Positions 1-64,000 of a DNA stretch of 64,000 nucleotides are shown here, piece by piece. The stretch is taken from IMG/VR virus record IMGVR_UViG_3300027974_000032, positions 1 to 64,000 of that record; one strand, 5' to 3'. Within the stretch, counting starts at the first letter, position 1. The number at the start of each line of letters is the position of its first letter. The position numbers and the translations under genes are program-made. This DNA is from a virus. The notes beneath the pieces were generated by a model, which saw nothing but the letters and a program-made list of their open reading frames with translations, did no database searches and was not told the origin of the DNA.

Positions 1-567
1 AATATTGATTACTATTCTTTCTTCTGTATATTGAGGTGAAGATGATGAGTGATAGGTCAAACCATCAAACATTATTGCTGATCCAGCCTTTGGAGAAATT
101 GACCTGTTAACCGTAAGTACTGGGTCTTGATCAGATGAGTGCTTTTGATGAAAGATTATTGTATCCCCATCTGAGTCATTTACATAGTATAGTAAAACCA
201 TATGTGGTGTGGTCATATCTACATGGGGTGGGTGTATATGATCTTGTTTATCTGTTTTATTTAAGATGTTTGCTTTAATTCTTAAGGTTTCTTTGATCTC
301 TATCCCGTGTTTTTTAGCAAAGGTGTTTAGTATGTTGCTGCCAATTTCATGGATATCTGACATCTTTTTGTTATTAAAAGATGCTGCATGAGAGTGTTGC
401 TTATCCTCTGATACCGTTATATTCTTATTTTTTAACTTTAGATATTGGCGTATACCGCTTGTGTTTTCAAGGGTATGCCAAACAATATTTCTATTATTTT
501 TTGTTACTGCTTGGCTTACTTCAAGAATCTGATCTAAACTTAAAAAGTTATCATCATAGATAAACAA
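1..567 (-). CDS. 2OG-Fe(II) oxygenase-like protein, 3'-truncated by window edge; paralog of 10972..11580
   Basis: Not in ORF track; manual translation from TTG at 567 (AAGGA upstream): LFIYDDNFLS...PHVD...LLYYVNDSDGDT...PKAGSAIMFDGLTYH...RIVINI (HxD...H...R). Confidence 0.75.
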   Translation of the reverse strand, partial: MFIYDDNFLSLDQILEVSQAVTKNNRNIVWHTLENTSGIRQYLKLKNKNITVSEDKQHSHAASFNNKKMSDIHEIGSNILNTFAKKHGIEIKETLRIKANILNKTDKQDHIHPPHVDMTTPHMVLLYYVNDSDGDTIIFHQKHSSDQDPVLTVNRSISPKAGSAIMFDGLTYHSSSSPQYTEERIVINI

Positions 568-576
568 CTTTATCCT

Positions 577-981
577 TTAGGAGTTCCAGTTCCATACATG
601 GTCATACTTTTCCCAAGCATGGGTTCCACTAAGATTAAAAGCACTAATAAAGGCAGTAAAAGTACCGTCTGCGTCAACAATTACGTTACTTGCTCTGAAA
701 ACATTAAAAGTCTGACCATTCATTGCTTGATCTTCTGGATTGACCAAACCACTAACTGTTACTACGTACGGAGTGCTTTCTGTCATATAGTCTGTTAAGT
801 ATGGAGGGAAAGAATTATTAAAGAACATTGTGCTATTGCTAAATACTGCGTCATAGCCAACATCATTAAGATTAACGGTTGATATGCTTAAGGTTCTAGA
901 AAATGTTGCTCCAGCATTTCCCATAACATTACCTGAGCCTGTTATTGTTCCTGTTCCAAATATTCCTCTTGGTGCTACCAT
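577..981 (-). CDS. hypothetical protein
   Basis: 134 aa ORF, AGGAGG SD and TATAAT upstream. Confidence 0.7.
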   Translation of the reverse strand: MVAPRGIFGTGTITGSGNVMGNAGATFSRTLSISTVNLNDVGYDAVFSNSTMFFNNSFPPYLTDYMTESTPYVVTVSGLVNPEDQAMNGQTFNVFRASNVIVDADGTFTAFISAFNLSGTHAWEKYDHVWNWNS

Positions 982-1023
982 AGTTATAACCTCCTAGATT
1001 ATAGGTTAATTATATCATCATAT

Positions 1024-1052
1024 TTGACATACCCTGCTCAATACGGTATAAT
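1024..1052 (+). promoter_or_regulatory. consensus sigmaA/sigma70 promoter, leaderless (ATG 6 nt after -10)
   Basis: TTGACA-17 bp-TATAAT, ATG at 1059. Confidence 0.85.
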
Positions 1053-1058
1053 TAGAGT

Positions 1059-1202
1059 ATGACAAACCAAGAAATAGCAACATTATTAGATCAAGAATCC
1101 TATCGTATATGGGATACTACCAAGGTTATTAAAAATCAAGACTATCATGATGGATTAGTCAAGGGTCTTAAGATGGCATCTAAATTGGTGGCTAAACTAT
1201 GA
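1059..1202 (+). CDS. small hypothetical protein (47 aa)
   Basis: MTNQEIATLLDQESY...; ATGA-coupled to next ORF. Confidence 0.65.
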   Translation: MTNQEIATLLDQESYRIWDTTKVIKNQDYHDGLVKGLKMASKLVAKL

Positions 1203-1372
1203 GCGTTGATGATATGATGCTAAGAGAAGAGATTGCAAGGGCTATTGAAGCATTGCCTATCGAGGACTCAATTACAAACGCACTTGGGATGCGTATTCTT
1301 GCAGCAAAGGTTGCAAGAGGCAAAGACAACTATGCATCAAGTCTTTTTGAGCAACAGATTGATTTTGAATGA
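1199..1372 (+). CDS. small hypothetical protein (57 aa)
   Basis: MSVDDMMLREEIARAIE...; ATGA overlaps at both ends. Confidence 0.65.
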   Translation: MSVDDMMLREEIARAIEALPIEDSITNALGMRILAAKVARGKDNYASSLFEQQIDFE

Positions 1373-1503
1373 AAGAGCCCAAGATAACGCAAATGGACTG
1401 GCGTAGCCTTGGTTATTGGCCTGTCTGGAAAGATGGCAAAAAGGTTTGGGTTCCTAAAGATAAGGTGGATTATGAAGCACACGACAAAGATTCAAAGGAC
1501 TAG
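1369..1503 (+). CDS. small hypothetical protein (44 aa)
   Basis: MKEPKITQMDWRSLGYWPVWKDGKKVW...; ATGA coupling. Confidence 0.6.
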   Translation: MKEPKITQMDWRSLGYWPVWKDGKKVWVPKDKVDYEAHDKDSKD

Positions 1504-1717
1504 AATACTTCCACTACGATGGATTGGAAATTTTCTTGGTGAATACGCTGGTAATCATTTAGTTAAGGCTATTGACCTAGATGAAGATGAAAACTATGGT
1601 TGGCGATATAAGTATCATTCAAAGATGTGGACAATTCTTAACAAACCTTATGAATTATGGGGAACATATTACCTTCTTGATATGAAAGCAATTAAAAAGG
1701 GCTGGGATCAAAATTGA
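1472..1717 (+). CDS. hypothetical protein
   Basis: Track ORF 1409..1717; likelier start MKHTT at 1472 after AAGGTGG. Confidence 0.6.
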   Translation: MKHTTKIQRTRILPLRWIGNFLGEYAGNHLVKAIDLDEDENYGWRYKYHSKMWTILNKPYELWGTYYLLDMKAIKKGWDQN

Positions 1718-1869
1718 ATATTAACAATATGTTTAAGTTAGCCAATCAACTAAATAAGTTTGAGTTGGCATTAAGATTAAAATGTGAAATATGTAGACCC
1801 AAACTATTAGGTCATCCAGGAAACTATCCTGTTTGTAATAAACACGAAACTAAGAGAGATGTGGTATGA
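1714..1869 (+). CDS. small CxxC...CxxH protein
   Basis: ...LKCEICRP...VCNKH; TTGA overlap with previous gene. Confidence 0.45.
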   Translation: MNINNMFKLANQLNKFELALRLKCEICRPKLLGHPGNYPVCNKHETKRDVV

Positions 1870-1876
1870 TTAATTT

Positions 1877-2002
1877 ATGAAAAAAACCTATAAGTGTCCA
1901 GAATGCAAGACATCAATTATTATTAATACAAAAGTGCATGAACTTCCAGAATCAATAATCTGTCCATGTGATGCAATCATGCCTGCTGCAGAAGCAAAGT
2001 AA
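1877..2002 (+). CDS. small zinc-ribbon protein (41 aa), leaderless
   Basis: MKKTYKCPECK...ICPC; TGGTATGAT 6 nt upstream of ATG. Confidence 0.6.
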   Translation: MKKTYKCPECKTSIIINTKVHELPESIICPCDAIMPAAEAK

Positions 2003-2011
2003 TCGCCAAAC

Positions 2012-2040
2012 TTGACAATCACTAAGGTGGTTGTTATACT
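2012..2040 (+). promoter_or_regulatory. sigmaA-type promoter
   Basis: TTGACA-17-TATACT. Confidence 0.8.
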
Positions 2041-2064
2041 TATGTATAGTCTATTGGAGGTATT

Positions 2065-2160
2065 ATGATTAATGTTTTATTTTTAATTCCCGCTTTTGTT
2101 GCTGGCTGGGTATTTTGTTATTTTTTTATGACACTTGGAGTCAACCAAGATGAAGCCTGA
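2065..2160 (+). CDS. small membrane peptide (31 aa)
   Basis: GGAGG SD; MINVLFLIPAFVAGWVFCYFF. Confidence 0.55.
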   Translation: MINVLFLIPAFVAGWVFCYFFMTLGVNQDEA

Positions 2161-2287
2161 CATTGCTGAAATTGATCGTGAAATAAGAGATCAGATAATC
2201 AAGGAACATATGTTTAAATACTACCATTGGACAGTTGGAATCATGTCATTTTTGATTGGAACATTTTTTGGAATGTTAATAAAATAA
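2150..2287 (+). CDS. small protein with C-terminal TM helix (45 aa)
   Basis: MKPDIAEIDREIRDQ...WTVGIMSFLIGTFFGMLIK. Confidence 0.55.
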   Translation: MKPDIAEIDREIRDQIIKEHMFKYYHWTVGIMSFLIGTFFGMLIK

Positions 2288-2292
2288 ACAAA

Positions 2293-2844
2293 ATGGAAAA
2301 ATGGTTACTTGATAATATTATTTTTGTTACATTTCCTAGATCAGGTTTAAACTATTTTGCTGAATACTTTGAGCAAGCCACAAACTTTTATCTACCAAGA
2401 AGTCATTTTTATAAAAGAGATGAAAATAGGGAGGTATTTTCAATTGTAAGAAGCCCAATCGATACCATTGTATCTGGAGTTTCTCAACATATTAATTCCA
2501 AACCTGATGATTCTATTGAAAGAGTTGCAAAAGATACAGCAAAAGAATACTTTATGTTTTATAATTATGTTATAAATCAAAAAGTACGGAACATTATAAG
2601 TTACAATGATTTTATAAAAGATCCAGCAAATACTATCAAAAATTTTTCTAATTGCTTAGATTTAGAAAATGTTAGTATAGATTATACAAATATTCTAAAG
2701 CCCCATCATGACTATGTTCCAAGTAGTAAAAATTTAGAGGTTTATAGCGATGTTTTAATGTATGTAAAAACCTTAGATTTGTCTATACATCAAATAGAGT
2801 ATCAGAAATCTCTTAGCAAAAACATTTTGTTTAATAAAAGGTAA
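2293..2844 (+). CDS. sulfotransferase-domain-like protein
   Basis: TFPRSGLNY (5'-PSB-like), VRSPIDTIVS (3'-PB-like), SYNDFIKDP. Confidence 0.65.
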   Translation: MEKWLLDNIIFVTFPRSGLNYFAEYFEQATNFYLPRSHFYKRDENREVFSIVRSPIDTIVSGVSQHINSKPDDSIERVAKDTAKEYFMFYNYVINQKVRNIISYNDFIKDPANTIKNFSNCLDLENVSIDYTNILKPHHDYVPSSKNLEVYSDVLMYVKTLDLSIHQIEYQKSLSKNILFNKR

Positions 2845-2853
2845 TTAACCTTT

Positions 2854-2927
2854 GCACCAGTAGCCAAGTTGGTTAAGGCACCGAACTCATAATTCGGCTA
2901 TCGTAGGTTCAAGTCCTACCTGGTGTA
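2854..2927 (+). tRNA. tRNA with CAT anticodon (Met or Ile2)
   Basis: GCACCAG/CTGGTGT acceptor; CCGAA-CTCATAA-TTCGG; GTTCAAGTC T-loop. Confidence 0.9.
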
Positions 2928-2928
2928 C

Positions 2929-2957
2929 TTGACATACCGTGCAGAATTCGGTATACT
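2929..2957 (+). promoter_or_regulatory. sigmaA-type promoter
   Basis: TTGACA-17-TATACT directly after the tRNA. Confidence 0.8.
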
Positions 2958-2986
2958 TATAACATACCTACTAACAAAGGATTACA

Positions 2987-3985
2987 ATGAAGAAAATTGC
3001 TTTCATCCTACTAATAACAGTATTTTCAGTAGTTATTGCTCCTGCACAGGCATCAGACTTGTTGGCTATTGATAAGACATACTTGCCTAAAATTTCTTCT
3101 GCAGAATCACAGTATGCTAACGCATTGTCAAAATGGAAAGAAATTGATCAGGTTAAAATAACAAACGACAGTCTTCGTGTGTCCAAAATTGATGTGGTCT
3201 TCTTCAATTCAAGATTTGGTCTTTCTACAATAACTTTGAGCAACCAAGATCAAGATAGATACCCTGGCCCACCTAAAAGAATTTTAGGAAAGATAATTTC
3301 TGGAACAACAGATTGCTGTGCATTTGGATCAATTCCTGGAGGAAGAGACTCTATTTATGAACTCATTGCTTCAAACTTTGATGCTGCATACCAAGAATTT
3401 AATTGGGACTTAGAGCAAGAATATTCAACAAGTATTCACATGAGCACAGCAGCACAAGCAATTTCAGCATTTCAGCAAGGGTGGATGTGGTCTGTAAAGC
3501 AAGATGGCACTAAGGTTTCTTTCTCTGAATTTGAGACAACAAGATCTTTAGTTAAATCATCATATGCAAATTTGCAATCATTAAAAAATGAGTATGTAAA
3601 CGCAAGGTCTGACCACTTCGCTGAAGTTGATTGGATCAAAAATGCAAACATGAACCTATTATTAAATTTTCCTGCAACAGTTAAAAATAATTTAATTAAG
3701 CAAGGATACTTTAAGCCTTTAAAGACAACCTCTTATACATACGAAACTGGAAGATACATAGCAAAGGCAAGGGTAAGTGGAAACACTGCCATTGTAACTG
3801 GTTATTGGGAGACCAAGACAGCGTACGATGTTCCTACCAAAAAAGAGCAGGCTGATTGGATGAAAGAATCTCAAAAAAGATTAGATGTATCAGTTAAAGA
3901 ATACAATAGTATTATTGAAACAGCAAAGTTTAATGGTTATGTTGTTATATGTAAGCCAAATATTCCTTGTCAGGTATCATTTTAA
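2987..3985 (+). CDS. exported hypothetical protein
   Basis: Signal peptide MKKIAFILLITVFSVVIAPAQA; AAGGA SD. Confidence 0.75.
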   Translation: MKKIAFILLITVFSVVIAPAQASDLLAIDKTYLPKISSAESQYANALSKWKEIDQVKITNDSLRVSKIDVVFFNSRFGLSTITLSNQDQDRYPGPPKRILGKIISGTTDCCAFGSIPGGRDSIYELIASNFDAAYQEFNWDLEQEYSTSIHMSTAAQAISAFQQGWMWSVKQDGTKVSFSEFETTRSLVKSSYANLQSLKNEYVNARSDHFAEVDWIKNANMNLLLNFPATVKNNLIKQGYFKPLKTTSYTYETGRYIAKARVSGNTAIVTGYWETKTAYDVPTKKEQADWMKESQKRLDVSVKEYNSIIETAKFNGYVVICKPNIPCQVSF

Positions 3986-4029
3986 GATTATCTGCAAACC
4001 AGCGGTATATAAAAATATATCAAAAGTTT

Positions 4030-4106
4030 ACATCTGTAACTCAGTTGGTTAGAGTACCTGCCTTATATGCAGAGAGCCGAAGGTTCAAGTCCTTCCAGAT
4101 GTACCA
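4030..4106 (+). tRNA. tRNA-Ile(UAU)
   Basis: ACATCTG/CAGATGT acceptor; CCTGC-CTTATAT-GCAGA anticodon arm; GTTCAAGTC; encoded CCA. Confidence 0.85.
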
Positions 4107-4814
4107 CTATCCTAGATTTCCTCCACTAAGTGGATCTAAATACATAAAAATATATTTATGTGGCCACATTCTAAACTTATGCTTTTTAATTGGAAGGTCT
4201 TTAATATTAAAACCTATTAGACATTCTGGATTTATTGCAGCACCAGATGAGATCATATGGTCAACATTGCTAAATACCGAACAATATTTATCCATTAGTT
4301 CTGGAGATCCTATTGCAAAATAATCATTAATGGCATAATTTATGTTATGCTCTGTATATGGGGTGTAATCTTTTATATGTATCAAGTTTTTTTCATAGTT
4401 GTCAATTGGATCTATACAATTTGGAACAAAGGTAATATCTGTTCTAATCCTAATGACATAATCATAACTAATATTGTTATTAATTTCATATTGTTTTCTT
4501 ATGTTATTAACTTTTTCTATACCATAAAACATTGAAAGCATATTTTGTGTAATCCATGGAAACCTAATATCCTGAATGATGTCTGACCTATTAAATTCAA
4601 ATGGTTGCTCAAAACATATGTCTACTGGATTTAACCCCCTAATAATTCTTATACCCTTTGTGTCAATTTCGTCTGATGAGCACCAAAGGTGTGCAAAAAT
4701 ATCTACCTCATATTCTGGATTAAGCAAAATAAAATTTTCATAATGATTGTTAAAACAATCTAACAAGTTTCTTATTTCTCCAGAATACTGTATTGCTATA
4801 CGTCTCATAGTCAT
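4107..4814 (-). CDS. putative glycosyltransferase-like / polysaccharide-locus protein
   Basis: RIAIQYSGEIR, YDYVIRIRTDI, INDYFAIGS motifs. Confidence 0.55.
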   Translation of the reverse strand: MTMRRIAIQYSGEIRNLLDCFNNHYENFILLNPEYEVDIFAHLWCSSDEIDTKGIRIIRGLNPVDICFEQPFEFNRSDIIQDIRFPWITQNMLSMFYGIEKVNNIRKQYEINNNISYDYVIRIRTDITFVPNCIDPIDNYEKNLIHIKDYTPYTEHNINYAINDYFAIGSPELMDKYCSVFSNVDHMISSGAAINPECLIGFNIKDLPIKKHKFRMWPHKYIFMYLDPLSGGNLG

Positions 4815-4830
4815 TTTATTATAGCATGGC

Positions 4831-4859
4831 TTGACAGGTCTGGTTTTAAACTGTATACT
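4831..4859 (+). promoter_or_regulatory. sigmaA-type promoter for tRNA-Arg (divergent TATAAT at 4818-4823 on minus strand)
   Basis: TTGACA-17-TATACT. Confidence 0.8.
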
Positions 4860-4867
4860 TAGTGTAT

Positions 4868-4943
4868 ACCCCTGTAGTTCAGTGGACAGAACGATGGACT
4901 TCTAAGCCATGCGTCGCAGGTTCGATTCCTGCCAGGGGTACCA
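4868..4943 (+). tRNA. tRNA-Arg(UCU)
   Basis: ACCCCTG/CAGGGGT; CTTCTAA loop; GTTCGATTC; CCA. Confidence 0.92.
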
Positions 4944-4984
4944 ATGGTTATGCTGTATAATTAAAATAGAAATGAGGCTGATTT

Positions 4985-6001
4985 TTGACAATAGATATAC
5001 TTGAACAATATTCTTATAATGAAGAAACAAAGAAACTTTTAGATTTTTATTTATTGCAACTTAATAGCCCTTCTTTTATTCCTGGAATAATAAAAATGAC
5101 AAGAGATAATTTAAACGTGCAAGAGGGGCTCACAACATTTGACGAAGTTAATGAATATAAAATAAATAATAATGGGTTTAGAGGTTCTAATTTTACAAAT
5201 AAACAGATAGATATTTTGGGTGCTGGTTGCTCTGTGACTTTTGGCATTGGTGTGCCAGAAGATGGGACATGGGTTAAGATTTTGTCAGAAATTCAAAATA
5301 AAAGTTATGTCAACCTATCTCTACCAGGATCTTCAGTAACTGAAATTTGTAATAAGATAGTAAAGTATTGTATGAATTATGGTAATCCAAAATCTGTTTA
5401 TTGCCTATTCCCTGATTTCTTTAGAATGCTTTTTGTGCAAGATTTTAATTATGATGTTGCTAAAAAATATCTTGGTAGTAGTTCTAATATTGACAAAACC
5501 ATAAAACTTTCTACTCCAAATGTTGCTAACACAATGTCTCATTTTTATGAAAATAATAAAGACAAGTTGTTAGTCGAAATTGATAGAAAAGATGGTAGGT
5601 CTTTAGAAAATTCTATATCACCACATCAGGCAGTTCTAGAATCAATTAACTCAATATACTTTTTAGAATCTTTTTGTAAAACAAACAACATAAAACTATT
5701 TTGGTCCACATGGTCTAATATTACAAAAGTTTTGCTTGATAAACTAAATGAAATTAAAAATTTTGAACTAACACAATATTTTGCATTTGATGAAATAACA
5801 TATAAAACTTATAATCCAAATAATATTGTAAATAAATGCAAATCTTCTCATGACTCAAAATTTATATCTAGTATTTGTTGGGAAGAGGGCAGTGATTTTA
5901 TGGCAGAAAATAATAAAAAGGTTAAGCACTTTATGTCACATCCTGGAATTCATTTTCACTATCACACCGCAGAAATGTTTAACTCATTAGTTGACCAATA
6001 G
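4985..6001 (+). CDS. SGNH/GDSL-like hypothetical protein; paralog of 23061..23954
   Basis: NNNGFRG...GAGCSVTFGIG...NLSLPGSS...HPG. Confidence 0.6.
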   Translation: MTIDILEQYSYNEETKKLLDFYLLQLNSPSFIPGIIKMTRDNLNVQEGLTTFDEVNEYKINNNGFRGSNFTNKQIDILGAGCSVTFGIGVPEDGTWVKILSEIQNKSYVNLSLPGSSVTEICNKIVKYCMNYGNPKSVYCLFPDFFRMLFVQDFNYDVAKKYLGSSSNIDKTIKLSTPNVANTMSHFYENNKDKLLVEIDRKDGRSLENSISPHQAVLESINSIYFLESFCKTNNIKLFWSTWSNITKVLLDKLNEIKNFELTQYFAFDEITYKTYNPNNIVNKCKSSHDSKFISSICWEEGSDFMAENNKKVKHFMSHPGIHFHYHTAEMFNSLVDQ

Positions 6002-6019
6002 CGTTTTAAGTGCTATACT
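5991..6019 (+). promoter_or_regulatory. promoter of tRNA cluster
   Basis: TTGACC-17-TATACT with TG extension. Confidence 0.75.
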
Positions 6020-6031
6020 AATATAGTACAT

Positions 6032-6104
6032 TGGCCCATAACTCAGTTGGTAGAGTGCCGAACTGTTAATTCGGATGTCCCAGGATCGAAACCTGGTGGG
6101 CCAG
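6032..6104 (+). tRNA. tRNA-Asn(GUU)
   Basis: TGGCCCA/TGGGCCA; CCGAA-CTGTTAA-TTCGG; T-loop variant GATCGAAA. Confidence 0.88.
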
Positions 6105-6108
6105 CGAA

Positions 6109-6182
6109 GGTCTCGTAGTTCAGTTGGTTAGAACGCCACCCTGTCACGGTGGAGGTCGACGGTTCGAGTCCGTTCGGGATCG
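6109..6182 (+). tRNA. tRNA-Asp(GUC)
   Basis: CCACC-CTGTCAC-GGTGG; GTTCGAGTC. Confidence 0.92.
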
Positions 6183-6186
6183 CAAG

Positions 6187-6257
6187 GCGAGTGTTGCATA
6201 ATGGTAGTGCATCATCCTTCCAAGTTGATTGTGCCAGTTCGATTCTGGTCACTCGCT
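6187..6257 (+). tRNA. tRNA-Gly(UCC)
   Basis: GCGAGTG/CACTCGC; CTTCCAA loop; GTTCGATTC. Confidence 0.9.
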
Positions 6258-6267
6258 CTAGTAACAA

Positions 6268-6340
6268 GTCTCCATGGTCTAGGGGCCTAGGACTCCACCC
6301 TTTCACGGTGGCAACACGGGTTCGAATCCCGTTGGAGATA
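6268..6340 (+). tRNA. tRNA-Glu(UUC)
   Basis: GTCTCCA/TGGAGAT; CCACC-CTTTCAC-GGTGG; GTTCGAATC. Confidence 0.92.
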
Positions 6341-6341
6341 C

Positions 6342-6902
6342 ATGAGTATAATAGTTGCAACATATCCAAGGTCTGGTTCAACATACCTTACATTGTTATT
6401 TTCTTTTGCTTTTAATCAGAAAATTGATAAGGTACACCTTGATCAAGATGGTCAGTTAGAAGATTTAAAAAACTATGATTTTTCAATTGGAACAGTTAGA
6501 GAGCCAGTCGACTCTATTACATCAATTGTTGCCATGGAAGCACTTCATTTTAGAAACGGTGATGAATTTGAATCATATACAAATGAAACAATAGAAAAAA
6601 GAATAAAAGAGTATGTAAATTTTTATACATTATCACTTAGCAATATTGATCTATTATTTGATTACGATAAAATTAATTCTAAAAGGTTTGAAATTCTTGA
6701 TTATGTATCCACAGTTACTAATAATAAAATAATCAACAAAGAGTATATTGATTTAGTTAAAGATAGACCAGAAATAGGTTACTTAAGATCTTCAAAAACT
6801 TATGATCGATATGATTTAATAAGGGAAAAGGTTTTATCCTATGACCTATCTGAATGTTTTATCGTTTACAATAAGAACAAAATGCAGACTGTGGATCTTT
6901 AA
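6342..6902 (+). CDS. sulfotransferase-domain-like protein; paralog of 2293..2844
   Basis: ATYPRSGSTYL, VREPVDSITS. Confidence 0.65.
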   Translation: MSIIVATYPRSGSTYLTLLFSFAFNQKIDKVHLDQDGQLEDLKNYDFSIGTVREPVDSITSIVAMEALHFRNGDEFESYTNETIEKRIKEYVNFYTLSLSNIDLLFDYDKINSKRFEILDYVSTVTNNKIINKEYIDLVKDRPEIGYLRSSKTYDRYDLIREKVLSYDLSECFIVYNKNKMQTVDL

Positions 6903-7470
6903 AAGCAATAGATACAGAGTGTCTAGGTGTTAAAGATTCTACACTATGAACAACAAATTTTGGTATGTACATAAAGTCACCTTCACGCAAATGGTGCTCC
7001 TGAATTCCTTCATCTTTGTATATTCTCCAAAGAGTTTCACCTTCATTTTGAATAAAAAACCCATCAACATCATCAATATGTATAGTAGGTCTAAAAGACT
7101 CTGGACTAAGAACTTCTTGTGGCTGTTGGTGTGGTGTTCTTTGTATAAACTTTTCCTTAAACTCAACTCCATCTTGGTCATTTAATTCATTGCTTCTACC
7201 TGTAAGAAAGTGTAAAATTGACATTGCCCCTATGGGCTCTCCACCATGAACATGCTGAATATCTTTAATTATTTCATCATACACACTAGTATATTTTTCT
7301 GTATTTTCTATAGCCATTGTTGCAAAAGATACATGCCTTATGTTTCTTTCGTTTGCTACATCGTAAACCTCAGATACATCTTTCCATTTAGCAGATTTGC
7401 TTATTTCATTTCTTAAAACAACTACATTCCTTGCTTTTTTTGCACCCTCAATTTGATCCTTAGTAAACAT
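6859..7470 (-). CDS. JmjC/cupin-4-like oxygenase
   Basis: HIDDVDGFFIQNEGETLW...EGDFMYIPKFVVHSV. Confidence 0.7.
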   Translation of the reverse strand: MFTKDQIEGAKKARNVVVLRNEISKSAKWKDVSEVYDVANERNIRHVSFATMAIENTEKYTSVYDEIIKDIQHVHGGEPIGAMSILHFLTGRSNELNDQDGVEFKEKFIQRTPHQQPQEVLSPESFRPTIHIDDVDGFFIQNEGETLWRIYKDEGIQEHHLREGDFMYIPKFVVHSVESLTPRHSVSIAFKDPQSAFCSYCKR

Positions 7471-7472
7471 AT

Positions 7473-7610
7473 TTATCCGTTATTCTTTTCTTTGTGCTTG
7501 GGTGTGTATGGCTCTATCTTAGATTTAATACGGCCATCTTTATATAACCTTACAATCCATCCATCTTTAATTTGAACTGGATTAAAAGCATGTGACTTTT
7601 TCTTTGGCAT
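7473..7610 (-). CDS. small basic protein (45 aa)
   Basis: MPKKKSHAFNPVQIKDGWIVRLYKDGRIK...; TAATG coupling. Confidence 0.6.
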   Translation of the reverse strand: MPKKKSHAFNPVQIKDGWIVRLYKDGRIKSKIEPYTPKHKEKNNG

Positions 7611-8266
7611 TATTTAAACAACCTATCTATTCGTGTTTGTTTTGTGTAGTCTTTTGCTGAAAGCAATATTGATTCTGATTTTCCTACTGGTACACAATTT
7701 GGAACCATCTTTCCATTTTTATCTTTCATGCCTCTTTGAACATATCCTTCCCAACATGGGTCAGCCTTTCCAATTGAAGAGTCATACATTGCCATTTGTG
7801 TTTCTGCATCCAATCCACCACCACATTCAGGGCATGATGCACAAGCAATATTTTGTTCTATGCATATCGCACACTCACATTTTTGATAAGTATTTGTTGG
7901 CATTATAGGATTTTCTGGCAGTGGTGCATCTGCTTTCATTGATTCGTTGATAGGAATAGGATTAGCACATGTTGGACAATCTGGACAGTCTACATTCATT
8001 TGCTTACACATTTCACAATCACATCCCTGATAGGTAGATAAAGGAATTATTTCATTCTGAATTGATTTACCAAATGCTGATCCAGCCCAAATCTCTACAC
8101 CTGGTTTATTATGTATACCAGAACCAAGTGGTCGTCCTTGATTTGTTCTCATGTATTGTGGCTTTTTCATTCCCACTGAAGGATTGATATGTGGGGAAGG
8201 ATTTGCTGGTTCTGGATCTGTAACAATAGGGTTATTGTGTACACTCATTGGGGTATCAGACTTCAT
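7610..8266 (-). CDS. Cys-rich modular protein with CWxGY...VPNCV module
   Basis: Two TYQxCxCxxC-x5-CxxCPxC units; CWEGYVQRGMKDKNGKMVPNCVP; TACAAT 7 nt before ATG. Confidence 0.7.
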   Translation of the reverse strand: MKSDTPMSVHNNPIVTDPEPANPSPHINPSVGMKKPQYMRTNQGRPLGSGIHNKPGVEIWAGSAFGKSIQNEIIPLSTYQGCDCEMCKQMNVDCPDCPTCANPIPINESMKADAPLPENPIMPTNTYQKCECAICIEQNIACASCPECGGGLDAETQMAMYDSSIGKADPCWEGYVQRGMKDKNGKMVPNCVPVGKSESILLSAKDYTKQTRIDRLFK

Positions 8267-9015
8267 ACTTTATATTGTACCATAGTAAATCCCTGGGGTT
8301 TTGGGGGAATTACAAGGGTGGTCATGCCAAGTTTTCCAAAAAACTCTTTTGGATCAGTATCTCCAATTAACTCTATTAGGCTTGATGCTTTATCTATTAA
8401 TGTTTTGCTTCCTTCTTCATGTCCAGCATTTACCAAAAGAGCAATCTCACGGTCTTCCTCAAAAACATCAATAGTTTTTTGTAGTATCTCCTTCATAGCA
8501 GTTTTGTGATCTAATATAACAGAGCAGTATGGAAGATCTTTTATGTTATTTAAATGAGACAATATCTCATGCTGTTCTAAACCAAAAAGTTCAAGTACCA
8601 CATATGCCTTTTCACCTGTAACAATACCAGAAAGTGCAATTGCCATTGGCCCAATGCTTGGTCCCGCTATAATATCTACTGGATATTTTAATGTATGTAA
8701 ATGCTTTATAAGCATGGAGCCTGGGTCTGCTGTACCTGGATAGCCCATCTCAACAATTAAAACAACATCCTCATTGTTATCAAGTTTATCAGTTACCATA
8801 TCATAAAATTCATCACTATGCTGAAATTCAATTGGTTTCTTCTTTAGTGTAATACCTAAAAAATCTAAATCTTTATAAAATTGCTCTTCTTTTTCTACGA
8901 TAATGTTATTAGACCTTTTAAATAATTCTATGACTCTGCTTGGAAGATCTTTTTTATTTCCAAGATGACTTGGAGCAATTATTAGTTTACCTACATTAGT
9001 TTTTATTTCCAACAT
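8263..9015 (-). CDS. RsmI-like (TP_methylase fold) SAM-dependent methyltransferase
   Basis: LIIAPSHLGNKKDL, EMGYPGTADPG, IIAGPS...ALSG match RsmI motifs PIGNLED / SDAGxPxISDPG / PGPSA. Confidence 0.7.
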   Translation of the reverse strand: MLEIKTNVGKLIIAPSHLGNKKDLPSRVIELFKRSNNIIVEKEEQFYKDLDFLGITLKKKPIEFQHSDEFYDMVTDKLDNNEDVVLIVEMGYPGTADPGSMLIKHLHTLKYPVDIIAGPSIGPMAIALSGIVTGEKAYVVLELFGLEQHEILSHLNNIKDLPYCSVILDHKTAMKEILQKTIDVFEEDREIALLVNAGHEEGSKTLIDKASSLIELIGDTDPKEFFGKLGMTTLVIPPKPQGFTMVQYKV

Positions 9016-9028
9016 ATGAAACTATCTA

Positions 9029-9478
9029 TTAGTCAATTTCATTTTCTTTGCTTACTGCTGAAAGCATCCAGTGCCATCTTTGATGCTGGTCCATTCTTTC
9101 TGCAAAGAAGTTTGCAAGTGCATGTTGTCTATTGGCTGTGGCCATTTCCACTGCATCTGCTAATTTTGATAGCACCATGTCGTTTGCCATAAGTAAATCA
9201 GCAGACATTGTCATTGGATCAGAAGATACTTCTGGCTCCCCAACTTCATTTAATTCTATAAATCTTGATAGTTTGAATGGTGCATATGCATCTAATTTTC
9301 TCAACCACTCTGCATATGTATCTGTTGCTGACTCATAGTCTGCATATATGTCACCAAAAAAACTATGAAACTGAGGAAAATCATCACCCTCTACATTCCA
9401 GTGATACCCGTGAGCCTTTAACTTAAGAGTTATATTATCTGCAAGCAACACCTTTAGTAAATTTATGATTTGATCCAT
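9029..9478 (-). CDS. dps: Dps DNA-protection ferritin-like protein
   Basis: AHGYHWNVEG..F..FH..F..IY; HQRWHWML. Confidence 0.92.
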   Translation of the reverse strand: MDQIINLLKVLLADNITLKLKAHGYHWNVEGDDFPQFHSFFGDIYADYESATDTYAEWLRKLDAYAPFKLSRFIELNEVGEPEVSSDPMTMSADLLMANDMVLSKLADAVEMATANRQHALANFFAERMDQHQRWHWMLSAVSKENEID

Positions 9479-9498
9479 ATAACCATTATAGCATGAGG

Positions 9499-9765
9499 TT
9501 ATTCAGCAAGGCGTTGATGTGTTCTTACTCTATGGCAATTAGCGCAAACTACTTCACACTTTTCTATCTCTTTTTTAATGGCTTTCCATGAAAAACCATC
9601 ATGTATCATTCTGGATATATTGTATTTTTTATCTCTTATGTGGTCAAAATCTAATATTATATGGTTTCCTATGCCACAGTCTACACAGCCAGAATCTTCC
9701 TTTATCTTAGCAAGCATCTTTTTATACTGCTGCTTATTATAATGTTCCAACTCTTTGTCAGTCAT
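9499..9765 (-). CDS. small HNH endonuclease
   Basis: CVDCG...LDFDH...CEVVCANCHRVRT; leaderless TATAAT-7-ATG. Confidence 0.85.
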   Translation of the reverse strand: MTDKELEHYNKQQYKKMLAKIKEDSGCVDCGIGNHIILDFDHIRDKKYNISRMIHDGFSWKAIKKEIEKCEVVCANCHRVRTHQRLAE

Positions 9766-9789
9766 TGATGTTATTATACCGCCAAATGT

Positions 9790-9877
9790 TAAGCCCTACA
9801 CAGGCAATTCACCTGACTTGCGCCACGGTCTCTATCCAATGGGTAACTAATCCATCACTAAGGTCCTGTGTAGGGAC
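9790..9877 (-). ncRNA. putative structured sRNA A (three-way junction)
   Basis: TGCTACAAT -10 at 9884-9889; perfect 11-bp P1 CCCUACACAGG/CCUGUGUAGGG; P2 UGAUGG/CCAUUG; P3 with GCAA tetraloop. Confidence 0.65.
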
Positions 9878-9894
9878 AACATAATTGTAGCATG

Positions 9895-10005
9895 AAAAAT
9901 GAGCACTTTATAGACTTGCTCAGGTCCCCCAGGGTGCGACCCTGGGCGTATCCGTACTCAGCAATAAGGTCGCTTAAAAAGCAACTGCATGTATCATGAC
10001 GGAAT
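9895..10005 (-). ncRNA. putative structured sRNA B (four-way junction + hairpin + terminator)
   Basis: TATAAT at 10011-10016; UCCGU/ACGGA closing three hairpins; CCCAGGGU/ACCCUGGG; UGAGCA/UGCUCA-U5. Confidence 0.6.
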
Positions 10006-10016
10006 ATTCTATTATA

Positions 10017-10433
10017 CTACTGAATTTCAATAGTTTTTGGCTTTTTATCTTCAGGAACAATTCTCTCAATTTTTACTTTGAGTAGTCCATCACTAAGGGA
10101 TGCGCCAACAACCTCCATATATTCTCCAAGAGCAAAAAACTTTCTAAAATTTCTAGAAGCAATGCCCTTATGGACAAACGAAGTTTCTTCTTCGTCAAGT
10201 TTTAACCCATGAATGTCAAGTTGGTTCCCATGTACACTAACATCGATTTCTTCTTTTGTGAATCCTGCAACTGCAAGTTCGATCATATAGTTATCTTCAT
10301 TGATTTTGATTAAGTTATGTGGTGGATAATTTGTTGAAAATATCTCTGTATTATCTTTCATTCTTTGGATATCTTTTCCAAAGCCAATAAAAAATGGATC
10401 ATTAAATAGATCCATAGCAAGTTTTGTTACCAT
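10017..10433 (-). CDS. hsp20: small heat shock protein (Hsp20/IbpA-like)
   Basis: NYPPHNL...IELAVAGF...HKGIASRNF...DGLLKV. Confidence 0.95.
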   Translation of the reverse strand: MVTKLAMDLFNDPFFIGFGKDIQRMKDNTEIFSTNYPPHNLIKINEDNYMIELAVAGFTKEEIDVSVHGNQLDIHGLKLDEEETSFVHKGIASRNFRKFFALGEYMEVVGASLSDGLLKVKIERIVPEDKKPKTIEIQ

Positions 10434-10489
10434 TTTATTCCCCTTTCAAGCGAATAAGTTAATTACCCCCCATTTGGGCAGGTAATAAT
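10434..10489 (-). promoter_or_regulatory. ROSE-like RNA thermometer in hsp20 5'UTR
   Basis: UUAUUCGCUU-GAAA-GGGGAAUAA pairs SD with UCGCU (bulged G); upstream second hairpin; TGCTATAAT at 10490-10498. Confidence 0.7.
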
Positions 10490-10501
10490 ATTATAGCATA
10501 G

Positions 10502-10534
10502 AAAAGCAGGCTAGTCAAATCACAACTAGCCTGC
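10502..10534 (-). terminator. rho-independent terminator
   Basis: GCAGGCTAGT/ACTAGCCTGC 10-bp stem followed by TTTT on minus strand. Confidence 0.75.
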
Positions 10535-10542
10535 CAATCTAA

Positions 10543-10806
10543 TTACTTCTTTGCTGCTGTCTTCTTAGCAGGTGCCTTCTTTACAGTAGCCTTCTTTGCT
10601 GCTGCATCAACTTCCACTACATCTGGCATCTTGCCAAATGCTGTGTCGTTTGGATTGACTGCTCTTAATGCCACGGGCGCTAAGGCTGCCAATAGTGAGT
10701 ATGCAAGTGTCTTAGGATCTGTAACCCCAGACATATATAGTGCAAGCGCAGCGCCAAGAACTGATCGTCCGTATGATGCTAGCAATGCCTTTGTTGTTTC
10801 ATTCAT
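10543..10806 (-). CDS. holin-like membrane protein with basic tail
   Basis: Two hydrophobic segments, LNPND..FG-type motif, KKAPAKK tail. Confidence 0.55.
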   Translation of the reverse strand: MNETTKALLASYGRSVLGAALALYMSGVTDPKTLAYSLLAALAPVALRAVNPNDTAFGKMPDVVEVDAAAKKATVKKAPAKKTAAKK

Positions 10807-10816
10807 AATTTTCCTC

Positions 10817-10975
10817 CTAGGATATTATATTTGTTAGTACTGTGAAACCAATCCATAAACCAATAATTCCTGCGACTCCCGCAAAAACTGGTGGTGCTGG
10901 TACTGGTAACTTGAATGCAGCAAAAACTACGCCACATCCAAACCCTGTTAGTGTTGATAGTATTACGTCCTTCAT
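10817..10975 (-). CDS. XapX/DUF1427-domain small membrane protein (52 aa)
   Basis: Not in track: MKDVILSTLTGFGCGVVFAAFKLPVPAPPVFAGVAGIIGLWIG. Confidence 0.75.
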   Translation of the reverse strand: MKDVILSTLTGFGCGVVFAAFKLPVPAPPVFAGVAGIIGLWIGFTVLTNIIS

Positions 10976-11580
10976 TGATTAACCTCGCTTAGTTGTTTTA
11001 GATTCATATTTATAACACATCTAAAATTATTTTTTTGTGGAGCATAGTTTGTGTGATACATACTACCATCAAAGATTACAATGCTTCCAGCCTTTGGGTT
11101 TATGGTTTTAAAAACTGTTAACTCAGATTGATTGTATACTTTTCCAGAATACTTTTGATTATAAATTACTGTATCTCCATCAGAATCATTTACATAATAG
11201 ATAACAACAAAATGTTTTTCATCATTGTCAACGTGTGGCCAAGACAATCGCAGTTCTGTTGTACGAGATGTTAAATTAGACTTTGATCTGACTACTCTAA
11301 CTGGTCCTAATATATTAAAAATGTTTAATTTGCTTAAAATGCTGTAAGAAATTTTTAATATTGGTCCTTCTGGAGAGTTAGAGTTATTTCCAGAAACTAA
11401 GAATGGGTAATCAGAAAACATATCACCTATGACATAGCCAGGAGTATTTATGTCTGAGGTTATTTCTGCAGGGTTAAGAAAAAATGGTTGTAAATACATC
11501 ACATTATTTTCAATATCTAAAACTTCTTGTTTACTTAAAAAGTTATCGCTGTAAAAAAAGAAAGGGTCTTCCGTACTCAA
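10972..11580 (-). CDS. 2OG-Fe(II) oxygenase-like protein
   Basis: PHVD...IYYVNDSDGDT...FDGSMYH...RCVINMN. Confidence 0.75.
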   Translation of the reverse strand: MSTEDPFFFYSDNFLSKQEVLDIENNVMYLQPFFLNPAEITSDINTPGYVIGDMFSDYPFLVSGNNSNSPEGPILKISYSILSKLNIFNILGPVRVVRSKSNLTSRTTELRLSWPHVDNDEKHFVVIYYVNDSDGDTVIYNQKYSGKVYNQSELTVFKTINPKAGSIVIFDGSMYHTNYAPQKNNFRCVINMNLKQLSEVNQ

Positions 11581-11744
11581 CTGATATCTCCGCTATTCCT
11601 TATATCATCATAGTGGTGTGAACATACATCAATTATTCTTGTTTCTGTTGCCCATATTTTTTCAGACTCTTCTTTGCATGATTCAACCTCGCATACTTGA
11701 AATGCTGAGTATATTAAATCCCTTGGATTTTTTAGTTTTATCAT
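11577..11744 (-). CDS. small Cys/His zinc-finger protein (55 aa)
   Basis: VCEVESC...DVCSHHY; coupled to both neighbours. Confidence 0.6.
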   Translation of the reverse strand: MIKLKNPRDLIYSAFQVCEVESCKEESEKIWATETRIIDVCSHHYDDIRNSGDIS

Positions 11745-12169
11745 TACTCTAGTTTACCATAGTCGTCTGGTATAAGTTTCTTTAATTCTTTATAGGCATT
11801 CGATATCTTTTTCATGGATGGATAGTGTGGGTAGGCGTCTCCAACAACTCCATACTCATCAAAATATTCAATTTCGGGTTCAATTTCATTAATAAAGATT
11901 GCAATTGCTTTTTGAACATCCTCAATATAGTCAAAAGCCCAGTCTCTAGATTGAGAAACAAACTTTAAGAACCCATCAGTATTTTCAACTGATTTTGTTT
12001 CTGAAGAGTTCATTTCCTCTAATAGCCTTTCGGCAAAGATATTTCTATCTATGGCTATTTGAAGATTTTTGCTTACTAATGAGTTATTCTTTAATCTTAA
12101 ACTAACATTATTGAACATTAATAAAGAAAATAAAAAAACAAAAATACATGAGACTATAAGTTCAGTCAC
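11744..12169 (-). CDS. hypothetical protein with N-terminal TM helix
   Basis: 141 aa ORF in operon. Confidence 0.7.
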   Translation of the reverse strand: MTELIVSCIFVFLFSLLMFNNVSLRLKNNSLVSKNLQIAIDRNIFAERLLEEMNSSETKSVENTDGFLKFVSQSRDWAFDYIEDVQKAIAIFINEIEPEIEYFDEYGVVGDAYPHYPSMKKISNAYKELKKLIPDDYGKLE

Positions 12170-12420
12170 TATGGTTTCCCACCTTCTCTTACAAGAAGAA
12201 CAATGGCCCCATTATCCTCTAATGCATTTTTAACATTTACCATATACTCTACAGCCTCACGCTTTTGATCATCAGAAAGTCTCATAAAATCTTCTTCTTT
12301 TGCCTTTACTGTTAAAAAGTGATCATGATCAATTAACTGCAAGGAAAAGTTTTTGGGAGCACGTATTGAATGAAAAGCCATTCTCATCTGATCTGTATAC
12401 ACTATGCTTCTCTTTTCCAA
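12169..12420 (-). CDS. hypothetical protein
   Basis: 83 aa ORF in operon. Confidence 0.65.
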   Translation of the reverse strand: MEKRSIVYTDQMRMAFHSIRAPKNFSLQLIDHDHFLTVKAKEEDFMRLSDDQKREAVEYMVNVKNALEDNGAIVLLVREGGKP

Positions 12421-12614
12421 TGAACAAAAGACTTTATGTACACAGCAGAATATGCCGTTGCCATTGCAATAAATCCATACTGTTTAGTTGCTAGGGCATA
12501 TGCAATCCATATGCACTCATTGGTAAGTAGCACAAGCCATCCCCAAATTGTTTTTCTTCCAACAAAATATATTCCAGTTACTCCAACTACAGCAAGAACC
12601 CAAGACCACCACAT
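12402..12614 (-). CDS. PnuC-like small membrane protein
   Basis: 3 TM segments, WGWLV...WIAYAL..KQYGF pattern. Confidence 0.55.
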   Translation of the reverse strand: MWWSWVLAVVGVTGIYFVGRKTIWGWLVLLTNECIWIAYALATKQYGFIAMATAYSAVYIKSFVHWKREA

Positions 12615-12615
12615 A

Positions 12616-13062
12616 CTAACCCTTATCTATTAGACCCACATAATCACTACATATACCATATATCGTATCATAATCTACACCAGAAGTCAAGTCAACATCA
12701 ACTAAAACTGATAATCTTGATACAGGTTTTTCTGGATAAGTCCAAATAATATTTTGACTTGTTAAAGTAAAGTCATCTTCCTGATGCCAAAAAAAATTAC
12801 AAAATTTAAAGTTTTTTGCAAAAATATAAAGAGCCTCTAGATTTTTGCAATGAAACCAAGCAACATCTGCCACATCCATAATAAAAAATGGATCTACTGG
12901 GTATAGTGGTTCACTGTGTCCAAGAAAAAAGTTACCATTAATAAACCAGATGTCAATTTCAACTTCATATCCAAGTTCTATTGCATTTAAGATGTATTCT
13001 GGAACATTTTCAAGGTCTGGGTTTGCTCCGTAAACATTGCCTCGATGTGCTATTTTAATCAA
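12616..13062 (-). CDS. glycerophosphodiester phosphodiesterase-like protein
   Basis: IAHRGN...EN...VEIDIW...LGH...GICSDY. Confidence 0.75.
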   Translation of the reverse strand: MIKIAHRGNVYGANPDLENVPEYILNAIELGYEVEIDIWFINGNFFLGHSEPLYPVDPFFIMDVADVAWFHCKNLEALYIFAKNFKFCNFFWHQEDDFTLTSQNIIWTYPEKPVSRLSVLVDVDLTSGVDYDTIYGICSDYVGLIDKG

Positions 13063-14423
13063 TGGCTGACCCTATTAGATAAATAATAATTTAAATCTTC
13101 TGGAGTTCCAACTCCCCACATTTTTTTAATATCGCTAGTAAAAATTCTTTTATTATCTAAAATTGCTTCATTAAAAACTGGGCAGACATAAAACTCATTA
13201 TTAGTTCTAATATTTTTATCAATCATTTGTTCTGAATACTTAACAAAATCAGAACCATGTTTCCAATAATATATACCAACTGTTGCTATATCACTAATAG
13301 GCTTTTTTTCTGCTACTTCAACAACTAATCCATTATCATCAACCCTAGCATATGACCATTTTGGATGTGTTGATTTAAATGTTGCTATTCCTCCATCTGC
13401 ATTTTTTGTCATTAGGTCATATATAAACTGTCGACTATTCCATTCTACTATTTGATCAGAGTTTGCCATAATAAGCGGACTTTCGCTATCTATATATTCT
13501 TTGGCTAAAAGGCATGTTACTGCAGCCCCCTCAGTAACTCCATCTACCTGAACAATATTGCATTCTGGAGTGATAAGATTTAATAAATAAGACAGATTAT
13601 ATTTTTCGTAGTGCTCTTTTTGTACTATATAGGTATACTTTGCTTTTACCCCAAGAGACTCCACCACAGCCTGAATCATGGGTTTGCCATCTACTTCGAC
13701 CAATGGCTTAGGGAATACGTATCCAGCATCCTTAAAACGGCTTCCAAGCCCAGCCATGGGTATTAGAACATTAAGGCCCTGATCTTTCCAAGTTGCTCCG
13801 CTATATTTTAAAAGACTAATAGCCTTATTAATCTTATCTTCTGTAAGGTCTGTTCTATTCTTAATTTCAATTAGATTTGCCTTGCTATCTCTTGCTGCTA
13901 ATTTCCCAACAAGACTATCTTCAAAAATAACTGTCTCATCTGCAATTACACCAAAGTGTGACATGGCTTGCCAGTACATTTCTGGGTGTGGCTTTGGATT
14001 TTTAACATCTTCATTACTTACAACGTGGTCTACTAAGTTTAAGACTCCTAAACTTTTGAGACAGTCAATAACTGTTTTACTAATGCTGTTACTTGCTACG
14101 GCTATATTAATATTATTATCTTTAATCATAGTAAGCAGTCTAACTAAATCTTTGTCTTCTGGAATATTGGAAAACATTGTGCTTGTTATTTCTTGTTTTA
14201 TTGACCACACACTATCAAACATTTCTTCTGGAAGACCTTTGTATTTATTTAAAAGGCTTAGTTTTGCTTTTGTTGGTAGACCCTCATATATATTTTCTTG
14301 CTCTTCTTTTGTTATAACATAAGATATGTCAAGTGATCTAAGTGCGTCATTGAGTGCATCAAAATGAATTGTTTTGCTATCAACAAGTACCCCATCTAAA
14401 TCAAAAGCAATCAACTTATTCAT
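13059..14423 (-). CDS. HAD phosphatase - sugar nucleotidyltransferase fusion
   Basis: FDLDGVLVDS, KPHPEMY, FEDS; then IPMAGLGSRF...PKPL...GTPEDL. Confidence 0.88.
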   Translation of the reverse strand: MNKLIAFDLDGVLVDSKTIHFDALNDALRSLDISYVITKEEQENIYEGLPTKAKLSLLNKYKGLPEEMFDSVWSIKQEITSTMFSNIPEDKDLVRLLTMIKDNNINIAVASNSISKTVIDCLKSLGVLNLVDHVVSNEDVKNPKPHPEMYWQAMSHFGVIADETVIFEDSLVGKLAARDSKANLIEIKNRTDLTEDKINKAISLLKYSGATWKDQGLNVLIPMAGLGSRFKDAGYVFPKPLVEVDGKPMIQAVVESLGVKAKYTYIVQKEHYEKYNLSYLLNLITPECNIVQVDGVTEGAAVTCLLAKEYIDSESPLIMANSDQIVEWNSRQFIYDLMTKNADGGIATFKSTHPKWSYARVDDNGLVVEVAEKKPISDIATVGIYYWKHGSDFVKYSEQMIDKNIRTNNEFYVCPVFNEAILDNKRIFTSDIKKMWGVGTPEDLNYYLSNRVSH

Positions 14424-15417
14424 CTTTGTTCCTTGAGTCTATAAAGTTAAATGCTGGAGTAGACACAATTCTTTTAATTAATGTATCTGCTTCTGTATTT
14501 ATATTTGGAAAACCAAAATAGTTGCAGTTTTTTCTAAAAGCAATTGCATGATAAAAATGATGTTGACCTTCTTCAAACCCAAACCGATTTTCTGTTTTAT
14601 CCATATAGTTTACATGAGAAACATTTGTTATTAGTGTTGTCATTAATTCTATAACTGTGCCACCTGGCTGCATAAACATAACATTTGTCAGTCCACCACC
14701 AGTAATTCCTACTATAGTATCAACTTCATAGAAATAGTTTAACTGATCTTCAAAAGAATCAAAATCTTCTGGGATCACAACCTCAAATCCATTATCAAGA
14801 AAAAAGTTTTCAAGTTTTTCTTCATCATCTATTCTATTATAGGTATTTCTTGTCAGTTTTTTAGAAAACTCTTCTCCATATTGCTTATTCTTATAATTAG
14901 TTAAACCCTTTCTACTCAAATATACTTTTCTAAAAGGCTTAACATCTTGATTTTTAATAAAAGGCATTACATATTTCATCAATATGTTTGATGCATTATG
15001 ATCTACAACCCTCTGGGTTCTTATGTAGAAATTATCAATATTAACGCTGCTACCCTTTGTTAGATCTACCTTTTCATAATTAACATTATGATAATCTAAT
15101 AGTTTAAAGCAAAACTCATTTACCTTGTGAGTCACTGGTGTTCTATTTGGAATAGACACATCTATAATAAACAATGTATCAGGATTAAGTTCAAATATAT
15201 GAAAGACCGTTCCTAAAAAATCATGCATACAATGATAAAAACTTATTGGAAGCCTCATGATCATTTTTGTTTGATCTGAATAAAAGGACATACTTTCTTC
15301 ATTAACTGGCTCTAACACACGAAAGTCTGGATTATATCCAACATTCCAAGAATACTTATCCTTGATGAGTTCATAGTCACTATCAGAAGTGGTTATTGTT
15401 TGAATTGTTACTGCCAT
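14416..15417 (-). CDS. glycosyltransferase family 61 (DUF563)-like
   Basis: RKVYLSR...RI.DEE.LE..F...GFEVV.PE..SFEDQ..F...IVG.TGGGLTN.MFMQPGGTVIEL. Confidence 0.75.
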   Translation of the reverse strand: MAVTIQTITTSDSDYELIKDKYSWNVGYNPDFRVLEPVNEESMSFYSDQTKMIMRLPISFYHCMHDFLGTVFHIFELNPDTLFIIDVSIPNRTPVTHKVNEFCFKLLDYHNVNYEKVDLTKGSSVNIDNFYIRTQRVVDHNASNILMKYVMPFIKNQDVKPFRKVYLSRKGLTNYKNKQYGEEFSKKLTRNTYNRIDDEEKLENFFLDNGFEVVIPEDFDSFEDQLNYFYEVDTIVGITGGGLTNVMFMQPGGTVIELMTTLITNVSHVNYMDKTENRFGFEEGQHHFYHAIAFRKNCNYFGFPNINTEADTLIKRIVSTPAFNFIDSRNKDE

Positions 15418-15701
15418 TATTGCTCCATAGTCATTCTAGTCCAAAAACTTCCCCAGTCTTTTTTATTCCTATGACTATTATACTCCCTTGATATCTCACC
15501 TGACTCTAGGTATACCCCGCCCCAAATACCCCATTCCTTCCCAGTAACTCCAACTGCAAAACAGTTTTTGCTTACTGGACATGAAGAACAAAGTTTATCT
15601 ACGGCTGGCCTCAGAATCTCATCGTCTTCATATTTATCAAAGAATAAGTCTGTGTCATAGTCTAAACAAGAAGATTGATCTTTCCATTCATGTTTAGCCA
15701 T
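15417..15701 (-). CDS. whiB: WhiB-family Fe-S transcription regulator
   Basis: Start MAKHEW at 15701; W....C...D.DLFF...CxxCPV...C...GIWGG. Confidence 0.9.
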   Translation of the reverse strand: MAKHEWKDQSSCLDYDTDLFFDKYEDDEILRPAVDKLCSSCPVSKNCFAVGVTGKEWGIWGGVYLESGEISREYNSHRNKKDWGSFWTRMTMEQ

Positions 15702-15912
15702 TAGTTTCCACGAACTTACTTGGTATATCCCAACCAGTTCTATTTGCCTCGTATCTAGTCTGAATATGCCATTTGCCATTAACTAGAGCACCATTTGCAG
15801 ATGACCTAGCCTTATCAGATGGGATGGAGTTTACTACTGTCCAACCATCCCAAGATAGTGTCTTATTGTTTTCAACAACTTTTTCCATATGTTCTAATGT
15901 TTTGATAATCAT
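15694..15912 (-). CDS. hypothetical protein
   Basis: 72 aa, AGGAG SD. Confidence 0.7.
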   Translation of the reverse strand: MIIKTLEHMEKVVENNKTLSWDGWTVVNSIPSDKARSSANGALVNGKWHIQTRYEANRTGWDIPSKFVETNG

Positions 15913-15921
15913 TTCATTCTC

Positions 15922-16272
15922 CTAGTATCTAAATATTCCGACTTCGACATTATTTAATTGTGCGGTATCGATTAATTTTGAGACTTGCTCACCCTCATTT
16001 GAAAGGAAAGCCATATAGTTAAATGTCTCAATATTTTCAGATATCCACTGTGGTGCAACTTTAAAAAACTTAATCTTTTTACCTCTAGACTTCATCCCTC
16101 TTTCAGAAAGATTTATGAATTCAGAAACCATAGAGTTTATGTTTGCTGGACCAGCAGAATATACATAAAAATATTCATCTTCTATTGGAAGTCCAGAAAG
16201 GGCTACACCCATTGCACGAAGAAATACTTGGTAGTCACTAAAACTACTTGTTCCCTGTACTCCCACTATCAT
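15922..16272 (-). CDS. SLOG/YspA-like hypothetical protein
   Basis: MIVGVQGTSSFSDY resembles SLOG N-terminal G-S/T-R-x-F-x-D-Y. Confidence 0.45.
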   Translation of the reverse strand: MIVGVQGTSSFSDYQVFLRAMGVALSGLPIEDEYFYVYSAGPANINSMVSEFINLSERGMKSRGKKIKFFKVAPQWISENIETFNYMAFLSNEGEQVSKLIDTAQLNNVEVGIFRY

Positions 16273-16660
16273 TTTTATCTCCATCTGTTAATTGATCTAT
16301 TATAAAGATCATCTTGTCTAATTCTACCTTACCCATACCCATTGTGTCAACTACACGTGTGCTCTCCTTATTTATCCCGTTCTCATCAAATTCTGCTGTG
16401 TGAAATAGGTTATCCTTAATCCAGTATGCAGATCCCTCCACGATAATAACACGAACATTATGTTTATCTTCATATTTAGTTGCTTGGGTGGAAAGCCTTT
16501 TCTTTGCTGGAGGATGAAGATCTAGCAATGGCTTGACTAAAGAATATATATGACTTTGGCTATATTTTATTTGCCCAGTCTCCCTTTTTGGAATAGGAAA
16601 TCTAAGTCCAATAAAAACAATAGACGCAAAGGTAATAAAAGATCCAAGCAAATATTTCAT
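16244..16660 (-). CDS. hypothetical protein with N-terminal TM helix
   Basis: 138 aa, GGGGAG SD. Confidence 0.7.
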   Translation of the reverse strand: MKYLLGSFITFASIVFIGLRFPIPKRETGQIKYSQSHIYSLVKPLLDLHPPAKKRLSTQATKYEDKHNVRVIIVEGSAYWIKDNLFHTAEFDENGINKESTRVVDTMGMGKVELDKMIFIIDQLTDGDKNDSGSTGNK

Positions 16661-16683
16661 TTTTCTCCCCTGAAACTATTGTA

Positions 16684-17013
16684 CTACCCTTGTTCCATTA
16701 TTCTAATAATTTCCTTTAGACTAAATTGCATACCTTTATCTAATCTTAAAACCTCAGACTTATCTATAGCCTTTTGTGTTAGTTTAACCATAGGATTTTT
16801 GTCTGTTACATCCATATCAATATATCCAAGGCTCCAAAGAGACATAACGTCTTGATGAAAATATGAAAAGAATTCATTATGTAGTTCTGGGTTTACCTCT
16901 TCTAACTTATTAGTAAAGTTATATAGGGGTTCTCCTGTCTCCATATCAATACCACAAGCCTCTAGCGCTCCCGCAAGAATTAGTTCCTCAATTATCTTAT
17001 CTTCTTCATTCAT
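16684..17013 (-). CDS. hypothetical protein
   Basis: 109 aa in operon. Confidence 0.7.
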   Translation of the reverse strand: MNEEDKIIEELILAGALEACGIDMETGEPLYNFTNKLEEVNPELHNEFFSYFHQDVMSLWSLGYIDMDVTDKNPMVKLTQKAIDKSEVLRLDKGMQFSLKEIIRIMEQG

Positions 17014-17257
17014 TTACAAACTCCAAAAATTGTTCACGAGTTTTGGCACCATTCATCCGCTTAACCTCTATACCATCATTAATCAAAACGTAGGTGGGAA
17101 CAGATTTGATGCCAAATTTTTCTATTAGTTCAAGTTCTGTATCTGCATCAACAAATATAAAATCAACCAACCCCTCACGCTTAAGTTCATCGGCAACTGG
17201 CTTTGTCCTTTGACATGGATTACACCAATCTGCTGTAAAATAAAGTACATGCTTCAT
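17006..17257 (-). CDS. thioredoxin
   Basis: FTADWCNPC...VDAD...SVPT. Confidence 0.9.
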   Translation of the reverse strand: MKHVLYFTADWCNPCQRTKPVADELKREGLVDFIFVDADTELELIEKFGIKSVPTYVLINDGIEVKRMNGAKTREQFLEFVNE

Positions 17258-17895
17258 TTAACTAATACTACACTAAACTTGGTGTTTTTGCAAGACTTCA
17301 AACCTGTGGCAATAAAGTTTTTTTCAGTTTTATCTACAGACAAACTCCATCTAACTTTAATTGAAACCCAATTTACTAAGTACTCACAAGCATAGGCTTT
17401 ATTTGTTGGCATCCATTCTGCTGGATCTTGGTCAGACTTAGATCTATTTGAACCACCAGTTACAGCAATTAAGTGACGAGGATCTGTTTGGTCATTAGCA
17501 TACATCTCCTTCTTTGCTGCATCCCAAGCAGATGCACCAGAGTCCCAAGCCTCTGCAAGTGGAACCATATGATCTACATCTAGTTTCCCTGCTTCTGTAA
17601 CCACAATATTATCATAGATGCTTAGCCATTGCCCACCCTTAATTACACAGCCTTTTTCAACTACAGGCTTCTTAACTGCCTCAGCAATAATTACTGCCTT
17701 GCGTGAGTCACAACCATTTCCAGCACCTGTCCAGTGCTTAAATAGTGTACGCTTATATCCTGTACGAACCTCATCTGCTACTTTAAGAGTATTCAAAGCA
17801 GTTGTAGCATCCTTATATGATACTGTACTTGCTGCTTGAGCAGCACTTGCAACCATAGAAATACTAATGATTGCGGTTAATAATAGTTTACGCAT
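17254..17895 (-). CDS. secreted DUF1524/HNH-family nuclease
   Basis: Signal peptide MRKLLLTAIISISMVASAAQA; DVDHMVPLAEAW.SGA, NRSKSDQDPAEW. Confidence 0.85.
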   Translation of the reverse strand: MRKLLLTAIISISMVASAAQAASTVSYKDATTALNTLKVADEVRTGYKRTLFKHWTGAGNGCDSRKAVIIAEAVKKPVVEKGCVIKGGQWLSIYDNIVVTEAGKLDVDHMVPLAEAWDSGASAWDAAKKEMYANDQTDPRHLIAVTGGSNRSKSDQDPAEWMPTNKAYACEYLVNWVSIKVRWSLSVDKTEKNFIATGLKSCKNTKFSVVLVK

Positions 17896-18097
17896 TCTTT
17901 CTCCCCCAATTAATTTTATCCCAAATTCTTTCATGCCAATAATAAATTCCAACCTTAACAATTGTTTCCCACATTGCAATTAGAGCAGAAAGACTTCCTT
18001 TTCCAGTAATAGCATAGGCAACCAAAAAAGATGATAATGTACCAAAAATACGATAACTTAATGACTTCGTAAATGATCTTTGTTTAGTTACTTTCAT
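17888..18097 (-). CDS. DUF2061 small membrane protein
   Basis: RSFTKSLSYR...YYWHERIW.KI.WG. Confidence 0.8.
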   Translation of the reverse strand: MKVTKQRSFTKSLSYRIFGTLSSFLVAYAITGKGSLSALIAMWETIVKVGIYYWHERIWDKINWGRKNA

Positions 18098-18297
18098 TCT
18101 CTACCCCATGACGTTTTGTTCCATGCTCTTTCATGAACATAATAAAGTATAAAGTTTATGCCATTTGTTAAAAGAGTTCCAACCCAGGCTACTTTGATCT
18201 CACCACTAACAATATAGATTGATATAAAAGTTGTTATAAGTGCTATAACTCTCCATGTTAATGATTTTATTAATGATCTTTTTTTATTTACGTTCAT
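18094..18297 (-). CDS. DUF2061 small membrane protein
   Basis: RSLIKSLTWR...YYVHERAWNK.SWG; start MNVNKK. Confidence 0.8.
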   Translation of the reverse strand: MNVNKKRSLIKSLTWRVIALITTFISIYIVSGEIKVAWVGTLLTNGINFILYYVHERAWNKTSWGRE

Positions 18298-18427
18298 TTT
18301 TGTCGCCAAACATTATTCGCTCTTCTGCTTCATTCATTTTCTTGCCAGACTCTTCAATATAACTAAATGCTGAAACACTTATTTTTTTTATAAAATTAAA
18401 TATAATAATAAATACTTTATTCATCAT
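18284..18427 (-). CDS. small hypothetical protein (47 aa)
   Basis: MMNKVFIIIFNF...; ATGA coupling fills operon gap. Confidence 0.45.
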   Translation of the reverse strand: MMNKVFIIIFNFIKKISVSAFSYIEESGKKMNEAEERIMFGDKNERK

Positions 18428-19158
18428 TTTTCCTTTCCAGAAATCACAAGTGTTGGTTGCTGAACCCTGTTTTTTAAAACAAAGTCCATTATATCACTTA
18501 ACTTTCCTTCCATCATAAACTCATCTTGTGTTGTTAAGTTGCTCAAAAGAGTCATCTCTTTTTCTGCACCCAAATGATACAGTAACTCTTTAAAAAATAT
18601 ATCCTGTATCTCATGATGATAAAATATTACTGATGGATATTGACTATTTTTTATATTTTCGTATATATATTTTTTGTTCTTATCATAAAAGATCATTCCA
18701 TAAAAAGAAAATGATTGACCATAGTAAAATTTAGAATAAGATAGTGAGTCAATTACTGAGGATGGGCCTGGTAAAATTTTGTATTTAATACCTTTTGATA
18801 TGGCTAACTGCCTAATTGTATCAAATGGATCTTGAACAATTGCACTTCCCTCATCAGATAAGCACAAAACAGTTTCATTTAAAGAAATATGCCTCATTAC
18901 CTCATCAGACATTCTTTGTCCGCTATTGTTGACACCCTTTAAATCATGAGTTATACCATTTGTCATAAAATCTCTTGGAGAAAAACTAACTATCTCTCCA
19001 GTAAAGTTTAACTCATAGCGATCAATTATTTCTTTTATGGTTTCTTCATTTTCAACAGCAAGAACTTCTGCTTTTTCAATATGATTGACTAAATTATATG
19101 TTAAGTCGTCTAGGTTACCTATTGGCATTGTTCCAAATATTAGTTTTGCATTACTCAC
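18424..19158 (-). CDS. RsmI-like SAM-dependent methyltransferase (second copy)
   Basis: TMPIGNLDDLT, LSDEG...QDP, LPGPSS, FSFYG, LTTQDE. Confidence 0.75.
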   Translation of the reverse strand: MSNAKLIFGTMPIGNLDDLTYNLVNHIEKAEVLAVENEETIKEIIDRYELNFTGEIVSFSPRDFMTNGITHDLKGVNNSGQRMSDEVMRHISLNETVLCLSDEGSAIVQDPFDTIRQLAISKGIKYKILPGPSSVIDSLSYSKFYYGQSFSFYGMIFYDKNKKYIYENIKNSQYPSVIFYHHEIQDIFFKELLYHLGAEKEMTLLSNLTTQDEFMMEGKLSDIMDFVLKNRVQQPTLVISGKEK

Positions 19159-19916
19159 AGTCCTAGTTCCTTGCGTTTTTCAGTTGCAGATATAGCATGT
19201 ATCTCTGCACCCAAATCAACCTGCTCAATCTTATAACCGACATCACGACCATATACAATGTTAGTGATATTAGGAAGTCTTAATACTAGTGCACCATCCA
19301 TAAATTCATCCTTGGCAATGTACTCTTTAACCTGATCAAACTTAAGTGGATCTTTCTCACTTGTATTATAAGTGTTACGGACTCCAAGAAGGACTTGATC
19401 TGTTCTCTTCCCCGCCTCTTTGTAAAGTGCGTGATGGCCTTCGTGCCATGGTTGATATCTACCAAGCATAAGAGTTGTTGGTGCTGACCAATCATGGAGA
19501 TTAAACTTGTCTATAATATGTGATGACTTCTCTACTGCACCAAGATTATGACTAATAAAAGATACATCAGGACTCTCTGGACGCTCAAACATCTTATTTG
19601 TGTCTTCAAAACGGCCCTCTGCAATGGTATCCATAAATACTAAAATATCTGGCTTTCCAAATGCTGCACGAGTCAATTCTGTTGGACATACAAAATCTAC
19701 AATTACTGGAGCAACACCTTGCTTAGCAATTAGTCTTGCCATCTCACCCATACGACGTGCTTGCTCAATTCTATCTTCTGATGTAAAGCCTAGATCTGAG
19801 TTAACAGTTGCACGAACTTCATCTGCGTTAAGATGAATAGCATTAATGCGTTCCTTAAGTGTTTTTGCAAGTTCAGTTTTCCCTGATCCTGGAAGCCCAA
19901 TAATTTGTATAATCAT
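19155..19916 (-). CDS. cysC: adenylylsulfate kinase-like domain fused to HxGH nucleotidyltransferase
   Basis: GLPGSGKT, NADEVR...DLGFTSEDR.EQARR, FVCP, FE.P; then GRYQPWHEGH...GRDVGY...ISAT. Confidence 0.8.
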   Translation of the reverse strand: MIIQIIGLPGSGKTELAKTLKERINAIHLNADEVRATVNSDLGFTSEDRIEQARRMGEMARLIAKQGVAPVIVDFVCPTELTRAAFGKPDILVFMDTIAEGRFEDTNKMFERPESPDVSFISHNLGAVEKSSHIIDKFNLHDWSAPTTLMLGRYQPWHEGHHALYKEAGKRTDQVLLGVRNTYNTSEKDPLKFDQVKEYIAKDEFMDGALVLRLPNITNIVYGRDVGYKIEQVDLGAEIHAISATEKRKELGL

Positions 19917-19918
19917 TT

Positions 19919-20500
19919 TTATTCTCCTATGTATTGTTCTGGTACTATATCAATAATCATATGAATTCTATCCTCATGACTATTATTTGTTACGTAGTGG
20001 ACTTTGCTATTATTAATTTCCCAGCACTCTCCAACTTTCATATTAATACTTTCTTCATCAACGTGAAACATAACATCTTTATTTGTTTTTAATGGGATAT
20101 GGTGTCTTCTTACTATTCCCAAATATTTTGATTCGTCTGCGTGTGGAATAATATCACTATCTGGAAGTAGTTTAACTATCATGGCAAGCGATGCTTTTCC
20201 ATTATGAACAACCTCAAGGTCTTTCATTATTTTATCTGCAATAGATAAAACATGCACACTATTTGCTAAAGGGAATACTGCCAACTTTTCATGTGGTTCC
20301 CATCCTGGCTTAAAAGATCTTAAATAGTATGTATTTGTATTCATATGAACACTATTTGGCTGATTTTGTCTAGATGTATCAAGTCTCCACTCAGTTGTAA
20401 ACTTGCCTACTATTTCTGACAACTCTGATACATCATAGGACCTTATAAGATTAAAGTTAAAATCCTCATTTAATTTGTTGTATGCATTCATACTAATCAT
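19919..20500 (-). CDS. Asp/Asn beta-hydroxylase-like 2OG oxygenase
   Basis: IIPHAD...RHHIPL.TN...GECWEINN..VH.V.N....RIHMIID. Confidence 0.8.
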   Translation of the reverse strand: MISMNAYNKLNEDFNFNLIRSYDVSELSEIVGKFTTEWRLDTSRQNQPNSVHMNTNTYYLRSFKPGWEPHEKLAVFPLANSVHVLSIADKIMKDLEVVHNGKASLAMIVKLLPDSDIIPHADESKYLGIVRRHHIPLKTNKDVMFHVDEESINMKVGECWEINNSKVHYVTNNSHEDRIHMIIDIVPEQYIGE

Positions 20501-21125
20501 TATACCCTAAAGCCCTAAACTCCCAAGACCAATCATGGGCAATCATATCTAAATAAACAGTTGAAAAAACATCTTTATAATTTATGCCTTTGGGCCTATA
20601 GGCTTTTTCATTAGCAGTTACATTAATGGTTGGCAAACCATGCAATGGAAGAATTCTATTAATCTCTTGCTCAAGACCTTTTTCATGCCTCAATATATCT
20701 GTTACTGCTATCTCTCCATTGACCGTATAGATATCCTTTGTACTTTTCATCCAAGGTCCATTGCTAAACTGATTATTAAAATAGTAATCAACTAGCCTAT
20801 CTTGCTCTAGTTTGCTAAGTGAATTCCAATGAACATTTATTATTTCAGATCTAAAGAAAAAATCAGAAAGAACCATTTCGTATGGATGTCTAACTATCGT
20901 ATAAGACTTTACACCAGATAAATCAAGTTCTTGATTTGCCTCGAGCCATGTTGTATGATTAACAAACTTTCCAAAGTTTCTTGGTCTATGCTCTTTATTG
21001 GGTGGATTGATCAAGGTAACAACTGCAGAGTCTGGTAAAATTTTTGATAACTCTACCTCAAGAGAAGTACTACCAACTTTCATATTTTTGATTAACAGAA
21101 AGTTATGGTCTTTAGAAAAGATCAT
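20493..21125 (-). CDS. sulfotransferase family 2-like protein
   Basis: FLLIKNMKVGSTS, TIVRHPYE..LS.F, F..LGY end. Confidence 0.7.
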   Translation of the reverse strand: MIFSKDHNFLLIKNMKVGSTSLEVELSKILPDSAVVTLINPPNKEHRPRNFGKFVNHTTWLEANQELDLSGVKSYTIVRHPYEMVLSDFFFRSEIINVHWNSLSKLEQDRLVDYYFNNQFSNGPWMKSTKDIYTVNGEIAVTDILRHEKGLEQEINRILPLHGLPTINVTANEKAYRPKGINYKDVFSTVYLDMIAHDWSWEFRALGYND

Positions 21126-21126
21126 T

Positions 21127-21369
21127 TTACCAAGTTTCAGTTTCTGGCTTTTTGATTAACTTATCACGTTCATCGGTAATTGTTATTGCAAATCCCATCA
21201 TTTTTTCATACGAAAGAGGATTGTCCATAATTTTGTTATAGTGATGACCACAAAATAAAAGTTCTCCATTGAGTCCAACTACCTGAACTAATGCCTCTGC
21301 CTGACAAGAGTCACAGCGATCCAATGGGGTAAGGATATACTTACTCTCTTCTTTCATATCGGTAATCAT
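21127..21369 (-). CDS. zinc-finger protein of actinobacterial type
   Basis: LTPLDRCDSC.AEA...ELLFCGHH. Confidence 0.7.
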   Translation of the reverse strand: MITDMKEESKYILTPLDRCDSCQAEALVQVVGLNGELLFCGHHYNKIMDNPLSYEKMMGFAITITDERDKLIKKPETETW

Positions 21370-21887
21370 ATTAGTTTCTCCTTTTTATTATACTCTTCTT
21401 TTATTGTTTTATTTGATAAAATTCTTTCATCTATAATATTTTTAGGTTCTGCATACAAAAAGTTGTTAGATAGTGACCTGTAATGCGTTTTTCTCCAATG
21501 AAAATTGCAAAAAAACTTATCTTCTCCTACTTGGTCATTAATAATTTTTACAAATGCTTCTTCTTCACACCAGCATAGTTCGCTAAAAGTTCTAACTGTT
21601 GCTTTTTTGTCAAATGTGTCCTTTATGCTTTCAAGTTTTTCAACAACATATTTTTCAATTTCTGGCCATAGGTTGGGGGTAGAGTCATTCGTCATGTTTC
21701 TTTCATAGATGTAATGAAAGTCACATAAAAACCTTTTTCCTCTAGAGCCTTCTAGGTAAACAAGTGCAGGAGCAACACACGAAGTACTCATCATATTTAC
21801 AAACTCTGGCTTTATTGCTTTATATGATAAGGAGACCATTGGATCAAAGGCCTCGCAGGTTTGTCCATCTGGAATTTCTTTTATCAT
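21366..21887 (-). CDS. protein with two C...FCxFH zinc-finger repeats
   Basis: FLCDFH and FFCNFH. Confidence 0.6.
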   Translation of the reverse strand: MIKEIPDGQTCEAFDPMVSLSYKAIKPEFVNMMSTSCVAPALVYLEGSRGKRFLCDFHYIYERNMTNDSTPNLWPEIEKYVVEKLESIKDTFDKKATVRTFSELCWCEEEAFVKIINDQVGEDKFFCNFHWRKTHYRSLSNNFLYAEPKNIIDERILSNKTIKEEYNKKEKLI

Positions 21888-22069
21888 TTTTTCCTATTGT
21901 CAGTGGAGTAGAAACCACTCCCATTGAATACTGCTCCTATAATAGAGTATACACGAGTTAGATCTGAATTGCAAGTTTCACACTTATACCCTGGATCATT
22001 GTCAGAGATAGATCGCTCTTTAATAAAATTATCATTGCAAGTACTACAATTATATTCATAAATAGCCAT
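21884..22069 (-). CDS. FmdB-family zinc-ribbon protein
   Basis: YEYNCSTC...CETC...FNGSGFYSTD. Confidence 0.85.
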   Translation of the reverse strand: MAIYEYNCSTCNDNFIKERSISDNDPGYKCETCNSDLTRVYSIIGAVFNGSGFYSTDNRKK

Positions 22070-22074
22070 AAATA

Positions 22075-22182
22075 TTACTTCTTCTTTTTTGCTTTTACTG
22101 TCCAGTATGGTAACTTAAGGTTATCTCCAGACCATTCATAACCAAGCAACTTGACAACAAATTTAATAATTTTAATTCTCAT
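22075..22182 (-). CDS. small basic peptide (35 aa)
   Basis: MRIKIIKFVVKLLGYEWSGDNLKLPYWTVKAKKKK; TAATG coupling. Confidence 0.55.
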   Translation of the reverse strand: MRIKIIKFVVKLLGYEWSGDNLKLPYWTVKAKKKK

Positions 22183-22382
22183 TATTTAACTCCTTTCCCA
22201 AACTTTGCCCATAATCTTTCATGTACAAAATATCCTAGTGACTCAATTGCAATGTATAGAATTGCTCCCAAACCTGCATACTCCCATTCACCAGTAAATA
22301 TATATATTATTCCTGCAAGGACAACAAGATGAAATGTTTCCCAACTCAATGTCTTTATGGATGTTCTTCTCTTTGACTCCAT
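22182..22382 (-). CDS. DUF2061 small membrane protein (third copy)
   Basis: MESKRRTSIKTLSW...TG...YFVHERLWAK. Confidence 0.75.
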   Translation of the reverse strand: MESKRRTSIKTLSWETFHLVVLAGIIYIFTGEWEYAGLGAILYIAIESLGYFVHERLWAKFGKGVK

Positions 22383-23029
22383 TACTTGGTCACTGTCTTA
22401 CTTCCGCCACCTGAAGACTTTGATTTAACTGGCTTTGCGGTTGCAGACTTCTTTGCAGCATCTGGAGATGTAGCATTAACTGGAGTTGCTGACAACTTGT
22501 TTAGCAATGAAGCATTTTCTTCACCAGCATATACTGGACGACCCCAACCAACTACTGCATTTAGCAACTTCTTTTTATTATTCTTTACATAACCACGAGT
22601 TTTTTCTACACACATTCCACCATTGCGCTGGTCTCCCTTTGCAGTTCCTGAAGTGTTTCCTTCAATAACCTGAATTGTTCCGTCACCATTATTCTTAATG
22701 CAAAGACCAACGTGAGAAATGCGGTTTACACCATCATCTGGAAAATCAAAATAAATCCAGTCTCCTGCCTGTGGATCATCATTTCGAGCATCTGACCAAC
22801 GCTCAGCCTTCTTGAACCAATCTGATGCTGCAACTGTTGATGCAGACTTGGGGAATGATTTTACCCCTGATGTAAATGCACACCATGAAACAAATGACTG
22901 GCACCATGGTTGAAAGTTTACCTTAATCCATGCACCGTACTTTGTTTCGTTATCTTTTGGACCCTCAATGGTTCCTAATTCTTTCTTTGCAATTTCGATG
23001 ATTGCTTCTACTGATCCTTTTGTTGCCAT
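22382..23029 (-). CDS. CHAP-domain endolysin/amidase
   Basis: PWCQSFVSWC, GD..YF, SHVGL, IEGNT. Confidence 0.88.
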   Translation of the reverse strand: MATKGSVEAIIEIAKKELGTIEGPKDNETKYGAWIKVNFQPWCQSFVSWCAFTSGVKSFPKSASTVAASDWFKKAERWSDARNDDPQAGDWIYFDFPDDGVNRISHVGLCIKNNGDGTIQVIEGNTSGTAKGDQRNGGMCVEKTRGYVKNNKKKLLNAVVGWGRPVYAGEENASLLNKLSATPVNATSPDAAKKSATAKPVKSKSSGGGSKTVTK

Positions 23030-23054
23030 GTTACCCTCCTATAGGTTTATATCT

Positions 23055-23083
23055 ATTATATCATTCATATTGCTTTGTGTCAA
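23055..23083 (-). promoter_or_regulatory. consensus promoter embedded in 3' end of upstream CDS, drives lysin
   Basis: TTGACA-17-TATAAT. Confidence 0.8.
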
Positions 23084-23954
23084 TCAACCCAAGAAATCCT
23101 TTGGACCATAAGTAATGGTATAAGTATCCAAGGTGACCATCTCTTTTACGCTCCCAGTCATCTCTTGGCTCTATGTTTTTAAGAAAAAAGTCTATATTTG
23201 ATTTTATAAAAACTTCAGGATCTGGCATTTCTATAAAATTTTTAAATATTTTTGCATTTTTATAATTAACTGCATCTTCGTCATCCCATGTCGACCAAGC
23301 CAATTGAATATTGTTTGTAGCACAATAGTCTTCAAAAAGTTTTATGAGCATTGTAAATACAATAAAGTTTGACCTTTGTTCTTCAGTAGTTATTTTTCTT
23401 TTCCAGGTTGATTCAGGCTCTATATCTTCTGCACTGTTTGGCATTGACCCATAATATTGAAATATTTCAACATCTTTATTTTGCTCTTTCCATTTATAAA
23501 ACCTGCCAATATTTGGAAATAATATAAAAATTTTATCTGGTTTTCCATAATTATTAATATAAGACATTATGTTTGATATTATTATGTCATATCCCCATCC
23601 ATGTCTTGCAACATTAAAAAATCCAGAAAGTTTGCTATTTTTTAATAAATGACTATATGTCATGTATGACCAACAAGATTCTAAACTTCCACCAACCCCC
23701 TCTGTTGCTGAGCACCCAGCGAAAAGAACATGATCTCCATTGTGAACACTATTAAACTCATCAGATCTAAATCCAAAAGAGTTGTAAGAGTATCTGATTG
23801 TGTCGTCAAACTTTATCTTTTTACTATTGGTAAATTCTCCAGCAGCAACAAACTCTTCTTCTGGCTTACGGATAGTTTTGTCTAATTCATTAAAAAATAG
23901 CGCATTGACTATTTCATTTTTTTGAATTGGGCTCATGAGATAATCTTTTGGCAT
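23061..23954 (-). CDS. SGNH/GDSL-like hypothetical protein
   Basis: NSFGFRSDEF...FAGCSATEGVG...RDGHLG. Confidence 0.6.
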   Translation of the reverse strand: MPKDYLMSPIQKNEIVNALFFNELDKTIRKPEEEFVAAGEFTNSKKIKFDDTIRYSYNSFGFRSDEFNSVHNGDHVLFAGCSATEGVGGSLESCWSYMTYSHLLKNSKLSGFFNVARHGWGYDIIISNIMSYINNYGKPDKIFILFPNIGRFYKWKEQNKDVEIFQYYGSMPNSAEDIEPESTWKRKITTEEQRSNFIVFTMLIKLFEDYCATNNIQLAWSTWDDEDAVNYKNAKIFKNFIEMPDPEVFIKSNIDFFLKNIEPRDDWERKRDGHLGYLYHYLWSKGFLGLIDTKQYE

Positions 23955-23958
23955 AAAC

Positions 23959-25383
23959 CTATACTATAATTTTTGTATTATAGTTTGACTCCCATTCAGC
24001 AATATCTAACTCATCATTTAGTAGTGGTTGTCCCTTAATATTTAGGCTAGTATTTAAAAGAACTGGCACTCCAGTTTCTAGATAGAATTTATTAAGCAAT
24101 CTCCACAGTCCAGGGTGATCTTTTTTATTCACAGTCTGAACTCTTGATGTTCCGTCAGCATGCACGACAGATGGTATTTTTTCTGGTTGTAAGCACTTTA
24201 CCGTATACTGCATATAGGGACTTGAAAAATCCATATCAAACCATTTACTTGCATGCTCTTCCATAACCACAGGAGCAAACGGTCTAAACTGCTCCCTCTG
24301 TTTAATTTTATTTACTTTGTTTTTTATGTCTGGGTCTCTAGGATCTGCCAATATACTTCTATTTCCTAGTGCTCTTGGTCCAAACTCTGCTCTTCCTACT
24401 GCTACTACTGCTATCTTATCTTTTTTCAATGCTTCAAAAATTTTATCTACTGGATAATCTCCACCAAGGTCATGACCAAGATATGGCCCCTTCCACTCTA
24501 GATGTTTTCCGTATAGTGCTGCTGCTGCCCCTAAAGAACTTCCAGCATCACCTGGGTTGGGCATAATCCAAATCATATCAAAAATGTTCCATAGTAAAGT
24601 ATTTGCTGAAGAGTTTAATGCACATCCACCCATAAATACTAAATTCTTTTTACCAGTAATAGAATAAGCCATATGCATAAAATCATTTAGTCTTTGCTGA
24701 TAAACAACTTGAACGGCTGCTGCAATGTCAAATCTATCTTGTTGATTTATATGCATGCCCCAGTCGGTAATTCCTTTATGAAAATTATACTTTTGCTGAT
24801 TATGTCTAGGAAAGTATTCATCAACTTCTTTATAGTATCTCTTCCAGTCCCCATAAGCAGCCATACCCATCATAATATATTCTTCTTGATTTGGCATCAA
24901 ACCAATTAATTGTGTGAATGCTGAATAAAATAACCCAAAACTAACAGGATAGTTTTGTTTATATTTTAACCTAATCTTATCACCTTCTCCAATCCAAATT
25001 GTAGAAGTATTATACTCACCCATAGCATCAAGCACTACAATGACTGCATCATTAAAATCGCTTGTATAGTATCCCGCTGCTGCATGGGAATAGTGATGGC
25101 TAAAAGATTTTCTAGGTATAGAGTCAAGATAAAACTTGGGCTTCCAGTCCCCACAGCCACCCTTTAAAAATAGCCTAGAGGCTTTTAGAAGGGGTTTTTC
25201 ATAGTAGGCAATATAGTCTGGTGCACCATAGGATAATGCATCTTTTACTAAACTATTATTGATGTACCAATCATTTTTTTCTTTACTATATCTTTCTGCA
25301 TGCCCAGCAAAAAGGATCTCTCCATCTTTAATTAAAGACAGGGAGGCATCATGAGATGTCTCATTGACTCCTAAAATTATCAT
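23959..25383 (-). CDS. carbamoyltransferase (NodU/CmcH family)
   Basis: HDAS, ERYSKEK, HHYSHA, GGCALN, GDAG, EFGPRALGNRS, REQFRPFAP, NTSLN. Confidence 0.93.
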   Translation of the reverse strand: MIILGVNETSHDASLSLIKDGEILFAGHAERYSKEKNDWYINNSLVKDALSYGAPDYIAYYEKPLLKASRLFLKGGCGDWKPKFYLDSIPRKSFSHHYSHAAAGYYTSDFNDAVIVVLDAMGEYNTSTIWIGEGDKIRLKYKQNYPVSFGLFYSAFTQLIGLMPNQEEYIMMGMAAYGDWKRYYKEVDEYFPRHNQQKYNFHKGITDWGMHINQQDRFDIAAAVQVVYQQRLNDFMHMAYSITGKKNLVFMGGCALNSSANTLLWNIFDMIWIMPNPGDAGSSLGAAAALYGKHLEWKGPYLGHDLGGDYPVDKIFEALKKDKIAVVAVGRAEFGPRALGNRSILADPRDPDIKNKVNKIKQREQFRPFAPVVMEEHASKWFDMDFSSPYMQYTVKCLQPEKIPSVVHADGTSRVQTVNKKDHPGLWRLLNKFYLETGVPVLLNTSLNIKGQPLLNDELDIAEWESNYNTKIIV

Positions 25384-25432
25384 ATGTATATGGTACCATA
25401 AATACATAGGCATCAGAATTAGAGGCAACAAT

Positions 25433-26263
25433 ATGAACGTAAATGTTTTAAGGTTTTATAATAAAACTCCATTTAATCAATATAATTCTATAAAAAAGGA
25501 ATCTCTTTCCACTCAATTTACCAACCCAGCGAACCTCATCCCTATTTTATATAAAATAAACTATGATAATGAAATCCTTGAGATGGGTTCTGGTGCTGGA
25601 TGGTTAATCAATGGGTTGGCATATCACAACAATGCCTTTGGTCTTGGGGTTGATTTTAATAAAAAGGCAGTAAAAATCTCAAATAAAGTATCTAATAAAT
25701 TAAATTTAAACACAAGGTTTATTGAAGAAGATATCTTTAGTTTTGCAAAAAAATCTGAAACAAGGTTTAAAACAATAATATCTTTTGGTGCATTGCACCA
25801 TACTGAAGATTGCCATGAAGCAATTAAATTAATCGTAGAAAATCTTTTAGAGAAAGATGGTGTATTGATTTTAGGTCTTTATCATAGTTATGAAAGAAAG
25901 CCATTCTTAGATTATTTTAATCATTTAAAGCAAACTGGACTATCTAATAAAAAACTATTTAATTACTACAAAAAACTAAAACATAAAAACTTTATTACCA
26001 AAGATAAATCTTTAATTAAGTCAATCTTTAATGACCAGGTACTACACCCACATGAAACACAGCATTCTTTTGTTGAGATAAAAGAACTTTTAGAAAACCT
26101 TGACTGCACAGTAATTAAAACATCAATTAACAACTATAAAGATATAGTTGGAGATGAAGACTGGAACTCTATAGAGAACATAATTTTAAAAAATGCACAG
26201 GTAGATATTGATAACTTTATCTTTAATCCTGGTCTATTTACAATTAAGGCAGTTAAAAACTAA
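25433..26263 (+). CDS. class I SAM-dependent methyltransferase
   Basis: ILEMGSGAG, GVDF, GALHHT; DQVLHPHE. Confidence 0.82.
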   Translation: MNVNVLRFYNKTPFNQYNSIKKESLSTQFTNPANLIPILYKINYDNEILEMGSGAGWLINGLAYHNNAFGLGVDFNKKAVKISNKVSNKLNLNTRFIEEDIFSFAKKSETRFKTIISFGALHHTEDCHEAIKLIVENLLEKDGVLILGLYHSYERKPFLDYFNHLKQTGLSNKKLFNYYKKLKHKNFITKDKSLIKSIFNDQVLHPHETQHSFVEIKELLENLDCTVIKTSINNYKDIVGDEDWNSIENIILKNAQVDIDNFIFNPGLFTIKAVKN

Positions 26264-26346
26264 TATATAAACCTATTATTTTTAAAACTTCTTTTTACTT
26301 TTTTAATAATAAAGTAAAGTTTTATTTTTCTTATAAGTTTTCTCAT
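26260..26346 (-). CDS. small highly basic peptide (28 aa)
   Basis: MRKLIRKIKLYFIIKKVKRSFKNNRFIY; ATGA coupling. Confidence 0.45.
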   Translation of the reverse strand: MRKLIRKIKLYFIIKKVKRSFKNNRFIY

Positions 26347-27002
26347 TCTTCACCAGTTGAATTAACCATGCTTTTCATGTTGTGGAACCAGTGAGGAAGA
26401 GAGTACCTTGATCCAGAAGTAATGGGATACACCTCATGAACATATAAAAAGTTCGATGGAAAGAATATAATGCTTCCTGCAGGTGGTTTAATCTTTACAT
26501 TAGAGTTTCTAAACTCTATCTCTCCACCTTCATAGTCATCATTTAGGTATGAAACAGTAGATAAAACTCTGCTACTAACTCCGTGATCTTGGTGTGCTGG
26601 TAAGTGTCCACCAACATCATATCTTAAAAGATGAATGCTGTATTCTCTATTTTTAATATTTTGATTTGCAAATGGATATAAAACTTTTGTATAGTGCTCA
26701 GTTGCTTTATCAAGTGCTGAGTACAGTCGTTGTGAAACAGAGTACTGATCATCATAATAAAAATCTTGTTTATTAAGTGTTTCTGGTTTTTGGAAAAACT
26801 TTTGATGACAAAACGTCATATTATTATCTGACCAATCTATCCAAGGCTTTACCTCTGTCATTGCTGTCCCATGTTCTCCAGACATAAACCTCTTATCAAT
26901 ACTATTAACTTTTTCTATTACTTCTGCTGGATCTTCTATTATGTTCTTGTATAAAACAAGTCCAAGGTCTAGAACCTCATAATCAAATTCTTGTAAATTC
27001 AC
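26343..27002 (-). CDS. prolyl-hydroxylase-like 2OG-Fe(II) oxygenase
   Basis: LLRY..GG..PAHQD...YLNDDYEGGEI...FPSN..Y.HEV.PI.SG.RY. Confidence 0.88.
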   Translation of the reverse strand: MNLQEFDYEVLDLGLVLYKNIIEDPAEVIEKVNSIDKRFMSGEHGTAMTEVKPWIDWSDNNMTFCHQKFFQKPETLNKQDFYYDDQYSVSQRLYSALDKATEHYTKVLYPFANQNIKNREYSIHLLRYDVGGHLPAHQDHGVSSRVLSTVSYLNDDYEGGEIEFRNSNVKIKPPAGSIIFFPSNFLYVHEVYPITSGSRYSLPHWFHNMKSMVNSTGEE

Positions 27003-27576
27003 TTTCCCCCGCCTTCCATACTAAATCATCTTCTGGTGATAAGAAATCAGGGTCAGCATGCTTTGGCAAACTTGTATGCATGTATAGTGCTGTATGTCTT
27101 ACTCCACCTGTTACCGTTGTAATTCCATGTGCATACTCTGAACCCGCTGATGGGAAAAAGACCGCTGAATATTTTTTAGGCTTATAAACAAAATTTTGGT
27201 TTGGAAAATATATATCTCCACCAGTAAACTCATCATTGAGATAAATAATTGTGCTCCATTCAATCCATGGTTCTGGATCCTGTGCGTCTAAGTGCAGGTC
27301 TCCTTTTTTCCCTGGATTCCAAATAGAACCAAATGCTTTAAAAACATATATTGGGTTTACAAAACCGTTAAGTTCTTTGTGCTTTTCATTGCTAATGTCT
27401 CCATACTTTTTTAAAAGATCTCTTGTTATTGGGTTGTATGGAAACGCTGTTCCACCAAACCTATCTTTGTAATAATCTGGATACGCTTCTGCTGAAGATG
27501 GACTGACTTGTTCTCTTATAAGAACATTGGCATCTTCTTCAGATATAAAATTATCAACTATGTGAACTCTATGCAT
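26983..27576 (-). CDS. prolyl-hydroxylase-like 2OG-Fe(II) oxygenase
   Basis: HLD...IYLNDEFTGG..FP...HG..V.GG.R. Confidence 0.85.
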   Translation of the reverse strand: MHRVHIVDNFISEEDANVLIREQVSPSSAEAYPDYYKDRFGGTAFPYNPITRDLLKKYGDISNEKHKELNGFVNPIYVFKAFGSIWNPGKKGDLHLDAQDPEPWIEWSTIIYLNDEFTGGDIYFPNQNFVYKPKKYSAVFFPSAGSEYAHGITTVTGGVRHTALYMHTSLPKHADPDFLSPEDDLVWKAGESEFTRI

Positions 27577-27599
27577 GTTTACTCCCTGTTATCATTATA

Positions 27600-28427
27600 C
27601 TATACAATCTGAACACCATTATACCCGCTTAAAAATCTTGGAACATCTAACTCTTCTAGACTAATCTTAAAACTTAGATATTCTACATCATCTATTTCAT
27701 ATGGCAGTTTTGTCAATTTAGACAACTGAATACCATGAAAATCTTCAAATGCTTTGTTATTTTTACTAACAATATACTTGAGCATTTTGTTGTATCCATG
27801 AATATTAGAGTAAGGTACATATGTATCCCTATTCTCCTGCTCTATTTGTGAATATGCTTTTGACGGAAGTGAGTAAATTCTATATCCAGCAGAAAGAAGT
27901 AGGCAAGACGCAAGTAGGTCTTGGCCCAAGTCTTTTAGCATATTTAATTTTGTTAATACCATAGCCTCCTTTGATCTTAAAAATAAAAAGTTTATATCGA
28001 CAAAATTTGTTAGTTGCACCGATTGTGACTCTTCAGTATCAGTTAAAATTCTATGCCTATCTATTGACAATTTTGGTATTCCTTTTCCAGATACAACATC
28101 ATTTTCTTTTAGTACAGAACTAAGATATAGATCCCAAGAATTCATTATTGATATATTTGGATTAATTTCTAAAAAATAATCTGTTCTTTTTTCATTAAGG
28201 ATACATGTATTTCTGTAGTATGCCATAGACTTATAGTCGTCCCAATGAATAAATTTATATATTACATTTGGAATGTCCTTAAAGTTAAAGTCTCTATCCA
28301 CATTGTTTTGATCAAAAACATAGTATGAGACATCAAACATACTACTTTCCTTAGAAATAAGATCTTTGATTTGATCCAAAAGATTTTTATTTTTATAAGA
28401 ATAAATAAAAACTTTTATAGACTTCAT
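27600..28427 (-). CDS. GT-A fold, GT60 (GlcNAc transferase)-like protein, possibly degenerate
   Basis: IKVFIYSYK; YFLEINPNISIMNSWD aligns by eye to GT60 Y.LQIDSH..F...WD; GY.IYS. Confidence 0.45.
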   Translation of the reverse strand: MKSIKVFIYSYKNKNLLDQIKDLISKESSMFDVSYYVFDQNNVDRDFNFKDIPNVIYKFIHWDDYKSMAYYRNTCILNEKRTDYFLEINPNISIMNSWDLYLSSVLKENDVVSGKGIPKLSIDRHRILTDTEESQSVQLTNFVDINFLFLRSKEAMVLTKLNMLKDLGQDLLASCLLLSAGYRIYSLPSKAYSQIEQENRDTYVPYSNIHGYNKMLKYIVSKNNKAFEDFHGIQLSKLTKLPYEIDDVEYLSFKISLEELDVPRFLSGYNGVQIV

Positions 28428-28429
28428 AT

Positions 28430-29095
28430 CTATGCTAATGGGATCCAGTGTTGATGCTGATCATAGTCTTTGATAAAACGCAAAGGAACAATGTCATAGG
28501 CTAGGGTGATTCTTTGTCCATCCCAATCCCAATCTCCCTGTGCATGTGGGTGACCCATTTCAGACATAATCATTCTATTGTTCTTATTATGATTTTCTAC
28601 AACCATATCTTCACGATTTTCTAATTTATAGAATGTTGAAGATGGCTCTGCCTTAATGCAGTAGTAACCATGAAAAAATGGTGCCCATGGTCCACCATGA
28701 TCATGCCAATCTAACTTTCCAACTTTGCGATCATTGATATTAAACCAACCCTGAACATAATACTTTTCTCTTTTAAAGTCAACACCATAATAGTCGCAAG
28801 CCTCATGTACTAAATCTTTTAGATTTGAGAAAACATTATAAATTTCTTCATTATAAAACTGGAACACGTTGTATTCGCTCCACTTTACTGTTGAAATACT
28901 TCCAGACTCTAGCCAAGATTCTTCACCCTTATGCCCAACAGGAGAAACTCCTCTTACTTTGGCATTACAAATATCATCATATAGTTTTGTTAAATAACTA
29001 GACATCTTATCAAGATCATTATTTAGATATCTCTCAAAGAACATGTGTGGTTTATCATATTTCTTTGCTTGTGCGTATATGCCTTTATCTTGCAT
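28430..29095 (-). CDS. putative 2OG-Fe(II) oxygenase; paralog of 32075..32767
   Basis: WFNIN...LDWHDH...FHGYY...PH...RITLAYD. Confidence 0.65.
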   Translation of the reverse strand: MQDKGIYAQAKKYDKPHMFFERYLNNDLDKMSSYLTKLYDDICNAKVRGVSPVGHKGEESWLESGSISTVKWSEYNVFQFYNEEIYNVFSNLKDLVHEACDYYGVDFKREKYYVQGWFNINDRKVGKLDWHDHGGPWAPFFHGYYCIKAEPSSTFYKLENREDMVVENHNKNNRMIMSEMGHPHAQGDWDWDGQRITLAYDIVPLRFIKDYDQHQHWIPLA

Positions 29096-29133
29096 TTCTT
29101 TCTCCCTTTTCTAGAACTATTATCTATTATACA

Positions 29134-29868
29134 CTACTGGTAGTTTTTTCTTTGCCACGTAGTTTTCTTGTAGTGTCCTGTTACGTGTGACCTTCTTTTT
29201 TCTTCTTTTACCTTGTTCTCCCAGAAATATTTTTCTGAGTAATCAATATTGAGTTCCCAATCATCCCTTTTAATTGGAATCATCTGGAATAGAGGGGTTC
29301 CCTTTTTAATTGTACCCTCGAACCCACGCTTTAAAAAGAATGTCATGAAAACTGGTAGTCCCCATATATCACTATCAACAATTCCTGTTGGGCTATAAAA
29401 TGGTAAATCCCAACGATTATGTGGATGAGTAATCATCAATGAGTATCCTGGTGGTGTTTCATAGTACCAACTCATCTTCCATCCAAAGTGTATTGGGTAG
29501 CAATCTCTTGGAATGGGAAAATCAACAATTGGTCTTGTATCTACAACAGCATTAGGAGATTCCCACAAAAGAGATGGCTTTCCGTCTTTGTCTACTGTAA
29601 CCTCAACATCTTCTGATAGAGTCTGCATATATCCAGATAGCATTGAATCTAATAGAGGCACACAAAGTTTTGTAGATACATCAGATCCATCCTGACCACG
29701 ATCATTTACTGGGTATAAATGTCTTATACTATGACTAGAAGCACCATTGTAACTTGCAAGATCTTTATACCAGTCTGGAAGAACTGAAGATGCTTTTACT
29801 GGTGGGCTTTTGTACATTGGAGTGTTTTCATCCATTGACGATGGGCCAAAAGTTATTTTATTTGTCAT
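29134..29868 (-). CDS. hypothetical protein (dUTPase-like/DUF6065-like)
   Basis: TPPGYS...HP.NR...GIVDSD...IKKGTPLFQ.IP.KR. Confidence 0.55.
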   Translation of the reverse strand: MTNKITFGPSSMDENTPMYKSPPVKASSVLPDWYKDLASYNGASSHSIRHLYPVNDRGQDGSDVSTKLCVPLLDSMLSGYMQTLSEDVEVTVDKDGKPSLLWESPNAVVDTRPIVDFPIPRDCYPIHFGWKMSWYYETPPGYSLMITHPHNRWDLPFYSPTGIVDSDIWGLPVFMTFFLKRGFEGTIKKGTPLFQMIPIKRDDWELNIDYSEKYFWENKVKEEKRRSHVTGHYKKTTWQRKNYQ

Positions 29869-30523
29869 ACTCTTTTATCAACTCTCTAACTACTAGTTCA
29901 TCTTTTATTATAACATCACAAATATTTGAACCTACTTCAATAATACCATAGGTATCACCATGGTACTCTTGAATATAGTCAGAGTCATTCTTAATTGCAA
30001 AATGAAACCAGTCAACATTCCAAATAGGCTCATCCCTTAGTTTTTCAAATCTAACAGAATCGCTGATCATTCTAAATGGTGAATCACTTATCTCACGAAT
30101 AGAACAAGTGATATTTTTGTCTATAATCCAAGGTACATAGAATTTATACAAGGCATTAAAACAATCGTTGGGTGCTTCCACTTGATAGTCTGAAGGATAG
30201 AACTGTCTTTGCCATGTCTTATCTAATGCATAAAGACCATGATCCATTTGCTCTAACCATACCTCTGCATGAGTTTTATATCTTAACACAGCAAAGTTGC
30301 CTTCTAAAATAAGTTCTGGTCTTGGGTAAAAGTGCATTGCATAACAGTTTACTGGCTTTAGTATTGAGTTAGAATATTTTGTGTCATGAACAAATGTAGA
30401 GTGTCCCCAATGAGGAGGTAGTTGAAAGTTTTGATTAGTTATCTCAGAGAAGGAATCGTGCTCACAGTTGACCCAATACTTTGAGCCTATCCTACCACGA
30501 TTCACTTCATCTGAAATCTCCAT
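29858..30523 (-). CDS. hypothetical protein
   Basis: 221 aa in operon. Confidence 0.7.
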   Translation of the reverse strand: MEISDEVNRGRIGSKYWVNCEHDSFSEITNQNFQLPPHWGHSTFVHDTKYSNSILKPVNCYAMHFYPRPELILEGNFAVLRYKTHAEVWLEQMDHGLYALDKTWQRQFYPSDYQVEAPNDCFNALYKFYVPWIIDKNITCSIREISDSPFRMISDSVRFEKLRDEPIWNVDWFHFAIKNDSDYIQEYHGDTYGIIEVGSNICDVIIKDELVVRELIKEYDK

Positions 30524-30527
30524 AATA

Positions 30528-31298
30528 TTAAATCTTTGGCTTTACAATTCCTGGAGCAATTCTAGTCGTTGTCCACATTGCTGCAACTGCAGCAGTTGCT
30601 GATGATGATGAGTGCGCTACAAGACCAAACAGTTGTGTAGAGTATGCCCATTTTGATCCATCATCAGTTAATTTTACAAAGTAATCTGTATTAGCATCTG
30701 ACCAAGCAAGTGGATTGCCCTTGTCATCTGCATGTGCAACTGCAGTAATCTCTGCAATACATCCAGGATATGTAACTGCAGCATTTTTTGCATTTCCAGA
30801 TGAAGCAAAAACTAATATTCCTTGTGCCTTTAAAGAAGCAATAATGCTACGAATTTCTTTATCTGCAGTTTCTGGTGTCCATGGAGCAGATGCAGTTGGC
30901 ATACACGGCTTTGAAGCATGATTAAAATATCGTGAAAAAGATACAGCAGCAATCTGTGATGAATTAGCCTTTACCCAATTCATTGCAGTAATAAACATTG
31001 CTGGAGTCATATCTGCTGTTGCCGAAGCACCGCATAGTGCAATAATCTTTAATGATGGATTTTGAAGTTTTGCAACTGCATACATACTATTACCATGATT
31101 ATATGGATCTGATGATGATGCATTTTTGATTGGTGCAGAAACTTTACAAGGAGTCCCTTGCGGAGTGATAGCATCTGATGTAACTCGTGTATCAAAGTAA
31201 CTGTCAATAATAACAAGAGCCTTTGAATCTGCTGCTTGTGATTGAACTGGAACTACTACTGAAAACAATACTGCAATTAATGCGATTAACTTTTTCAT
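30528..31298 (-). CDS. secreted subtilisin-like (S8) peptidase
   Basis: Signal peptide MKKLIALIAVLFSVVVPVQSQA; IIDS, HG, SSGN, YPGC, SSSATA. Confidence 0.75.
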   Translation of the reverse strand: MKKLIALIAVLFSVVVPVQSQAADSKALVIIDSYFDTRVTSDAITPQGTPCKVSAPIKNASSSDPYNHGNSMYAVAKLQNPSLKIIALCGASATADMTPAMFITAMNWVKANSSQIAAVSFSRYFNHASKPCMPTASAPWTPETADKEIRSIIASLKAQGILVFASSGNAKNAAVTYPGCIAEITAVAHADDKGNPLAWSDANTDYFVKLTDDGSKWAYSTQLFGLVAHSSSSATAAVAAMWTTTRIAPGIVKPKI

Positions 31299-31300
31299 AT

Positions 31301-31522
31301 TTACATACCCTTTATCTTGATTACTAGTTGACATGGGTCGCCACCTGCTTCCCACTCTTCTTGCTCTTCTTCTGTCATGTAAGGATCTCCTTCATGAGTA
31401 TTACAGAACGGTTCTGTGATCCATCCCCGCTCAATTCCATTTTCAAGCCAAATCTCAAACTCATTAAAGTCTGACTCTGTATCTTGAATATCCTTTAAAA
31501 TTTCATCAAATTCTTCGCTCAT
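31301..31522 (-). CDS. acidic hypothetical protein, leaderless
   Basis: GW...FCNTH.G.P...EE...W..GGDPC. Confidence 0.7.
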   Translation of the reverse strand: MSEEFDEILKDIQDTESDFNEFEIWLENGIERGWITEPFCNTHEGDPYMTEEEQEEWEAGGDPCQLVIKIKGM

Positions 31523-31528
31523 ATAATA

Positions 31529-31557
31529 AGTATACTACTAAGCGCTGACTACGTCAA
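31529..31557 (-). promoter_or_regulatory. promoter overlapping upstream stop; leaderless
   Basis: TTGACG-17-TATACT-6 nt-ATG. Confidence 0.75.
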
Positions 31558-32062
31558 CTGGGCCCATGCAAGATGGATTGAATTTAATTGCAGCAGAAAC
31601 TGCAGAGACAACACGATTTCTAGCATTTTTTTGTTTATCTGTTGCATATAAAACTCCGTAAGCATATTCTGCTCCAGACCCCATAGCAAGATATGGCAAT
31701 GTATATTTAGATAAAGACATATCTGCAGAACTGTGTTCGTATATCTCGCCACGTACTGCAATTAGTAAACCAAGATCACCATCTTTTGATGTATCAACCC
31801 AAAACTCATTATAAAACTCTTTGAGTTCTTTAATAAATCTAGTTTGCATAAACTTATCTGTATCTTTAATGTTTGGGGCAGATGGTTTAAAGTTATACCT
31901 AATTCTTTCACCATCCATTGCGCCAGCATATCCAATTAGATATGGACCAATTTTCCAAACCTTTGGTGCGTCTAATGCAAGAATCGTTCCATCATCTGAG
32001 GCACCACGATCTCCTGCCATATAGACTTTATCTTCATGACGGACTACAGCAATACATGTCAC
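31538..32062 (-). CDS. HslV/proteasome-beta-like Ntn protease
   Basis: N-terminal M-T-CI, AGD, KVWK, G.AG, AMGSG..YA. Confidence 0.82.
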   Translation of the reverse strand: MTCIAVVRHEDKVYMAGDRGASDDGTILALDAPKVWKIGPYLIGYAGAMDGERIRYNFKPSAPNIKDTDKFMQTRFIKELKEFYNEFWVDTSKDGDLGLLIAVRGEIYEHSSADMSLSKYTLPYLAMGSGAEYAYGVLYATDKQKNARNRVVSAVSAAIKFNPSCMGPVDVVSA

Positions 32063-32074
32063 TTATAGTTTTCC

Positions 32075-32767
32075 TTACAGAATCTTTGGAAGTGGGAAAT
32101 AGTGTTGCTCCCAGAAATCTTCATGATCTTGAAGATCAGCATCTAAAAATGCTTCCTGAGTTAGAATTCGCATTGGCAAAACATCATAAGCAATTGTAAT
32201 TCTTTCGCCTTCCCATGCCCAATCTCCCATTGCATGAGGATAGCCAATTAATGAAAGTATTGCACGGTTATTCTTGTTATGATTAATCTTTTCTTGATCA
32301 TCAATCATGTAATGTGTTTGAGAAGGTTCTGCGTTTACAGAATAGTAGCCATGAAATGCTGGTACCTTAAAGTTTGGATCTAGATGATCATGCCAATCTA
32401 GTTTGCCACCCTTCGCTGTGCTATTAATATTAAACCATGCCTGTGCAACCCACTGCTCACTATTATAATCAATTTCATAATACTTACATGCTTCTCTTGT
32501 CATATCAACAACTGCAGAGTATAGTTCATGCATGAAAGGATAGTACATTTGAAAAGCATTGTACTCTCTTGACTTTTGAGTAGAAACTGATTTTGAGTAT
32601 GTAAAAATATCTAAAGTGTCACTATGTGGAGCAATCCCACGCATCTCACATTTTGCAATTCTTTCATATTCAAATTTTAAAGTGTCTGTTACATTTTTTA
32701 AATCAAGATCTAAATCTCTTGTAAAAAACTTTTGTGGTTTGCTATTTTTGTCAAATGGTTGATTCAT
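32075..32767 (-). CDS. putative 2OG-Fe(II) oxygenase
   Basis: WFNIN...LDWHDH...FHGYY...PHAMGDW.W...RITIAYD. Confidence 0.65.
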   Translation of the reverse strand: MNQPFDKNSKPQKFFTRDLDLDLKNVTDTLKFEYERIAKCEMRGIAPHSDTLDIFTYSKSVSTQKSREYNAFQMYYPFMHELYSAVVDMTREACKYYEIDYNSEQWVAQAWFNINSTAKGGKLDWHDHLDPNFKVPAFHGYYSVNAEPSQTHYMIDDQEKINHNKNNRAILSLIGYPHAMGDWAWEGERITIAYDVLPMRILTQEAFLDADLQDHEDFWEQHYFPLPKIL

Positions 32768-32822
32768 GACTAACCCCTTCTAGGCTCTATATAAGTATAC
32801 CATTACCTAGAAGGGGAGTCAA
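32767..32822 (-). promoter_or_regulatory. promoter nested in an inverted repeat that covers the SD
   Basis: TTGACT-17-TATACT; arms TGACT-CCCCTTCTAGG / CCTAGAAGGGG-tt-AGTCA. Confidence 0.75.
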
Positions 32823-32839
32823 TTAAGCGTTAATAATGA

Positions 32840-33124
32840 TTAATTAGCCTTCTTGTCTACCGTCTTAAACGCATCATTGATTTCTGCCAATGTGAGTTTG
32901 CCATCGTCCAAAAAATATCTTGCCAATTTTTCAACTACAGTTGCAACACCTAATAGTCCTGCTAAGCATACTGCCTGAACTGTATCAATTCCAACTACTG
33001 CTCCAGCACCAAGTACTGAGAGACCAGATGCTGCGAACACTGCTACAATTCTCATTAAAACATTTGTTAGGGCCTTTTGTGGGTGCTCTTTCTTTGGAGC
33101 CTCTACTACCTTTTTAGTTGCCAT
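32840..33124 (-). CDS. membrane protein (holin-like, EF-hand-like DDGKLT..EIN tail)
   Basis: Start MATKKV after AGGAGG; two TM segments. Confidence 0.6.
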   Translation of the reverse strand: MATKKVVEAPKKEHPQKALTNVLMRIVAVFAASGLSVLGAGAVVGIDTVQAVCLAGLLGVATVVEKLARYFLDDGKLTLAEINDAFKTVDKKAN

Positions 33125-33126
33125 AT

Positions 33127-33354
33127 TTAGTCCTCCTTTCTTAGCGGGATTGTAACTAGCCATATAATTGTTACTGCAAGAACTGCAATACCAACAATAT
33201 CTCTTGCTGATCCCGTCAAAGTTAGCCATGCGATAAAGAAGCCAAGGAGGGTGAATGCCTGTGCAATTAATTCCATTCCTGCGTCTTTAAACCATTTGAT
33301 TAATCCCTTGAGCATTTTGCCTACCAGGTTGATGGCTTTATTGATTATTTTCAT
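33127..33354 (-). CDS. two-TM membrane protein
   Basis: AGGAGG SD; hydrophobic helices. Confidence 0.7.
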   Translation of the reverse strand: MKIINKAINLVGKMLKGLIKWFKDAGMELIAQAFTLLGFFIAWLTLTGSARDIVGIAVLAVTIIWLVTIPLRKED

Positions 33355-35456
33355 TTGTTCCTCCTTATCATTGCCCCTGCAATTTGTGACACTATGATCA
33401 CTGGGACAACTACTTCCTGTGCTTTTTCTCTCTGATCGTCTGTCATATCCATACCTAATTCAGAGAAATTAGATAGGAGTTCTATTGGATCCACCGCAAA
33501 AACTGCTCCAAGTGGGTCTGCTAAGAATGCTTCTGTTTGTACTTCTGTTACTGCATCTGCTAATGTAAATGGCATTGGGGTTTCTCCTGCATCCCCTGCT
33601 CTTTCTGAGAACTCAACAAATGCTGAAGCAAGTGCTGGGTTAGACTTCATCTGCTCAGCAATTTGTGCAACTTCTGAAGTCTTGATACCAAGATCGCTTG
33701 CTACCTCTGCCTTTGCCTCTTGTGTCAATGCTCTAAGGGTTTGGCTAACTGCTGTGATTTGTTCTGCAGAAAGTTTAACTAACTTGTTATCCTTGCTTGT
33801 GAGGTTGGCAATAACTCCAGATAGATCCTCTGAAGTTCCAGTTCCTTTTTCAGGAATAAGTGCTGCTAAAACTGCATCTTTAATTTCTACATCTGGTGTA
33901 GTCCAAGGGTTCTCTTCTGGCTTTGGGTCTGGTCCTGGTCCTGGAGAAGGCTCTGGTGTAGGGTCAACAATTGGGTCTGGGCTTGGCTCAGGAGTTGGTG
34001 GTTCCTCTGGGGTAGGCTCAGGTGTAGGCTGGTCTGTAGGGTCCACCGTAGGCTCTGGAGAAGGCTCTGGTGTAGGAGGCTCTTCTGCTGTAGGTTCTGG
34101 GCTTGGTTCTGGAGTAGGTGGTTCCTCAGCAGTTGGTTCTGGTGAAGGCTCTGGTGTGGGGGCAACAGTTGGTTCTGGATCTGGGCTGGCCTCTGGGGTA
34201 GGCTGATTGGCTGCAGCATTGGCTGCTGCTTGAGCAATGGCAGATTGAATTTCTCTTTGTGACTGCTCGTCATAGTAACGCCATGAGTTATCAATTGCAC
34301 TGTTAACATTATTAATTGCTTGTTCATATGCGTCAATAGCATTATTTTTATTTTGTAATGCCGTTGCAACATTCAAAACTGAATTATTATATTCAGTTGT
34401 TTTATTAGTTAAGGTTTGATTGTAACCATTTAATGTTGAAACTGCTTGGTTATAAACATTTAGTTTATCATTGTAAACATCTTGGGCTGCGTTCTTTGCA
34501 GCGAGTGCACTGTTGTAGTCGTTGGTCTGTTCTTGAGTTGCTCCAGATCCAGAAGAAAATGTGTTTAAATTACAACTAAAGTTTTGTCCCCATACTCTTG
34601 GATTTCCAGCATAGTCACAACCTGCTCCAGTCCATCCTCCAGGAATTCCCCATCCAAGATGATAGGATCCTGGTCCTCCACCGTTGTACCACCAAATCTC
34701 TACATCAAAAACTTTATCGCTTGTTACATCATATACAGGAGAATAAGCACTCCAAGTTGTTCCTTGCTCCCGCCAATTATTAATGGCAAGTTCTCCATCA
34801 ATGTACATTCTAAAACCATCATCTGTATATCCTGCAAAATATGCTTGTGTAAACCATGAAGGAACTGTTATCTGTCCAGTAAACTTAACAATGAAATTGC
34901 TATACCGATTTCCACAAACTGGCAGTTGCATATAGTTTGAATTCCAGGTACCACTACATAGCAGTTGATCTGTGGCTGCTTGTCCATTAACTCTAATTAA
35001 ACTATAAACATCATATTGTAGTCCTGCTCCACCAGCATTATTTAAGGCTTGCTGGGCTGTTTGTAGATTAATATTGGTTATACCAAGGGCATCATAGGCA
35101 TCATTCTTATTCTCTAAGGCAATGGCTACCTCTGCTGTTTGTTCATCTAATGCTGATTGGGCTAATTCTTTTTCTTCAAGTGCCGTGGCTTTTGCATCAA
35201 GGGAATCATTATATAGGTCTGAGGTTTGTGTCTGGGTTTCTTTTGCAGATACTGCAAGGGCATATTTATCTTCTGCCTCTTGAATTAAAGATATGAATTC
35301 ATCTTGGTATCCAAGGTCATCTACGCTGTCATTAAGTGCCTGGATTTCTTGGGCTGCAACTGTGAGTGGATCATCAGAGTGTGCACCTTCTGGGGACATA
35401 AGAAGCCAACCAAATGCTAACATTGTGGCTGCTACTATTCTTATTAGTTTTTTAAT
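33351..35456 (-). CDS. exported PA14-domain, coiled-coil, Pro-rich protein with C-terminal anchor
   Basis: TDDGFRMYIDGELAINNW...WYNGGG (PA14); PTPEPSPE repeats; first ATG 35423, signal peptide extends to ATT 35456. Confidence 0.8.
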   Translation of the reverse strand: MKKLIRIVAATMLAFGWLLMSPEGAHSDDPLTVAAQEIQALNDSVDDLGYQDEFISLIQEAEDKYALAVSAKETQTQTSDLYNDSLDAKATALEEKELAQSALDEQTAEVAIALENKNDAYDALGITNINLQTAQQALNNAGGAGLQYDVYSLIRVNGQAATDQLLCSGTWNSNYMQLPVCGNRYSNFIVKFTGQITVPSWFTQAYFAGYTDDGFRMYIDGELAINNWREQGTTWSAYSPVYDVTSDKVFDVEIWWYNGGGPGSYHLGWGIPGGWTGAGCDYAGNPRVWGQNFSCNLNTFSSGSGATQEQTNDYNSALAAKNAAQDVYNDKLNVYNQAVSTLNGYNQTLTNKTTEYNNSVLNVATALQNKNNAIDAYEQAINNVNSAIDNSWRYYDEQSQREIQSAIAQAAANAAANQPTPEASPDPEPTVAPTPEPSPEPTAEEPPTPEPSPEPTAEEPPTPEPSPEPTVDPTDQPTPEPTPEEPPTPEPSPDPIVDPTPEPSPGPGPDPKPEENPWTTPDVEIKDAVLAALIPEKGTGTSEDLSGVIANLTSKDNKLVKLSAEQITAVSQTLRALTQEAKAEVASDLGIKTSEVAQIAEQMKSNPALASAFVEFSERAGDAGETPMPFTLADAVTEVQTEAFLADPLGAVFAVDPIELLSNFSELGMDMTDDQREKAQEVVVPVIIVSQIAGAMIRRNK
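33920..34205 (-). repeat. coding tandem repeats (PTPEPSPEPT units)
   Basis: About 6 degenerate Pro/Thr/Glu/Ser units. Confidence 0.85.
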
Positions 35457-35514
35457 TACCTTTCCCCCTTGCAGACAAGATGTCTGTTAGGATGATTATA
35501 CCATTTTATTGCAC

Positions 35515-35547
35515 AAAAAAGGGGACTAGCACTCAGCCAATCCCCTT
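35515..35547 (-). terminator. rho-independent terminator
   Basis: GGGGATTGGC-TGAGT-GCTAGTCCCC-TTTTTT. Confidence 0.85.
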
Positions 35548-35561
35548 AGTTGTTGGACTAA

Positions 35562-36722
35562 TTACTTAATGTAAGTAACCTTTGCCTTTGGATTCTTTGC
35601 ATTCCACTTCTTTGCAAGTGCATTGAAAGCATCCTTGATTGACTTAAGTGCAGCAGCATTATCTGCTGTTAACTTAGCGATAGTTGCATCCTTAGCAAGG
35701 ACAACTGCATCTGAAGCAGTCTTTGCATCAGCAAGTGCCTTAGCAGAAGCAGCCTTCTCAGCAGCAAGTGCTGTAGCAGAAGCAGCCTTCTCTGCTGCAA
35801 GAGCAGCATCTGAAGCAACCTTAGCAGCAGCAGCATCTGCAGCAGCCTTAACGACTGCAGCATCTGAAATTGCCTTAGCAGCAAGTGCTGCATCCTTAGC
35901 AGCAGTCTGTGCTGCAAGTTCTGAAACTAGATCACGAACTGTGATTTCTGCAAACGGTGCAAGTGCACGAGCAGGTAGACCAACTACATCAGCAGTTGTT
36001 GCATCAGATGATGTTGTAGGTGAGAATGTGATTAGCGATCTTGTTCCAGTTGCTGGAAGTGTTGCAGTAAACTTTGCAACTCCAAAATCTGAAAGTGTGG
36101 CACCAGTTGTAACTGTTGCTGTATCAACTGTTGCTGTTGCAGCAAAAATTGTTGCAGTAATTGACTTGCCAGAAACCTTGTTACCAAATGTGTCTGTTGC
36201 AGTCACTGAGATATCTTGCTTTGTACCAGCAGCACCAGCAGCAGGAGCAGATACTGTAAGAGTATTAATCTTACCAGCAGTTCCCTGTACGTAGTATGTA
36301 AGTTGTGTTCCACCATTAGTGATTACAACTGTACCAATTGCTGTTGTCTTTGTGTAGACATAAAATGTTGCTGTTGTTCCTGTACCAGTGGCAATTGTCA
36401 AAGATGATGATCCTGATGTTGCTCCTACTGGTGCAGCAGTTGTGTGTAGTGCAGACACGATTGTTGCATTTGTTGCTACGACTGAAACGCTTGTTCCAAC
36501 ATCGACTGTTGCAATAAACTTTAGTGCGTCAGCAGCGTCAACTGTATTGTCTGCAGGTACTGGCAATGATGCAGGCGTTGCGATTGCTGAGTTTGTAGTG
36601 TTTGCTACAGAGTCAAGCGATACAGCGACTGTCATTACAGCAGCACTTGCAGGTGTTGCTACCATTGTGCCCAAAGTCATGGCTGCAACCATGGCTAGTG
36701 CGATTTTCTTAAATGAGTTCAT
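35562..36722 (-). CDS. exported surface-layer-like protein (Ig-like beta region + Ala/Lys coiled coil)
   Basis: MNSFKKIALAMVAAMTLG...PASA signal; VTATDTFGN Ig motif; AAEKAAS repeats; strong codon bias. Confidence 0.75.
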   Translation of the reverse strand: MNSFKKIALAMVAAMTLGTMVATPASAAVMTVAVSLDSVANTTNSAIATPASLPVPADNTVDAADALKFIATVDVGTSVSVVATNATIVSALHTTAAPVGATSGSSSLTIATGTGTTATFYVYTKTTAIGTVVITNGGTQLTYYVQGTAGKINTLTVSAPAAGAAGTKQDISVTATDTFGNKVSGKSITATIFAATATVDTATVTTGATLSDFGVAKFTATLPATGTRSLITFSPTTSSDATTADVVGLPARALAPFAEITVRDLVSELAAQTAAKDAALAAKAISDAAVVKAAADAAAAKVASDAALAAEKAASATALAAEKAASAKALADAKTASDAVVLAKDATIAKLTADNAAALKSIKDAFNALAKKWNAKNPKAKVTYIK

Positions 36723-36742
36723 TTAATTTATTCCTTTTCTTA

Positions 36743-38521
36743 TTATAGTAAGTTAAATCTATCCAAATAATCTTTTACATCATTTGGCATAGGTTTATAT
36801 TCTATCACATTGGTGAAGGGGTTGTCAACTTTGGGGCTGTCCCTAAATGTATGAATCTCCACTTCAGTGTTATTATCCTTTGGGGTATGTGATATTGCCC
36901 CAAAAATAGCACCACACACAGCGTCAGCCAAGTCTTTTGATAACTTTCGTGGGTGGTCAACTCTATTATTTTTCATAATCTTTAACTCTGTTAGTTCTTC
37001 GAACAAAAGTTCTATTGAGGGCATCGCAAGTCTTTCCTCATATACAAGCATTGCCATATCTTCATAATGTTTTTTAGCAACAGAAACTGTTTCAGTTCTC
37101 ATGCCAACCTGCTTTAATTCATTTTGAATATCAAAGGACTGCCAACGGTCAAAGGAAACCATTCCAATATTGAAACCCATTCTTCTTAAGTTTTGAATCC
37201 ATTGTTTTACATCCGAAAGATTGACTGGCCCCTCGACTTTAGGTTCCCAATAGACAACTGCATCTACAACCACTATCGGTGCTACCTGCTCATAATTATT
37301 AATAACTTGAACATTTACCCATTTGTCTACATGAGCAATTGCAACCGCACACTTGTCATGTTTTTGTGCAAGGTCAGCATGAACATAATAAACTTTATCT
37401 GGATCTGGTTTAAATGCTTCATCAAATCTTTTAAAATTATCTATTGGATTTCTTAATGTCATACACTTTCTAACTTTTTCTACTTGTTTAAAAAATGCAT
37501 CTGTAGAGTGTGTTGGTACACATGCAAATCTTTGCATTGCATCACCCAGGTCTGTAAAGAAAGAAATCTTAAAGTCTTCAATTTTTCTTGTTGGATTAAC
37601 AACCCATGTTGGTCTCTTTAAAGCAAAAACTCCAGGATATTTATAAGAAATAATTGTGTCTTCTTGCCAAGATATTTCTAATGTATTTCCTGGTGCATCT
37701 GCAGGAAGATCTTCATTCATAATAAAGGTGTGAGTCTTTTCAACAATTTCTTTTTCTGCAATTACATCATCATACTTTTGTGAAATAAAGTCTCCTGGAT
37801 AACGTGGGAAAGATAGTAGGGCTACTTTACCAAGATCAGGAAAACGAGAATCAACGGATGCACGGAATGCTTTATATATATTATCTGCTGTTTTTCCTTG
37901 TTCATTTCCTGTTCCAACTTCTTGTGCAAAACCTGAAATTTCATCAAGTACTGCTAACAAAAGGTTTAAACCCTCATGTGACTCACGTTCTGAGTGACCA
38001 GAGTAAACAGTAATAGAGTGATCAAACTCAATACTTTCTGCTTTTGGATTATACTTTCCAGCAAACCATGGAGACCTTTCAATCTTAGTTTTAAATCCTT
38101 TAAAGAAAACATTTTTAGCCTGTTGAGCATTGATAGCAACGTTAATAATATCAATAGCATCTCCAGATGGTTTACCAAAATATTTTGCTGGATCATTTAA
38201 ACATAATAGTTTATAAACTATATAGGCACATGCTACTGTAGATGTAAAATCTTTACCAGACCCCTTGCCAAGTTGGAGAATTACTTCATTCTTTGTATAT
38301 TTTTTATAATACCTTGTACCCTCTTCTTCACCTAGCAAATCAATAAGATCTTCGAGTTTATATATTTGGCTCATTGCCTCAACAATATCGTATTGAACCT
38401 GTGAAAGTGGTGGCTGTCCTAAATAATCTTCACCCTCAACAAAGGTCTTTGCGTTCACTGGTATTTCAGCAAAGTTGTTATTTTTTAATACTTCAAGAAA
38501 CTCATTGAACATCGTGGACAA
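36743..38521 (-). CDS. terL: terminase large subunit
   Basis: GKGSGKDF Walker A, VLDEISGF Walker B, HADLAQKHD, SFDRWQS, DHP...SKDLADA. Confidence 0.88.
   Translation of the reverse strand: MSTMFNEFLEVLKNNNFAEIPVNAKTFVEGEDYLGQPPLSQVQYDIVEAMSQIYKLEDLIDLLGEEEGTRYYKKYTKNEVILQLGKGSGKDFTSTVACAYIVYKLLCLNDPAKYFGKPSGDAIDIINVAINAQQAKNVFFKGFKTKIERSPWFAGKYNPKAESIEFDHSITVYSGHSERESHEGLNLLLAVLDEISGFAQEVGTGNEQGKTADNIYKAFRASVDSRFPDLGKVALLSFPRYPGDFISQKYDDVIAEKEIVEKTHTFIMNEDLPADAPGNTLEISWQEDTIISYKYPGVFALKRPTWVVNPTRKIEDFKISFFTDLGDAMQRFACVPTHSTDAFFKQVEKVRKCMTLRNPIDNFKRFDEAFKPDPDKVYYVHADLAQKHDKCAVAIAHVDKWVNVQVINNYEQVAPIVVVDAVVYWEPKVEGPVNLSDVKQWIQNLRRMGFNIGMVSFDRWQSFDIQNELKQVGMRTETVSVAKKHYEDMAMLVYEERLAMPSIELLFEELTELKIMKNNRVDHPRKLSKDLADAVCGAIFGAISHTPKDNNTEVEIHTFRDSPKVDNPFTNVIEYKPMPNDVKDYLDRFNLL
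36799..36828 (-). promoter_or_regulatory. promoter inside terL 3' end, for surface protein gene
   Basis: TTGACA-18-TAGAAT with TG extension. Confidence 0.65.
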
Positions 38522-39038
38522 CTGTGATTACCTCATTATCTCTTGATATTGCTGATAGTCTACGCATAATTTCATCACGCACTTGTGGATATTCTGCTGC
38601 TATATCTCTAAGAACATTTATCAATATCTCTTGACGCTTCTCAATCTCAACCATCTCATCTGCAAGTTCTTTATTTTCTAGTAGTCCAGCCTTTTGCAAC
38701 ATATCTATTCTTTTGGATTCAATATCCATTACAAGTTTTATAGCAGCAGTCTTTGCACTAAGATTATTAGTCATTGATGCCTCGTCAATAACCTCATACG
38801 ACTTTGAAATTAATTTGCTGTAGTGTGCATCTGCTCCAGATAAGGCTTCTTTAGCACGTGCACGAATTGCTGCATTGTTAGATGCACTCACCTTCCACTC
38901 ATCTATATATGAAACAACCCTTTGTCTTGGAATTGCAAGGTCTTTTGAAATTTGTGTGGGGTCATTGCCCTTTAAGTATTCTTCAACAACTTGGTTGACT
39001 TGATCTTGATGTTTGACTAGATCATCTTCAATTGACAT
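38502..39038 (-). CDS. putative terminase small subunit (N-terminal HTH)
   Basis: Directly upstream of terL; YLKG..PTQISKDL.I. Confidence 0.6.
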   Translation of the reverse strand: MSIEDDLVKHQDQVNQVVEEYLKGNDPTQISKDLAIPRQRVVSYIDEWKVSASNNAAIRARAKEALSGADAHYSKLISKSYEVIDEASMTNNLSAKTAAIKLVMDIESKRIDMLQKAGLLENKELADEMVEIEKRQEILINVLRDIAAEYPQVRDEIMRRLSAISRDNEVITVVHDVQ

Positions 39039-39270
39039 ATTTTCCCTCTAGTCTATTGATTTCATCCTTGATATAAAAAATTGCTTTCTCAAGATCTTGT
39101 ATTGTTTTTGCTTCATCTTTAAGTCCTGCTCTCCACAAATATTTGAATGCATTACCAATATTAAAATTACGGTGGCGAGTAATTTCTAAGCATTCAACCC
39201 CAGAAGGATCTGTAGTGTAGTGTGACGGATGATTAACTTGATCTACCGTAATATTTAAGTTATCACTCAT
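39028..39270 (-). CDS. DUF3310 protein
   Basis: DQVNHPSHY...EC...GNAFKYLWRAG.K...DLEKA..Y. Confidence 0.85.
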   Translation of the reverse strand: MSDNLNITVDQVNHPSHYTTDPSGVECLEITRHRNFNIGNAFKYLWRAGLKDEAKTIQDLEKAIFYIKDEINRLEGKYVN

Positions 39271-39425
39271 GCTTCTCCTCCAAGATCATGTCCCCACATT
39301 GATTCTTCATCATCATCTTCCCAATCAAATGCTTCTGGAATTCCTTTTAACGCAGCAAATGCAAAAACAAAGCCAACAGTGCCTGCAACTGCAAGTGCTA
39401 CCAATGCCTTTTCAAATTTATTCAT
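39267..39425 (-). CDS. small membrane protein
   Basis: Start MNKFEK; TM helix then acidic tail. Confidence 0.6.
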   Translation of the reverse strand: MNKFEKALVALAVAGTVGFVFAFAALKGIPEAFDWEDDDEESMWGHDLGGEA

Positions 39426-39577
39426 CGTCTTGACTTCCTTAATCCAAATTTGGCAAGGTAGACGTATATGGTCTCTAGACTCACTCCGCACTCCTTAGCA
39501 ATTTCTTCTGGAGTCTTCTTATCCATAAGATATCTCTTACGCATAAAAGTCTCACTTGTATATAGTTTAGCAGCCAT
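39422..39577 (-). CDS. small HTH DNA-binding protein (51 aa)
   Basis: Not in track: MAAKLYTSETFMRKRY..DKKTPEEIAKECGVSLETIYVYLAKFGL. Confidence 0.75.
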   Translation of the reverse strand: MAAKLYTSETFMRKRYLMDKKTPEEIAKECGVSLETIYVYLAKFGLRKSRR

Positions 39578-39581
39578 AGTA

Positions 39582-40178
39582 TTATTTGTCAACTCCTATT
39601 GCTTTTCCCCAGTTTTTTAATGCCCAATGGCCAATTCCACAGGCGTCTGCTACATCGTTATCACTAATAGTTCTATCATATATAGTATTGATATATTTTA
39701 TAGTTCTTTGTTTTCTAAGTTCTCTCTCATAAGATTTGTACCAGGAAACTGATTTTCCAGGATACTGGTACCTTATGACTACTTGCTCATCTTTTGATAT
39801 TTTTTTATTTCCAATATAGTTTTGCCAAGTTATTGGTGAAACTTTTCCAATTACCTTAGTTCCAGTTTGTCCCGCTGATCCAAGAATAGCCCCTTGTACT
39901 AATGCAAGATCTGCAGCAGTCTTAGGGCTATTCATGAACACAGTATGCTCAATTACTATTGCTTCAAACCCACCATAGTAATCAAAGAATGCCTTAACCT
40001 TGTTTCCAGCATCCATAACTTTTTCATAGGTGTTGTTGCCTTTAAAGTTAATCTTTCCAACTGCTCCCAACGATTGTTGTTGGGTGTTAAATAAAGCAAA
40101 AGCAAGACTATTAGTGCTTGCATCAATAGAGCATATAGTTGTTGGTGGAAGTTCTAGACCCCACTTATTCTTTACCAT
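39582..40178 (-). CDS. ruvC: RuvC-like Holliday junction resolvase
   Basis: SIDAST, IVIEH, P.TW, DNDVADA.GI. Confidence 0.7.
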   Translation of the reverse strand: MVKNKWGLELPPTTICSIDASTNSLAFALFNTQQQSLGAVGKINFKGNNTYEKVMDAGNKVKAFFDYYGGFEAIVIEHTVFMNSPKTAADLALVQGAILGSAGQTGTKVIGKVSPITWQNYIGNKKISKDEQVVIRYQYPGKSVSWYKSYERELRKQRTIKYINTIYDRTISDNDVADACGIGHWALKNWGKAIGVDK

Positions 40179-40449
40179 TTGCAAGCCCCTTAATATTCTT
40201 TAAAACTTTTGCAACATCTTTTGGATTAACTGAACAGTTTGTACACAAGGGTTCATCATTATAGATGGACAAATCTTTATCACAAGATTTGCACTTTCTA
40301 GTTTTGCCTTTTCGTTTTTGCCTTCTAGTTATAATATATCTTGCAGCAATTTTTTCTTTTGTTGCTGAGTCCCTGCACTCTGCAGAACAATATATTTGAT
40401 AACTTACTTCTGTCTTAAAGGAGTTATCACACCATTGACAATTTTTCAT
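40165..40449 (-). CDS. Cys-rich zinc-binding protein
   Basis: CQWC, YCSAEC, CKSC, CTNC. Confidence 0.7.
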   Translation of the reverse strand: MKNCQWCDNSFKTEVSYQIYCSAECRDSATKEKIAARYIITRRQKRKGKTRKCKSCDKDLSIYNDEPLCTNCSVNPKDVAKVLKNIKGLANGKE

Positions 40450-41224
40450 CGATTGGCTCCAGAGGTTTTATTTTTATAGTTCCCTCTCCAGCAATGTCAC
40501 AAGCCTTTTTTACAGGACATGTTTTACATATTTTAGAGTTAGATCTATAATTTTTACTTGGCAAAGTTCTATCGACCCATGCCTTGCGTGTCTCTTTCAT
40601 CCAATCAAATGCTTGGTCTACCCACCTAACATAATAATCATTTACTTCAACAGGAAGAATTAGCAACTCATGATTATTTTTATTTTCATAAATAAACACA
40701 GCCTTCTTCTTCTTGAGAATCTTCATATAGATAAGCAACTGTATAAGGTGACCAGTCTTTGGTCTTCCCGCTGCTTTGCGATATTCAAAAGCCTCGCTCA
40801 TCATTGTTTTAATTTCACCAAGCAGTGGCTCGCCTTGCCAGTCAAGCATTACATCCCCATAACCAAAAATTGGAGGATCAACGTAAGTGACCTTAAACTC
40901 TTCTTCAATTAAAATTCCAGCATCTTTCATAGCCTTTTGCAAACGCCCATGTGAAAGTGTTCCAGCAGTCATGTTAGCAACACCATAAGCGTCTGAGTTG
41001 TCTTCAAAGTCCGCTCCGTCAAAAGCAATGTACCAGTATCTTGCACATTCTCCATGAGAGTATGCTAATGTTGATGGTGCAAAGGTTTTCTTTGTTGTAA
41101 ATTTTGTTCCTCTTGGTGCAGTATAGCCATGCTGAATTGCTTTAATCAGTCCTTCTGGATCGACTGGATGAGGCTCTTTTGGTGCTGACCTGATCATAAC
41201 CTGCTGTAATAAACTTTTAGACAT
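40427..41224 (-). CDS. Cas4-like PD-(D/E)xK exonuclease
   Basis: C.R, GT..H, G..D, EIKT, QLLIY, CKTCP....C. Confidence 0.82.
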   Translation of the reverse strand: MSKSLLQQVMIRSAPKEPHPVDPEGLIKAIQHGYTAPRGTKFTTKKTFAPSTLAYSHGECARYWYIAFDGADFEDNSDAYGVANMTAGTLSHGRLQKAMKDAGILIEEEFKVTYVDPPIFGYGDVMLDWQGEPLLGEIKTMMSEAFEYRKAAGRPKTGHLIQLLIYMKILKKKKAVFIYENKNNHELLILPVEVNDYYVRWVDQAFDWMKETRKAWVDRTLPSKNYRSNSKICKTCPVKKACDIAGEGTIKIKPLEPIDEKLSMV

Positions 41225-41263
41225 TATCTTTTCTCTTTTCTTGTAAGTTATAAGTATAGCAGA

Positions 41264-41569
41264 TTAACGGATTATATATTTGAGTGCTGCAACTAAATTG
41301 TTAATTGACTCTGCTGCAGTATAGTAAATGTTTTTCTTTCCCCTATTAGATTTATCAACGTTTGCCATCCAAGTTGCTTTAAAAGACATCTTTGCAGCAA
41401 TGGCCTGTAATCTAACTATTTCAGTTGAAACAACGTTAAATGGGATATCTGGTTTTAATATTGCTTTTGTGATAAACACTAATGCGGTTGTCAGATCTTC
41501 ATCATCCATAAACTCTGATATTTCGGACAACCCATTAAGCATATCTACGGTTGAATTATTTTCTTCCAA
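41264..41569 (-). CDS. hypothetical protein
   Basis: 101 aa, TTG start. Confidence 0.7.
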   Translation of the reverse strand: MEENNSTVDMLNGLSEISEFMDDEDLTTALVFITKAILKPDIPFNVVSTEIVRLQAIAAKMSFKATWMANVDKSNRGKKNIYYTAAESINNLVAALKYIIR

Positions 41570-41577
41570 TGTAGTTT

Positions 41578-42258
41578 CTACTCTCTGTTTTGTTTTAGTT
41601 TTTCGTCTTTATCTTGATACTCTGTTTGATACTTTTTAAATTTTGGATTTGCGTTCCAACTATCTAATCTGGCCTGTCTTGCATCATCTTCTCTTGCTGG
41701 GCCATTTAGAGTCTCATGATCTTCTTTTGTTGAGAAGTGCATTGTAAGAACCTCTGTATTGTCACCTTCATTAAAAAGAATTGGTTCTCTCCAGTGAATA
41801 GTTCCTGCTCCCCAAAATACAAGTAGGTCTCCATATTCCAAATTAAATGAATCCTCTTCAATAACAATTGGCCAATCAATATTTTTATCTAGTTGATAGT
41901 CAAGTGTTAACTTTGAGTAATAATTATCTGAATCAAAATGTGGTGGCAACTTAGGGTTTGCTCCTGGGGAGTGTTCCTGATTATAACTCAGGTAACTATT
42001 GTGGTACATAAAAACTTGTTCTCCAACCATTTCTGAGGCAAACTTTTCAAGTTTTTCCTGAATATGTACTGGGTACATAACTTCGATTTGCATTCGTGCC
42101 ATTTGTGGTAAGACAAAAGGCTCATAGAACTCGCTTAGATCTTTAGCATTTTTTTGATACTTTACTATAGCAAGTATGACTTCTAGTTCTTCTTCTGTAA
42201 AGAAGTTCTTTATGATATGTGGTGTTACTGCGTTCTTTGGTGCGTATCCTGTATCCAT
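41578..42258 (-). CDS. 2OG-Fe(II) oxygenase-like protein, leaderless
   Basis: LPPHFD...WPI...GD.LVF.G...HWRE; TATAAT-6-ATG. Confidence 0.7.
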   Translation of the reverse strand: MDTGYAPKNAVTPHIIKNFFTEEELEVILAIVKYQKNAKDLSEFYEPFVLPQMARMQIEVMYPVHIQEKLEKFASEMVGEQVFMYHNSYLSYNQEHSPGANPKLPPHFDSDNYYSKLTLDYQLDKNIDWPIVIEEDSFNLEYGDLLVFWGAGTIHWREPILFNEGDNTEVLTMHFSTKEDHETLNGPAREDDARQARLDSWNANPKFKKYQTEYQDKDEKLKQNRE

Positions 42259-42265
42259 AATACTA

Positions 42266-42553
42266 TTATACCTCATCCTCTAAAAGTTGTTCTAGAATTG
42301 CTACCTCTATTACTGCCAACCTTACCTTTGAATTTCCTTCGCCCAAAACAATAAAAATAGCAGGATCGTTTTTATTTTTCATTGCATCTGTAACTGCTTT
42401 TGCCCAAATATCCTTATTGATAGTTATACCTTTTGGATACTCTTTAAAATCAACTGTGAAGTTATTCCAAGTGGCATCGCCTTTATGTGTATTCCTACCA
42501 GAATTTTTATGCTGCTTAGCCCCTATCCTTTTGCTCTCGCTTCTCTCGCTCAT
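42266..42553 (-). CDS. PD-(D/E)xK Holliday junction resolvase-like nuclease
   Basis: E...NSG...KGD...VDFKE. Confidence 0.6.
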   Translation of the reverse strand: MSERSESKRIGAKQHKNSGRNTHKGDATWNNFTVDFKEYPKGITINKDIWAKAVTDAMKNKNDPAIFIVLGEGNSKVRLAVIEVAILEQLLEDEV

Positions 42554-42710
42554 AGTCTTTTTTCTCCTTAATGAGTTTAACCTTGCTCAAGTGTTTTTCT
42601 GGGCACATCCATGATATTTCTTTTGTATCTGGATATAGTCTCATTGTCTTTACATCTACCCCGCATGATTGGCAGAGCATGTTTCCATGATAAATGCTAT
42701 ATCTAGCCAT
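42516..42710 (-). CDS. zinc-ribbon protein
   Basis: CQSC...WMCPEKH. Confidence 0.65.
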   Translation of the reverse strand: MARYSIYHGNMLCQSCGVDVKTMRLYPDTKEISWMCPEKHLSKVKLIKEKKDYEREKREQKDRG

Positions 42711-43716
42711 TAACCTTAGCCTTAATTAAATCCTGTAAGTCTAAATCTTCTCTAACACGATTAACAAAAGCATCTCGTCCTTGTACCTTAGATCCATCTG
42801 GAAGCACGTACCAAGCACCTGTGCGCTCTACAATGCCCATCATTTCTGCTGTATCAACCAAATCACCAATGGAATCAATACCAACATTGTCACCTCTAAA
42901 ATAAAAATCATACTCACCACTCTGGAACCCTGGAGAAGTTTTAGAGAACTGTAGTTCCCATCTAACTTTTCGACCAATCTTTTCTTCAATGAGTTTGTCA
43001 CCAATTGCGATTTTTCCTTTAATAGCCTGATTGTCAGATTCAGATGAAAATAATTTAATAACACTTGATGAATAAAACTTAGTAGCCTGACCACCAGTAG
43101 GCTGCTGGCTAGTATACATAGCGCTAATATTATTACGAGACTGACTAATAAGCACAAGCATAGTAGGCTTAACTTTATTATTAGCATAGTTAAGCATTTT
43201 CCATGCATTGCTAAAGTCTCTAGACTCCGCACCAATTTGCTTTGTGTTTTCAAGTTGCTTGAGTTCATCAGTATCCTTTTCAAAATAAATTGCTGGGAGC
43301 AACGATGTGATAGAGTCAACAACAATCATATCTACCCCTGCCTCAATTAATTGTACACCAACATCAACCATCTCATTAATGGTTCTTGCTTGTGAAACAA
43401 TAAGTTTAGATGTATCTACTCCAAGGCTTGCTGCCCACTTAGTATCATATGACATTTCTGCATCAATCCAGGCGCAGACCTTTCCTTCTTGTTGGGCAAG
43501 ACCAATCATTTGCAAACATAAAGAAGATTTAGCAGAAGACTTACTTCCCCAAATTAAAACTTGTCGACCATATGGAAGGCCACCATTTAATGCACGATTA
43601 AGCCCATAACTTGGTGTTGCTGCATATTGTGTTGGTGGAACTACATCACCAATCATTACGCTCTTGCGTAACTTTGGATTTAGTGATGCTAAAACCTCTT
43701 CTACTGTTACTGTCAT
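42703..43716 (-). CDS. recA: RecA-family recombinase
   Basis: GGLPYGR, IDAE, LGVD, VVDSI, ISQ.R, TGG.A.KFY, GAWY. Confidence 0.9.
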   Translation of the reverse strand: MTVTVEEVLASLNPKLRKSVMIGDVVPPTQYAATPSYGLNRALNGGLPYGRQVLIWGSKSSAKSSLCLQMIGLAQQEGKVCAWIDAEMSYDTKWAASLGVDTSKLIVSQARTINEMVDVGVQLIEAGVDMIVVDSITSLLPAIYFEKDTDELKQLENTKQIGAESRDFSNAWKMLNYANNKVKPTMLVLISQSRNNISAMYTSQQPTGGQATKFYSSSVIKLFSSESDNQAIKGKIAIGDKLIEEKIGRKVRWELQFSKTSPGFQSGEYDFYFRGDNVGIDSIGDLVDTAEMMGIVERTGAWYVLPDGSKVQGRDAFVNRVREDLDLQDLIKAKVNG

Positions 43717-44033
43717 CAGAACTTTACTCCATGCTTCTCTGGTCTAGTTTTATTAAATTGTGTTTTTTCTTTTAACGCATAATCAAGCGATAATTTAGTA
43801 TACCCTGCTTCAACAAGTCCTGCATATAGATCAAGGGTACGAATTAAAATGTCTGCTACTTCTTTTGTTATTTCTTCTTCCCCTTTATCTTTTCTAATTG
43901 CTTCCATTGTTTCTGTAACTTCTGAAACAACCATCATACACTGTTTAGCAATAAATATATCATCTATTTCTTCAGGCCAAAAACCTTTTTCTTTTGCTAT
44001 TTCATGTAATTGTATTGCTAAATCATCAAGCAT
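43716..44033 (-). CDS. MazG-like nucleotide pyrophosphohydrolase
   Basis: SEVTE.MEA.RK...EVADILIR.LD...N..R..KHG. Confidence 0.8.
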   Translation of the reverse strand: MLDDLAIQLHEIAKEKGFWPEEIDDIFIAKQCMMVVSEVTETMEAIRKDKGEEEITKEVADILIRTLDLYAGLVEAGYTKLSLDYALKEKTQFNKTRPEKHGVKF

Positions 44034-47000
44034 TTATATCCTCCAATATTACTGTTCCATCTTTAGTCTTACCCAAACTAAACTTATAAATGTTTCCTTC
44101 TTCAATCTTCATATATGCTTTTGCAAATGCAGTTGGGAAAACTGTAATTGAATGAAGTTCTCTGCTTGAATCTGCAACTGTAAGGGATGCCATTTTTTTA
44201 CCAGTCTTTGTAACTCTTGGCTTAAAAGAAACAACAAACATGTCATCATCCTTATATGGAAGCATCTTATAGTTTAAAAATTTAACCAAGGCACTGCTGG
44301 ATCCCTTTATTTGTTCAACAGGAATAGCACTAAGTATCCTGTTATCATTAGCCAAAATGAGATACGATATGCCAGCCTCAATAGTTGTTTGTTCGTCATC
44401 AAATATTCCTACACTTCCTGTTTTATCTAGTAACTCTACCCTTGACCATCCCTTTGCTCTTTTAATACTCTTGACCATTCCCATCATAACAAAAGAACCT
44501 TTTTCTTCATAGTCTTCAATAGAACTAATGAATGCGTGGTAATGTGATGGAACTGTGATATTAAACTCAGGTAAATTCAAATACTCGTAGAGATTTTCTT
44601 TGATTTCTTGTTCATCTCTTGGGTTGTCAGTGAAAGTTGCTGCACCAATAACTCGTAATGCTTGTAAAGCACGAGAATTGACTCCATTTCCTTTTGTAAA
44701 AGTAAACTCTTCAAGTTCTTTATATGATCCAAAAGGCCTTGCAACCATATATCTTTCAGCAATTTTGTCTGAAATATACTTAATACCCGATAAGCCAAAG
44801 CGAATGCCCTTGCCTTCAATTTTAAAGTCAATATCAGAATCATTAATGTGAGGTAACTTGATACTAATGCCCATTCTTTTTGCCTCAATAAGATATTCAG
44901 TTCGTGCATCTTTATCCTTTTCATTCTTCAATAGTGAATACATAAACTCTAATGGGTAGTGATACTTTAACCACGCCGTCCAATATGAAAGAGTTGAGTA
45001 AGCAACTGCGTGACTTTTATTAAATGAGTACCCAGCATGTGCTTCAAAGTCTTGCCATAAATCTTTAGCATCGTTAGGCGAAATATAAGCAGATGCACCA
45101 GATACAAACTTATCCTTGAAAATGTCAAACTCTTTAGCATCTTTTTTCTTTCCAATGATCTTTCTAACTTTATCTGCTTCCGACATGGACATACCGCCAA
45201 GTTGTACGCATGCTTGCATAACTTGTTCTTGGTAAAGAATACAACCATAAGTTTCCTCCGTAAATGATTTAATAACTTGGTGCTTATAACTTGGATTTTG
45301 TCTACCATGTTTAATAGCAATATAATCTTTTCCAATTGTATTCATTGCACCTGGGCGAACCAAAGCATTTGATGCAGCAAGTTCTGATAGATTCTTAACA
45401 CCCATCTTTACAAGCAGATTAGTGTATGGTGCTGCTTCACACTGAAATACACCCTTAGTATATCCATCAGAAAGCATTTGATACACATTTGCATCATCCA
45501 TTGGAATTGTTAATGGATCAATGGTTTTACCATCTCGTTCTTTAATAATTTCAAGGGCATCTTTAAGTACACTTAAAGTTTTTAGTCCAAGTGCATCGAT
45601 CTTGATTAGACCAATTTTTTCAGCCTCTTCCATGTCAACTGCAACAACAGGAATGCGCTCATCGCTACCAGTAGAAGAGCGTGTCTCCATTGGTGCGTAC
45701 CTAAAAATAGGATCTTTGCTAGTGACAACACCAGCAGCATGAATGCCAGTACCTCTAATACGACCACGTAGTTGCTCGCCATAAATCTCTACCTCTGGAT
45801 ATTTCTCACGAAACTCTCGTGTTGTTTTTGAACTACAATATTCATCCCAAGTATCAACCATCTTTAAGACTTTATTTACATCAGTCAAGGGAATATTTAA
45901 TACTCTTGCTACATCTCGAACAACACCCTTATCTTTAAATGATAAGAATGTAGCAATAGAGGCAACATGTCGATACTGTCTAACAAGATAATCCTTTACT
46001 TCTTCACGACGTGTATCCTGAATATCTGTATCAATATCTGGAAAGTCATTACGGTCTGGGTTAATAAAACGAAAGAAAAGTAGTCCATGTTGAATTGGGT
46101 CAATGTCAGTAATTCTTAAAACATAACAAAGTAAAGATCCTGCAGCAGATCCACGACCTGGACCTACCATGATTCCTTCTTTTTTAGCCCAAGTAATCAT
46201 ATTGCGTACCACAAGAAAATAAGGACCAAACTTTTTATCTTTAATTACCTTTAACTCTTCATCAAGTCTATCAAGGTATTCCTGGTTCCCCTCAAATCCT
46301 CTTTCCTTTAATCCTTCTAAAGCAAGTTCTTTGAGTTCTTTATCTGGGTTCTTGTATTGTACTGGCAGTAAATCTAGTCCTTCTTGTATTCCATAGTCCC
46401 CAACTTTTTCTGCAATTGCTAATGTATTAGAATATATATCTGGTCTGTCAATCCCCTGAGACTCCATCGCTGCCTTCATCTCTTCATAAGAAAGTAGGTG
46501 AATGTCAAACTCATTAAATGTAATTTGGCGATCATGTCCATACAGATAATCTAAACGATCCATCATATTGGTGTGCTTTTTAGACTTTTCAAATGTATGC
46601 TCTTTGTCAATCTTGACATGTGTATTAAGTAGTAGTTTAAATTCTTGAATCTCTTTTTGATCTGTTGAACTATGATGGCAGTCAGGTGTAACTACAACCT
46701 GAACACCAAACTCATCAGCCAACTGAATCAACTGCTTATTAATTTCTGCCTCATTATGTGGCATAACCTCAATATAGTAGTCGTCACTAAAGACTCGCTT
46801 AAACCATTCAATGTGTTTCTTTGCGATTGCAAACTCATTATTCTCAAGTGCCTTTACAAGAACACTACTTGGGCAAGCAGATGTGACAATAATACCTTCT
46901 GCATATTTCTCAAGAACCTCAAAGTCAAATCGTGGCTTCTTAAAGAATCCCTCTGTCCAAGCAATCTCATTAATCTTATTTAAATTTTCTAAACCAATTT

Positions 47001-47298
47001 GATTCTTGGCGAGAAGGACTATATGGTTATAAATTAAATCTAGATCTCCATCTCTTTCAGACTTATCTCTAGTATCAAATCTATCAGAACACATATAGCC
47101 TTCTACACCAAGTATAGGCTTAATACCCTTCGCTTTTGCAATACGGTGCAGTTCCCTATGCCCAGATAAAGTACCGTGGTCAGTGATGGCAATTGCTGGC
47201 ATCCCTAACTCAACTGCACGGTCAATGTATTCTTCTGGAGTAGCGATTCCGTCAAAGAGGGAATAGTGGGTATGTACGTGTAAGCCTACGTAAGACAT
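44026..47298 (-). CDS. dnaE: DNA polymerase III alpha subunit
   Basis: HVHTHYSLFDG, GRGSAAGS, PDIDTD, HAAG, YQEQ, FNKSHA. Confidence 0.97.
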   Translation of the reverse strand: MSYVGLHVHTHYSLFDGIATPEEYIDRAVELGMPAIAITDHGTLSGHRELHRIAKAKGIKPILGVEGYMCSDRFDTRDKSERDGDLDLIYNHIVLLAKNQIGLENLNKINEIAWTEGFFKKPRFDFEVLEKYAEGIIVTSACPSSVLVKALENNEFAIAKKHIEWFKRVFSDDYYIEVMPHNEAEINKQLIQLADEFGVQVVVTPDCHHSSTDQKEIQEFKLLLNTHVKIDKEHTFEKSKKHTNMMDRLDYLYGHDRQITFNEFDIHLLSYEEMKAAMESQGIDRPDIYSNTLAIAEKVGDYGIQEGLDLLPVQYKNPDKELKELALEGLKERGFEGNQEYLDRLDEELKVIKDKKFGPYFLVVRNMITWAKKEGIMVGPGRGSAAGSLLCYVLRITDIDPIQHGLLFFRFINPDRNDFPDIDTDIQDTRREEVKDYLVRQYRHVASIATFLSFKDKGVVRDVARVLNIPLTDVNKVLKMVDTWDEYCSSKTTREFREKYPEVEIYGEQLRGRIRGTGIHAAGVVTSKDPIFRYAPMETRSSTGSDERIPVVAVDMEEAEKIGLIKIDALGLKTLSVLKDALEIIKERDGKTIDPLTIPMDDANVYQMLSDGYTKGVFQCEAAPYTNLLVKMGVKNLSELAASNALVRPGAMNTIGKDYIAIKHGRQNPSYKHQVIKSFTEETYGCILYQEQVMQACVQLGGMSMSEADKVRKIIGKKKDAKEFDIFKDKFVSGASAYISPNDAKDLWQDFEAHAGYSFNKSHAVAYSTLSYWTAWLKYHYPLEFMYSLLKNEKDKDARTEYLIEAKRMGISIKLPHINDSDIDFKIEGKGIRFGLSGIKYISDKIAERYMVARPFGSYKELEEFTFTKGNGVNSRALQALRVIGAATFTDNPRDEQEIKENLYEYLNLPEFNITVPSHYHAFISSIEDYEEKGSFVMMGMVKSIKRAKGWSRVELLDKTGSVGIFDDEQTTIEAGISYLILANDNRILSAIPVEQIKGSSSALVKFLNYKMLPYKDDDMFVVSFKPRVTKTGKKMASLTVADSSRELHSITVFPTAFAKAYMKIEEGNIYKFSLGKTKDGTVILEDINA

Positions 47299-47301
47299 CA
47301 A

Positions 47302-47955
47302 TTACCAGTCGATGTTTGTGCTGGTAACAGATGGAGTGTCAAACCCAAAGTAAAATGCTTCTTGCTCTGGATATGGAACTTCACGAACAACCTTTTCTAG
47401 GTTGAAGAATTCAAAACCTTCCCAATTGAATGGCTCTGAATCTGGCTTGCTTGGAAGAAGTGTGTAGTTGGTTTCAGTTCCCTGACCATTACGCTTTAAC
47501 TTCCATTCGAGGTTTGATACGCTACCTGTGTCAAGTGCGTACTCACGGATATTATTAAATGCTGACTGCTTTGAAATTCCTTGTGACCAAACAGCAATAT
47601 ATGGATCCTCAAGGCCATCGTTCATTAGCACATTACAGTAAAAACGCAAACGTGCTCTCCAACCTGACTTTGGTTCCTTCTTGCCCATTTCACAACCAAA
47701 GCAACGGCCTTCTGAATCCTGAGTACATGCAGCCTTGCGCTTATAATCTTTTGGATTTGTGTGTTCTGCGACAACTACAGAAAGGCCACGAGCCTCATTA
47801 TAGTTTGCAGAATCTTGATCTAGTTCTTCTACAAAACGAATCTTTGATGATTGTCCGTCAGCAAGTTTTACCCAACGAACCTTTTGTCCTGTGTTTTCGT
47901 ACTTTGGTTTTTCGAGCAGGGCGTTGATATCTTTTAATCCCTTAATTACGCTCAT
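47302..47955 (-). CDS. single-stranded DNA-binding protein (putative)
   Basis: Between primase and dnaE; IRF, C...C..C, R.G.G..T.Y motif, acidic/aromatic end. Confidence 0.65.
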   Translation of the reverse strand: MSVIKGLKDINALLEKPKYENTGQKVRWVKLADGQSSKIRFVEELDQDSANYNEARGLSVVVAEHTNPKDYKRKAACTQDSEGRCFGCEMGKKEPKSGWRARLRFYCNVLMNDGLEDPYIAVWSQGISKQSAFNNIREYALDTGSVSNLEWKLKRNGQGTETNYTLLPSKPDSEPFNWEGFEFFNLEKVVREVPYPEQEAFYFGFDTPSVTSTNIDW

Positions 47956-47978
47956 ATGTTTCTCCTTTGTTTGTTGTA

Positions 47979-48923
47979 TTAGTTTAGCATAGATATGATC
48001 GCTTTGTCAAATGAGAAGTCCAACTTCTTTATTTCCTCATCGTTCATATCTCCTATGTCTTTATATTGTTTATCTAGTTTAATTACGGAAACACGAGATC
48101 CTAGTTTTTCAACTATTCTGTCCTTCATGTTTCCACCTGCTTCATCATTATCTGCAATAACAAATATGTTATTAAAATATTTTTGAAGCAATTCTATTTG
48201 TGTTGATGAAACATTTGCACCTAGGGTTGCAACTGCAGGCAGTCCAACCTGGTCAAGTCTAATTGCATCGAATGATGATTCTACAACATATACCCTATCT
48301 GCAGATTTCACCCTATTTAAATTAAACAATGTTTTTGCTTTTGGCAGTCCTGGAGTATTTTTAAATTCTTTTCCCTCAACAGATCTTCCAACAAACCCAA
48401 GTGGCATTCCATCTGGACTATGAACTGGGACTGTTACCATATCCTGTTTTTCTGAATACCCTAAAGAAAACTTTGCCCAAGAAGACATGTCAATTTTTCT
48501 ATACTGATAATAATTTTTTGCTCTTTCAGATGATAGCAAACCATTGTATAATCTTTTTAATATGAGTTCATCAAATGGGACGAAGTCTGGCTTTGTGTAA
48601 AGTTTTTTATTAATATCTTGTTCAAGATTTCCTTCAACCTCTTTGCCCTTGATGAATCTAATTGCTTCAAAGTAAGTTCTTCCAGACATATGCATTGTTA
48701 ACTCTATTAAATCTGCAACCTTATGACATGAAAAGCAAAAGAAGGTTCCTTTATATTTATCTACTTCTCCTGCTGGTGTCCTATTATTATTATGAAATGG
48801 ACAAAAGATAATGTAGTCAGAGTCAATCTCTGACTCAATCGTTACACCTGTTCCTGTGAGTACTCTTTTGATCTGCTCGCTTGTGTATAGATTGCTTTGT
48901 TTACGTCTATCCCTATTATCCAT
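47979..48923 (-). CDS. dnaG: DNA primase
   Basis: CPFH...CFSC zinc finger; GFVGR; VES.FD; DNDEAG; KD. Confidence 0.9.
   Translation of the reverse strand: MDNRDRRKQSNLYTSEQIKRVLTGTGVTIESEIDSDYIIFCPFHNNNRTPAGEVDKYKGTFFCFSCHKVADLIELTMHMSGRTYFEAIRFIKGKEVEGNLEQDINKKLYTKPDFVPFDELILKRLYNGLLSSERAKNYYQYRKIDMSSWAKFSLGYSEKQDMVTVPVHSPDGMPLGFVGRSVEGKEFKNTPGLPKAKTLFNLNRVKSADRVYVVESSFDAIRLDQVGLPAVATLGANVSSTQIELLQKYFNNIFVIADNDEAGGNMKDRIVEKLGSRVSVIKLDKQYKDIGDMNDEEIKKLDFSFDKAIISMLN
47981..48010 (-). promoter_or_regulatory. promoter inside primase 3' end, for SSB-dnaE
   Basis: TTGACA-18-TAAACT with TG extension. Confidence 0.6.
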
Positions 48924-49168
48924 TCGCTTTTCCTTTTCCCTACGTGTACTCCGTGCATTGATATCTCAAACTTAAAATATTGTTTTCTATCATCATAGTC
49001 TATCGTAAAATCTGGGTCTATGTCAATTCTAGGTACATATCCAGATAATCTCATCTCTGATGATAATAATCTTATGTACTCCTGCTTAAGCCTACCAAGA
49101 GATGATTCATCTTGAATAATGCCATCAAGGTGAAACCTTTTAATAGTCTTATGGTGAAAATTGTCCAT
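48842..49168 (-). CDS. hypothetical protein
   Basis: 108 aa; TATAAT 5 nt before ATG. Confidence 0.7.
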   Translation of the reverse strand: MDNFHHKTIKRFHLDGIIQDESSLGRLKQEYIRLLSSEMRLSGYVPRIDIDPDFTIDYDDRKQYFKFEISMHGVHVGKRKSEWIIGIDVNKAIYTQASRSKEYSQEQV

Positions 49169-49180
49169 GACATATTATAA

Positions 49181-50401
49181 CTACTTATCTTCAAAATCTT
49201 TATATCTATAGTATCCCTTGTCAAAATCGACCTGCACAAGGAAGTCTCCCATAAAACCATTACGGTTCTTTCTAAAAGCACACTCAATAACATCACTATT
49301 TGTGGCACGTCCAAGTGCAATTACCCAGTCTGCGTCATATGCAATCTGCCTAGACCAAGCAGTCTGTCCAAGTGTTGGAACTCCACTTAGGTCATTGACA
49401 TCATCTGGTGTTGCAGATGAAATAGCAATAATTGGAACCTCTTCACCAATAGCCATAAGTTTAAGTTCTCTTGAAAGGTTCTTCATTCGTACAGTTTCGT
49501 TATCCGACTTCTGGTTAGGAGCCATTAGTTGCAGGTAGTCAACGATTACAAAGTCTGGCTTATACTGATCAATCTTTCCACGAAGCACAGATGGATTAAT
49601 TTCTCCACCTTGATCATTTGAGATAATGTGAAACTCAGGTTTTCCTGCAAGATGCTTTGCATGCCACGACTTCAACATATCCATTTCTACTTCGCCATTT
49701 GACAACTTGCGGTGTGACCAAAGTCCTTCCCCCATGATTGTAAAAACACGGTTACGAACCTCTGTCTCGCTCATCTCAAGTGAAATAATTAGTGGAGTCT
49801 TTCCTTGCTTCCAAGCCTGTACAGCAAAATATAAAGCCATCCAAGATTTACCAATTCCTGGGTACGCAAGAAAAACACCAAGTTGACCTGGCATAATTCC
49901 AGAAGGAAGGTAGTTATCAAATCCAGGAAGATTTGTTTTAATTCCAACATGACCTGCTGCTTGTTGCTTCTTTAAATTTTCAAAATATGCAATTGCGGAT
50001 TCTAGATCTGTTACATCAATATCACGTATCGCTGATGTATTCTTTTTTAGTTCGGAGGTTTTAGTAATTAACTCATCTAGTGCTTTAGTGCCTTGTCCTT
50101 GCTGAACTTCTCCCGCTGCATTTCTAAGAATATCTTTTAGGCTATCATTTAAATATTCTGTTTGTAACTCTTCAAGATGATGCTTTGTTGCACCCACACC
50201 CTGAATTGGTTCAAAGTCACGAAACTTTTCAACAACTAGATTAACTGGAGGTACTGCTGAATTAACTTCAAAATAGTTTCTAATAAAATGCCATACATCT
50301 GTGTGCGTACGCAAAAGATTGTCAACGTTTGCCTGTAGAAGAACGTGAACCTGCTTATCACTAAGGACTGCTGAAATTAACTTTGCTTCTGTATTATTCA
50401 C
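49181..50401 (-). CDS. dnaB: replicative DNA helicase
   Basis: AYPGIGKS, SLEMS, IVDYLQLM, SRELK, DAD, KNRNG. Confidence 0.93.
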   Translation of the reverse strand: MNNTEAKLISAVLSDKQVHVLLQANVDNLLRTHTDVWHFIRNYFEVNSAVPPVNLVVEKFRDFEPIQGVGATKHHLEELQTEYLNDSLKDILRNAAGEVQQGQGTKALDELITKTSELKKNTSAIRDIDVTDLESAIAYFENLKKQQAAGHVGIKTNLPGFDNYLPSGIMPGQLGVFLAYPGIGKSWMALYFAVQAWKQGKTPLIISLEMSETEVRNRVFTIMGEGLWSHRKLSNGEVEMDMLKSWHAKHLAGKPEFHIISNDQGGEINPSVLRGKIDQYKPDFVIVDYLQLMAPNQKSDNETVRMKNLSRELKLMAIGEEVPIIAISSATPDDVNDLSGVPTLGQTAWSRQIAYDADWVIALGRATNSDVIECAFRKNRNGFMGDFLVQVDFDKGYYRYKDFEDK

Positions 50402-50702
50402 TTAGCCACTCCTTAGCCATTCTACGGCGCTCTGCCCTGTCTCTATCATCTTGCTCTTTATCTTGTTTAGCCTGAAATATTTTTTCTGTATTATATGCAA
50501 AATAGTTCCAAGTTGGACTTTGTGCAACAGAAAAATAATGCTCTAATAAATCATAGCATGAGCCAATTCCATAAGACTCAATCAAGGCATCTGCTGCCCA
50601 TTGTTCTACATTTAAGTTTAGTGATGGCTTTTGCTCATACTTTGCAGTATGGAACTTGCTGTACCTTGAAAGCAAAGCCATGCGGTCTTTGCGATCTGCC
50701 AC
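50394..50702 (-). CDS. hypothetical protein (possible helicase loader)
   Basis: 102 aa directly upstream of dnaB. Confidence 0.65.
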   Translation of the reverse strand: MADRKDRMALLSRYSKFHTAKYEQKPSLNLNVEQWAADALIESYGIGSCYDLLEHYFSVAQSPTWNYFAYNTEKIFQAKQDKEQDDRDRAERRRMAKEWLSE

Positions 50703-50911
50703 TATCCTTCAGCAGCCTCTGACTGAGCCTCTTGAATTTTTGTAGTTAGTTTGTCTTCAACAAACTTATACACACGATCAAAAGCCTCTTCTGTATTTTC
50801 TCCATCACGCTTTGAATCAATTACACCAAGATCAAGTCGCAGTGACTGAAAGTTTCCTAGGTTAAGCGTATATCCAAGTGTTACTGATACCTTTGTTGAA
50901 TCGTTTTCCAT
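50702..50911 (-). CDS. hypothetical protein
   Basis: Start MENDST; TLNLGNFQSLRLD motif. Confidence 0.7.
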   Translation of the reverse strand: MENDSTKVSVTLGYTLNLGNFQSLRLDLGVIDSKRDGENTEEAFDRVYKFVEDKLTTKIQEAQSEAAEG

Positions 50912-50924
50912 TTCATACCCTTCG

Positions 50925-51467
50925 TTAAATAGACTCACTCCACACTGGAATAAATCGTCCATCTTCAGTTCTCGTATATGTAAGTATACCATCGCCCATT
51001 CTGCGTGTCAACTCTTGCTTGCTAGGCGTAATATCATTTGTTATTAAATTATCTTTTCGTGGTCTTCCAATATGGTATGAAGCAAGTATATCACGTATCT
51101 CTCTTACCTGGGATTCTGAGTAATATGATCTTACTTGAAAACCTCGTGCACCACCCTTTTGTGATCCAGTTGGGAACGGGATGACTCCTCGTTTCATCAG
51201 TGATGGCATATATTTTTTATGACGATTAACTAATTCAGCAGTCTGACCAACAGTATATGCACGTTCTCTTTTATTTTTAAAATCTCCAATTAAACAACTT
51301 TCAATCTGACCCTTTGTAATATTAAAGACAGACATAATCCCATTTGATTTATTTAAATGATGAACTCTGACTAAATCTCCATTAAGAAACCAAACTTTTT
51401 TGTTTCCATAGATTATAGGTGCGAGATTGTAGCCTTCGCTTTCGATAGTTCCTTTTTTAAGAGCCAT
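50925..51467 (-). CDS. MerR-like HTH DNA-binding protein
   Basis: YTVGQTAELVNR...G.IP...RSYYSE. Confidence 0.65.
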   Translation of the reverse strand: MALKKGTIESEGYNLAPIIYGNKKVWFLNGDLVRVHHLNKSNGIMSVFNITKGQIESCLIGDFKNKRERAYTVGQTAELVNRHKKYMPSLMKRGVIPFPTGSQKGGARGFQVRSYYSESQVREIRDILASYHIGRPRKDNLITNDITPSKQELTRRMGDGILTYTRTEDGRFIPVWSESI

Positions 51468-51604
51468 GTACCCTCCGCTGAATCTGATGGTGGATGAAAA
51501 AATCTTCTTGATCCACAAGAAATACAGTATATCTCAATATGGTCTATAGTTGTGTATTGTCGATCAATGAACATTCTTCCATTGCATTTAAAACATTTTA
51601 TCAT
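51413..51604 (-). CDS. zinc-ribbon protein
   Basis: CFKCNG...CISCG. Confidence 0.7.
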   Translation of the reverse strand: MIKCFKCNGRMFIDRQYTTIDHIEIYCISCGSRRFFHPPSDSAEGTWLLKKELSKAKATISHL

Positions 51605-52047
51605 TAATTGGGTATGCCTATTACTATCAAGTTAACTGCTACTGATACATCTCCAGTAGTATTAAATTTAACTGTTCCCTCAATTTTTGAGGTAGTTACT
51701 GTTTTTAAAATAACAGAAACATTTCTTCCTGCCTCTGTATTTCCAACATTAATTGGTGTTGCAGTTGATATGGGTGCATACTTAAAGTCGCTTGGAAAAT
51801 CATAAGAAAAGTTAACCTCATCACCTGCGGTCTTGCTAGCATTATTGGCAACCTCAACATATCCACCAATGATTCTTGCCTCTGATGCCTTTACGCTTTG
51901 CTTTCCAAGACCAGCAGTATCTACTGTGACGTACTTATATGTTGCTGGTGATACTTGTGAGGATAGGTCATTGACTGCACTTGCTAGTTGGTAAATATAT
52001 CCAACGTCTAGAGGCTGTCCTCGTTCTGGTAGTGGTAATTTTGCCAT
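51604..52047 (-). CDS. putative minor tail protein
   Basis: End of tail operon; FP..FK.AP beta-sandwich motif. Confidence 0.5.
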   Translation of the reverse strand: MAKLPLPERGQPLDVGYIYQLASAVNDLSSQVSPATYKYVTVDTAGLGKQSVKASEARIIGGYVEVANNASKTAGDEVNFSYDFPSDFKYAPISTATPINVGNTEAGRNVSVILKTVTTSKIEGTVKFNTTGDVSVAVNLIVIGIPN

Positions 52048-52057
52048 GGTTATATAA

Positions 52058-52510
52058 TTATACCACTAAATCAATCTGGCCAGACTCAAAAAGTGTTGCT
52101 GCTGTGTATCTCTTTTTAGGAAAAGTTGGAGTTTGAATAGCGATTGCTATACTTGTAGTTGTATTATCAATAATAGTGGACCAAACATTTGTTCCAACAG
52201 TTTGAGCATATACCCATGACTGATTATTTATTTTTTTATAAATATCAAAAGTTATTTGATCCGTTCTTGGAGTCCAAATAACCTGCAGTGATTTCTTTGT
52301 TGGATCAATTGAGTTCGTTACAATATCTACTGAGTATTCTACTGGATCAACACTGTCTACTACAAGTGAATAGATTGGAGACCAGTGAGAAGATCTGTTC
52401 TTGTCTTCTGAAACAATTCTATATCTAACAATGTAGTCTTGACCATCCCCATGTATTGCTGGCAAAGTAGGCTTTGGAACTATTGCCTTTTTAATTCCTT
52501 GGTCTGCCAC
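52058..52510 (-). CDS. putative virion protein
   Basis: Tail operon; RYRIVSEDKNRSSHWSP. Confidence 0.55.
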   Translation of the reverse strand: MADQGIKKAIVPKPTLPAIHGDGQDYIVRYRIVSEDKNRSSHWSPIYSLVVDSVDPVEYSVDIVTNSIDPTKKSLQVIWTPRTDQITFDIYKKINNQSWVYAQTVGTNVWSTIIDNTTTSIAIAIQTPTFPKKRYTAATLFESGQIDLVV

Positions 52511-53637
52511 TATTGAACATCCAAGCCAAATCTAAATTCAAGATAGTTAGTTGTATTAGCAGACTTAACGATTGTTTTTGCCTCTGAATTTTTCATAACT
52601 GAATATCCCGTCAAACCATATAAAGGATTTGCTGTATTTTTATTTTCTAGTCGGATTGCATCAAGACATACATAAAAATCTGATGATGGAACAGAGTTAT
52701 TTAAAACTGTAGCATAAATCTTTACAACATTAACTGTTGACCATGTAAATCCAGAACTCTTATAAAGTTCTTGCAGTTGCTTTGTTATAACAAAATATCT
52801 ATTTGTTGCAAAATCATAACTTCCATCGTCTGTAATATTTACCTCAAAACGAGCAAACTCTCCAGTATCTGATGAAGAATCGCTTGACCCAAACTCTAAA
52901 AGAATTCTAACTGCATCTGGAACTATTGATGGGTCTGGGTCTTTATTAACTAAAGAAAATGCAAACTTAATTTCATCCGTTGGTGCATTTTTATTAAAAT
53001 CAATAACTGCTCCAGTTAGGTGTATATGGTTTGCTCCAGATGGAACAACAATATGATTACTAGAATTAATAGTCAACGAAGAATCGTCTCCAACTATAGC
53101 AACAACATTATTTAAGAATCTGCATCGCTCATACCTGCTAACTCTATCCTCATCTGTAAATATTCTGTTATCAGCATTTGTTTGAAAAACATTATATGGC
53201 TGATCTATAACATTATCATTGTTTGATCCGTCTAATGGTGAATAAACCACTGGTAAAGCAATTGCCTGATCATTTGCGTGATACTCCCAATTTTCAGTAC
53301 TGACAAAAGAATAGACTGACTTACTATCATATGCGCCTGCTGCTGGATTTGAACCAGCAGAGTATATTCCAACCTCAGAAATCTCATATCTTTCTTCTGT
53401 AGGTAGTTCTGCTGTTAAGACTATCTTTGATACTCCGCCTTCATTAACATATCCCCTTGAAGTTATGGGTACACGAAACATCTCAAAGTCTAAAGAAGTC
53501 TTGCCTGAGTAGTCCCCAAACACCCCATCAGAAGCCAGAGGAGTGGCACCACAGCCTACAGCAATGTATGAGGCATATGCTGGGGCCTGTCCCACCAAAT
53601 ACTTCGCTAAAATGCTTTTACCAGTATTAGTAATCAT
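52510..53637 (-). CDS. putative tail/baseplate protein
   Basis: MITNTGK..LA...YIAVG.G...L.FE..R...ISEVG typical tail-fibre N-terminus. Confidence 0.6.
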   Translation of the reverse strand: MITNTGKSILAKYLVGQAPAYASYIAVGCGATPLASDGVFGDYSGKTSLDFEMFRVPITSRGYVNEGGVSKIVLTAELPTEERYEISEVGIYSAGSNPAAGAYDSKSVYSFVSTENWEYHANDQAIALPVVYSPLDGSNNDNVIDQPYNVFQTNADNRIFTDEDRVSRYERCRFLNNVVAIVGDDSSLTINSSNHIVVPSGANHIHLTGAVIDFNKNAPTDEIKFAFSLVNKDPDPSIVPDAVRILLEFGSSDSSSDTGEFARFEVNITDDGSYDFATNRYFVITKQLQELYKSSGFTWSTVNVVKIYATVLNNSVPSSDFYVCLDAIRLENKNTANPLYGLTGYSVMKNSEAKTIVKSANTTNYLEFRFGLDVQ

Positions 53638-54128
53638 TAATTATTCACCTCATATATTGTACCATCAAGAATGACTCCTGCGTTTAAAATCTGAACTTCG
53701 ACAACTTCATCCTTTTCTAGATTTATTACATTTATCACTATATTTCCAGTTTCTGAATCTATGTAGACAATTTCTCCATTAGGTCCAGTTCCCACATTTG
53801 GGATCTTATTTTCTAGTTTAATTGGAAAATTTTTAAAATAGGCAGCAGATGTATTTTGAAGCGCCAAAACGTTTTGTGGATTATACTGTAGGTATAGGCT
53901 AGTTAAATTTTTGATTGGCTGATAAATAACATCTTGTCCATTAACCATGTCATTTCTACTAATGCTAATTAGTTCCTGGCCACCAATATTCTCAAAGATT
54001 AAATCAGTCATTACCTCAATTGGAACGACTGAGTCATCAAAAATAATTAGATCTGGTGTTGCTATCTTTACACTTGCAACTAGTAATGGATCTGCTCCTC
54101 CTGGAGCGTCTGGTGTTGCTAATACCAT
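53637..54128 (-). CDS. putative virion protein
   Basis: Tail operon, TAATG coupling. Confidence 0.55.
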   Translation of the reverse strand: MVLATPDAPGGADPLLVASVKIATPDLIIFDDSVVPIEVMTDLIFENIGGQELISISRNDMVNGQDVIYQPIKNLTSLYLQYNPQNVLALQNTSAAYFKNFPIKLENKIPNVGTGPNGEIVYIDSETGNIVINVINLEKDEVVEVQILNAGVILDGTIYEVNN

Positions 54129-57100
54129 TATGCTACCTCACTTAAATATACTGTCATTGATGGACCATTAAAATCTTTTGAGTGCTGGATATTGTAGATT
54201 ACATATCTAGAGTCTTCCTTGCCAGCCTTATTTACGCTATTTTGTGAATAATTAATTTTAACAATATCTCCAAGTTGCAATGTCGGAGTTGAGAAAATCT
54301 TAATACCAAATGATTTTCTTGGTTTAGTTATTTTAGATGTTACCCACTTCATAAGTTCGTTGGCATCATCTTCTGTCTGAATGTATGGAACATTTAAAGA
54401 AAAATCTTTTTTGCCATAAGTCATTCTACTAAGTTTAATATCTTCATATGCTTTTTCTATTTTAAAAGGAGAGGATATTAATTGGTTATTTTTAAACTCT
54501 GGATTTGAAAAATCGCTATTTTTTGAAAAATAATCATCTACAGTTAAGGAGTTTCTTGATTCTTGTGTAAAGGTTATTCCCTGAATTCTTAAATAGTTTC
54601 CAGTAGTTTCATCTAGGCTAAGTGCGGTATCTGTTGCATTGAATATCATAAACTCAGCACCATAAGATCCTGCTCTAAATCCAGAAACAGTATATCCTTT
54701 AATTCTGTTAAAAGTTGGTGATAACTTTGCATACAGAGCGGGGTACGCTTTATCATATCTAATATTAAAGGTTGAGGCTTCACGCATAATGGTACCAAAC
54801 TCTTCAAAATAAATCTTATACTCTGGAGGTTGATTTGGACTTATTCCAGATAGATAAGTTCCTTGTATGATTCCACTCATTGCATATTTTCTGAATGACT
54901 CATTTGCATCTATTTCTGCATCATCAAATATTGAGTTAACTGGTGTATCAAGAACAAACGATGTATTTTGGCTATAGTTATTTGTCAGTGCATAAATATT
55001 TTCAAACATAATTCTTGAAGATCCTCTTACGAACAAAGCCATATTATTATATACTGGAAGAGGAGTTGTATCATCAACGGTTGTAATTAATTTATTATTT
55101 ATATATAGGTAGAATCTTCTAATGTTTCCAATATCTTGATACTCTACAGATAAGTCGTATACCGTTGGATTTTGCTCAGAAGCCATCCTGTATTGACCTG
55201 TAAATTTTCCATCGTCTACAATAATATTGGACAATCCTTCCCAAAGTTTTACTGGAATAGCGTTACCTTCATTTTGCTCTATTTTATAAAATAAAATGTT
55301 GTTTACATTTGCAGACTCCAAAGAATTTAAATCAGTTGTACCTAATGCAACAATTTCAAAATAATATCCATTATTTGTTTCTGGATTAATCAGAACACCT
55401 AATCCACCAGAACCACCAGCAATTGTAATTGTTTGATCTGGTGTTGAGCCAGGAACTACATAATATGTTGAACTGCCAATGGCTGTTTGTCCACGATCCA
55501 TATTATTTTCTATTTTTCCAATAACTCTCATCCTTGTTCCAAAGTGCTTATATCTGTCATTTAATGGTTTCTTGACATATGATATAAAATCAAGAGGTGA
55601 TTCTGTAGTTGTAAATGATGGTCCATTCATTAATAATGCTGATGACTGTATTGTTCCAGTTTGAGTAACCCTCATATTTGCAACATCCGACTCAGTTGTA
55701 TAGTTAGATGACAAAAAGTTTCTGATAATTCCATTACGTGTAGTTTTTTCTGCAAGTGTTTTATTTATTCCAGCAGTACCAATTGATGTTGTTGGTGGTG
55801 TAAGACCATTTGTAAATAAGTATTTTGACTGCATCGTACAACCTTGAACGTTTTCATTATTTGACCAATAAGGGTCTAGGCCAGCAGAGTGTGATGTAAC
55901 TGGAGTTCCAAATTGTGCACGTCCATGTTTTGCAACTGCACCATTTTTAAGTCGTAGAGTTCCATTAACTTCTTCATAGTTTGGTTCAGAGTAGATACGT
56001 ACTAGTCCTGTTGGATAGATCTTTCCATTAAAAGGAAGTTTAGAAAAATAGTTTTCGTACTCTTGTACATTATTAATCCACACATTGCCATAGCCAGATA
56101 TATTATATTCAACTGCATCAAACTTTATAATCTCTCCATTTGAATAAAAGTATCCATTATATCTTGTAATCCAGTAAACTCCCTCTCCAAGATCCATAGT
56201 ATTGTTAATTAATCGATTACCAGATACAGTTGGAACGGATGCAGATAGGTTTGAATTTAATGGAATAGCGCTAAGCATATACGTTGACTGATTTCCTACC
56301 TGATTATTTACAGATTTTGTTGTAGAGGTACCACTAACTTCCCACAGAAGTACAGGCTTATATATCCATGTCTTTTCTGCATCAACAAGGTTTGCTTGTC
56401 TAATTGAGCCTATTGATCTTTGAATATATCTTGTTTCATAATTAATGACACCATCGTTATATACTGTTGTGTCCTGACCACTTATTTCAATTATGTTTGC
56501 ATTATTTGTATCACCATCTAAAACAAAATCTGTTGATCTTTCTGACTCTAAAGGCATAACGAAGTTTTTACTCATCATGACAAAGTTGTTATACTCATCA
56601 AAAAACATTGCTGTTTGTGTTGATACTGCTAGGTCTTGTAATATTTCTGCGACATTCTTATCTGGCGGTATAAAGAAATATGGAATAACAAGATCCTTTT
56701 CTCCATCAACTCTGTTAAAAGCATAGTTAGAAAATCCGATTGAATCAAGCAGTAGTGATACTGCTGCAGATAAAGATGTATTTGTTGATAGTATTTGTGG
56801 AGCAATTAATGATTCAAAATAAAAATATAAGTCTCTTAAACTAAGTTCAATCCTTTTTGATGAATTATCTATAGATGGAAATCCTTCTGAATACATAGTC
56901 TTAATTGGTACGTAATAATCATACCCACCAACATCTACAACTATTTCATAAAACTTAAACTGGATATGTCTTGAAATATAGTCCTTAATTATGCTATCTG
57001 CATTATTTGATTGAAAGGCATCATCATAATCAAAGAGTGTAACTGATCCAGTTGATGCAAGTAGTTGACTTACTGGCATTCCAGTAATGCCAAGGTCTGA

Positions 57101-58354
57101 TGCCATTTTTGTAACATTGTAAGAAGATGTCTTGTCTGAAAGGTTCACTGAAAGTCTTGGTGATAACTCTATCAAGTCAAAAGTTGCATCCACCTTGTTC
57201 ATTGTGTCTACCACGACCCTAATTCCAGAAATGTAATCTAGTTCACGATATACAGTTGAGTTGTCCGTAGTGCTTGTATACTTTAGTGGACTTGTTAAGT
57301 CTGTTACAAAGTTAGTTAGTCTTGTTACTGTTTCATCCTCTAGTTGCCACCCATATGTTGGGGTAAAGTTTTCGTACTCAGTTCCCGTCCAAATATAGTA
57401 TTTGCCTATGTCGGATTCATTTGCTGAAACTAAATATGCATACCCAGTTACAGATTTTTGTGGCAACCAGGAGACTGATGAGTGTGACTCTGCAAAAACA
57501 AAAGTATCTCTATACTTGTCTGGAATAATTAACCCATAAGAAAGTTCAACATATCCATCTGCTGCAATTACTGGATCGCCATTTTTTCTAGTTGATGATT
57601 GATTAAATGATAAAACATCCACCCAATTATTTGACTTTAAAGACTGAACCTTCCATCTTACTGGAGTTGTTTTATTAGCATTTCCATAAAATGGATCTGA
57701 AAATGTTGACGATGAGTTAGAAAATGTACCTAGGTCTAAACTTCCGACATTTGTTTGCATCTTAATAATAATCTTATTTGTAGGAATTTTATTTTCATAT
57801 ACAACAAATGGTGCTGAGTCTTCAATATTATATTGACCGTTAATTAACTTATTAGCAATACCATATTCCACACCACCCTCTGTTCTGTAAGATGACCAGT
57901 ACTTAAATTGATCATTTTTATCTGCCATATAATACCTTGGTCTTTTTGCCATATTTACATTAGAGTGGTGAAGATATGAATTAGAGAAATACCTTGCTTT
58001 GTTAATTCCTGATCTTGGTCTAAATGGTTTAAAGCAGTCTTCTAGAGAGTAGAGCATTTTAATTTTATCTTTTGTTGCCGTTAATGTAAATGGTACATTG
58101 CTGTCATCTATACCTCCATCAATAACAACATCTGCATCTGTCGCATTTGTATAATAATTGCCCTGATCATTTGGGTCAAAGGTGTTTGTAATTGTTTGAT
58201 AGTTTGACCCAGAAGTTGTAGGTCTATATCTATAGTTACCAATTTTAAATATATTATCTGGCATATTCATATTCCACTCTGCGATCACCGCAGATTGTGT
58301 TTTTACAACAGAAGATGTTTGTAAATGATTTTTTAGTTCATCATTTTTAAACAT
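54128..58354 (-). CDS. large minor tail / tail-tip protein
   Basis: About 1408 aa after TMP and distal-tail-like gene; LQLGDIV C-terminal motif. Confidence 0.7.
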   Translation of the reverse strand: MFKNDELKNHLQTSSVVKTQSAVIAEWNMNMPDNIFKIGNYRYRPTTSGSNYQTITNTFDPNDQGNYYTNATDADVVIDGGIDDSNVPFTLTATKDKIKMLYSLEDCFKPFRPRSGINKARYFSNSYLHHSNVNMAKRPRYYMADKNDQFKYWSSYRTEGGVEYGIANKLINGQYNIEDSAPFVVYENKIPTNKIIIKMQTNVGSLDLGTFSNSSSTFSDPFYGNANKTTPVRWKVQSLKSNNWVDVLSFNQSSTRKNGDPVIAADGYVELSYGLIIPDKYRDTFVFAESHSSVSWLPQKSVTGYAYLVSANESDIGKYYIWTGTEYENFTPTYGWQLEDETVTRLTNFVTDLTSPLKYTSTTDNSTVYRELDYISGIRVVVDTMNKVDATFDLIELSPRLSVNLSDKTSSYNVTKMASDLGITGMPVSQLLASTGSVTLFDYDDAFQSNNADSIIKDYISRHIQFKFYEIVVDVGGYDYYVPIKTMYSEGFPSIDNSSKRIELSLRDLYFYFESLIAPQILSTNTSLSAAVSLLLDSIGFSNYAFNRVDGEKDLVIPYFFIPPDKNVAEILQDLAVSTQTAMFFDEYNNFVMMSKNFVMPLESERSTDFVLDGDTNNANIIEISGQDTTVYNDGVINYETRYIQRSIGSIRQANLVDAEKTWIYKPVLLWEVSGTSTTKSVNNQVGNQSTYMLSAIPLNSNLSASVPTVSGNRLINNTMDLGEGVYWITRYNGYFYSNGEIIKFDAVEYNISGYGNVWINNVQEYENYFSKLPFNGKIYPTGLVRIYSEPNYEEVNGTLRLKNGAVAKHGRAQFGTPVTSHSAGLDPYWSNNENVQGCTMQSKYLFTNGLTPPTTSIGTAGINKTLAEKTTRNGIIRNFLSSNYTTESDVANMRVTQTGTIQSSALLMNGPSFTTTESPLDFISYVKKPLNDRYKHFGTRMRVIGKIENNMDRGQTAIGSSTYYVVPGSTPDQTITIAGGSGGLGVLINPETNNGYYFEIVALGTTDLNSLESANVNNILFYKIEQNEGNAIPVKLWEGLSNIIVDDGKFTGQYRMASEQNPTVYDLSVEYQDIGNIRRFYLYINNKLITTVDDTTPLPVYNNMALFVRGSSRIMFENIYALTNNYSQNTSFVLDTPVNSIFDDAEIDANESFRKYAMSGIIQGTYLSGISPNQPPEYKIYFEEFGTIMREASTFNIRYDKAYPALYAKLSPTFNRIKGYTVSGFRAGSYGAEFMIFNATDTALSLDETTGNYLRIQGITFTQESRNSLTVDDYFSKNSDFSNPEFKNNQLISSPFKIEKAYEDIKLSRMTYGKKDFSLNVPYIQTEDDANELMKWVTSKITKPRKSFGIKIFSTPTLQLGDIVKINYSQNSVNKAGKEDSRYVIYNIQHSKDFNGPSMTVYLSEVA

Positions 58355-59052
58355 TATGCCTCTTCCAGTGTTACAGAAACATTCCAAAAATCAAAATTAG
58401 AATTTCCACGTTTAACAACTGTATATGAAAAATCTGATATAAACATTTCTACAACTTGGTTATATTGAGATAGATGGCCATAGGCAGAATCATTTTTCCC
58501 AAATTCAGAATATTTATCATAAGCAAGATAAACCCAGAAAGATCCTTTATGGTTTTCATACCAATCTAAAAGTTCAACTCCTCCTGCACCACCATCAGTT
58601 GTATACTGCTGAGCAAGTATTGTTTGGTTTGGAAGAATAGCAAAACTACCATCTGAATCTGGATTTCTAGACCCAGTTGTTTCTAATGATGTTTTCCCTG
58701 TTGTAGAATTAAATTCTGGGGCAAGGGCGTGTGCTCTTGATGGCAACATGTTCCATGATGTGGATAGGGTTAGTTTATCTGCAGTATGATAAGATCTCAT
58801 TCTGCCATTAATCATTCTTTCACGCTTTTCTATTCTAACATTTTTAAGATCTAATTGTGACCTATTGTCATCTGAAAGAATTAAAAATTGATCTAACTTA
58901 TTTGGGTCAGATTCTGCTCCTGGGTCTGAGCCTATTTCTAAGCCATTTGGAATATAAAGACCATTAATTAGTGTTCCAGAATTTTCTGACCATAGGATTG
59001 CTTGTGGTCTTCCATATTTTTTTCTTCCATTCATATATCCTGTAGTTGCCAT
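58354..59052 (-). CDS. distal-tail-like protein
   Basis: Follows TMP; RMINGRMR...K...SW...WNVSVTLEE. Confidence 0.65.
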   Translation of the reverse strand: MATTGYMNGRKKYGRPQAILWSENSGTLINGLYIPNGLEIGSDPGAESDPNKLDQFLILSDDNRSQLDLKNVRIEKRERMINGRMRSYHTADKLTLSTSWNMLPSRAHALAPEFNSTTGKTSLETTGSRNPDSDGSFAILPNQTILAQQYTTDGGAGGVELLDWYENHKGSFWVYLAYDKYSEFGKNDSAYGHLSQYNQVVEMFISDFSYTVVKRGNSNFDFWNVSVTLEEA

Positions 59053-62000
59053 TATAGTCTTGAACTCCTAATTCTTTGTGAATCAATTTGCTTAATGTGT
59101 GACATAACTGATCTTGCAATTTCGTCTGGATTTGCATCAGACTTTACATTTACACTAAGACTATAATTATACACTGAGTCGCCCACTGAATCCCCATTAT
59201 TAATTGCCTTCATTTTTTCTACTCCATGAGTATCAACTGCATACTTGCTCATAACAAACTCTCCTGGAGTAAGTCTTGCTGCAACAGTATCAGACCCCAT
59301 AGCAAATCCACCAACAGCAAATGATTTTGGAATCATTCCTCCAGTGTAAAGACCCATTGACTTCATTGCTTGACCTGTGTATCTTGCTGTTGAAAGTGCT
59401 CCAGCAGTTCCACCAAGAGATTTTGTCATTGTAGGAGATGCAATTAGTGCCCTTGACATATTAATTGCAATTGATTCTGGAGAAAGAATATCCTGAGCAA
59501 GTCCAACCGCCTTATTTAAACTTGCTGTATTGGTTGCTTTGCGAACAGCAAGACCTGCAATCTTACCCATAGATGCGGTAATTTCTTGAGCATCAGCATT
59601 TAGTGCATCCATTGCTTTAAGTGCAGCAAGTGCCTCTGCTGAGGCTGCTGCTGCTTCTGCTGCTGCAGCATCTGCTGCTGCTGCTGCTGAATCTGCAAAC
59701 TCTTTCTTTGCATCATCGCTGGCTTCAGGATCTACCACTACTGGTGGTGGCTTTGGAGTACCATCTCCTGGTCCAACCACTAATCCGCTTCCAGGAAGGG
59801 TTGCGCCACTTCTTAGTCTATCTAGTTCTGCAAAAGCAGCACGTGCTGCTGCTGCTACTGCATCAATTGCCAACTTCAGCGCATCAGCGTCACCTTTAGC
59901 ACCCTTAAGAATATTATTTAAGAAGTTTGGATCATTAATATCTATACCAGCGCTCTTTGCTAAATCTAGTGCAGTAACTGCTGCATCAATTTGGGCTTTT
60001 GTCATTCCAAAATACATAATAGATTCTTTTTGTTTTTCAATTACACGCTCTAGTGCTACCTTTTCAGCAGTAATCTTATCTATATTGTCTTGTATTTTAA
60101 CTGCTTCTTTTTCAAGGTCCCATAATTTTTCTTTTTGAATTTTAGCAATATCCATTGCTAATTGCTTATTTTGTTTTTCTAAAGCAGTTCTTCCAAGAGC
60201 ATTAATTTGATTATCTCTTGAATTTGTTAATGCAGTAGACATTGTGCTCATACCCTGTGCTGCCTGTCGTGCTCTTTCATCTTGTACAATGCCTGCTGCT
60301 GCAGATATATCTCCACGACTTAATGCATCAGCAAGTGATAGTCTATTCTTTTGTGCTGCTGCAATATCTTCATTAATTGTCTTTATCTTATCAAGTGCTT
60401 TTACCTGTTCATCATATTTAGCATTAATCTCGTCTTCTGCTAAAGCAATTTTTTGAAGTTCATAGTCATTGACTTTAATTTTATATTCAAGTGGTGCAAT
60501 TTTTGCATCTGTAATTTTCTTTATTTCAGCATTTACACCCTCAAGAGCAATTTGTTGCTCAAGGATTTGATCATTATATTTTTTAAATGTTGGAGCATTC
60601 TGCATATCAATCAGATGCTCTGTAAGAGCAATATATGCTTGAGCCATCTTGAGTCTAGATAGTTCATAATCTCCCTGATCCTGTGTTGCAATTGCAACCT
60701 TTTCTGCTTTTTTCTTTTCCTCATTGTATTTCTTTATTGCATCTAGTGCTTCTTTCCATTTTGCAGAAGTCTTATCAATTGCAAGAATAGCCTTTGCCAT
60801 ATCTGGATTTGAAGCAATCTCCATTGCCATTGCAGCATCAATACCCGCTGCCCTTAATTTGATTAAAGCACCAGTTTGGTTTGTTACTTCTTTTATTTTG
60901 GCAGCCATGTCCTTAAAGAAATCATATGTGTCGTTTCCACCTGTTGATGTTCCGTTTCCAGCAGAATTTGCAGCATCATTAAATCCTTTAATCATAGCAA
61001 TAGTTGCTGCAATTTCTTTTTGAAGATCTTTAGTCCATTTATTTGCAGCAATATTTGCTTCATTACGTCTTTTTGCAGCATCTGCACTTAAGTCTGCTGC
61101 CTTGCCTGCTGCTATGTTAGCATCTGCAACTGCATTAAGAGAACTTGCTAGCCTATAAGCAATTGCTGCTTGAGTAATCATTTCTACTGAAACCCCTGCA
61201 GTTGCTGCCTTAAGCAATAAAGAACCATCCTTAAAACTACTTACACCCTTTGTTACTGCAGCAAGTTCAGGATTTATCATCATAATTGCTTTTCTCATTA
61301 AGAATAGTTGTGCATTGCTTCCTGGTACCTGCTTTTTAATAGTGCCGATCATGGTATCAAATGATGAATTAAACTTCTTAAGATCTATCTGTCCAGTTTG
61401 AGTTAGTCTACTTAGGCTCTTAGAGTATGATGAAATACCTGTTGCTGCGTTAGTAAGTGCAGCCCTCTGCTCATCAAATAACTTTGCGCTAATAAATTTA
61501 CTAATATCTTTTTTACTTGCTCCAGTTGAAGCATAAGACTTATCAATTTGGTCTTTTACTTTTCTATAATCATTTTCAAACTTCTTGCTAAATCCTTGAA
61601 GTCCAACTCCAAGTTGTGCATTTAACTTTCCAAACCCTGCATCATCAAATGTAATGTCTTTGAAATTAAGGTTGAGATCTTTCTTTCCAGCCTCTTCTCT
61701 GATAGTATCAATTAAGAGTTGTACTTTTTCTTTTGCCAAGCCCTGAGACATTAACTCAAGACCCTTAAATGTAAGGGCTGCCTTGGCTTTTTCATCACTT
61801 AGGTTTGATACTGCTGTTATTGTTGAACCATAAGACTTCTTAAATCCTGGGTCTGATAACAAAGACTCTCTGGATGTTCTTGTTTGCGATCCAGTCACAT
61901 CATTTGCTTTACCAGCCCTAAATGTTTCTAGTGGTCCCTTTTGTGGGATAAGGCTAAAGTAATCTGCTAGAAATTTTGTCTGATCTGTAGTTGTCTTTAA

Positions 62001-64000
62001 CGCATCTGTGAATGCCTCGACTTGTTGGCGTTCTTTTTCTTTTGCGCTATTGTATGCTTTAATGGCAATAACTCCTGCAATTAATGCTATAGATGCAAGA
62101 CCAAAACCAACTTTAAACTTTGTAACAAATTCCATCATCTTAGTTCCAGTAAGCATTTGCAAGATAGATGAGAATGCAAAAAGTGGACCAGAAATCTGGA
62201 AAGCAACTTCAGATAGTTTACCAAGGTTTCCTCCAGCAGTCTGAGCAATGCCAGATAATGCTGTTAGTGCAAACATTCCACCCATAACTCTTCTGTTTAA
62301 CTTATCCATACTTTCATTAAGTTTTACTTGTTTCTTTACTGCATCAGATTTAGCCAATGAGTCTTTAGTCACTCTTGATTGATCTGCTAATGAGTTTAAT
62401 GGTACTCCCGCTCCCCCAGCAATTCCACCTGGACTAAATGCGTCAGTTGCATATGGTAGGTTTGTGGCTGGATTAATAAGTTTTTTAATTGCAACATTTC
62501 CTAATTGCTGTGCTGCATTTGCAACCTTTGCTTGGCTATTAACCAAGCCAATCTTCATTCCGTCACCTACATTTTCACCTTGTACAATTGCATCCTTCGA
62601 TGGTGACTTTGACTTTGTACCACGAGCAATTCCATCAATTAAAGATTCACCAAGTTGCGTTCCTTCTCTTTTTAAAATTACATCTAATTTTGCTGAAAGA
62701 TTTTTTACATATGGAACCATTTGTGCTTCAAGTTCAGCAACTGTTCCAGTTACGGACTGAGCCATGTGAGCCATTTGTGCTTTTACAAATTGACCTTTAC
62801 CAGATTCAGGAATATTTGGTGTCACTGGATTTTGAATATTTTGCATCATAGCCCAACTCTTTGAACCACTTTGAGAACTACTACTTGGTAAATCTTGTCT
62901 TTGGAATACGTTTGGATTTAATCTTGATGCTAAATCAAATGCTGCAGAGCCTCTTGATTTGTAAGATCCTTGTCCAGGAATTCCAGTTCTGCTTGTAAGT
63001 GTATTTGATTCTGGATTATAATTTGTTCCACTGATTGCACCAACTGGTCCAATAGTAGTAATTTCCTGAATAGATCTTTCAAATGCTGTTGCCATATCTT
63101 TTCCAGCAAGTTGAACTCCTTTTGCAACATCTCTCATTGCTGGTATTACTATTGATTCAAAGTCTGAATCTACCAAAAACTCTTTTCCAGAATTTGCTAG
63201 TGCATCTGCTGCAGAGTTTACAAATAAGTCACCAACTCTTCTAAACTCTTCAAGGTTTCTTGGGTCATTAATTTTAATTCCCATTTCTTTTGCCATTACT
63301 GCAAACAGAGGCGCTGCTGCTGCAGCACCTGATTGTTTTAGTGATGCTACAACATCTGCTGTTGCTGCGCCTTGACCACCTTGTTGACCAGTCTTAGCAT
63401 TCATCCATTCCTGCATAAACAAAGTTATATTTTTAAATCCTTTTACATCTTGTGTTCCAGAAGATGCTCCTCCTGGCATTGATCCACCAACCAAAGTTGT
63501 TGGGCTTTTAAATCCTGCAATATTTCCAGCAATAAGTCCCTTGACCATTCCAGGATATTTTTTAACAGTTCCTGCTGAAAGAATTGCTTCACCATTAGAT
63601 GCCATGATTGGAACAGAATCAGACTTTGGACCACCAGGACCTGAAATAATTCCACCCTCTGCAAACTTTTTTGGCATACGGCCTGGAAGCATCATTCCTG
63701 GATTTGCTGCTGCAAACCTTTGAGAGGCAGCAGTACCATTTACATATGCACGTGTTAATGCTTCAACTGCTGCTGCTTCACTTGTAAACTGTTGAGTTAA
63801 CTTGGCATGTACTTGATCAAGCGAGTGTGCTGCTGCTGCAGCATCTAACTGCTCCGTTGTCATGTAAGTTGTTTCTTGTCCTAAAAGATGTGATTGACCA
63901 GTTAATCCCAAGTATCCATTTCTTAGAGTTAAAAATAATTTAATTATGTTACCAACACCGTTAGCAAGAAGACCAAATGTCATTAGTAGCACTGGTCCTA
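59052..64000 (-). CDS. tail tape measure protein (5' end beyond window)
   Basis: >1646 aa, Ala-rich helical with hydrophobic segments; GG...SDxV.A.L..GE.V motifs. Confidence 0.85.
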   Translation of the reverse strand, partial: GPVLLMTFGLLANGVGNIIKLFLTLRNGYLGLTGQSHLLGQETTYMTTEQLDAAAAAHSLDQVHAKLTQQFTSEAAAVEALTRAYVNGTAASQRFAAANPGMMLPGRMPKKFAEGGIISGPGGPKSDSVPIMASNGEAILSAGTVKKYPGMVKGLIAGNIAGFKSPTTLVGGSMPGGASSGTQDVKGFKNITLFMQEWMNAKTGQQGGQGAATADVVASLKQSGAAAAAPLFAVMAKEMGIKINDPRNLEEFRRVGDLFVNSAADALANSGKEFLVDSDFESIVIPAMRDVAKGVQLAGKDMATAFERSIQEITTIGPVGAISGTNYNPESNTLTSRTGIPGQGSYKSRGSAAFDLASRLNPNVFQRQDLPSSSSQSGSKSWAMMQNIQNPVTPNIPESGKGQFVKAQMAHMAQSVTGTVAELEAQMVPYVKNLSAKLDVILKREGTQLGESLIDGIARGTKSKSPSKDAIVQGENVGDGMKIGLVNSQAKVANAAQQLGNVAIKKLINPATNLPYATDAFSPGGIAGGAGVPLNSLADQSRVTKDSLAKSDAVKKQVKLNESMDKLNRRVMGGMFALTALSGIAQTAGGNLGKLSEVAFQISGPLFAFSSILQMLTGTKMMEFVTKFKVGFGLASIALIAGVIAIKAYNSAKEKERQQVEAFTDALKTTTDQTKFLADYFSLIPQKGPLETFRAGKANDVTGSQTRTSRESLLSDPGFKKSYGSTITAVSNLSDEKAKAALTFKGLELMSQGLAKEKVQLLIDTIREEAGKKDLNLNFKDITFDDAGFGKLNAQLGVGLQGFSKKFENDYRKVKDQIDKSYASTGASKKDISKFISAKLFDEQRAALTNAATGISSYSKSLSRLTQTGQIDLKKFNSSFDTMIGTIKKQVPGSNAQLFLMRKAIMMINPELAAVTKGVSSFKDGSLLLKAATAGVSVEMITQAAIAYRLASSLNAVADANIAAGKAADLSADAAKRRNEANIAANKWTKDLQKEIAATIAMIKGFNDAANSAGNGTSTGGNDTYDFFKDMAAKIKEVTNQTGALIKLRAAGIDAAMAMEIASNPDMAKAILAIDKTSAKWKEALDAIKKYNEEKKKAEKVAIATQDQGDYELSRLKMAQAYIALTEHLIDMQNAPTFKKYNDQILEQQIALEGVNAEIKKITDAKIAPLEYKIKVNDYELQKIALAEDEINAKYDEQVKALDKIKTINEDIAAAQKNRLSLADALSRGDISAAAGIVQDERARQAAQGMSTMSTALTNSRDNQINALGRTALEKQNKQLAMDIAKIQKEKLWDLEKEAVKIQDNIDKITAEKVALERVIEKQKESIMYFGMTKAQIDAAVTALDLAKSAGIDINDPNFLNNILKGAKGDADALKLAIDAVAAAARAAFAELDRLRSGATLPGSGLVVGPGDGTPKPPPVVVDPEASDDAKKEFADSAAAAADAAAAEAAAASAEALAALKAMDALNADAQEITASMGKIAGLAVRKATNTASLNKAVGLAQDILSPESIAINMSRALIASPTMTKSLGGTAGALSTARYTGQAMKSMGLYTGGMIPKSFAVGGFAMGSDTVAARLTPGEFVMSKYAVDTHGVEKMKAINNGDSVGDSVYNYSLSVNVKSDANPDEIARSVMSHIKQIDSQRIRSSRL

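Follow-up and report, generated by a model that had tools for sequence, protein, structure and literature searches.

Two divergent methyltransferase genes and their surroundings

The window, which is the whole stretch of 64,000 nucleotides analysed here (positions 1 to 64,000 of the IMG/VR virus record IMGVR_UViG_3300027974_000032, a freshwater phage), contains two methyltransferase-like genes, MT-A and MT-B, that lie exactly where the original prediction had placed them, both on the minus strand. The two genes and their neighbours are:

7610..8266, minus strand: Cys-rich 218-residue protein, start overlapping the MT-A stop (ATGA); context only
8263..9015, minus strand: MT-A, 250 residues, intact; class III methyltransferase of RsmI descent that lacks the C-terminal domain of RsmI
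17888..18097 and 18094..18309, minus strand: two tandem genes for DUF2061 small membrane proteins, downstream of MT-B
18424..19158, minus strand: MT-B, 244 residues, intact; like MT-A a class III methyltransferase of RsmI descent lacking the C-terminal domain, but in a clade of its own
19155..19916, minus strand: fusion of an APS-kinase-like P-loop domain with an HxGH nucleotidyltransferase-like domain, stop overlapping the MT-B start (GTGA)
19919..20500, minus strand: Asp/Arg beta-hydroxylase-like protein (cupin, 2OG-type), first gene of the hydroxylase-kinase-MT-B-DUF2061 run

Both proteins are members of the TP_methylase superfamily (PF00590, class III SAM methyltransferases), scoring 40.7 bits (MT-A) and 42.7 bits (MT-B) against a Pfam gathering score of 27.8, and their AF2 models have the two-domain alpha/beta fold, Foldseek returning over 200 class III structures for them at E<=1e-3. 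The RsmI-like motifs claimed for both were found, comprising an N-terminal (P/H)xGN..D, the E of the AEDTR box, D-P-G/F and G-P-S, and the assertion that the two differ strongly is borne out by a mutual identity of 21% (BLASTP E 3e-5). Each protein has its own conserved family (14 homologues of MT-A and 23 of MT-B), and both genes are joined to their neighbours on near-identical contigs that come from independent samples of freshwater, indicating that the two genes are not there by chance.

The surroundings of MT-A vary between related phages: L006 and L007 have a GT61 gene beside it, L004, L005, L008, L009 and L010 a divergent GH18-like gene, and the present phage a ferritin-like gene. The PHROGs matches of the adjoining Cys-rich protein are limited to a short C-terminal motif and to PHROGs of unknown function. 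MT-B lies in the run that opens with the hydroxylase-like gene, which matches PF05118 (E 4.3e-16) and, weakly, LpxO, and is syntenic in L003. The kinase/nucleotidyltransferase fusion matches PF01583 (E 1.7e-15), CTP_transf_like (E 6.6e-4), phrog_10255 and APS kinases in the PDB (E 1e-8 to 1e-10), and scores 59 bits with TIGR00455 against a cut-off of 138.7; the tandem DUF2061 genes match PF09834 (E 7e-14 and 1.6e-17). The kinase-MT-B order is the same in L003, where one DUF2061 gene follows MT-B, while in L006 the kinase gene is followed by DUF2061 and MT-B is missing. Judging by the GTGA overlap, MT-B is translationally coupled to the fusion gene upstream, and its GTG start thus reflects ordinary coupling and lends nothing to the proposed link with leaderless and non-AUG initiation. 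It should be emphasized that the coupling is not obligate, as L006 has the kinase gene but no MT-B, and of the two methylase genes a complete relative of 111.9 kb carries MT-A only.

RsmI is the closest characterized relative

RsmI is the 2'-O-methyltransferase of C1402 in 16S rRNA. On the combined evidence of HMM, profile and predicted-structure searches it is the nearest characterized relative of both phage proteins. RsmI (TIGR00096) was the best NCBIfam model for each, at E 1e-12 to 1e-13 (MT-A, 1.8e-12 and 47.3 bits; MT-B, 1.3e-13 and 51.0 bits), against 1e-4 or worse for any tetrapyrrole model; both scores nevertheless fall below the TIGR00096 cut-off of 167.9 bits, which 10 of 10 bacterial controls exceeded. 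Comparison of the family profiles with the PDB returned RsmI at E 1e-16 to 1e-20 (5hw4/9pzg at 2e-16 for MT-A; 3kwp at 4.5e-20 and RsmI at 6e-17 for MT-B), against 8e-5 or worse for precorrin and diphthine enzymes. The AF2 model of MT-B (pLDDT 83) aligns with RsmI at Z 20.6-20.9 and an rmsd of 3.1-3.5 A, the tetrapyrrole methylases reaching at most 16.4, and RsmI is likewise the top structural match of the MT-A model (pLDDT 79; Z 13.3-14.1 versus 10.5 or less for all others). The predicted homology with RsmI, as opposed to a tetrapyrrole methylase or diphthine synthase, is thus upheld by all three types of search.

The phage proteins have in common with RsmI (PDB 5HW4, 9PZG and 3KWP) the two-domain class III fold and the motifs of the SAM loop, as well as E44, a Mg2+ ligand, and D100, which serves both SAM and Mg2+; MT-B has D92 in addition. 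They differ in being phage-encoded, in occurring as two unrelated copies with TIGR00096 scores below one third of the cut-off, and in lacking the C-terminal domain (CTD; RsmI residues 244-286). Next after RsmI in the profile and structure rankings are 1WYZ (Bacteroides thetaiotaomicron, 242 residues) and 3HH1 (Chlorobium tepidum, N-domain), two short RsmI-like proteins whose structures, but not functions, are known. Like the phage enzymes these are TP_methylase proteins of ~230-240 residues without the RsmI CTD, but they are cellular and match the phage families far more weakly than RsmI does (E 3e-10 to 5e-7); as their function is uncharacterized, none can be transferred to MT-A or MT-B. A Bacteroidota cluster of 229 residues is also among the nearest neighbours in the ESM Atlas.

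Tetrapyrrole C-methylases (CobA/SUMT, CysG, CbiF/CobM and CbiL) share the PF00590 family and the overall fold, but their Z scores are 4-5 units lower, their E-values at least 10 orders worse and their family cut-offs missed ~10-fold. It could be argued that MT-B, which adjoins an APS-kinase-like gene, is nonetheless a CysG/CobA-like enzyme that supplies siroheme for sulfite reduction beside a phage cysC-like gene, and would thus be an auxiliary gene of sulfur assimilation; freshwater phages are known to carry cysC (PMC10914622), and MT-B has weak matches to cobA_cysG_Cterm and CysG (E 7e-4 to 8e-4). These matches, however, reach 18-20 bits and cover the C-domain only, and MT-B scores 16-19.5 bits with the tetrapyrrole models TIGR01469, TIGR01465 and NF007922 (CysG), the cut-offs being 185-400. 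RsmI, moreover, outranks every tetrapyrrole methylase by at least 4 Z units and more than 10 orders in E-value, and the search of the region revealed no other siroheme or cobalamin gene, making a tetrapyrrole substrate highly improbable. MT-A displayed no match to the same three models at E<=0.1.

Both proteins lie outside the canonical RsmI clade

Phylogeny did not group the phage proteins with canonical RsmI. A single branch has canonical RsmI on one side and both phage families on the other (FastTree 100; IQ-TREE SH-aLRT 93), in a tree that, without a non-RsmI outgroup, does not fix the root. MT-A and MT-B fall within a radiation of ~95 clusters of short paralogues that are apparently mostly viral. 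Joint monophyly of the two was rejected by the AU test (p-AU 2.6e-6), and duplication within the phage was discarded on this basis as the origin of the pair. Among the relatives are two fusions, one of 448 residues (two metagenomic sequences) in which the short methylase is joined to a 2OG oxygenase, the 2OG match being below the Pfam cut-off, and one of 461 residues (one metagenomic sequence) in which IspD is joined to it.

A conserved catalytic core

G22, D26, E44, G94, D100-P101 and G121-P122-S123 (RsmI numbering) are retained in both families, and are invariant in these as well as in 97 true RsmI sequences; across 106 short paralogues, position 44 is E or D in 105 and position 100 is D in 102. 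In RsmI, E44 and D100 are Mg2+ ligands that place the 2'-O and the 3'-phosphate, the E44A mutant is nearly inactive and D92A is tolerated by the E. coli enzyme (PMC13037946). MT-B retains these residues as E36, D102 and D110, equivalent to E44, D92 and D100, respectively (D92 in 22 of the 23 family members), together with A/S124, I21, F169 and L198 of the SAM pocket; it is of an 'MP-type', with F for RsmI G102 and an insert of ~16 residues at positions ~59-80. The MT-A family is of an 'NH-type', with N/S-H where RsmI has T19-P20. Its E41 and D97 (E44 and D100 in RsmI) are invariant, the D92 position is H, E or Q, and pocket positions 169 and 198 are I/L and G/L. At the position of A124 MT-A has I121, and its clade I or V in 14 of 14 sequences. 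As A124L abolishes SAM binding by RsmI (PMC5053481), MT-A may, by analogy, bind SAM differently or not at all. The expectation that SAM-binding residues are present therefore holds for MT-B, whereas MT-A keeps most of them but deviates in the pocket at A124, 169 and 198.

This substitution is one reason to consider that one of the proteins (MT-A most likely) has decayed or binds SAM without catalysing a reaction, or else that the pair methylates proteins or peptides in the manner of diphthine synthase or the borosin alpha-N-methyltransferases. The class III fold does serve such reactions, the borosin enzymes OphMA, SonM and MroM are structural matches (E ~1e-10 to 1e-11), and the vicinity is rich in hydroxylases of Asp/Arg and prolyl type. 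Diphthine synthase and the borosin enzymes, however, match much more weakly than RsmI; for Dph5 (3i4t) the MT-A profile gave E 1e-4 compared with 2e-16 for RsmI, and the MT-B profile nothing at E<=1. Decay, in turn, sits poorly with the equivalents of D100, G94, G22 and D26, whose invariance in the MT-A family across 35-50% identity argues for a selected cofactor pocket. We view this set of explanations as quite unlikely.

Loss of the RsmI contacts to rRNA

In E. coli RsmI the three-helix CTD (residues 244-286) binds h23b and is needed for 30S binding, its deletion leaving almost no activity (PMC13037946). Both phage families stop at E. coli residue ~233-242, the end of the RsmI core, and the CTD model RsmI_C (PF23016) had no match at E<=1 in the whole 75-kb record, the control search matching 10 bacterial genomes. 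Absence of the CTD is not decisive on its own, since 15 of 102 rows in the canonical RsmI clade, possibly truncated gene calls, also lack it. The helix-44 contacts T19, N23, D45, T46, R47, R196, K200 and aromatic 202 are invariant in the 97 true RsmI, and all of these save N23 are replaced in both phage families. At positions 19, 20, 23, 45, 46, 47, 196, 200 and 202, where RsmI has T, P, N, D, T, R, R, K and an aromatic residue, MT-B has M, P, N, N, E/D, E, S, T and D/K, and MT-A has N, H, S/N, H, E, D, I, L/W and N. In the E. coli enzyme, changing T19 or N23 to Tyr (T19Y, N23Y) blocks methylation completely; activity is lost with K200E, lower with K200A and substantially reduced in R196A/W202A. 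That the phage families have a low pI (about 5) is no argument against RNA binding, as the E. coli RsmI core (residues 1-243) is itself acidic (pI 5.5).

The status of RsmI orthologue was thus rejected for both proteins on model score, CTD, h44 contacts and tree position, and the original proposal that they act on 16S C1402 is, on the same grounds, not supported. That both still 2'-O-methylate C1402 or its surroundings, and remodel ribosomes without the CTD or the canonical contacts, would be consistent with the RsmI homology and retained core, with the few CTD-less sequences in the canonical clade, and with a nearby cupin gene (6859..7470) that has a match to JmjC_2, a ribosomal-oxygenase family. 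Such a role, however, would have to accommodate the TIGR00096 scores, the missing CTD, the replacement of about eight or more invariant h44 contact positions and the position outside the RsmI clade. Bacterial hosts, to judge from the 10 of 10 controls, already have RsmI, so a second C1402 methylase would be without an unmethylated target. We consider this role very unlikely; very probably, as far as residues and domains reveal, MT-A and MT-B are not C1402 methylases in the manner of RsmI.

Candidate substrates

The fallback offered in the original prediction, a retargeted fold, is the preferred reading given the kept core and the lost CTD and h44 contacts: MT-A and MT-B are probably O-methyltransferases whose acceptors are other than 16S rRNA. 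The explanation that we tentatively favour is that the two were acquired separately from the diverse, apparently mostly viral radiation of short TP_methylase-fold enzymes, itself sister to, or derived from, bacterial RsmI. They would retain RsmI-type chemistry, a SAM-dependent, metal-assisted O-methylation of a hydroxyl beside a phosphate, directed at an acceptor different for each enzyme. Candidates are small molecules that are phosphorylated or linked to a nucleotide, or else a glycan or polymer; that the acceptor is not RNA is a possibility that we also hold tentatively. In this scheme MT-B would carry out the methylation in a module running from hydroxylase through APS-kinase-like/nucleotidyltransferase and methylase to DUF2061, and MT-A would be a stand-alone accessory gene within the extensive 'decoration' toolkit of the phage, which includes a sugar-1-P nucleotidyltransferase, a GT61 gene, a carbamoyltransferase and several 2OG oxygenases. 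This suggested substrate class draws on the loss of RNA-contact residues and on gene neighbourhood, a weak guide in mosaic phage regions.

Alternatively, the enzymes may be RNA 2'-O-methyltransferases retargeted to host or phage tRNA, to another rRNA site or to phage transcripts, where they might tune translation or, as 2'-O-methylation prevents transesterification, protect these RNAs from cleavage by the ribonuclease defences of the host. In favour of this, RsmI as the closest homologue is itself an RNA 2'-O-methyltransferase, the residues coordinating Mg2+ with the 2'-O and 3'-phosphate are retained, and the phage has at least seven tRNA genes, with a cluster at 2854-6341. There is also precedent for phage modification of stable RNA, and with it for the original prediction, in the 16S rRNA methyltransferase M.EcoPA8orf6770P-PNB-2, which a prophage of STEC encodes (PMC10810198). 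This enzyme likewise is phage-borne and prefers 16S rRNA within 30S subunits, but its MT-A70-type fold is unrelated, it depends on a second subunit for RNA binding, and it is no 2'-O-methylase of known site. Nevertheless, the known RNA-contact residues are lost, with no conserved basic patch in their place in MT-A (only three columns of its family have at least 80% K/R, none a known RNA contact), an RNA-binding accessory domain was found in neither protein, and neither gene adjoins the tRNA cluster or an RNA-processing gene, the neighbours being small-molecule and glycan enzymes. We regard retargeting to another RNA as rather unlikely. Improbable, in our view, is its broader form, in which phages have radiated virus-specific RsmI-derived 2'-O-methyltransferases acting on new RNAs, for instance the anticodon loops or 3' ends of tRNA, other sites in rRNA, or transcripts of the phage; if true, translation would be reprogrammed or RNAs made immune to ribonuclease-based host defences, and two unrelated members in one phage would point to two different targets. 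The kinship of both proteins with an RNA enzyme counts against a non-RNA acceptor, and the retained Mg2+ site is compatible with any internal RNA nucleotide.

Two divergent RsmI-like proteins in one phage

The original prediction placed in this phage two genes for strongly divergent, RsmI-like proteins, and both open reading frames lie exactly where it put them:

8263..9015, minus strand: MT-A, 250 amino acids; PF00590 40.7 bits; TIGR00096 47 bits, E 1.8e-12
18424..19158, minus strand: MT-B, 244 amino acids, GTG start; PF00590 42.7 bits; TIGR00096 51 bits, E 1.3e-13

The divergence is confirmed by the 21% identity between the two proteins (E 3e-5). Both pass the PF00590 gathering score (27.8 bits), and TIGR00096, the model of the bacterial 16S rRNA C1402 2'-O-methyltransferase RsmI, is the top NCBIfam model for each. 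The scores against TIGR00096 are, however, under one third of its equivalog cut-off (167.9 bits), and thus the profiles uphold the fold but not an assignment to RsmI itself. None of the models in the PHROGs and PADLOC libraries matches MT-A or MT-B.

When the family profiles were compared with all PDB sequences, RsmI and its orthologue 3KWP ranked first for both proteins (E 4.5e-20 to 7.8e-17 with the MT-B profile, 2e-16 to 4.5e-13 with the MT-A profile), followed by the short RsmI-like proteins 1WYZ and 3HH1, and then by precorrin-4 methylase (7.8e-5) and diphthine synthase (9.7e-5). The AlphaFold model of MT-B (pLDDT 83) aligns with RsmI over 216-222 residues with a Z score of 20.6-20.9 and an rmsd of 3.1-3.5 Å. 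Tetrapyrrole methylases reach only Z <=16.4, and the proposal that a tetrapyrrole is the substrate is thus highly improbable. The MT-A model (pLDDT 79) gives Z scores of 13.3-14.1 with RsmI and <=10.5 with other structures; its large rmsd to RsmI arises because the predicted orientation of its two domains differs, and its N-domain by itself fits 3HH1 at 2.3 Å.

MT-A has 14 homologues (35-50% identity outside its own cluster) and MT-B has 23 (44-100% identity), below which rank true RsmI proteins of 287-288 amino acids at ~26% identity. Against 1.84 billion representatives, the MT-A family profile retrieved a graded run of 223-254-residue proteins, with E values from 1e-79 to ~1e-24, where RsmI of canonical length starts. 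These short relatives, whose longest contigs are 78-89 kb, carry an automatic JGI 'RsmI' label as their sole name; MT-B relatives occur on contigs of up to 80 kb. The nearest ESM Atlas entries to both proteins are unnamed TP_methylase clusters (99% and 52% viral) and one Bacteroidota cluster of 229-residue proteins. No relative of either family was found among 185,579 species genomes, a weak result as the patterns used were strict. Family alignments recovered seven viral loci for MT-A and, for MT-B, one, which was the same contig again in a metagenome collection; searches for related loci with single proteins as the query found none.

The sole matches among cultured and GenBank phages were 'phage' records in INPHARED (~22-27% identity), and the three that were inspected were rejected as phage relatives. 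These three (MT836336.1, MT835582.1 and OR846596.1) are unverified records encoding full canonical RsmI of 281-290 amino acids, with TPIGN, AEDTR and RELTK motifs and the C-terminal domain (CTD). They most likely contain bacterial DNA and are thus unfit to be cited as examples of phage RsmI.

A probable actinophage of fresh water

The virus record, of which the window covers the first 64 kb, comprises 75,014 bp and is ~69% complete (CheckV). Its phage genes encode a DnaE-like polymerase, primase, DnaB-type helicase, UvsX-like recombinase, terminase and tail proteins, and it also contains:

2854..6341, plus strand: seven tRNA genes (Met, Ile-tat, Arg-tct, Asn, Asp, Gly-tcc, Glu), with plus-strand ORFs in between
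15417..15779, minus strand: WhiB-family transcription factor (PF02467, E 9e-11)

The tRNA cluster lies on the strand opposite to the accessory-gene block, which occupies ~6.8-27 kb of the window on the minus strand. This block encodes ferritin-like, HSP20, WhiB and thioredoxin proteins, a GmrSD_C nuclease, a HAD/sugar-1-P nucleotidyltransferase fusion, GT61, a carbamoyltransferase, several 2OG/cupin oxygenases, DUF2061 proteins and a CHAP domain. WhiB is regarded as an indicator of actinophages (PMC10202952), which makes this a probable actinophage. As the phage DNA was also found again in freshwater, river and lake metagenomes (nine studies), we infer that the host is likely a freshwater actinobacterium. 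In two independent 2025 samples, contigs of at least 99% identity span the ferritin gene, MT-A and the gene after it, and likewise DUF2061, MT-B and the adjacent kinase gene; neither methyltransferase gene is therefore an assembly artefact.

Three further products of the accessory block are of note. A 203-residue cupin (6859..7470, minus strand) matches Pfam JmjC_2, a ribosomal-protein oxygenase family, over a short stretch (E 2.5e-10) and 3-hydroxyanthranilate dioxygenase models weakly; L006 and L007, two related phage loci, encode counterparts of 42-48% identity. Amid decoration genes lies one (17254..17979, minus strand) whose product has a GmrSD_C domain of the DUF1524-type nucleases (E 6e-10) but lacks GmrSD_N; a contig of one sequencing run (X5) joins 17243 to 17898, skipping this gene. 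At 13059..15417 (minus strand), a 454-residue fusion of a HAD phosphatase (beta-phosphoglucomutase-like) and a sugar-1-phosphate nucleotidyltransferase overlaps a GT61-family glycosyltransferase.

Retained core and lost ribosome recognition

RsmI-30S cryo-EM reported in 2026 showed that the CTD, three helices formed by residues 244-286 (E. coli numbering here and below), binds h23b and that its deletion leaves almost no activity (PMC13037946). In the same work, the conserved residues T19, P20, N23, D45-T46-R47, F144, R174, R196, K200 and W202 unwind and hold 16S helix 44 (h44), and E44, D92 and D100, along with the C1402 2'-O and C1403 phosphate, bind Mg2+ (PMC13037946). We compared these positions in an alignment of E. 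coli RsmI, 97 true RsmI sequences and both phage families. The h44 residues, invariant in true RsmI, are replaced in the MT-A and MT-B families: in place of the DTR box MT-B has N-E/D-E and MT-A has H-E-D, and in the phage families R196 is S or I and K200 is T or L/W. The phage proteins end at the equivalent of residue ~233-242. The CTD model PF23016 has no match at E<=1 in the whole 75,014-bp record (a control search finds ten bacterial genomes), and therefore no other gene of this record provides the CTD in trans. With the CTD and h44 residues lost and the TIGR00096 cut-off missed, 16S C1402 is a decidedly improbable target.

In contrast with this loss, G22, D26, E44, G94, D100, P101 and G121-P122-S123 are invariant in true RsmI and in both phage families, bearing out the earlier observation that RsmI-like motifs persist. 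MT-B additionally retains D92, A/S124, I21, F169 and L198, and thus has the expected SAM-binding residues. MT-A keeps the core, but has Ile in place of A124, a position that is Ile or Val throughout its clade. The A124L substitution in RsmI abolishes SAM binding (PMC5053481), which makes this a real caveat for the predicted SAM binding of MT-A. Judged from residue conservation, both families maintain under selection a putative cofactor and metal core of the RsmI type and have lost the apparatus for ribosome recognition. The active site would work as in RsmI, whereas neither protein has the three defining features of RsmI membership that were tested. The original prediction offered either remodelling of host ribosomes or retargeting of the fold; the RsmI-type core is confirmed and retargeting is the better reading, and methylation of C1402 is not supported.

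Separate origins of the two genes

A core-domain tree of 197 rows places canonical RsmI, defined by the signature TPN-EDTR-...-[RK]K-aromatic plus the CTD, on one side of a branch with support of 100 and all short forms on the opposite side. MT-B forms its own clade (support 100) and MT-A falls within an 'NH-type' clade of 53 rows (support 95). A 65-row IQ-TREE run was consistent with this topology (canonical clade, 93 SH-aLRT). MT-A and MT-B are thus not members of the canonical RsmI clade. As the trees have no non-RsmI outgroup, the short forms may be derived from RsmI or be its sister. The AU test rejects MT-A and MT-B as a single clade (delta lnL 297, p 2.6e-6), so that the two genes did not arise by duplication within this phage but were recruited separately from a diverse pool.

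Gene neighbourhoods

MT-B starts with a GTG that overlaps, as GTGA, the TGA stop of the gene upstream of it:

19155..19916, minus strand: 253-residue fusion protein in which an APS-kinase-like P-loop half-domain is joined to an HxGH nucleotidyltransferase-like domain (motif GRYQPWHEGH)

This fusion is 64-67% identical to its counterparts in the related loci L003 and L006, and as it scores far under the APS-kinase equivalog cut-offs its substrate need not be APS. L003 repeats the order Asp/Arg-hydroxylase-like, kinase/nucleotidyltransferase, MT-B and DUF2061; in L006 the kinase is followed directly by DUF2061, without MT-B. MT-A lies here between a ferritin-like gene and a gene for a Cys-rich protein, whose ATG overlaps the MT-A stop (ATGA). 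In L003 these two neighbours are adjacent and MT-A is missing between them, in L006 and L007 a GT61 gene follows MT-A directly, and in five further loci (L004, L005, L008, L009 and L010) MT-A is divergent from a GH18-like gene. In the one relative rated 100% complete (111,921 bp), the sole TP_methylase gene is of the MT-A type, which rules out an obligate MT-A/MT-B heterodimer. The varying neighbourhoods and this complete relative thus indicate that both genes are accessory and movable, with no obligate pairing.

The Cys-rich protein (218 residues; 7610..8266, minus strand) has two YQxCxCxxC...CxxCPxC repeats and a C-terminal DPCWxGY...GKxVPNCVP motif; proteins with this motif alone occur several per genome in related loci and in several function-unassigned PHROGs. 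Between DUF2061 and MT-B (18298..18421), a contig of the independent run X3 that is otherwise 99% identical has 269 other letters in place of this stretch. In X3 and X4, a weakly supported joint of 18097 with 19165 (its short side is 23 letters) would delete MT-B and one DUF2061 gene, a hint of MT-B-less relatives.

Candidate acceptors

We infer that the chemistry would be SAM-dependent, metal-assisted O-methylation, with the hydroxyl held beside a phosphate. Our tentative preference is for a non-RNA acceptor, which may be a small molecule (phosphorylated or nucleotide-linked), a glycan or a polymer. This is favoured because the MT-A family lacks a conserved basic patch (three columns reach >=80% K/R, and no known RNA contact is among them), because neither protein has an RNA-binding accessory domain, because the enzyme to which MT-B is coupled has relatives that phosphorylate the 3'-OH of nucleotide ribose, and because genes for hydroxylases, nucleotidyltransferases and glycosyltransferases surround both methyltransferase genes. 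It could be argued that the target is another RNA, as the retained Mg2+ geometry (2'-O plus 3'-phosphate) would suit any internal RNA nucleotide. This geometry would suit PAPS- or PAP-like nucleotides equally well, so that the two readings are close, and with no conserved basic patch in MT-A, no RNA-binding domain in either protein, and the MT-B partner kinase and both neighbourhoods pointing elsewhere, another RNA is possible but rather doubtful. Methylation of a protein or peptide, or loss of catalysis, is improbable.

Automatic pipelines (JGI names) call both families '16S rRNA (cytidine1402-2'-O)-methyltransferase', a label that the evidence says is wrong for MT-A and MT-B; taken at that label, the genes would pass as ribosome-remodelling auxiliary genes. 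A prophage-encoded 16S rRNA methyltransferase is known, but its fold is unrelated to that of MT-A and MT-B (PMC10810198), and literature searches on RsmI-like or tetrapyrrole-methylase genes of phages found no paper on phage RsmI-like or short TP_methylase families. This locus brings two unrelated members within one phage, a formal rejection of duplication, an MT-A clade that deviates from RsmI at position 124, an MT-B gene translationally coupled to an APS-kinase-like fusion, and the size of the radiation to which these proteins belong. The acceptor or acceptors, once found, would define a new activity for the class III fold and could partly explain the 'decoration' sets (hydroxylases, kinases, nucleotidyltransferases and glycosyltransferases) of abundant freshwater actinophages, and a phage with two divergent copies offers a built-in comparison for assays.

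A wider radiation of short forms

In a scan of 1.8 billion representatives, ~95 clusters (50% identity) rank above true RsmI or are interspersed with it. Short class III methyltransferases thus form a sizeable, apparently mostly viral radiation, which retained the unusual core that RsmI uses for metal-assisted O-methylation and discarded its grip on the ribosome. A search for longer fused forms with a 63-sequence alignment found none, which is weak evidence. Two metagenomic fusion proteins are leads only: in P0207 (448 residues, two copies) a short methylase is followed by a C-terminal 2OG-Fe(II) oxygenase-like domain (weak match, E 1e-4), and P0217 (461 residues, a single copy, possibly a gene-call fusion) joins an N-terminal IspD-type cytidylyltransferase (E 5e-60) to a short methylase.

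Follow-up and report, generated by a model that had tools for sequence, protein, structure and literature searches.

Between the hsp20 gene and a small HNH nuclease gene of an uncultured virus lies a non-coding stretch that an initial annotation read as an RNA with its own promoter. The locus raises the question of whether this stretch is a genuine RNA gene and, if so, what it has to do with the nuclease gene that follows it.

The window analysed here consists of 64,000 nt of a 75-kb IMG/VR virus contig (IMGVR_UViG_3300027974_000032), which has a G+C content of 35.5% and holds nearly all of its genes on the minus strand. Its large terminase is 54% identical at the amino acid level to those of Streptomyces phages of Stanwilliamsviridae, in agreement with the actinophage relatives that the initial annotation had named, and according to ARAGORN the window contains seven tRNAs (2854-6341). 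The genome mixes genes led by a Shine-Dalgarno sequence with leaderless genes in which TGNTAYAAT stands 5-8 nt before the ATG; 13 of the 14 sites of this motif in the window are on the coding strand (a bias of 13:1). Read along the minus strand, the order at the locus is hsp20 (10433..10017), a 250-nt gap, the HNH gene, a Dps/ferritin-like gene and an RsmI-like methyltransferase gene. The features of the locus are as follows.

10433..10017, minus strand: hsp20, the gene upstream of the RNA
9884..9892, minus strand: predicted extended -10 promoter of the RNA (TGCTACAAT), from the sequence; also the left-hand member of the duplicated promoter pair around the cassette
9794..9877, minus strand: structured RNA body, predicted +1 near 9877, from the fold, the covariance model, covariation and the lack of a conserved open frame
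9865..9875, minus strand: 5' strand of P1 (CCCUACACAGG), pairing with 9794-9804 in 11 perfect pairs
9864..9858, minus strand: joiner J1/2, ACCUUAG, from the sequence
9837..9857, minus strand: P2 hairpin, UGAUGG (9857..9852) with CCAUUG (9842..9837) and a 9-nt loop AUUAGUUAC, the universally conserved core of the family
9811..9829, minus strand: P3 hairpin, ACC-G-UGGC-GCAA-GUCA-GGU with a GCAA loop, the variable arm
9810..9805, minus strand: joiner J3/1, GAAUUG, from the sequence
9794..9804, minus strand: 3' strand of P1 (CCUGUGUAGGG), where the RNA body ends; a moderately U-rich tail comes next
9773..9778, minus strand: -10 box of the HNH gene, TATAAT, 7 nt before the ATG at 9765 (leaderless)
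9499..9765, minus strand: minimal HNH nuclease gene (88 aa), from a PHROG profile and CxxC...DH...CxxCH motifs; the constant genetic partner of the RNA
9485..9493, minus strand: right copy of the extended -10 (TGCTATAAT), which restores a promoter for the leaderless dps (ATG at 9478)
9478..9029, minus strand: dps (Dps/ferritin-like), leaderless, ATG at 9478

As seen in the list, the parts that the initial annotation had described are present on the minus strand, including the extended -10 (9892..9884), the perfect 11-bp stem (P1, 9875..9865 with 9804..9794) and both inner hairpins, P2 and P3. The window copy has a minimum free energy of -35.5 kcal/mol on the minus strand (z = -3.5 vs shuffles) and about the same by energy on the plus strand (z = -4.0), so energy alone does not fix the strand; covariation and G-U pairs do. 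The G-U pairs form on the minus strand only, as had been proposed, and a covariance model built for the family matches the window at 9790-9879 with 92 bits on the minus strand. In relatives, the model gives 53-104 bits on the gene strand vs 13-25 bits for the reverse reading of the same element, and the many G-U wobbles are one-sided (G:U in 34 cases at one P2 pair, U:G in 12 cases in P1). The strand was therefore fixed as minus. Apart from P1, no perfect spaced inverted repeat of 11 bp or more in the 64-kb window is G+C-rich and encloses a large interior (60 nt in P1).

The initial annotation did not recognise the family, and a cmscan of 9000-10800 against Rfam 15 (E<=10) likewise gave no match to the element on its own strand. 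The sole overlapping row is a plus-strand match to SNORD47 (9760-9818; 22.3 bits vs a gathering score of 50), which we attribute to chance. A tRNA or tmRNA was rejected: ARAGORN calls no tRNA at 9790-9880, and the P3 loop is variable in sequence and not T-loop-like. A hammerhead ribozyme with the closing stem as stem III was rejected as well (no conserved CUGANGA/GAAA, no Rfam hammerhead match), and so was a small peptide gene, given stops in every frame in 66-100% of the members and lengths that are not multiples of three.

To follow the element across viruses, relatives were gathered using the hsp20 and HNH proteins, two DNA patterns and divergent HNH proteins. With the covariance model, we were able to identify the RNA in several hundred IMG/VR contigs, which reduce to the 100 distinct sequences of the covariance model alignment (a MAFFT version was also analysed). 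In these 100 sequences, 99.8% of the P1 cells are paired, with compensatory double changes at 10 of the 11 pairs, and 98% of the P2 cells are paired, with changes on both sides at three of five pairs. The observed covariation score was reached by none of 500 shuffles, and pairing falls to 30-58% in a control in which the partners are slid by 1-3 columns. The changes in P2 include GAUGG/CCAUU to GGUGG/CUACU (A:U to G:C) and, in one lineage, the loss of one G and one C on opposite sides. P1 thus covaries strongly and P2 modestly, the support for P2 being few in number and clean in kind. The conserved structured RNA that had been proposed therefore holds up in its relatives.

The three-way junction of the initial annotation is borne out for the subclass to which the window belongs; family-wide, the universal parts are P1 and P2 only. 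This core consists of P1 and P2; a CUUAG precedes P2, whose loop, A-N-UAGUUAC, is invariant, with UAGUUAC kept even in homologues fetched via the HNH protein alone. P3 is thermodynamically marginal on its own and has at least two architectures in close relatives. In the most distant members (from protein-only retrieval), it is replaced by an insertion in J1/2 that pairs with the 3' region, giving a rod-like molecule tipped by P2. Between P2 and P3, the joiner is A/U-rich and variable in sequence and length, and J3/1 reads UGAAU(U/C)R.

Among 47 loci with an HNH protein at least 90% identical to that of the window, identity is 94.5% for the RNA, 81% for the spacer between the RNA and the HNH gene and 57% at four-fold sites of the HNH gene (the amino acid identity of the HNH protein is about 94%). 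A recent horizontal sweep behind the conservation of the RNA was rejected on these figures, given the low identity (57%) at four-fold sites in the gene next to it; being near saturation, these sites indicate that the pairing of the RNA with the HNH gene is old. The conservation of the RNA is purifying selection on its sequence. We are highly confident that the element represents a genuine, selected, structured RNA family absent from Rfam. A published IMG/VR collection of over 10,000 candidate structured RNAs (PMC10690425) does not mention HNH or hsp20 in its text, and it may contain the motif already.

Among 185,579 species genomes, the RNA was found in two contigs only, both from metagenome-assembled genomes (MAGs), one binned as Methylococcus (L394) and the other as Polynucleobacter (L395). 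Both are true copies of the RNA (62-63 bits), probably on phage-like DNA that was mis-binned into bacterial MAGs, and as host hints they are weak at best; a bacterial origin or host clue was rejected on this count. The RNA family belongs to uncultured freshwater actinophage-like viruses.

In 93 of the 100 distinct members, whatever the upstream context, a -10 hexamer (in most cases TATAAT or TACAAT) stops 7-8 nt short of the P1 core; the seven exceptions have a common, different upstream block with TAAATA. A simple sigma-70 scan makes no call at this promoter, because a -35 element is absent. Past P1, the next ten bases average 5.1 T vs about three expected (a moderate U-tract), and a second -10 and a start codon follow no more than 45 nt downstream of the RNA in 89 of 99 members. 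The window fits this pattern, with the leaderless HNH promoter where it had been reported (TATAAT at 9778..9773, 7 nt before the ATG at 9765). With its own upstream -10, the promoter of the downstream gene and a T-rich tail, the RNA would therefore be a separate unit between two promoters, and we consider it likely that it is its own transcription unit; we infer transcription and the transcript ends from these signals. The claim that the element is not simply the untranslated region of the HNH gene is upheld by distant relatives, in which the two genes are convergent at a distance of 0.6-8.6 kb, so the RNA is not simply an HNH leader.

We note a second conserved non-coding element in the window (9893-10016, minus strand), between the hsp20 stop codon and the RNA promoter, with a TATAAT directly 3' of the hsp20 stop codon and an 8-bp hairpin in its fold (CCAGGGUC/GACCCUGG, including the 7-bp CCCAGGG/CCCUGGG). 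It is 86-94% identical across about 50 loci, has a fold z of -2.3 and has no match in Rfam. Its placement relative to hsp20 and the three-way-junction RNA varies (it is upstream of hsp20 in relative L141), and it is therefore an independent unit. The hsp20 leader (10493-10548, minus strand) contains a 13-bp hairpin followed by a T-run, with TGCTATAAT at 10498..10490, and gives a weak Chlorobi-RRM match (23.7 bits vs a gathering score of 45).

The protein encoded downstream of the RNA matches PHROG HNH endonuclease families (E = 2.6e-22 and 4e-20), its CxxC...DH...CxxCH motifs are kept over 40 homologues, and tblastn with it finds genes annotated as HNH endonuclease in cultured phages; against the Pfam HNH model it scores below threshold. 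The RNA is found about 20 nt upstream of the HNH gene in all 80 nearest HNH loci. In a panel of 50 related contigs selected solely for hsp20, the RNA and the HNH gene are both present in the same 14, always adjacent, and neither is present in the other 36, which include three complete genomes. The RNA of the initial annotation is thus stand-alone as far as its promoter goes (93 of 100 members) and not genetically so, being closely tied to the HNH gene. A core gene of the phage group was rejected, the RNA being absent from the three complete genomes (one weak match there falls in coding sequence), and the RNA gene as a pre-existing homing target was rejected within the hsp20 panel, where the RNA never occurs without the HNH gene (0 of 50 contigs).

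The coupling extends to loci in which the two genes have moved apart. Out of 24 RNA copies that have no HNH gene next to them, 23 have a homologue elsewhere in the contig, usually 0.8-4 kb off and convergent; the one copy without any HNH homologue is on a 14-kb fragment. Using HNH homologues of only 40-47% identity (protein-only retrieval), we found the RNA downstream and convergent at 35 of 44 loci, plus 11 others. There is one RNA copy per genome, and in some genomes there are extra HNH paralogues without an RNA alongside. In one relative (L065:3380-3460), a natural deletion joins the end of hsp20 in frame to the P2 loop and takes the promoter, the 5' strand of P1 and J1/2, leaving the downstream HNH gene and its promoter intact; with an intact HNH gene beside a 5'-truncated RNA, the nuclease can therefore exist without an intact RNA. 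Taken over all these loci, the RNA and the HNH gene are gained, lost and kept together, which suggests that the pair probably works or moves as one.

The RNA-linked HNH proteins are bare domains of 81-105 aa with about 20 residues before the first CxxC. The RNA is present in 46 of 51 loci with such short forms (the five misses have less than 2.2 kb of flank) and in none of 24 loci with long forms (157-193 aa), although these counts, like those of co-occurrence, are not phylogenetically independent and forms with a helix-turn-helix (HTH) occur in few clades. Most of the long forms have an N-terminal HTH, seen as several sub-threshold Pfam HTH matches at residues 42-74. Long and short forms are both found in the hsp20 neighborhood; in L432 (6146-6652), L436 (3744-4271) and L445-L459, an HNH gene of 157-176 aa with an HTH-like N-terminus lies upstream of hsp20 on the same strand, without the RNA. 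In two distant relatives (L264:2888-5078 and L472:8032-10363), a gene for hsp20 or for an 'MPY' protein is followed by the RNA and by one to three opposite-strand cargo genes, glycosyl- or sulfotransferase-like, with a minimal HNH at their head; thus the RNA and the HNH gene bracket a variable segment there.

Relatives with an empty site show how the two genes sit in the genome. Two of them, L026 and L041, have hsp20 and dps and neither the RNA nor the HNH gene, and they align with the window on either side of the cassette. Each has a single ATGCTATAAT box directly before the leaderless dps (L026, 1189-1204; L041, 4746-4761). In the window the extended -10 box (ATGCTAYAAT) is found twice, at 9892..9884 and 9493..9485, flanking the RNA and the HNH gene, and recombination between the two copies would cut out both genes precisely. 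Presence of the cassette is polymorphic (the 14 of 50 related contigs above), and so is its setting: hsp20 is upstream in 114 of 168 unique RNA instances, and the remainder fall into about 25 other contexts. The element is usually found 10-70 nt after the hsp20 stop codon.

With these observations, we propose the following mechanism. An independently transcribed, stable RNA of about 85-90 nt would start at the conserved -10 box, with its 5' end at the base of P1, and would probably be terminated by P1 and the U-rich stretch. P1 would present P2, whose invariant 9-nt loop A-N-UAGUUAC is the likely business end and would bind a partner in trans. The RNA and the minimal HNH protein would form an accessory two-gene module, gained or lost jointly and kept through rearrangements; the nuclease is the most likely partner, and the RNA would regulate it or give it specificity, replacing the DNA-binding domain that RNA-less homologues carry. 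That the RNA acts in trans as a partner (cofactor or inhibitor) of the minimal nuclease is our tentative reading, with somewhat less than even weight; that it is an obligate molecular partner, either a cofactor replacing the binding and specificity of the HTH or an inhibitor of the bare nuclease (a type-III-like pair with a DNase toxin), appears unlikely. The family, its structure and the selection on it, the conserved promoter, the co-occurrence and the domain correlation are shown directly, whereas action in trans and a physical interaction between the RNA and the nuclease are what we infer.

Other partners of the loop were also considered. The loop and the 3' strand of P2 are complementary to the hsp20 start region (AUGGUAAC), at chance level (rank 37 among 80 start regions of the window), and this complementarity is not kept in relatives whose hsp20 start differs. 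An antisense regulator of hsp20 was therefore rejected: the start is the same in genomes with and without the RNA, and the best-pairing relatives have another hsp20 start. Pairing of P3 with the start of the HNH gene was rejected too, as it amounts to a match of only 5 nt and is absent in the other P3 types. In the window, sites complementary to the loop occur at chance level.

The partner reading is favoured by strict co-occurrence, by persistence through rearrangement and by the missing DNA-binding domain, the RNA-linked nuclease having none where its RNA-less relatives keep one. Against it, a cassette that moves as a unit would give the same co-occurrence with no molecular interaction, the RNA has no variable guide-like segment that tracks the insertion site, and an RNA-dependent HNH protein that stands alone at 88 aa would be without precedent. 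The truncated RNA of L065, the extra HNH paralogues, the cultured Streptomyces phages with HNH homologues and no RNA, and the moderate U-tract after P1 count against it too. A selfish cassette is the alternative to be weighed most closely: the HNH protein would be a homing endonuclease of the free-standing kind that drags the RNA with it as unrelated cargo or a 'host' gene, and the RNA would have another target (e.g. as a decoy or regulator of a host factor) and depend on the nuclease for its spread only. Empty sites and the relatives in tRNA arrays favour such a cargo, as do the presence/absence polymorphism with a clean empty site and a promoter duplicated at the ends, the roughly 25 different upstream contexts (with hsp20 dominant), and the occurrence of all HNH forms near hsp20, a conserved gene fit for a homing target. 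The HNH homologues of the nearest cultured relatives are embedded in tRNA arrays, in line with the published association of SegB with tRNAs (PMC2330249, PMC13096335). Homing genes normally decay once fixed, and such decay should leave genomes with the RNA only, none of which was found save the one 14-kb fragment. The pairing is moreover old, going by the near-saturated four-fold sites, it outlives the change from a tandem to a convergent layout, and an HNH lacking a DNA-binding domain is unusual for a site-specific homing enzyme; an HTH-like N-terminus, as a module for site specificity, is seen in the RNA-less homologues only. We regard the selfish cassette as somewhat unlikely.

Three further readings were weighed. 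The element could act in cis at the end of the hsp20 message, as a terminator, insulator or processing or stabilising structure (in convergent layouts a bidirectional terminator), rather than as an RNA in trans. It usually follows the hsp20 stop codon closely, P1 forms a long, G+C-rich hairpin with a T-enriched stretch behind it, and at class II loci the RNA reaches with its 3' end directly to the stop codon of the convergent gene. A terminator needs neither an invariant 9-nt loop nor junction bases conserved across deep divergence, the conserved -10 directly before P1 would have no role in termination, and 36 of 50 hsp20-bearing relatives manage without the element. The features of an intrinsic terminator are mixed: P1 is G+C-rich and its tail has 5.1 T per 10 nt vs about three expected, while P1 closes a 60-nt multibranch interior and a simple terminator scan makes no call. 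The invariant loop and the promoter in front make a role in cis less likely, and we judge it quite improbable. A new class of self-cleaving ribozyme or ligand-binding aptamer would account for a compact junction fold with invariant unpaired nucleotides that matches no known family, but the joiner J2/3, which is hammerhead-like, is conserved neither in sequence nor in length, there is no expression platform (the downstream genes differ and have their own promoters), and with just P1 and P2 universal there is little room for a catalytic or binding pocket; this is very unlikely. Least credible is a DNA-level element, i.e. a cruciform or a protein site recognised by the nuclease, and not an RNA. 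Watson-Crick covariation is strand-neutral and the plus strand of the window copy is equal by fold energy, but the one-sided G-U wobbles, the low scores of the reversed model and the conserved promoter in front of the element all speak for an RNA.

Few structured phage RNAs have both strong comparative support and a clear genetic partner, and the family merits an Rfam entry under either reading of its function; it is also directly testable with cloned DNA. If the RNA and the nuclease interact, they would be the smallest known RNA-associated HNH system and a new kind of phage-borne RNA-dependent nuclease module, offering a route to how bare nuclease domains gain specificity or stay harmless. 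If they do not, the principle of SegB and tRNAs, in which a homing nuclease aids the inheritance of small RNA genes, would extend to an RNA that is not a tRNA and to an HNH enzyme of actinophage-like viruses.

Among known systems, the locus resembles type III toxin-antitoxin pairs of the ToxIN type in its order (promoter, structured RNA, weak terminator, small nuclease gene) and in its co-inheritance. ToxIN antitoxin RNAs, however, are tandem repeats processed by an endoribonuclease toxin, whereas the RNA here is single-copy and the protein is an HNH nuclease; also unlike ToxIN, the nuclease gene has its own promoter, the two genes are convergent and kilobases apart in far relatives, and one relative has a truncated RNA beside an intact HNH gene. 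Membership was therefore rejected, on one RNA copy per genome and on an HNH nuclease in place of a ToxN-like RNase. IscB and its omega RNA (HEARO in Rfam) are likewise an HNH-containing nuclease tied genetically to an adjacent structured RNA on mobile DNA. IscB, however, has about 400-500 aa with RuvC and HNH domains and an RNA of several hundred nt with a guide, as compared to 88 aa and an HNH domain only; with no RuvC domain, no variable guide segment and no HEARO match in the Rfam cmscan, membership was rejected here too. Loop-initiated antisense RNAs (e.g. CopA and Sok) use a YUNR U-turn loop, and the stable hairpin with an invariant loop holding a YUNR-type UUAG recalls them; unlike for those RNAs, no conserved complementary target was found for the loop.

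Another close parallel is SegB of phages T4 and T6, a homing endonuclease linked to tRNA genes, whose inheritance and amplification it promotes (PMC2330249; PMC13096335): like the nuclease of the window, it is small, free-standing and phage-encoded, lies beside genes for small structured RNAs and is co-inherited with them. The HNH homologues of cultured Streptomyces phages (45-56% identity, 96-147 aa) lie inside tRNA gene arrays and recall the same association; in Tribute (L440), Wofford (L441), Daubenski (L442) and Bordeaux (L443), the HNH gene has its nearest tRNA gene about 7-250 nt off, on one side or both. No match to the RNA at E<=1 was obtained in two Streptomyces phage genomes that encode HNH homologues, and a cultured model phage for the RNA was rejected on this result. 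SegB is a GIY-YIG enzyme with a DNA-binding region, whereas the nuclease of the window is a bare 88-aa HNH domain, and the neighbors of SegB are tRNAs, which the RNA beside the window HNH is not. Finally, tRNA genes are widespread without SegB, whereas the RNA described here was found in no contig without an HNH homologue, save for one 14-kb fragment.

Follow-up and report, generated by a model that had tools for sequence, protein, structure and literature searches.

On the minus strand of the window analysed here, a stretch of 64 kb taken from the 75-kb IMG/VR virus record IMGVR_UViG_3300027974_000032 (69% complete), the end of an hsp20 gene is directly followed by a small non-coding RNA unit (10016-9895) which sequence comparison marks as genuine, widespread and so far uncatalogued, without a Rfam family and without a homologue in cultured phages. 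On balance, we consider it probable that this unit gives rise to an independently transcribed small RNA of ~110 nt, which has its 3' end in common with the hsp20 mRNA and acts in trans through an invariant core in its 5' domain. A role is known for only a few of the small RNAs encoded by phages, and in the large uncultured lake phages carrying the unit none is known to have been described. No paper describing it was found; a 2023 IMG/VR catalogue of 8,495 structured-RNA candidates (PMC10690425) may include it without naming it.

All the sequence elements listed in an earlier note on this DNA are present in the unit, while two of the structures into which they had been assembled, a four-way junction at the 5' end and a plain terminator at the 3' end, were not confirmed. 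The –10 promoter hexamer TATAAT (10016-10011) lies, as the note had observed, directly after the hsp20 stop codon (10019-10017), and its position predicts an RNA start near 10005 ± 2. It is followed by a 5' domain of ~54-55 nt (HP1, 10004-9951) with an almost invariant core, closed by the stem UCCGU (10003-9999)/ACGGA (9955-9951) and containing a hairpin of 6-7 bp with a variable triloop (9985-9969) and a variable 3-nt bulge (9968-9966). Next comes a GC hairpin (HP2, 9946-9928), of 8 bp in the window and of 5 to 8 pairs across copies, with a conserved UCGC-type loop; this hairpin, the closing stem and the three inner hairpins of the note can all be drawn on the minus strand. The 3' part consists of a covarying H-type pseudoknot (9927-9900), in which stem 1 is formed by 9927-9924/9915-9912, stem 2 by 9922-9917/9905-9900 (UGAGCA/UGCUCA) and loop 3 is A-rich, and of a run of five U (9899-9895), likely the 3' end of both the RNA and the hsp20 mRNA. 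An extended –10 promoter (9892-9884), belonging to the next structured RNA, marks the downstream boundary of the unit. The folding energy is weak by itself (z = –2.2 for the 127-nt fold, z = –1.3 for the 5' domain alone), and the case for the reality of the unit rests on conservation, not on thermodynamics. There is no conserved open reading frame, in agreement with the note: the two candidates, a 35-codon ORF on the plus strand (9892-9999) and a 7-codon mini-ORF on the minus strand, are broken in relatives by changes in loop length. Since these loop and tip indels are not multiples of three and shift the frame, the unit is taken to be non-coding on both strands, and coding readings of either strand were ruled out on the same ground.

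The minus strand is the coding strand for all genes around the unit. The upstream neighbour is hsp20 (10433-10017, minus strand; Pfam HSP20, E = 2.3e-18), and a terminator scan found no terminator-like site between its stop and the unit (10017-9928) except an internal hairpin; because no terminator intervenes, the hsp20 mRNA should read into the unit. Downstream, on the same strand, lie a second structured RNA, here called q1 (about 9877-9790), which has an 11-bp closing stem and corresponds to the "first RNA" of the earlier note, then a small gene of 88 codons, putatively of HNH type (9499-9765; ~130 nt downstream of the unit), for which the Pfam match is weak and unrelated, and also a ferritin/Dps-like gene. 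The q1 element, for which there were zero Rfam matches, is conserved in many loci, and a TACAAT-type hexamer always precedes it by 7-8 nt, located either after the pseudoknot of the unit or directly at the hsp20 stop. On the other side of hsp20, its 5' leader (10434-10500, minus strand) is highly conserved, is preceded by an extended –10 promoter with a good –35, and contains a 28-nt piece around the ribosome-binding site which recurs in about 58 of 80 hsp20 loci. Further upstream, between an 87-codon gene and the hsp20 promoter, a strong terminator-like hairpin of 13 bp (10505-10535, minus strand) gives a weak Rfam match to Chlorobi-RRM (23.7 bits against a threshold of 45). With a DnaE-type polymerase that shares 54% identity with its counterparts in large Streptomyces phages, the phage is probably a relative of actinophages; a search with hsp20 for a clue to the host returned a single distant bacterial relative (31%).

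The unit was found in at least 119 IMG/VR contigs, all from uncultured phages, by an exact 18-mer from the 5' domain. Among the matches listed, 55 to 62 distinct copies were examined, and it is on this sample that invariance was measured; copies were retrieved through 18-24 nt of the 5' domain, so that the 15-nt 3' half of the core played no part in their selection. A reciprocal scan anchored on this 15-mer led back to the same contigs, besides coding DNA without relation to the unit; none of the matches listed was a copy in which the 5' half had changed. The unit is single-copy in all five long records; two of these, 109 and 118 kb in length, are complete genomes that carry terminal repeats. 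No homologue of the locus was detected by blastn in 50,697 records of cultured phages, and an exact 24-mer of the core had no match in 185,579 bacterial and archaeal species genomes and so revealed no host copy or prophage. The linkage to hsp20 that the earlier note had remarked upon is real, as hsp20 flanks the unit in 51 of the 62 listed distinct copies: in 42 to 46 the unit is directly after hsp20, in 9 directly before the hsp20 leader, and in the rest elsewhere. What follows the unit in the 62 listed copies is q1 in 26, hsp20 in 9 and something else in 27. When the search is started instead from 80 IMG/VR loci with relatives of hsp20, the full unit is found in two of them and its 3' part in many.

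The 5' domain is the best conserved part of the unit, and conservation is thus not confined to the hairpin that had been taken for a terminator. In the alignment of 55 listed copies (A1), columns 8-33 and 48-62 are essentially invariant and make up a core of 41 nt; within the 15-nt 3' half of this core 14 of 15 columns are invariant and the mean pairwise identity is 0.97, to be compared with 0.70 for the final 120 nt of hsp20 and with 0.62 for the sequence downstream of the unit, while the hsp20 proteins beside the listed copies have a median identity of 50% to that of the window. Variation in the domain is limited to the hairpin tip, the 3-nt bulge and the linkers. The central hairpin has 6 bp and a triloop in 42 of the 55 listed copies, the loop triplet occurs in at least eight different sequences, and nowhere in the element is variation greater than at its three bases. 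Covariation is zero in the 5' domain, since nothing else there varies, and any fold drawn for it is a prediction. The helices of the 5' domain, of the GC hairpin and of the pseudoknot are specific to the minus strand owing to their G-U pairs; in the stem of the 5' domain, changes from U-A to U-G preserve pairing only in the minus-strand RNA.

The drawing of this domain as a four-way junction failed on its third arm (CUUA/UGAG). Arms 1 and 2 never vary, whereas in the third arm the 5' strand varies freely and the 3' strand is fixed: 22 of the 55 listed copies do not form pair 46-56 and 5 of the 55 do not form pair 47-54, without any compensation. The RNAalifold consensus is an irregular rod, with the 5' bases of the third arm forming a bulge, and for the copy in the window the rod and the cloverleaf are 0.8 kcal/mol apart (–12.6 vs –11.8 kcal/mol). 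The consensus model thus points to an irregular rod, rather than a cloverleaf, as the better drawing of the 5' domain. Searches of the unit against Rfam 15 gave nothing above the gathering thresholds (best match 17.7 bits against a threshold of 45), and the tRNA, tmRNA and YrlA models had no match at E up to 10. By eye, some likeness to a hammerhead and to preQ1-I was considered and rejected, as key core bases are missing and there is no Rfam match.

The GC hairpin covaries: at pair 72-82, 37 copies have G-C whereas 16 have A-U, which is a compensatory exchange, and further G-U changes occur. It recurs with other outer pairs in cassettes of a different type (type c, see below) and directly after the hsp20 stop in three loci (L036, L050 and L071). 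As for the 3' element, the stem UGAGCA/UGCUCA (9922-9900) and the five U which the earlier note had read as a terminator do exist, with a 6-bp stem and an 11-nt loop, and a simple terminator scan made no call on them; moreover, the U tract is not conserved, being absent, weak or a mixture of A, U and C in many listed copies. The loop of this stem pairs with the sequence upstream, and the comparison of copies indicates that the stem is part of a covarying H-type pseudoknot (9927-9900). In an alignment of 36 distinct copies (A2), gathered without any pairing condition on stem 1, this stem reaches 98.6% pairing, and 3 of its 4 pairs have changed in a compensatory way, as have 4 of the 6 pairs of stem 2; 0/500 shuffles reach the observed covariation, and slid controls are 23-40% paired. 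The common layout is a stem 1 of 3-4 bp, a single C, a stem 2 of 5-6 bp and an A-rich loop 3.

The pseudoknot is not restricted to the unit. Related genomes contain 3 to 10 copies each, mostly clustered, with a reversed control pattern giving 0, and in three loci (L004, L011 and L022) it stands alone directly after the hsp20 stop, all of which suggests a general gene-end element. A generic scan of the 64-kb window gave no further copies above the shuffled expectation; a pseudoknot-like candidate ~44 nt after the stop of a 1419-codon ORF (54055-54084, minus strand; ORF 54128-58387) has A instead of C as loop 1 and lies within chance expectation. In three of the related genomes four to six copies are clustered within 4-8 kb (G001:62352-66610, G002:57844-65099 and G005:6511-12545), and in G001 and G002 the clustered copies are on the strand opposite to the copy attached to the small RNA. 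In other relatives (L047:3415-3500, L055:3415-3500 and ~20 similar) the hsp20 stop is followed by a –10 hexamer, ~9 nt, the pseudoknot, a ribosome-binding site and an ATG; because this order recurs in many relatives, the pseudoknot can also sit at the 5' end of a message. A further arrangement, in which a long 3' UTR hairpin with an outer stem of ~10 bp and the pseudoknot follow the hsp20 stop without a promoter, is found at L025:960-1050, L034:3417-3500 and L040:3417-3500.

Of the proposal that the unit is a complete promoter-to-terminator unit in tandem with q1, the tandem position and, as a prediction, a promoter of its own are supported, and a plain terminator at the 3' end is not confirmed. 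TATAAT or TACAAT is found 6-8 nt ahead of the first stem in 59 of the 62 listed distinct copies, and this spacing is kept across three different upstream contexts. A –35 is absent from most listed copies, and in the window the –10 overlaps the hsp20 stop region. Actinobacterial promoters are usually without a –35. In one locus (L193) and in six similar copies the unit stands behind a complete promoter, with a –35, a spacer of 17 nt and an extended –10, and in L193 the gene upstream is divergently transcribed. Because the upstream gene is divergent and a full promoter is present, the unit cannot be a 3' UTR there, and this context argues that the unit needs a promoter of its own. In most listed copies a new –10 hexamer follows within about 10 nt after the pseudoknot.

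The space between the –10 hexamer and the pseudoknot holds several alternative contents across loci. Type a, as described above, occupies this slot in the window, in L002 and in others. Type b, which has the type-a closing stem, a different insert, a small hairpin and a further covarying stem, is found directly after the hsp20 stop in L001, L017, L027, L029 and L076, and as a second unit further downstream in L025, L034 and L040. Type c is found in L053, L006, L014 and L031, and as a second unit upstream of hsp20 in L029, while hybrids of a type-a 5' domain and a type-b-like middle domain occur in L100, L113, L116 and L145. In the remaining arrangements the slot is reduced to the GC hairpin and the pseudoknot, with no promoter or 5' domain (the three loci named above), to the pseudoknot only (likewise), or to nothing before q1 (L003, L015, L016 and L018). 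Between the window and L001, hsp20 is 97% and q1 92% identical, yet type b replaces type a: the 5' and middle modules differ, while the promoter and the pseudoknot stay common. From type b in so similar a background it follows that the slot exchanges cassettes between near-identical phages.

Some features of the alternative cassettes deserve mention in their own right. At the slot, type-b cassettes span L001:1340-1461, L027:3420-3546, L029:960-1081 and L076:3420-3546. Their extra stem covaries (C-G/U-G/U-A at one pair and A-U/G-U/G-C at the next) and encloses a T-loop-like hairpin, so as to resemble a tRNA acceptor/T-arm minihelix; ARAGORN at default settings made no call on type-b cassettes. 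Where type b forms a second, promoter-driven unit with its own pseudoknot, this is immediately next in L025 and more than 1 kb downstream in L034 and L040. Behind the hsp20 stop of L020, L038 and L039, a short GC-rich hairpin with a purine-rich loop separates the –10 hexamer from q1; in L031 this element is found inside a type-c unit.

With these data several explanations can be weighed. The earlier note had seen in the unit a tRNA-shaped mini-cloverleaf which serves as a decoy for host anticodon nucleases. A cloverleaf can indeed be drawn at no more than 0.8 kcal/mol from the best fold, seven tRNAs are encoded by the phage, and the central hairpin of the window copy lends itself to a drawing as a 5-bp stem under a U-rich loop of 7 nt, which may resemble the anticodon arm of a lysine tRNA. 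However, the comparative test went against it, with the third-arm pair broken without compensation in 22 of 55 listed copies and a rod as consensus fold; T loop and 3' CCA are absent, and 42 of the 55 listed copies have 6 bp and a triloop at the place of the supposed anticodon arm. ARAGORN, which the note had expected to be negative, made no call at default settings on all cassette types (14 sequences), and under relaxed settings its calls were scattered and mutually inconsistent; the Rfam tRNA and tmRNA models did not match either. A decoy of one anticodon loop should moreover conserve that loop, and because the loop that would mimic the anticodon is the most variable part, with its triplet in at least eight sequences, the tRNA decoy is disfavoured and we give it hardly any credence. 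Only marginally better is the idea that the unit is a conserved site at the DNA level, either one that the putative HNH endonuclease encoded close by would recognise or a recombination site kept uniform through gene conversion. The putative HNH-type gene (9499-9765) is close by, and the swapping of cassettes demonstrates recombination at the slot, but within the invariant block it is precisely the hairpin tip and the bulge that vary, the U-A to U-G changes of the stem pair only in the minus-strand RNA, and neither q1 nor the HNH gene follows the unit in 36 of the 62 listed copies, so that this explanation appears very improbable. An RNA which acts in cis on the RNA polymerase from a promoter-proximal position, like the put RNAs of phage HK022, and allows read-through of the pseudoknot and of later stops, would agree with the fact that the unit always starts directly at a promoter and has two stem-loops ahead of what may be a stop signal; invariance of the sequence would also suit a site bound by a conserved host enzyme. 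However, every downstream unit comes with a –10 hexamer of its own no more than ~10 nt from the pseudoknot, which makes read-through unnecessary, and the downstream genes vary by context (q1 26, hsp20 9, other 27 among the listed copies); no likeness to put was noticed in the sequence. We regard such an action as unlikely.

A greater, still minor, share of probability goes to the unit being a gene-boundary element in cis, that is, a structured 3' UTR of hsp20 and elsewhere a 5' leader, which stabilises, terminates or insulates without any separate RNA. No terminator lies between the hsp20 stop and the unit, and the hsp20 mRNA must therefore carry it as a 3' UTR; hsp20 flanks 51 of the 62 listed copies; the GC hairpin and pseudoknot, or the pseudoknot alone, occur without promoter and 5' domain in the loci named above; and the pseudoknot, in 3-10 copies per related genome, behaves as a general gene-end element. 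What such an element does not account for is the core, since a stabiliser needs structure and not an invariant sequence of 41 nt, and conservation is much stronger in the 5' domain than in the hairpin and the pseudoknot, to which that job would fall. Furthermore, the –10 hexamer travels with the unit to contexts without an upstream co-directional gene, the unit is found either before or after hsp20, and between near-identical phages the 5' domain is exchanged as a cassette. A purely cis role, a put-like action and a DNA-level site thus each fit the data less well than a promoter-driven RNA.

According to the favoured explanation, a promoter-driven small RNA, transcription would start at the –10-type promoter overlapping the end of hsp20 and run from ~10005 to ~9895 on the minus strand, ending at the same structured 3' end as the hsp20 mRNA. 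Firing of the promoter, an RNA end at the pseudoknot and action in trans are all predictions of this scheme. The 54-nt rod would be the working surface, binding a conserved macromolecule of the host or of the phage in trans; the covarying GC hairpin would form, with the pseudoknot, a module for stability or termination; and the H-type pseudoknot would define and shield the 3' end. The 41-nt core is fixed while the adjacent protein drifts to ~50% identity, which points to a nucleotide-by-nucleotide constraint, and such a constraint is typical of RNAs docking onto conserved machinery. As for partners, the best antisense target within the window is a 12-mer, at the level expected by chance, pairing with the hsp20 leader is no better than in 43 of 300 shuffles, and the 75-kb record (69% complete) yielded no TROVE/Ro protein, no CCA-adding enzyme and no RtcB. 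The swapping of cassettes within a fixed frame of promoter and pseudoknot is the pattern of arms-race loci, and it may be speculated, with considerable doubt, that the slot is a locus for exchangeable RNA cassettes, the 5' domains of which are trans-acting mimics or decoys directed against different conserved host factors or RNA-sensing defences. If true, this would be a new class of RNA-based phage counter-measure, with a common promoter and a pseudoknot as end-cap.

Among known systems, the unit can be compared with the small RNAs of the DapZ type in Salmonella and E. coli, which are of the 3' UTR type and are driven from a separate promoter that lies within the upstream gene or at its end. 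As in these RNAs, the predicted promoter overlaps the end of the ORF upstream, the 3' end would be common with the mRNA, and a highly conserved region, short in the DapZ type, goes together with a structured 3' end. The unit differs in that at least 41 nt are conserved instead of a short seed, a pseudoknot takes the place of a plain terminator at the 3' end, no Hfq-type host is implied, as the phage looks like an actinophage, and transcription of the phage unit is predicted. With tRNAs and tRNA-like structures it has in common a closing stem within which inner hairpins can be drawn, as well as tRNAs encoded nearby, whereas T loop, D loop and CCA are lacking and the GC hairpin lies outside the closing stem. 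Phage T4 produces abundant structured small RNAs, species 1 and 2 (rnaC/rnaD), among its accessory genes; these small stable RNAs lie within the tRNA cluster and are processed from tRNA precursors. The unit, too, is a predicted structured small RNA encoded by a phage among accessory genes, a likeness that is by description only; unlike the T4 species it has its own predicted promoter and is on the other strand from the tRNA cluster, all seven tRNAs detected by ARAGORN being elsewhere in the window and none at the unit. Finally, gene-end H-type pseudoknots close protein genes, whereas here such a pseudoknot would close a promoter-driven non-coding RNA; by tying a gene-end pseudoknot to the 3' end of a non-coding RNA, the unit offers a compact test case for termination versus exonuclease block.
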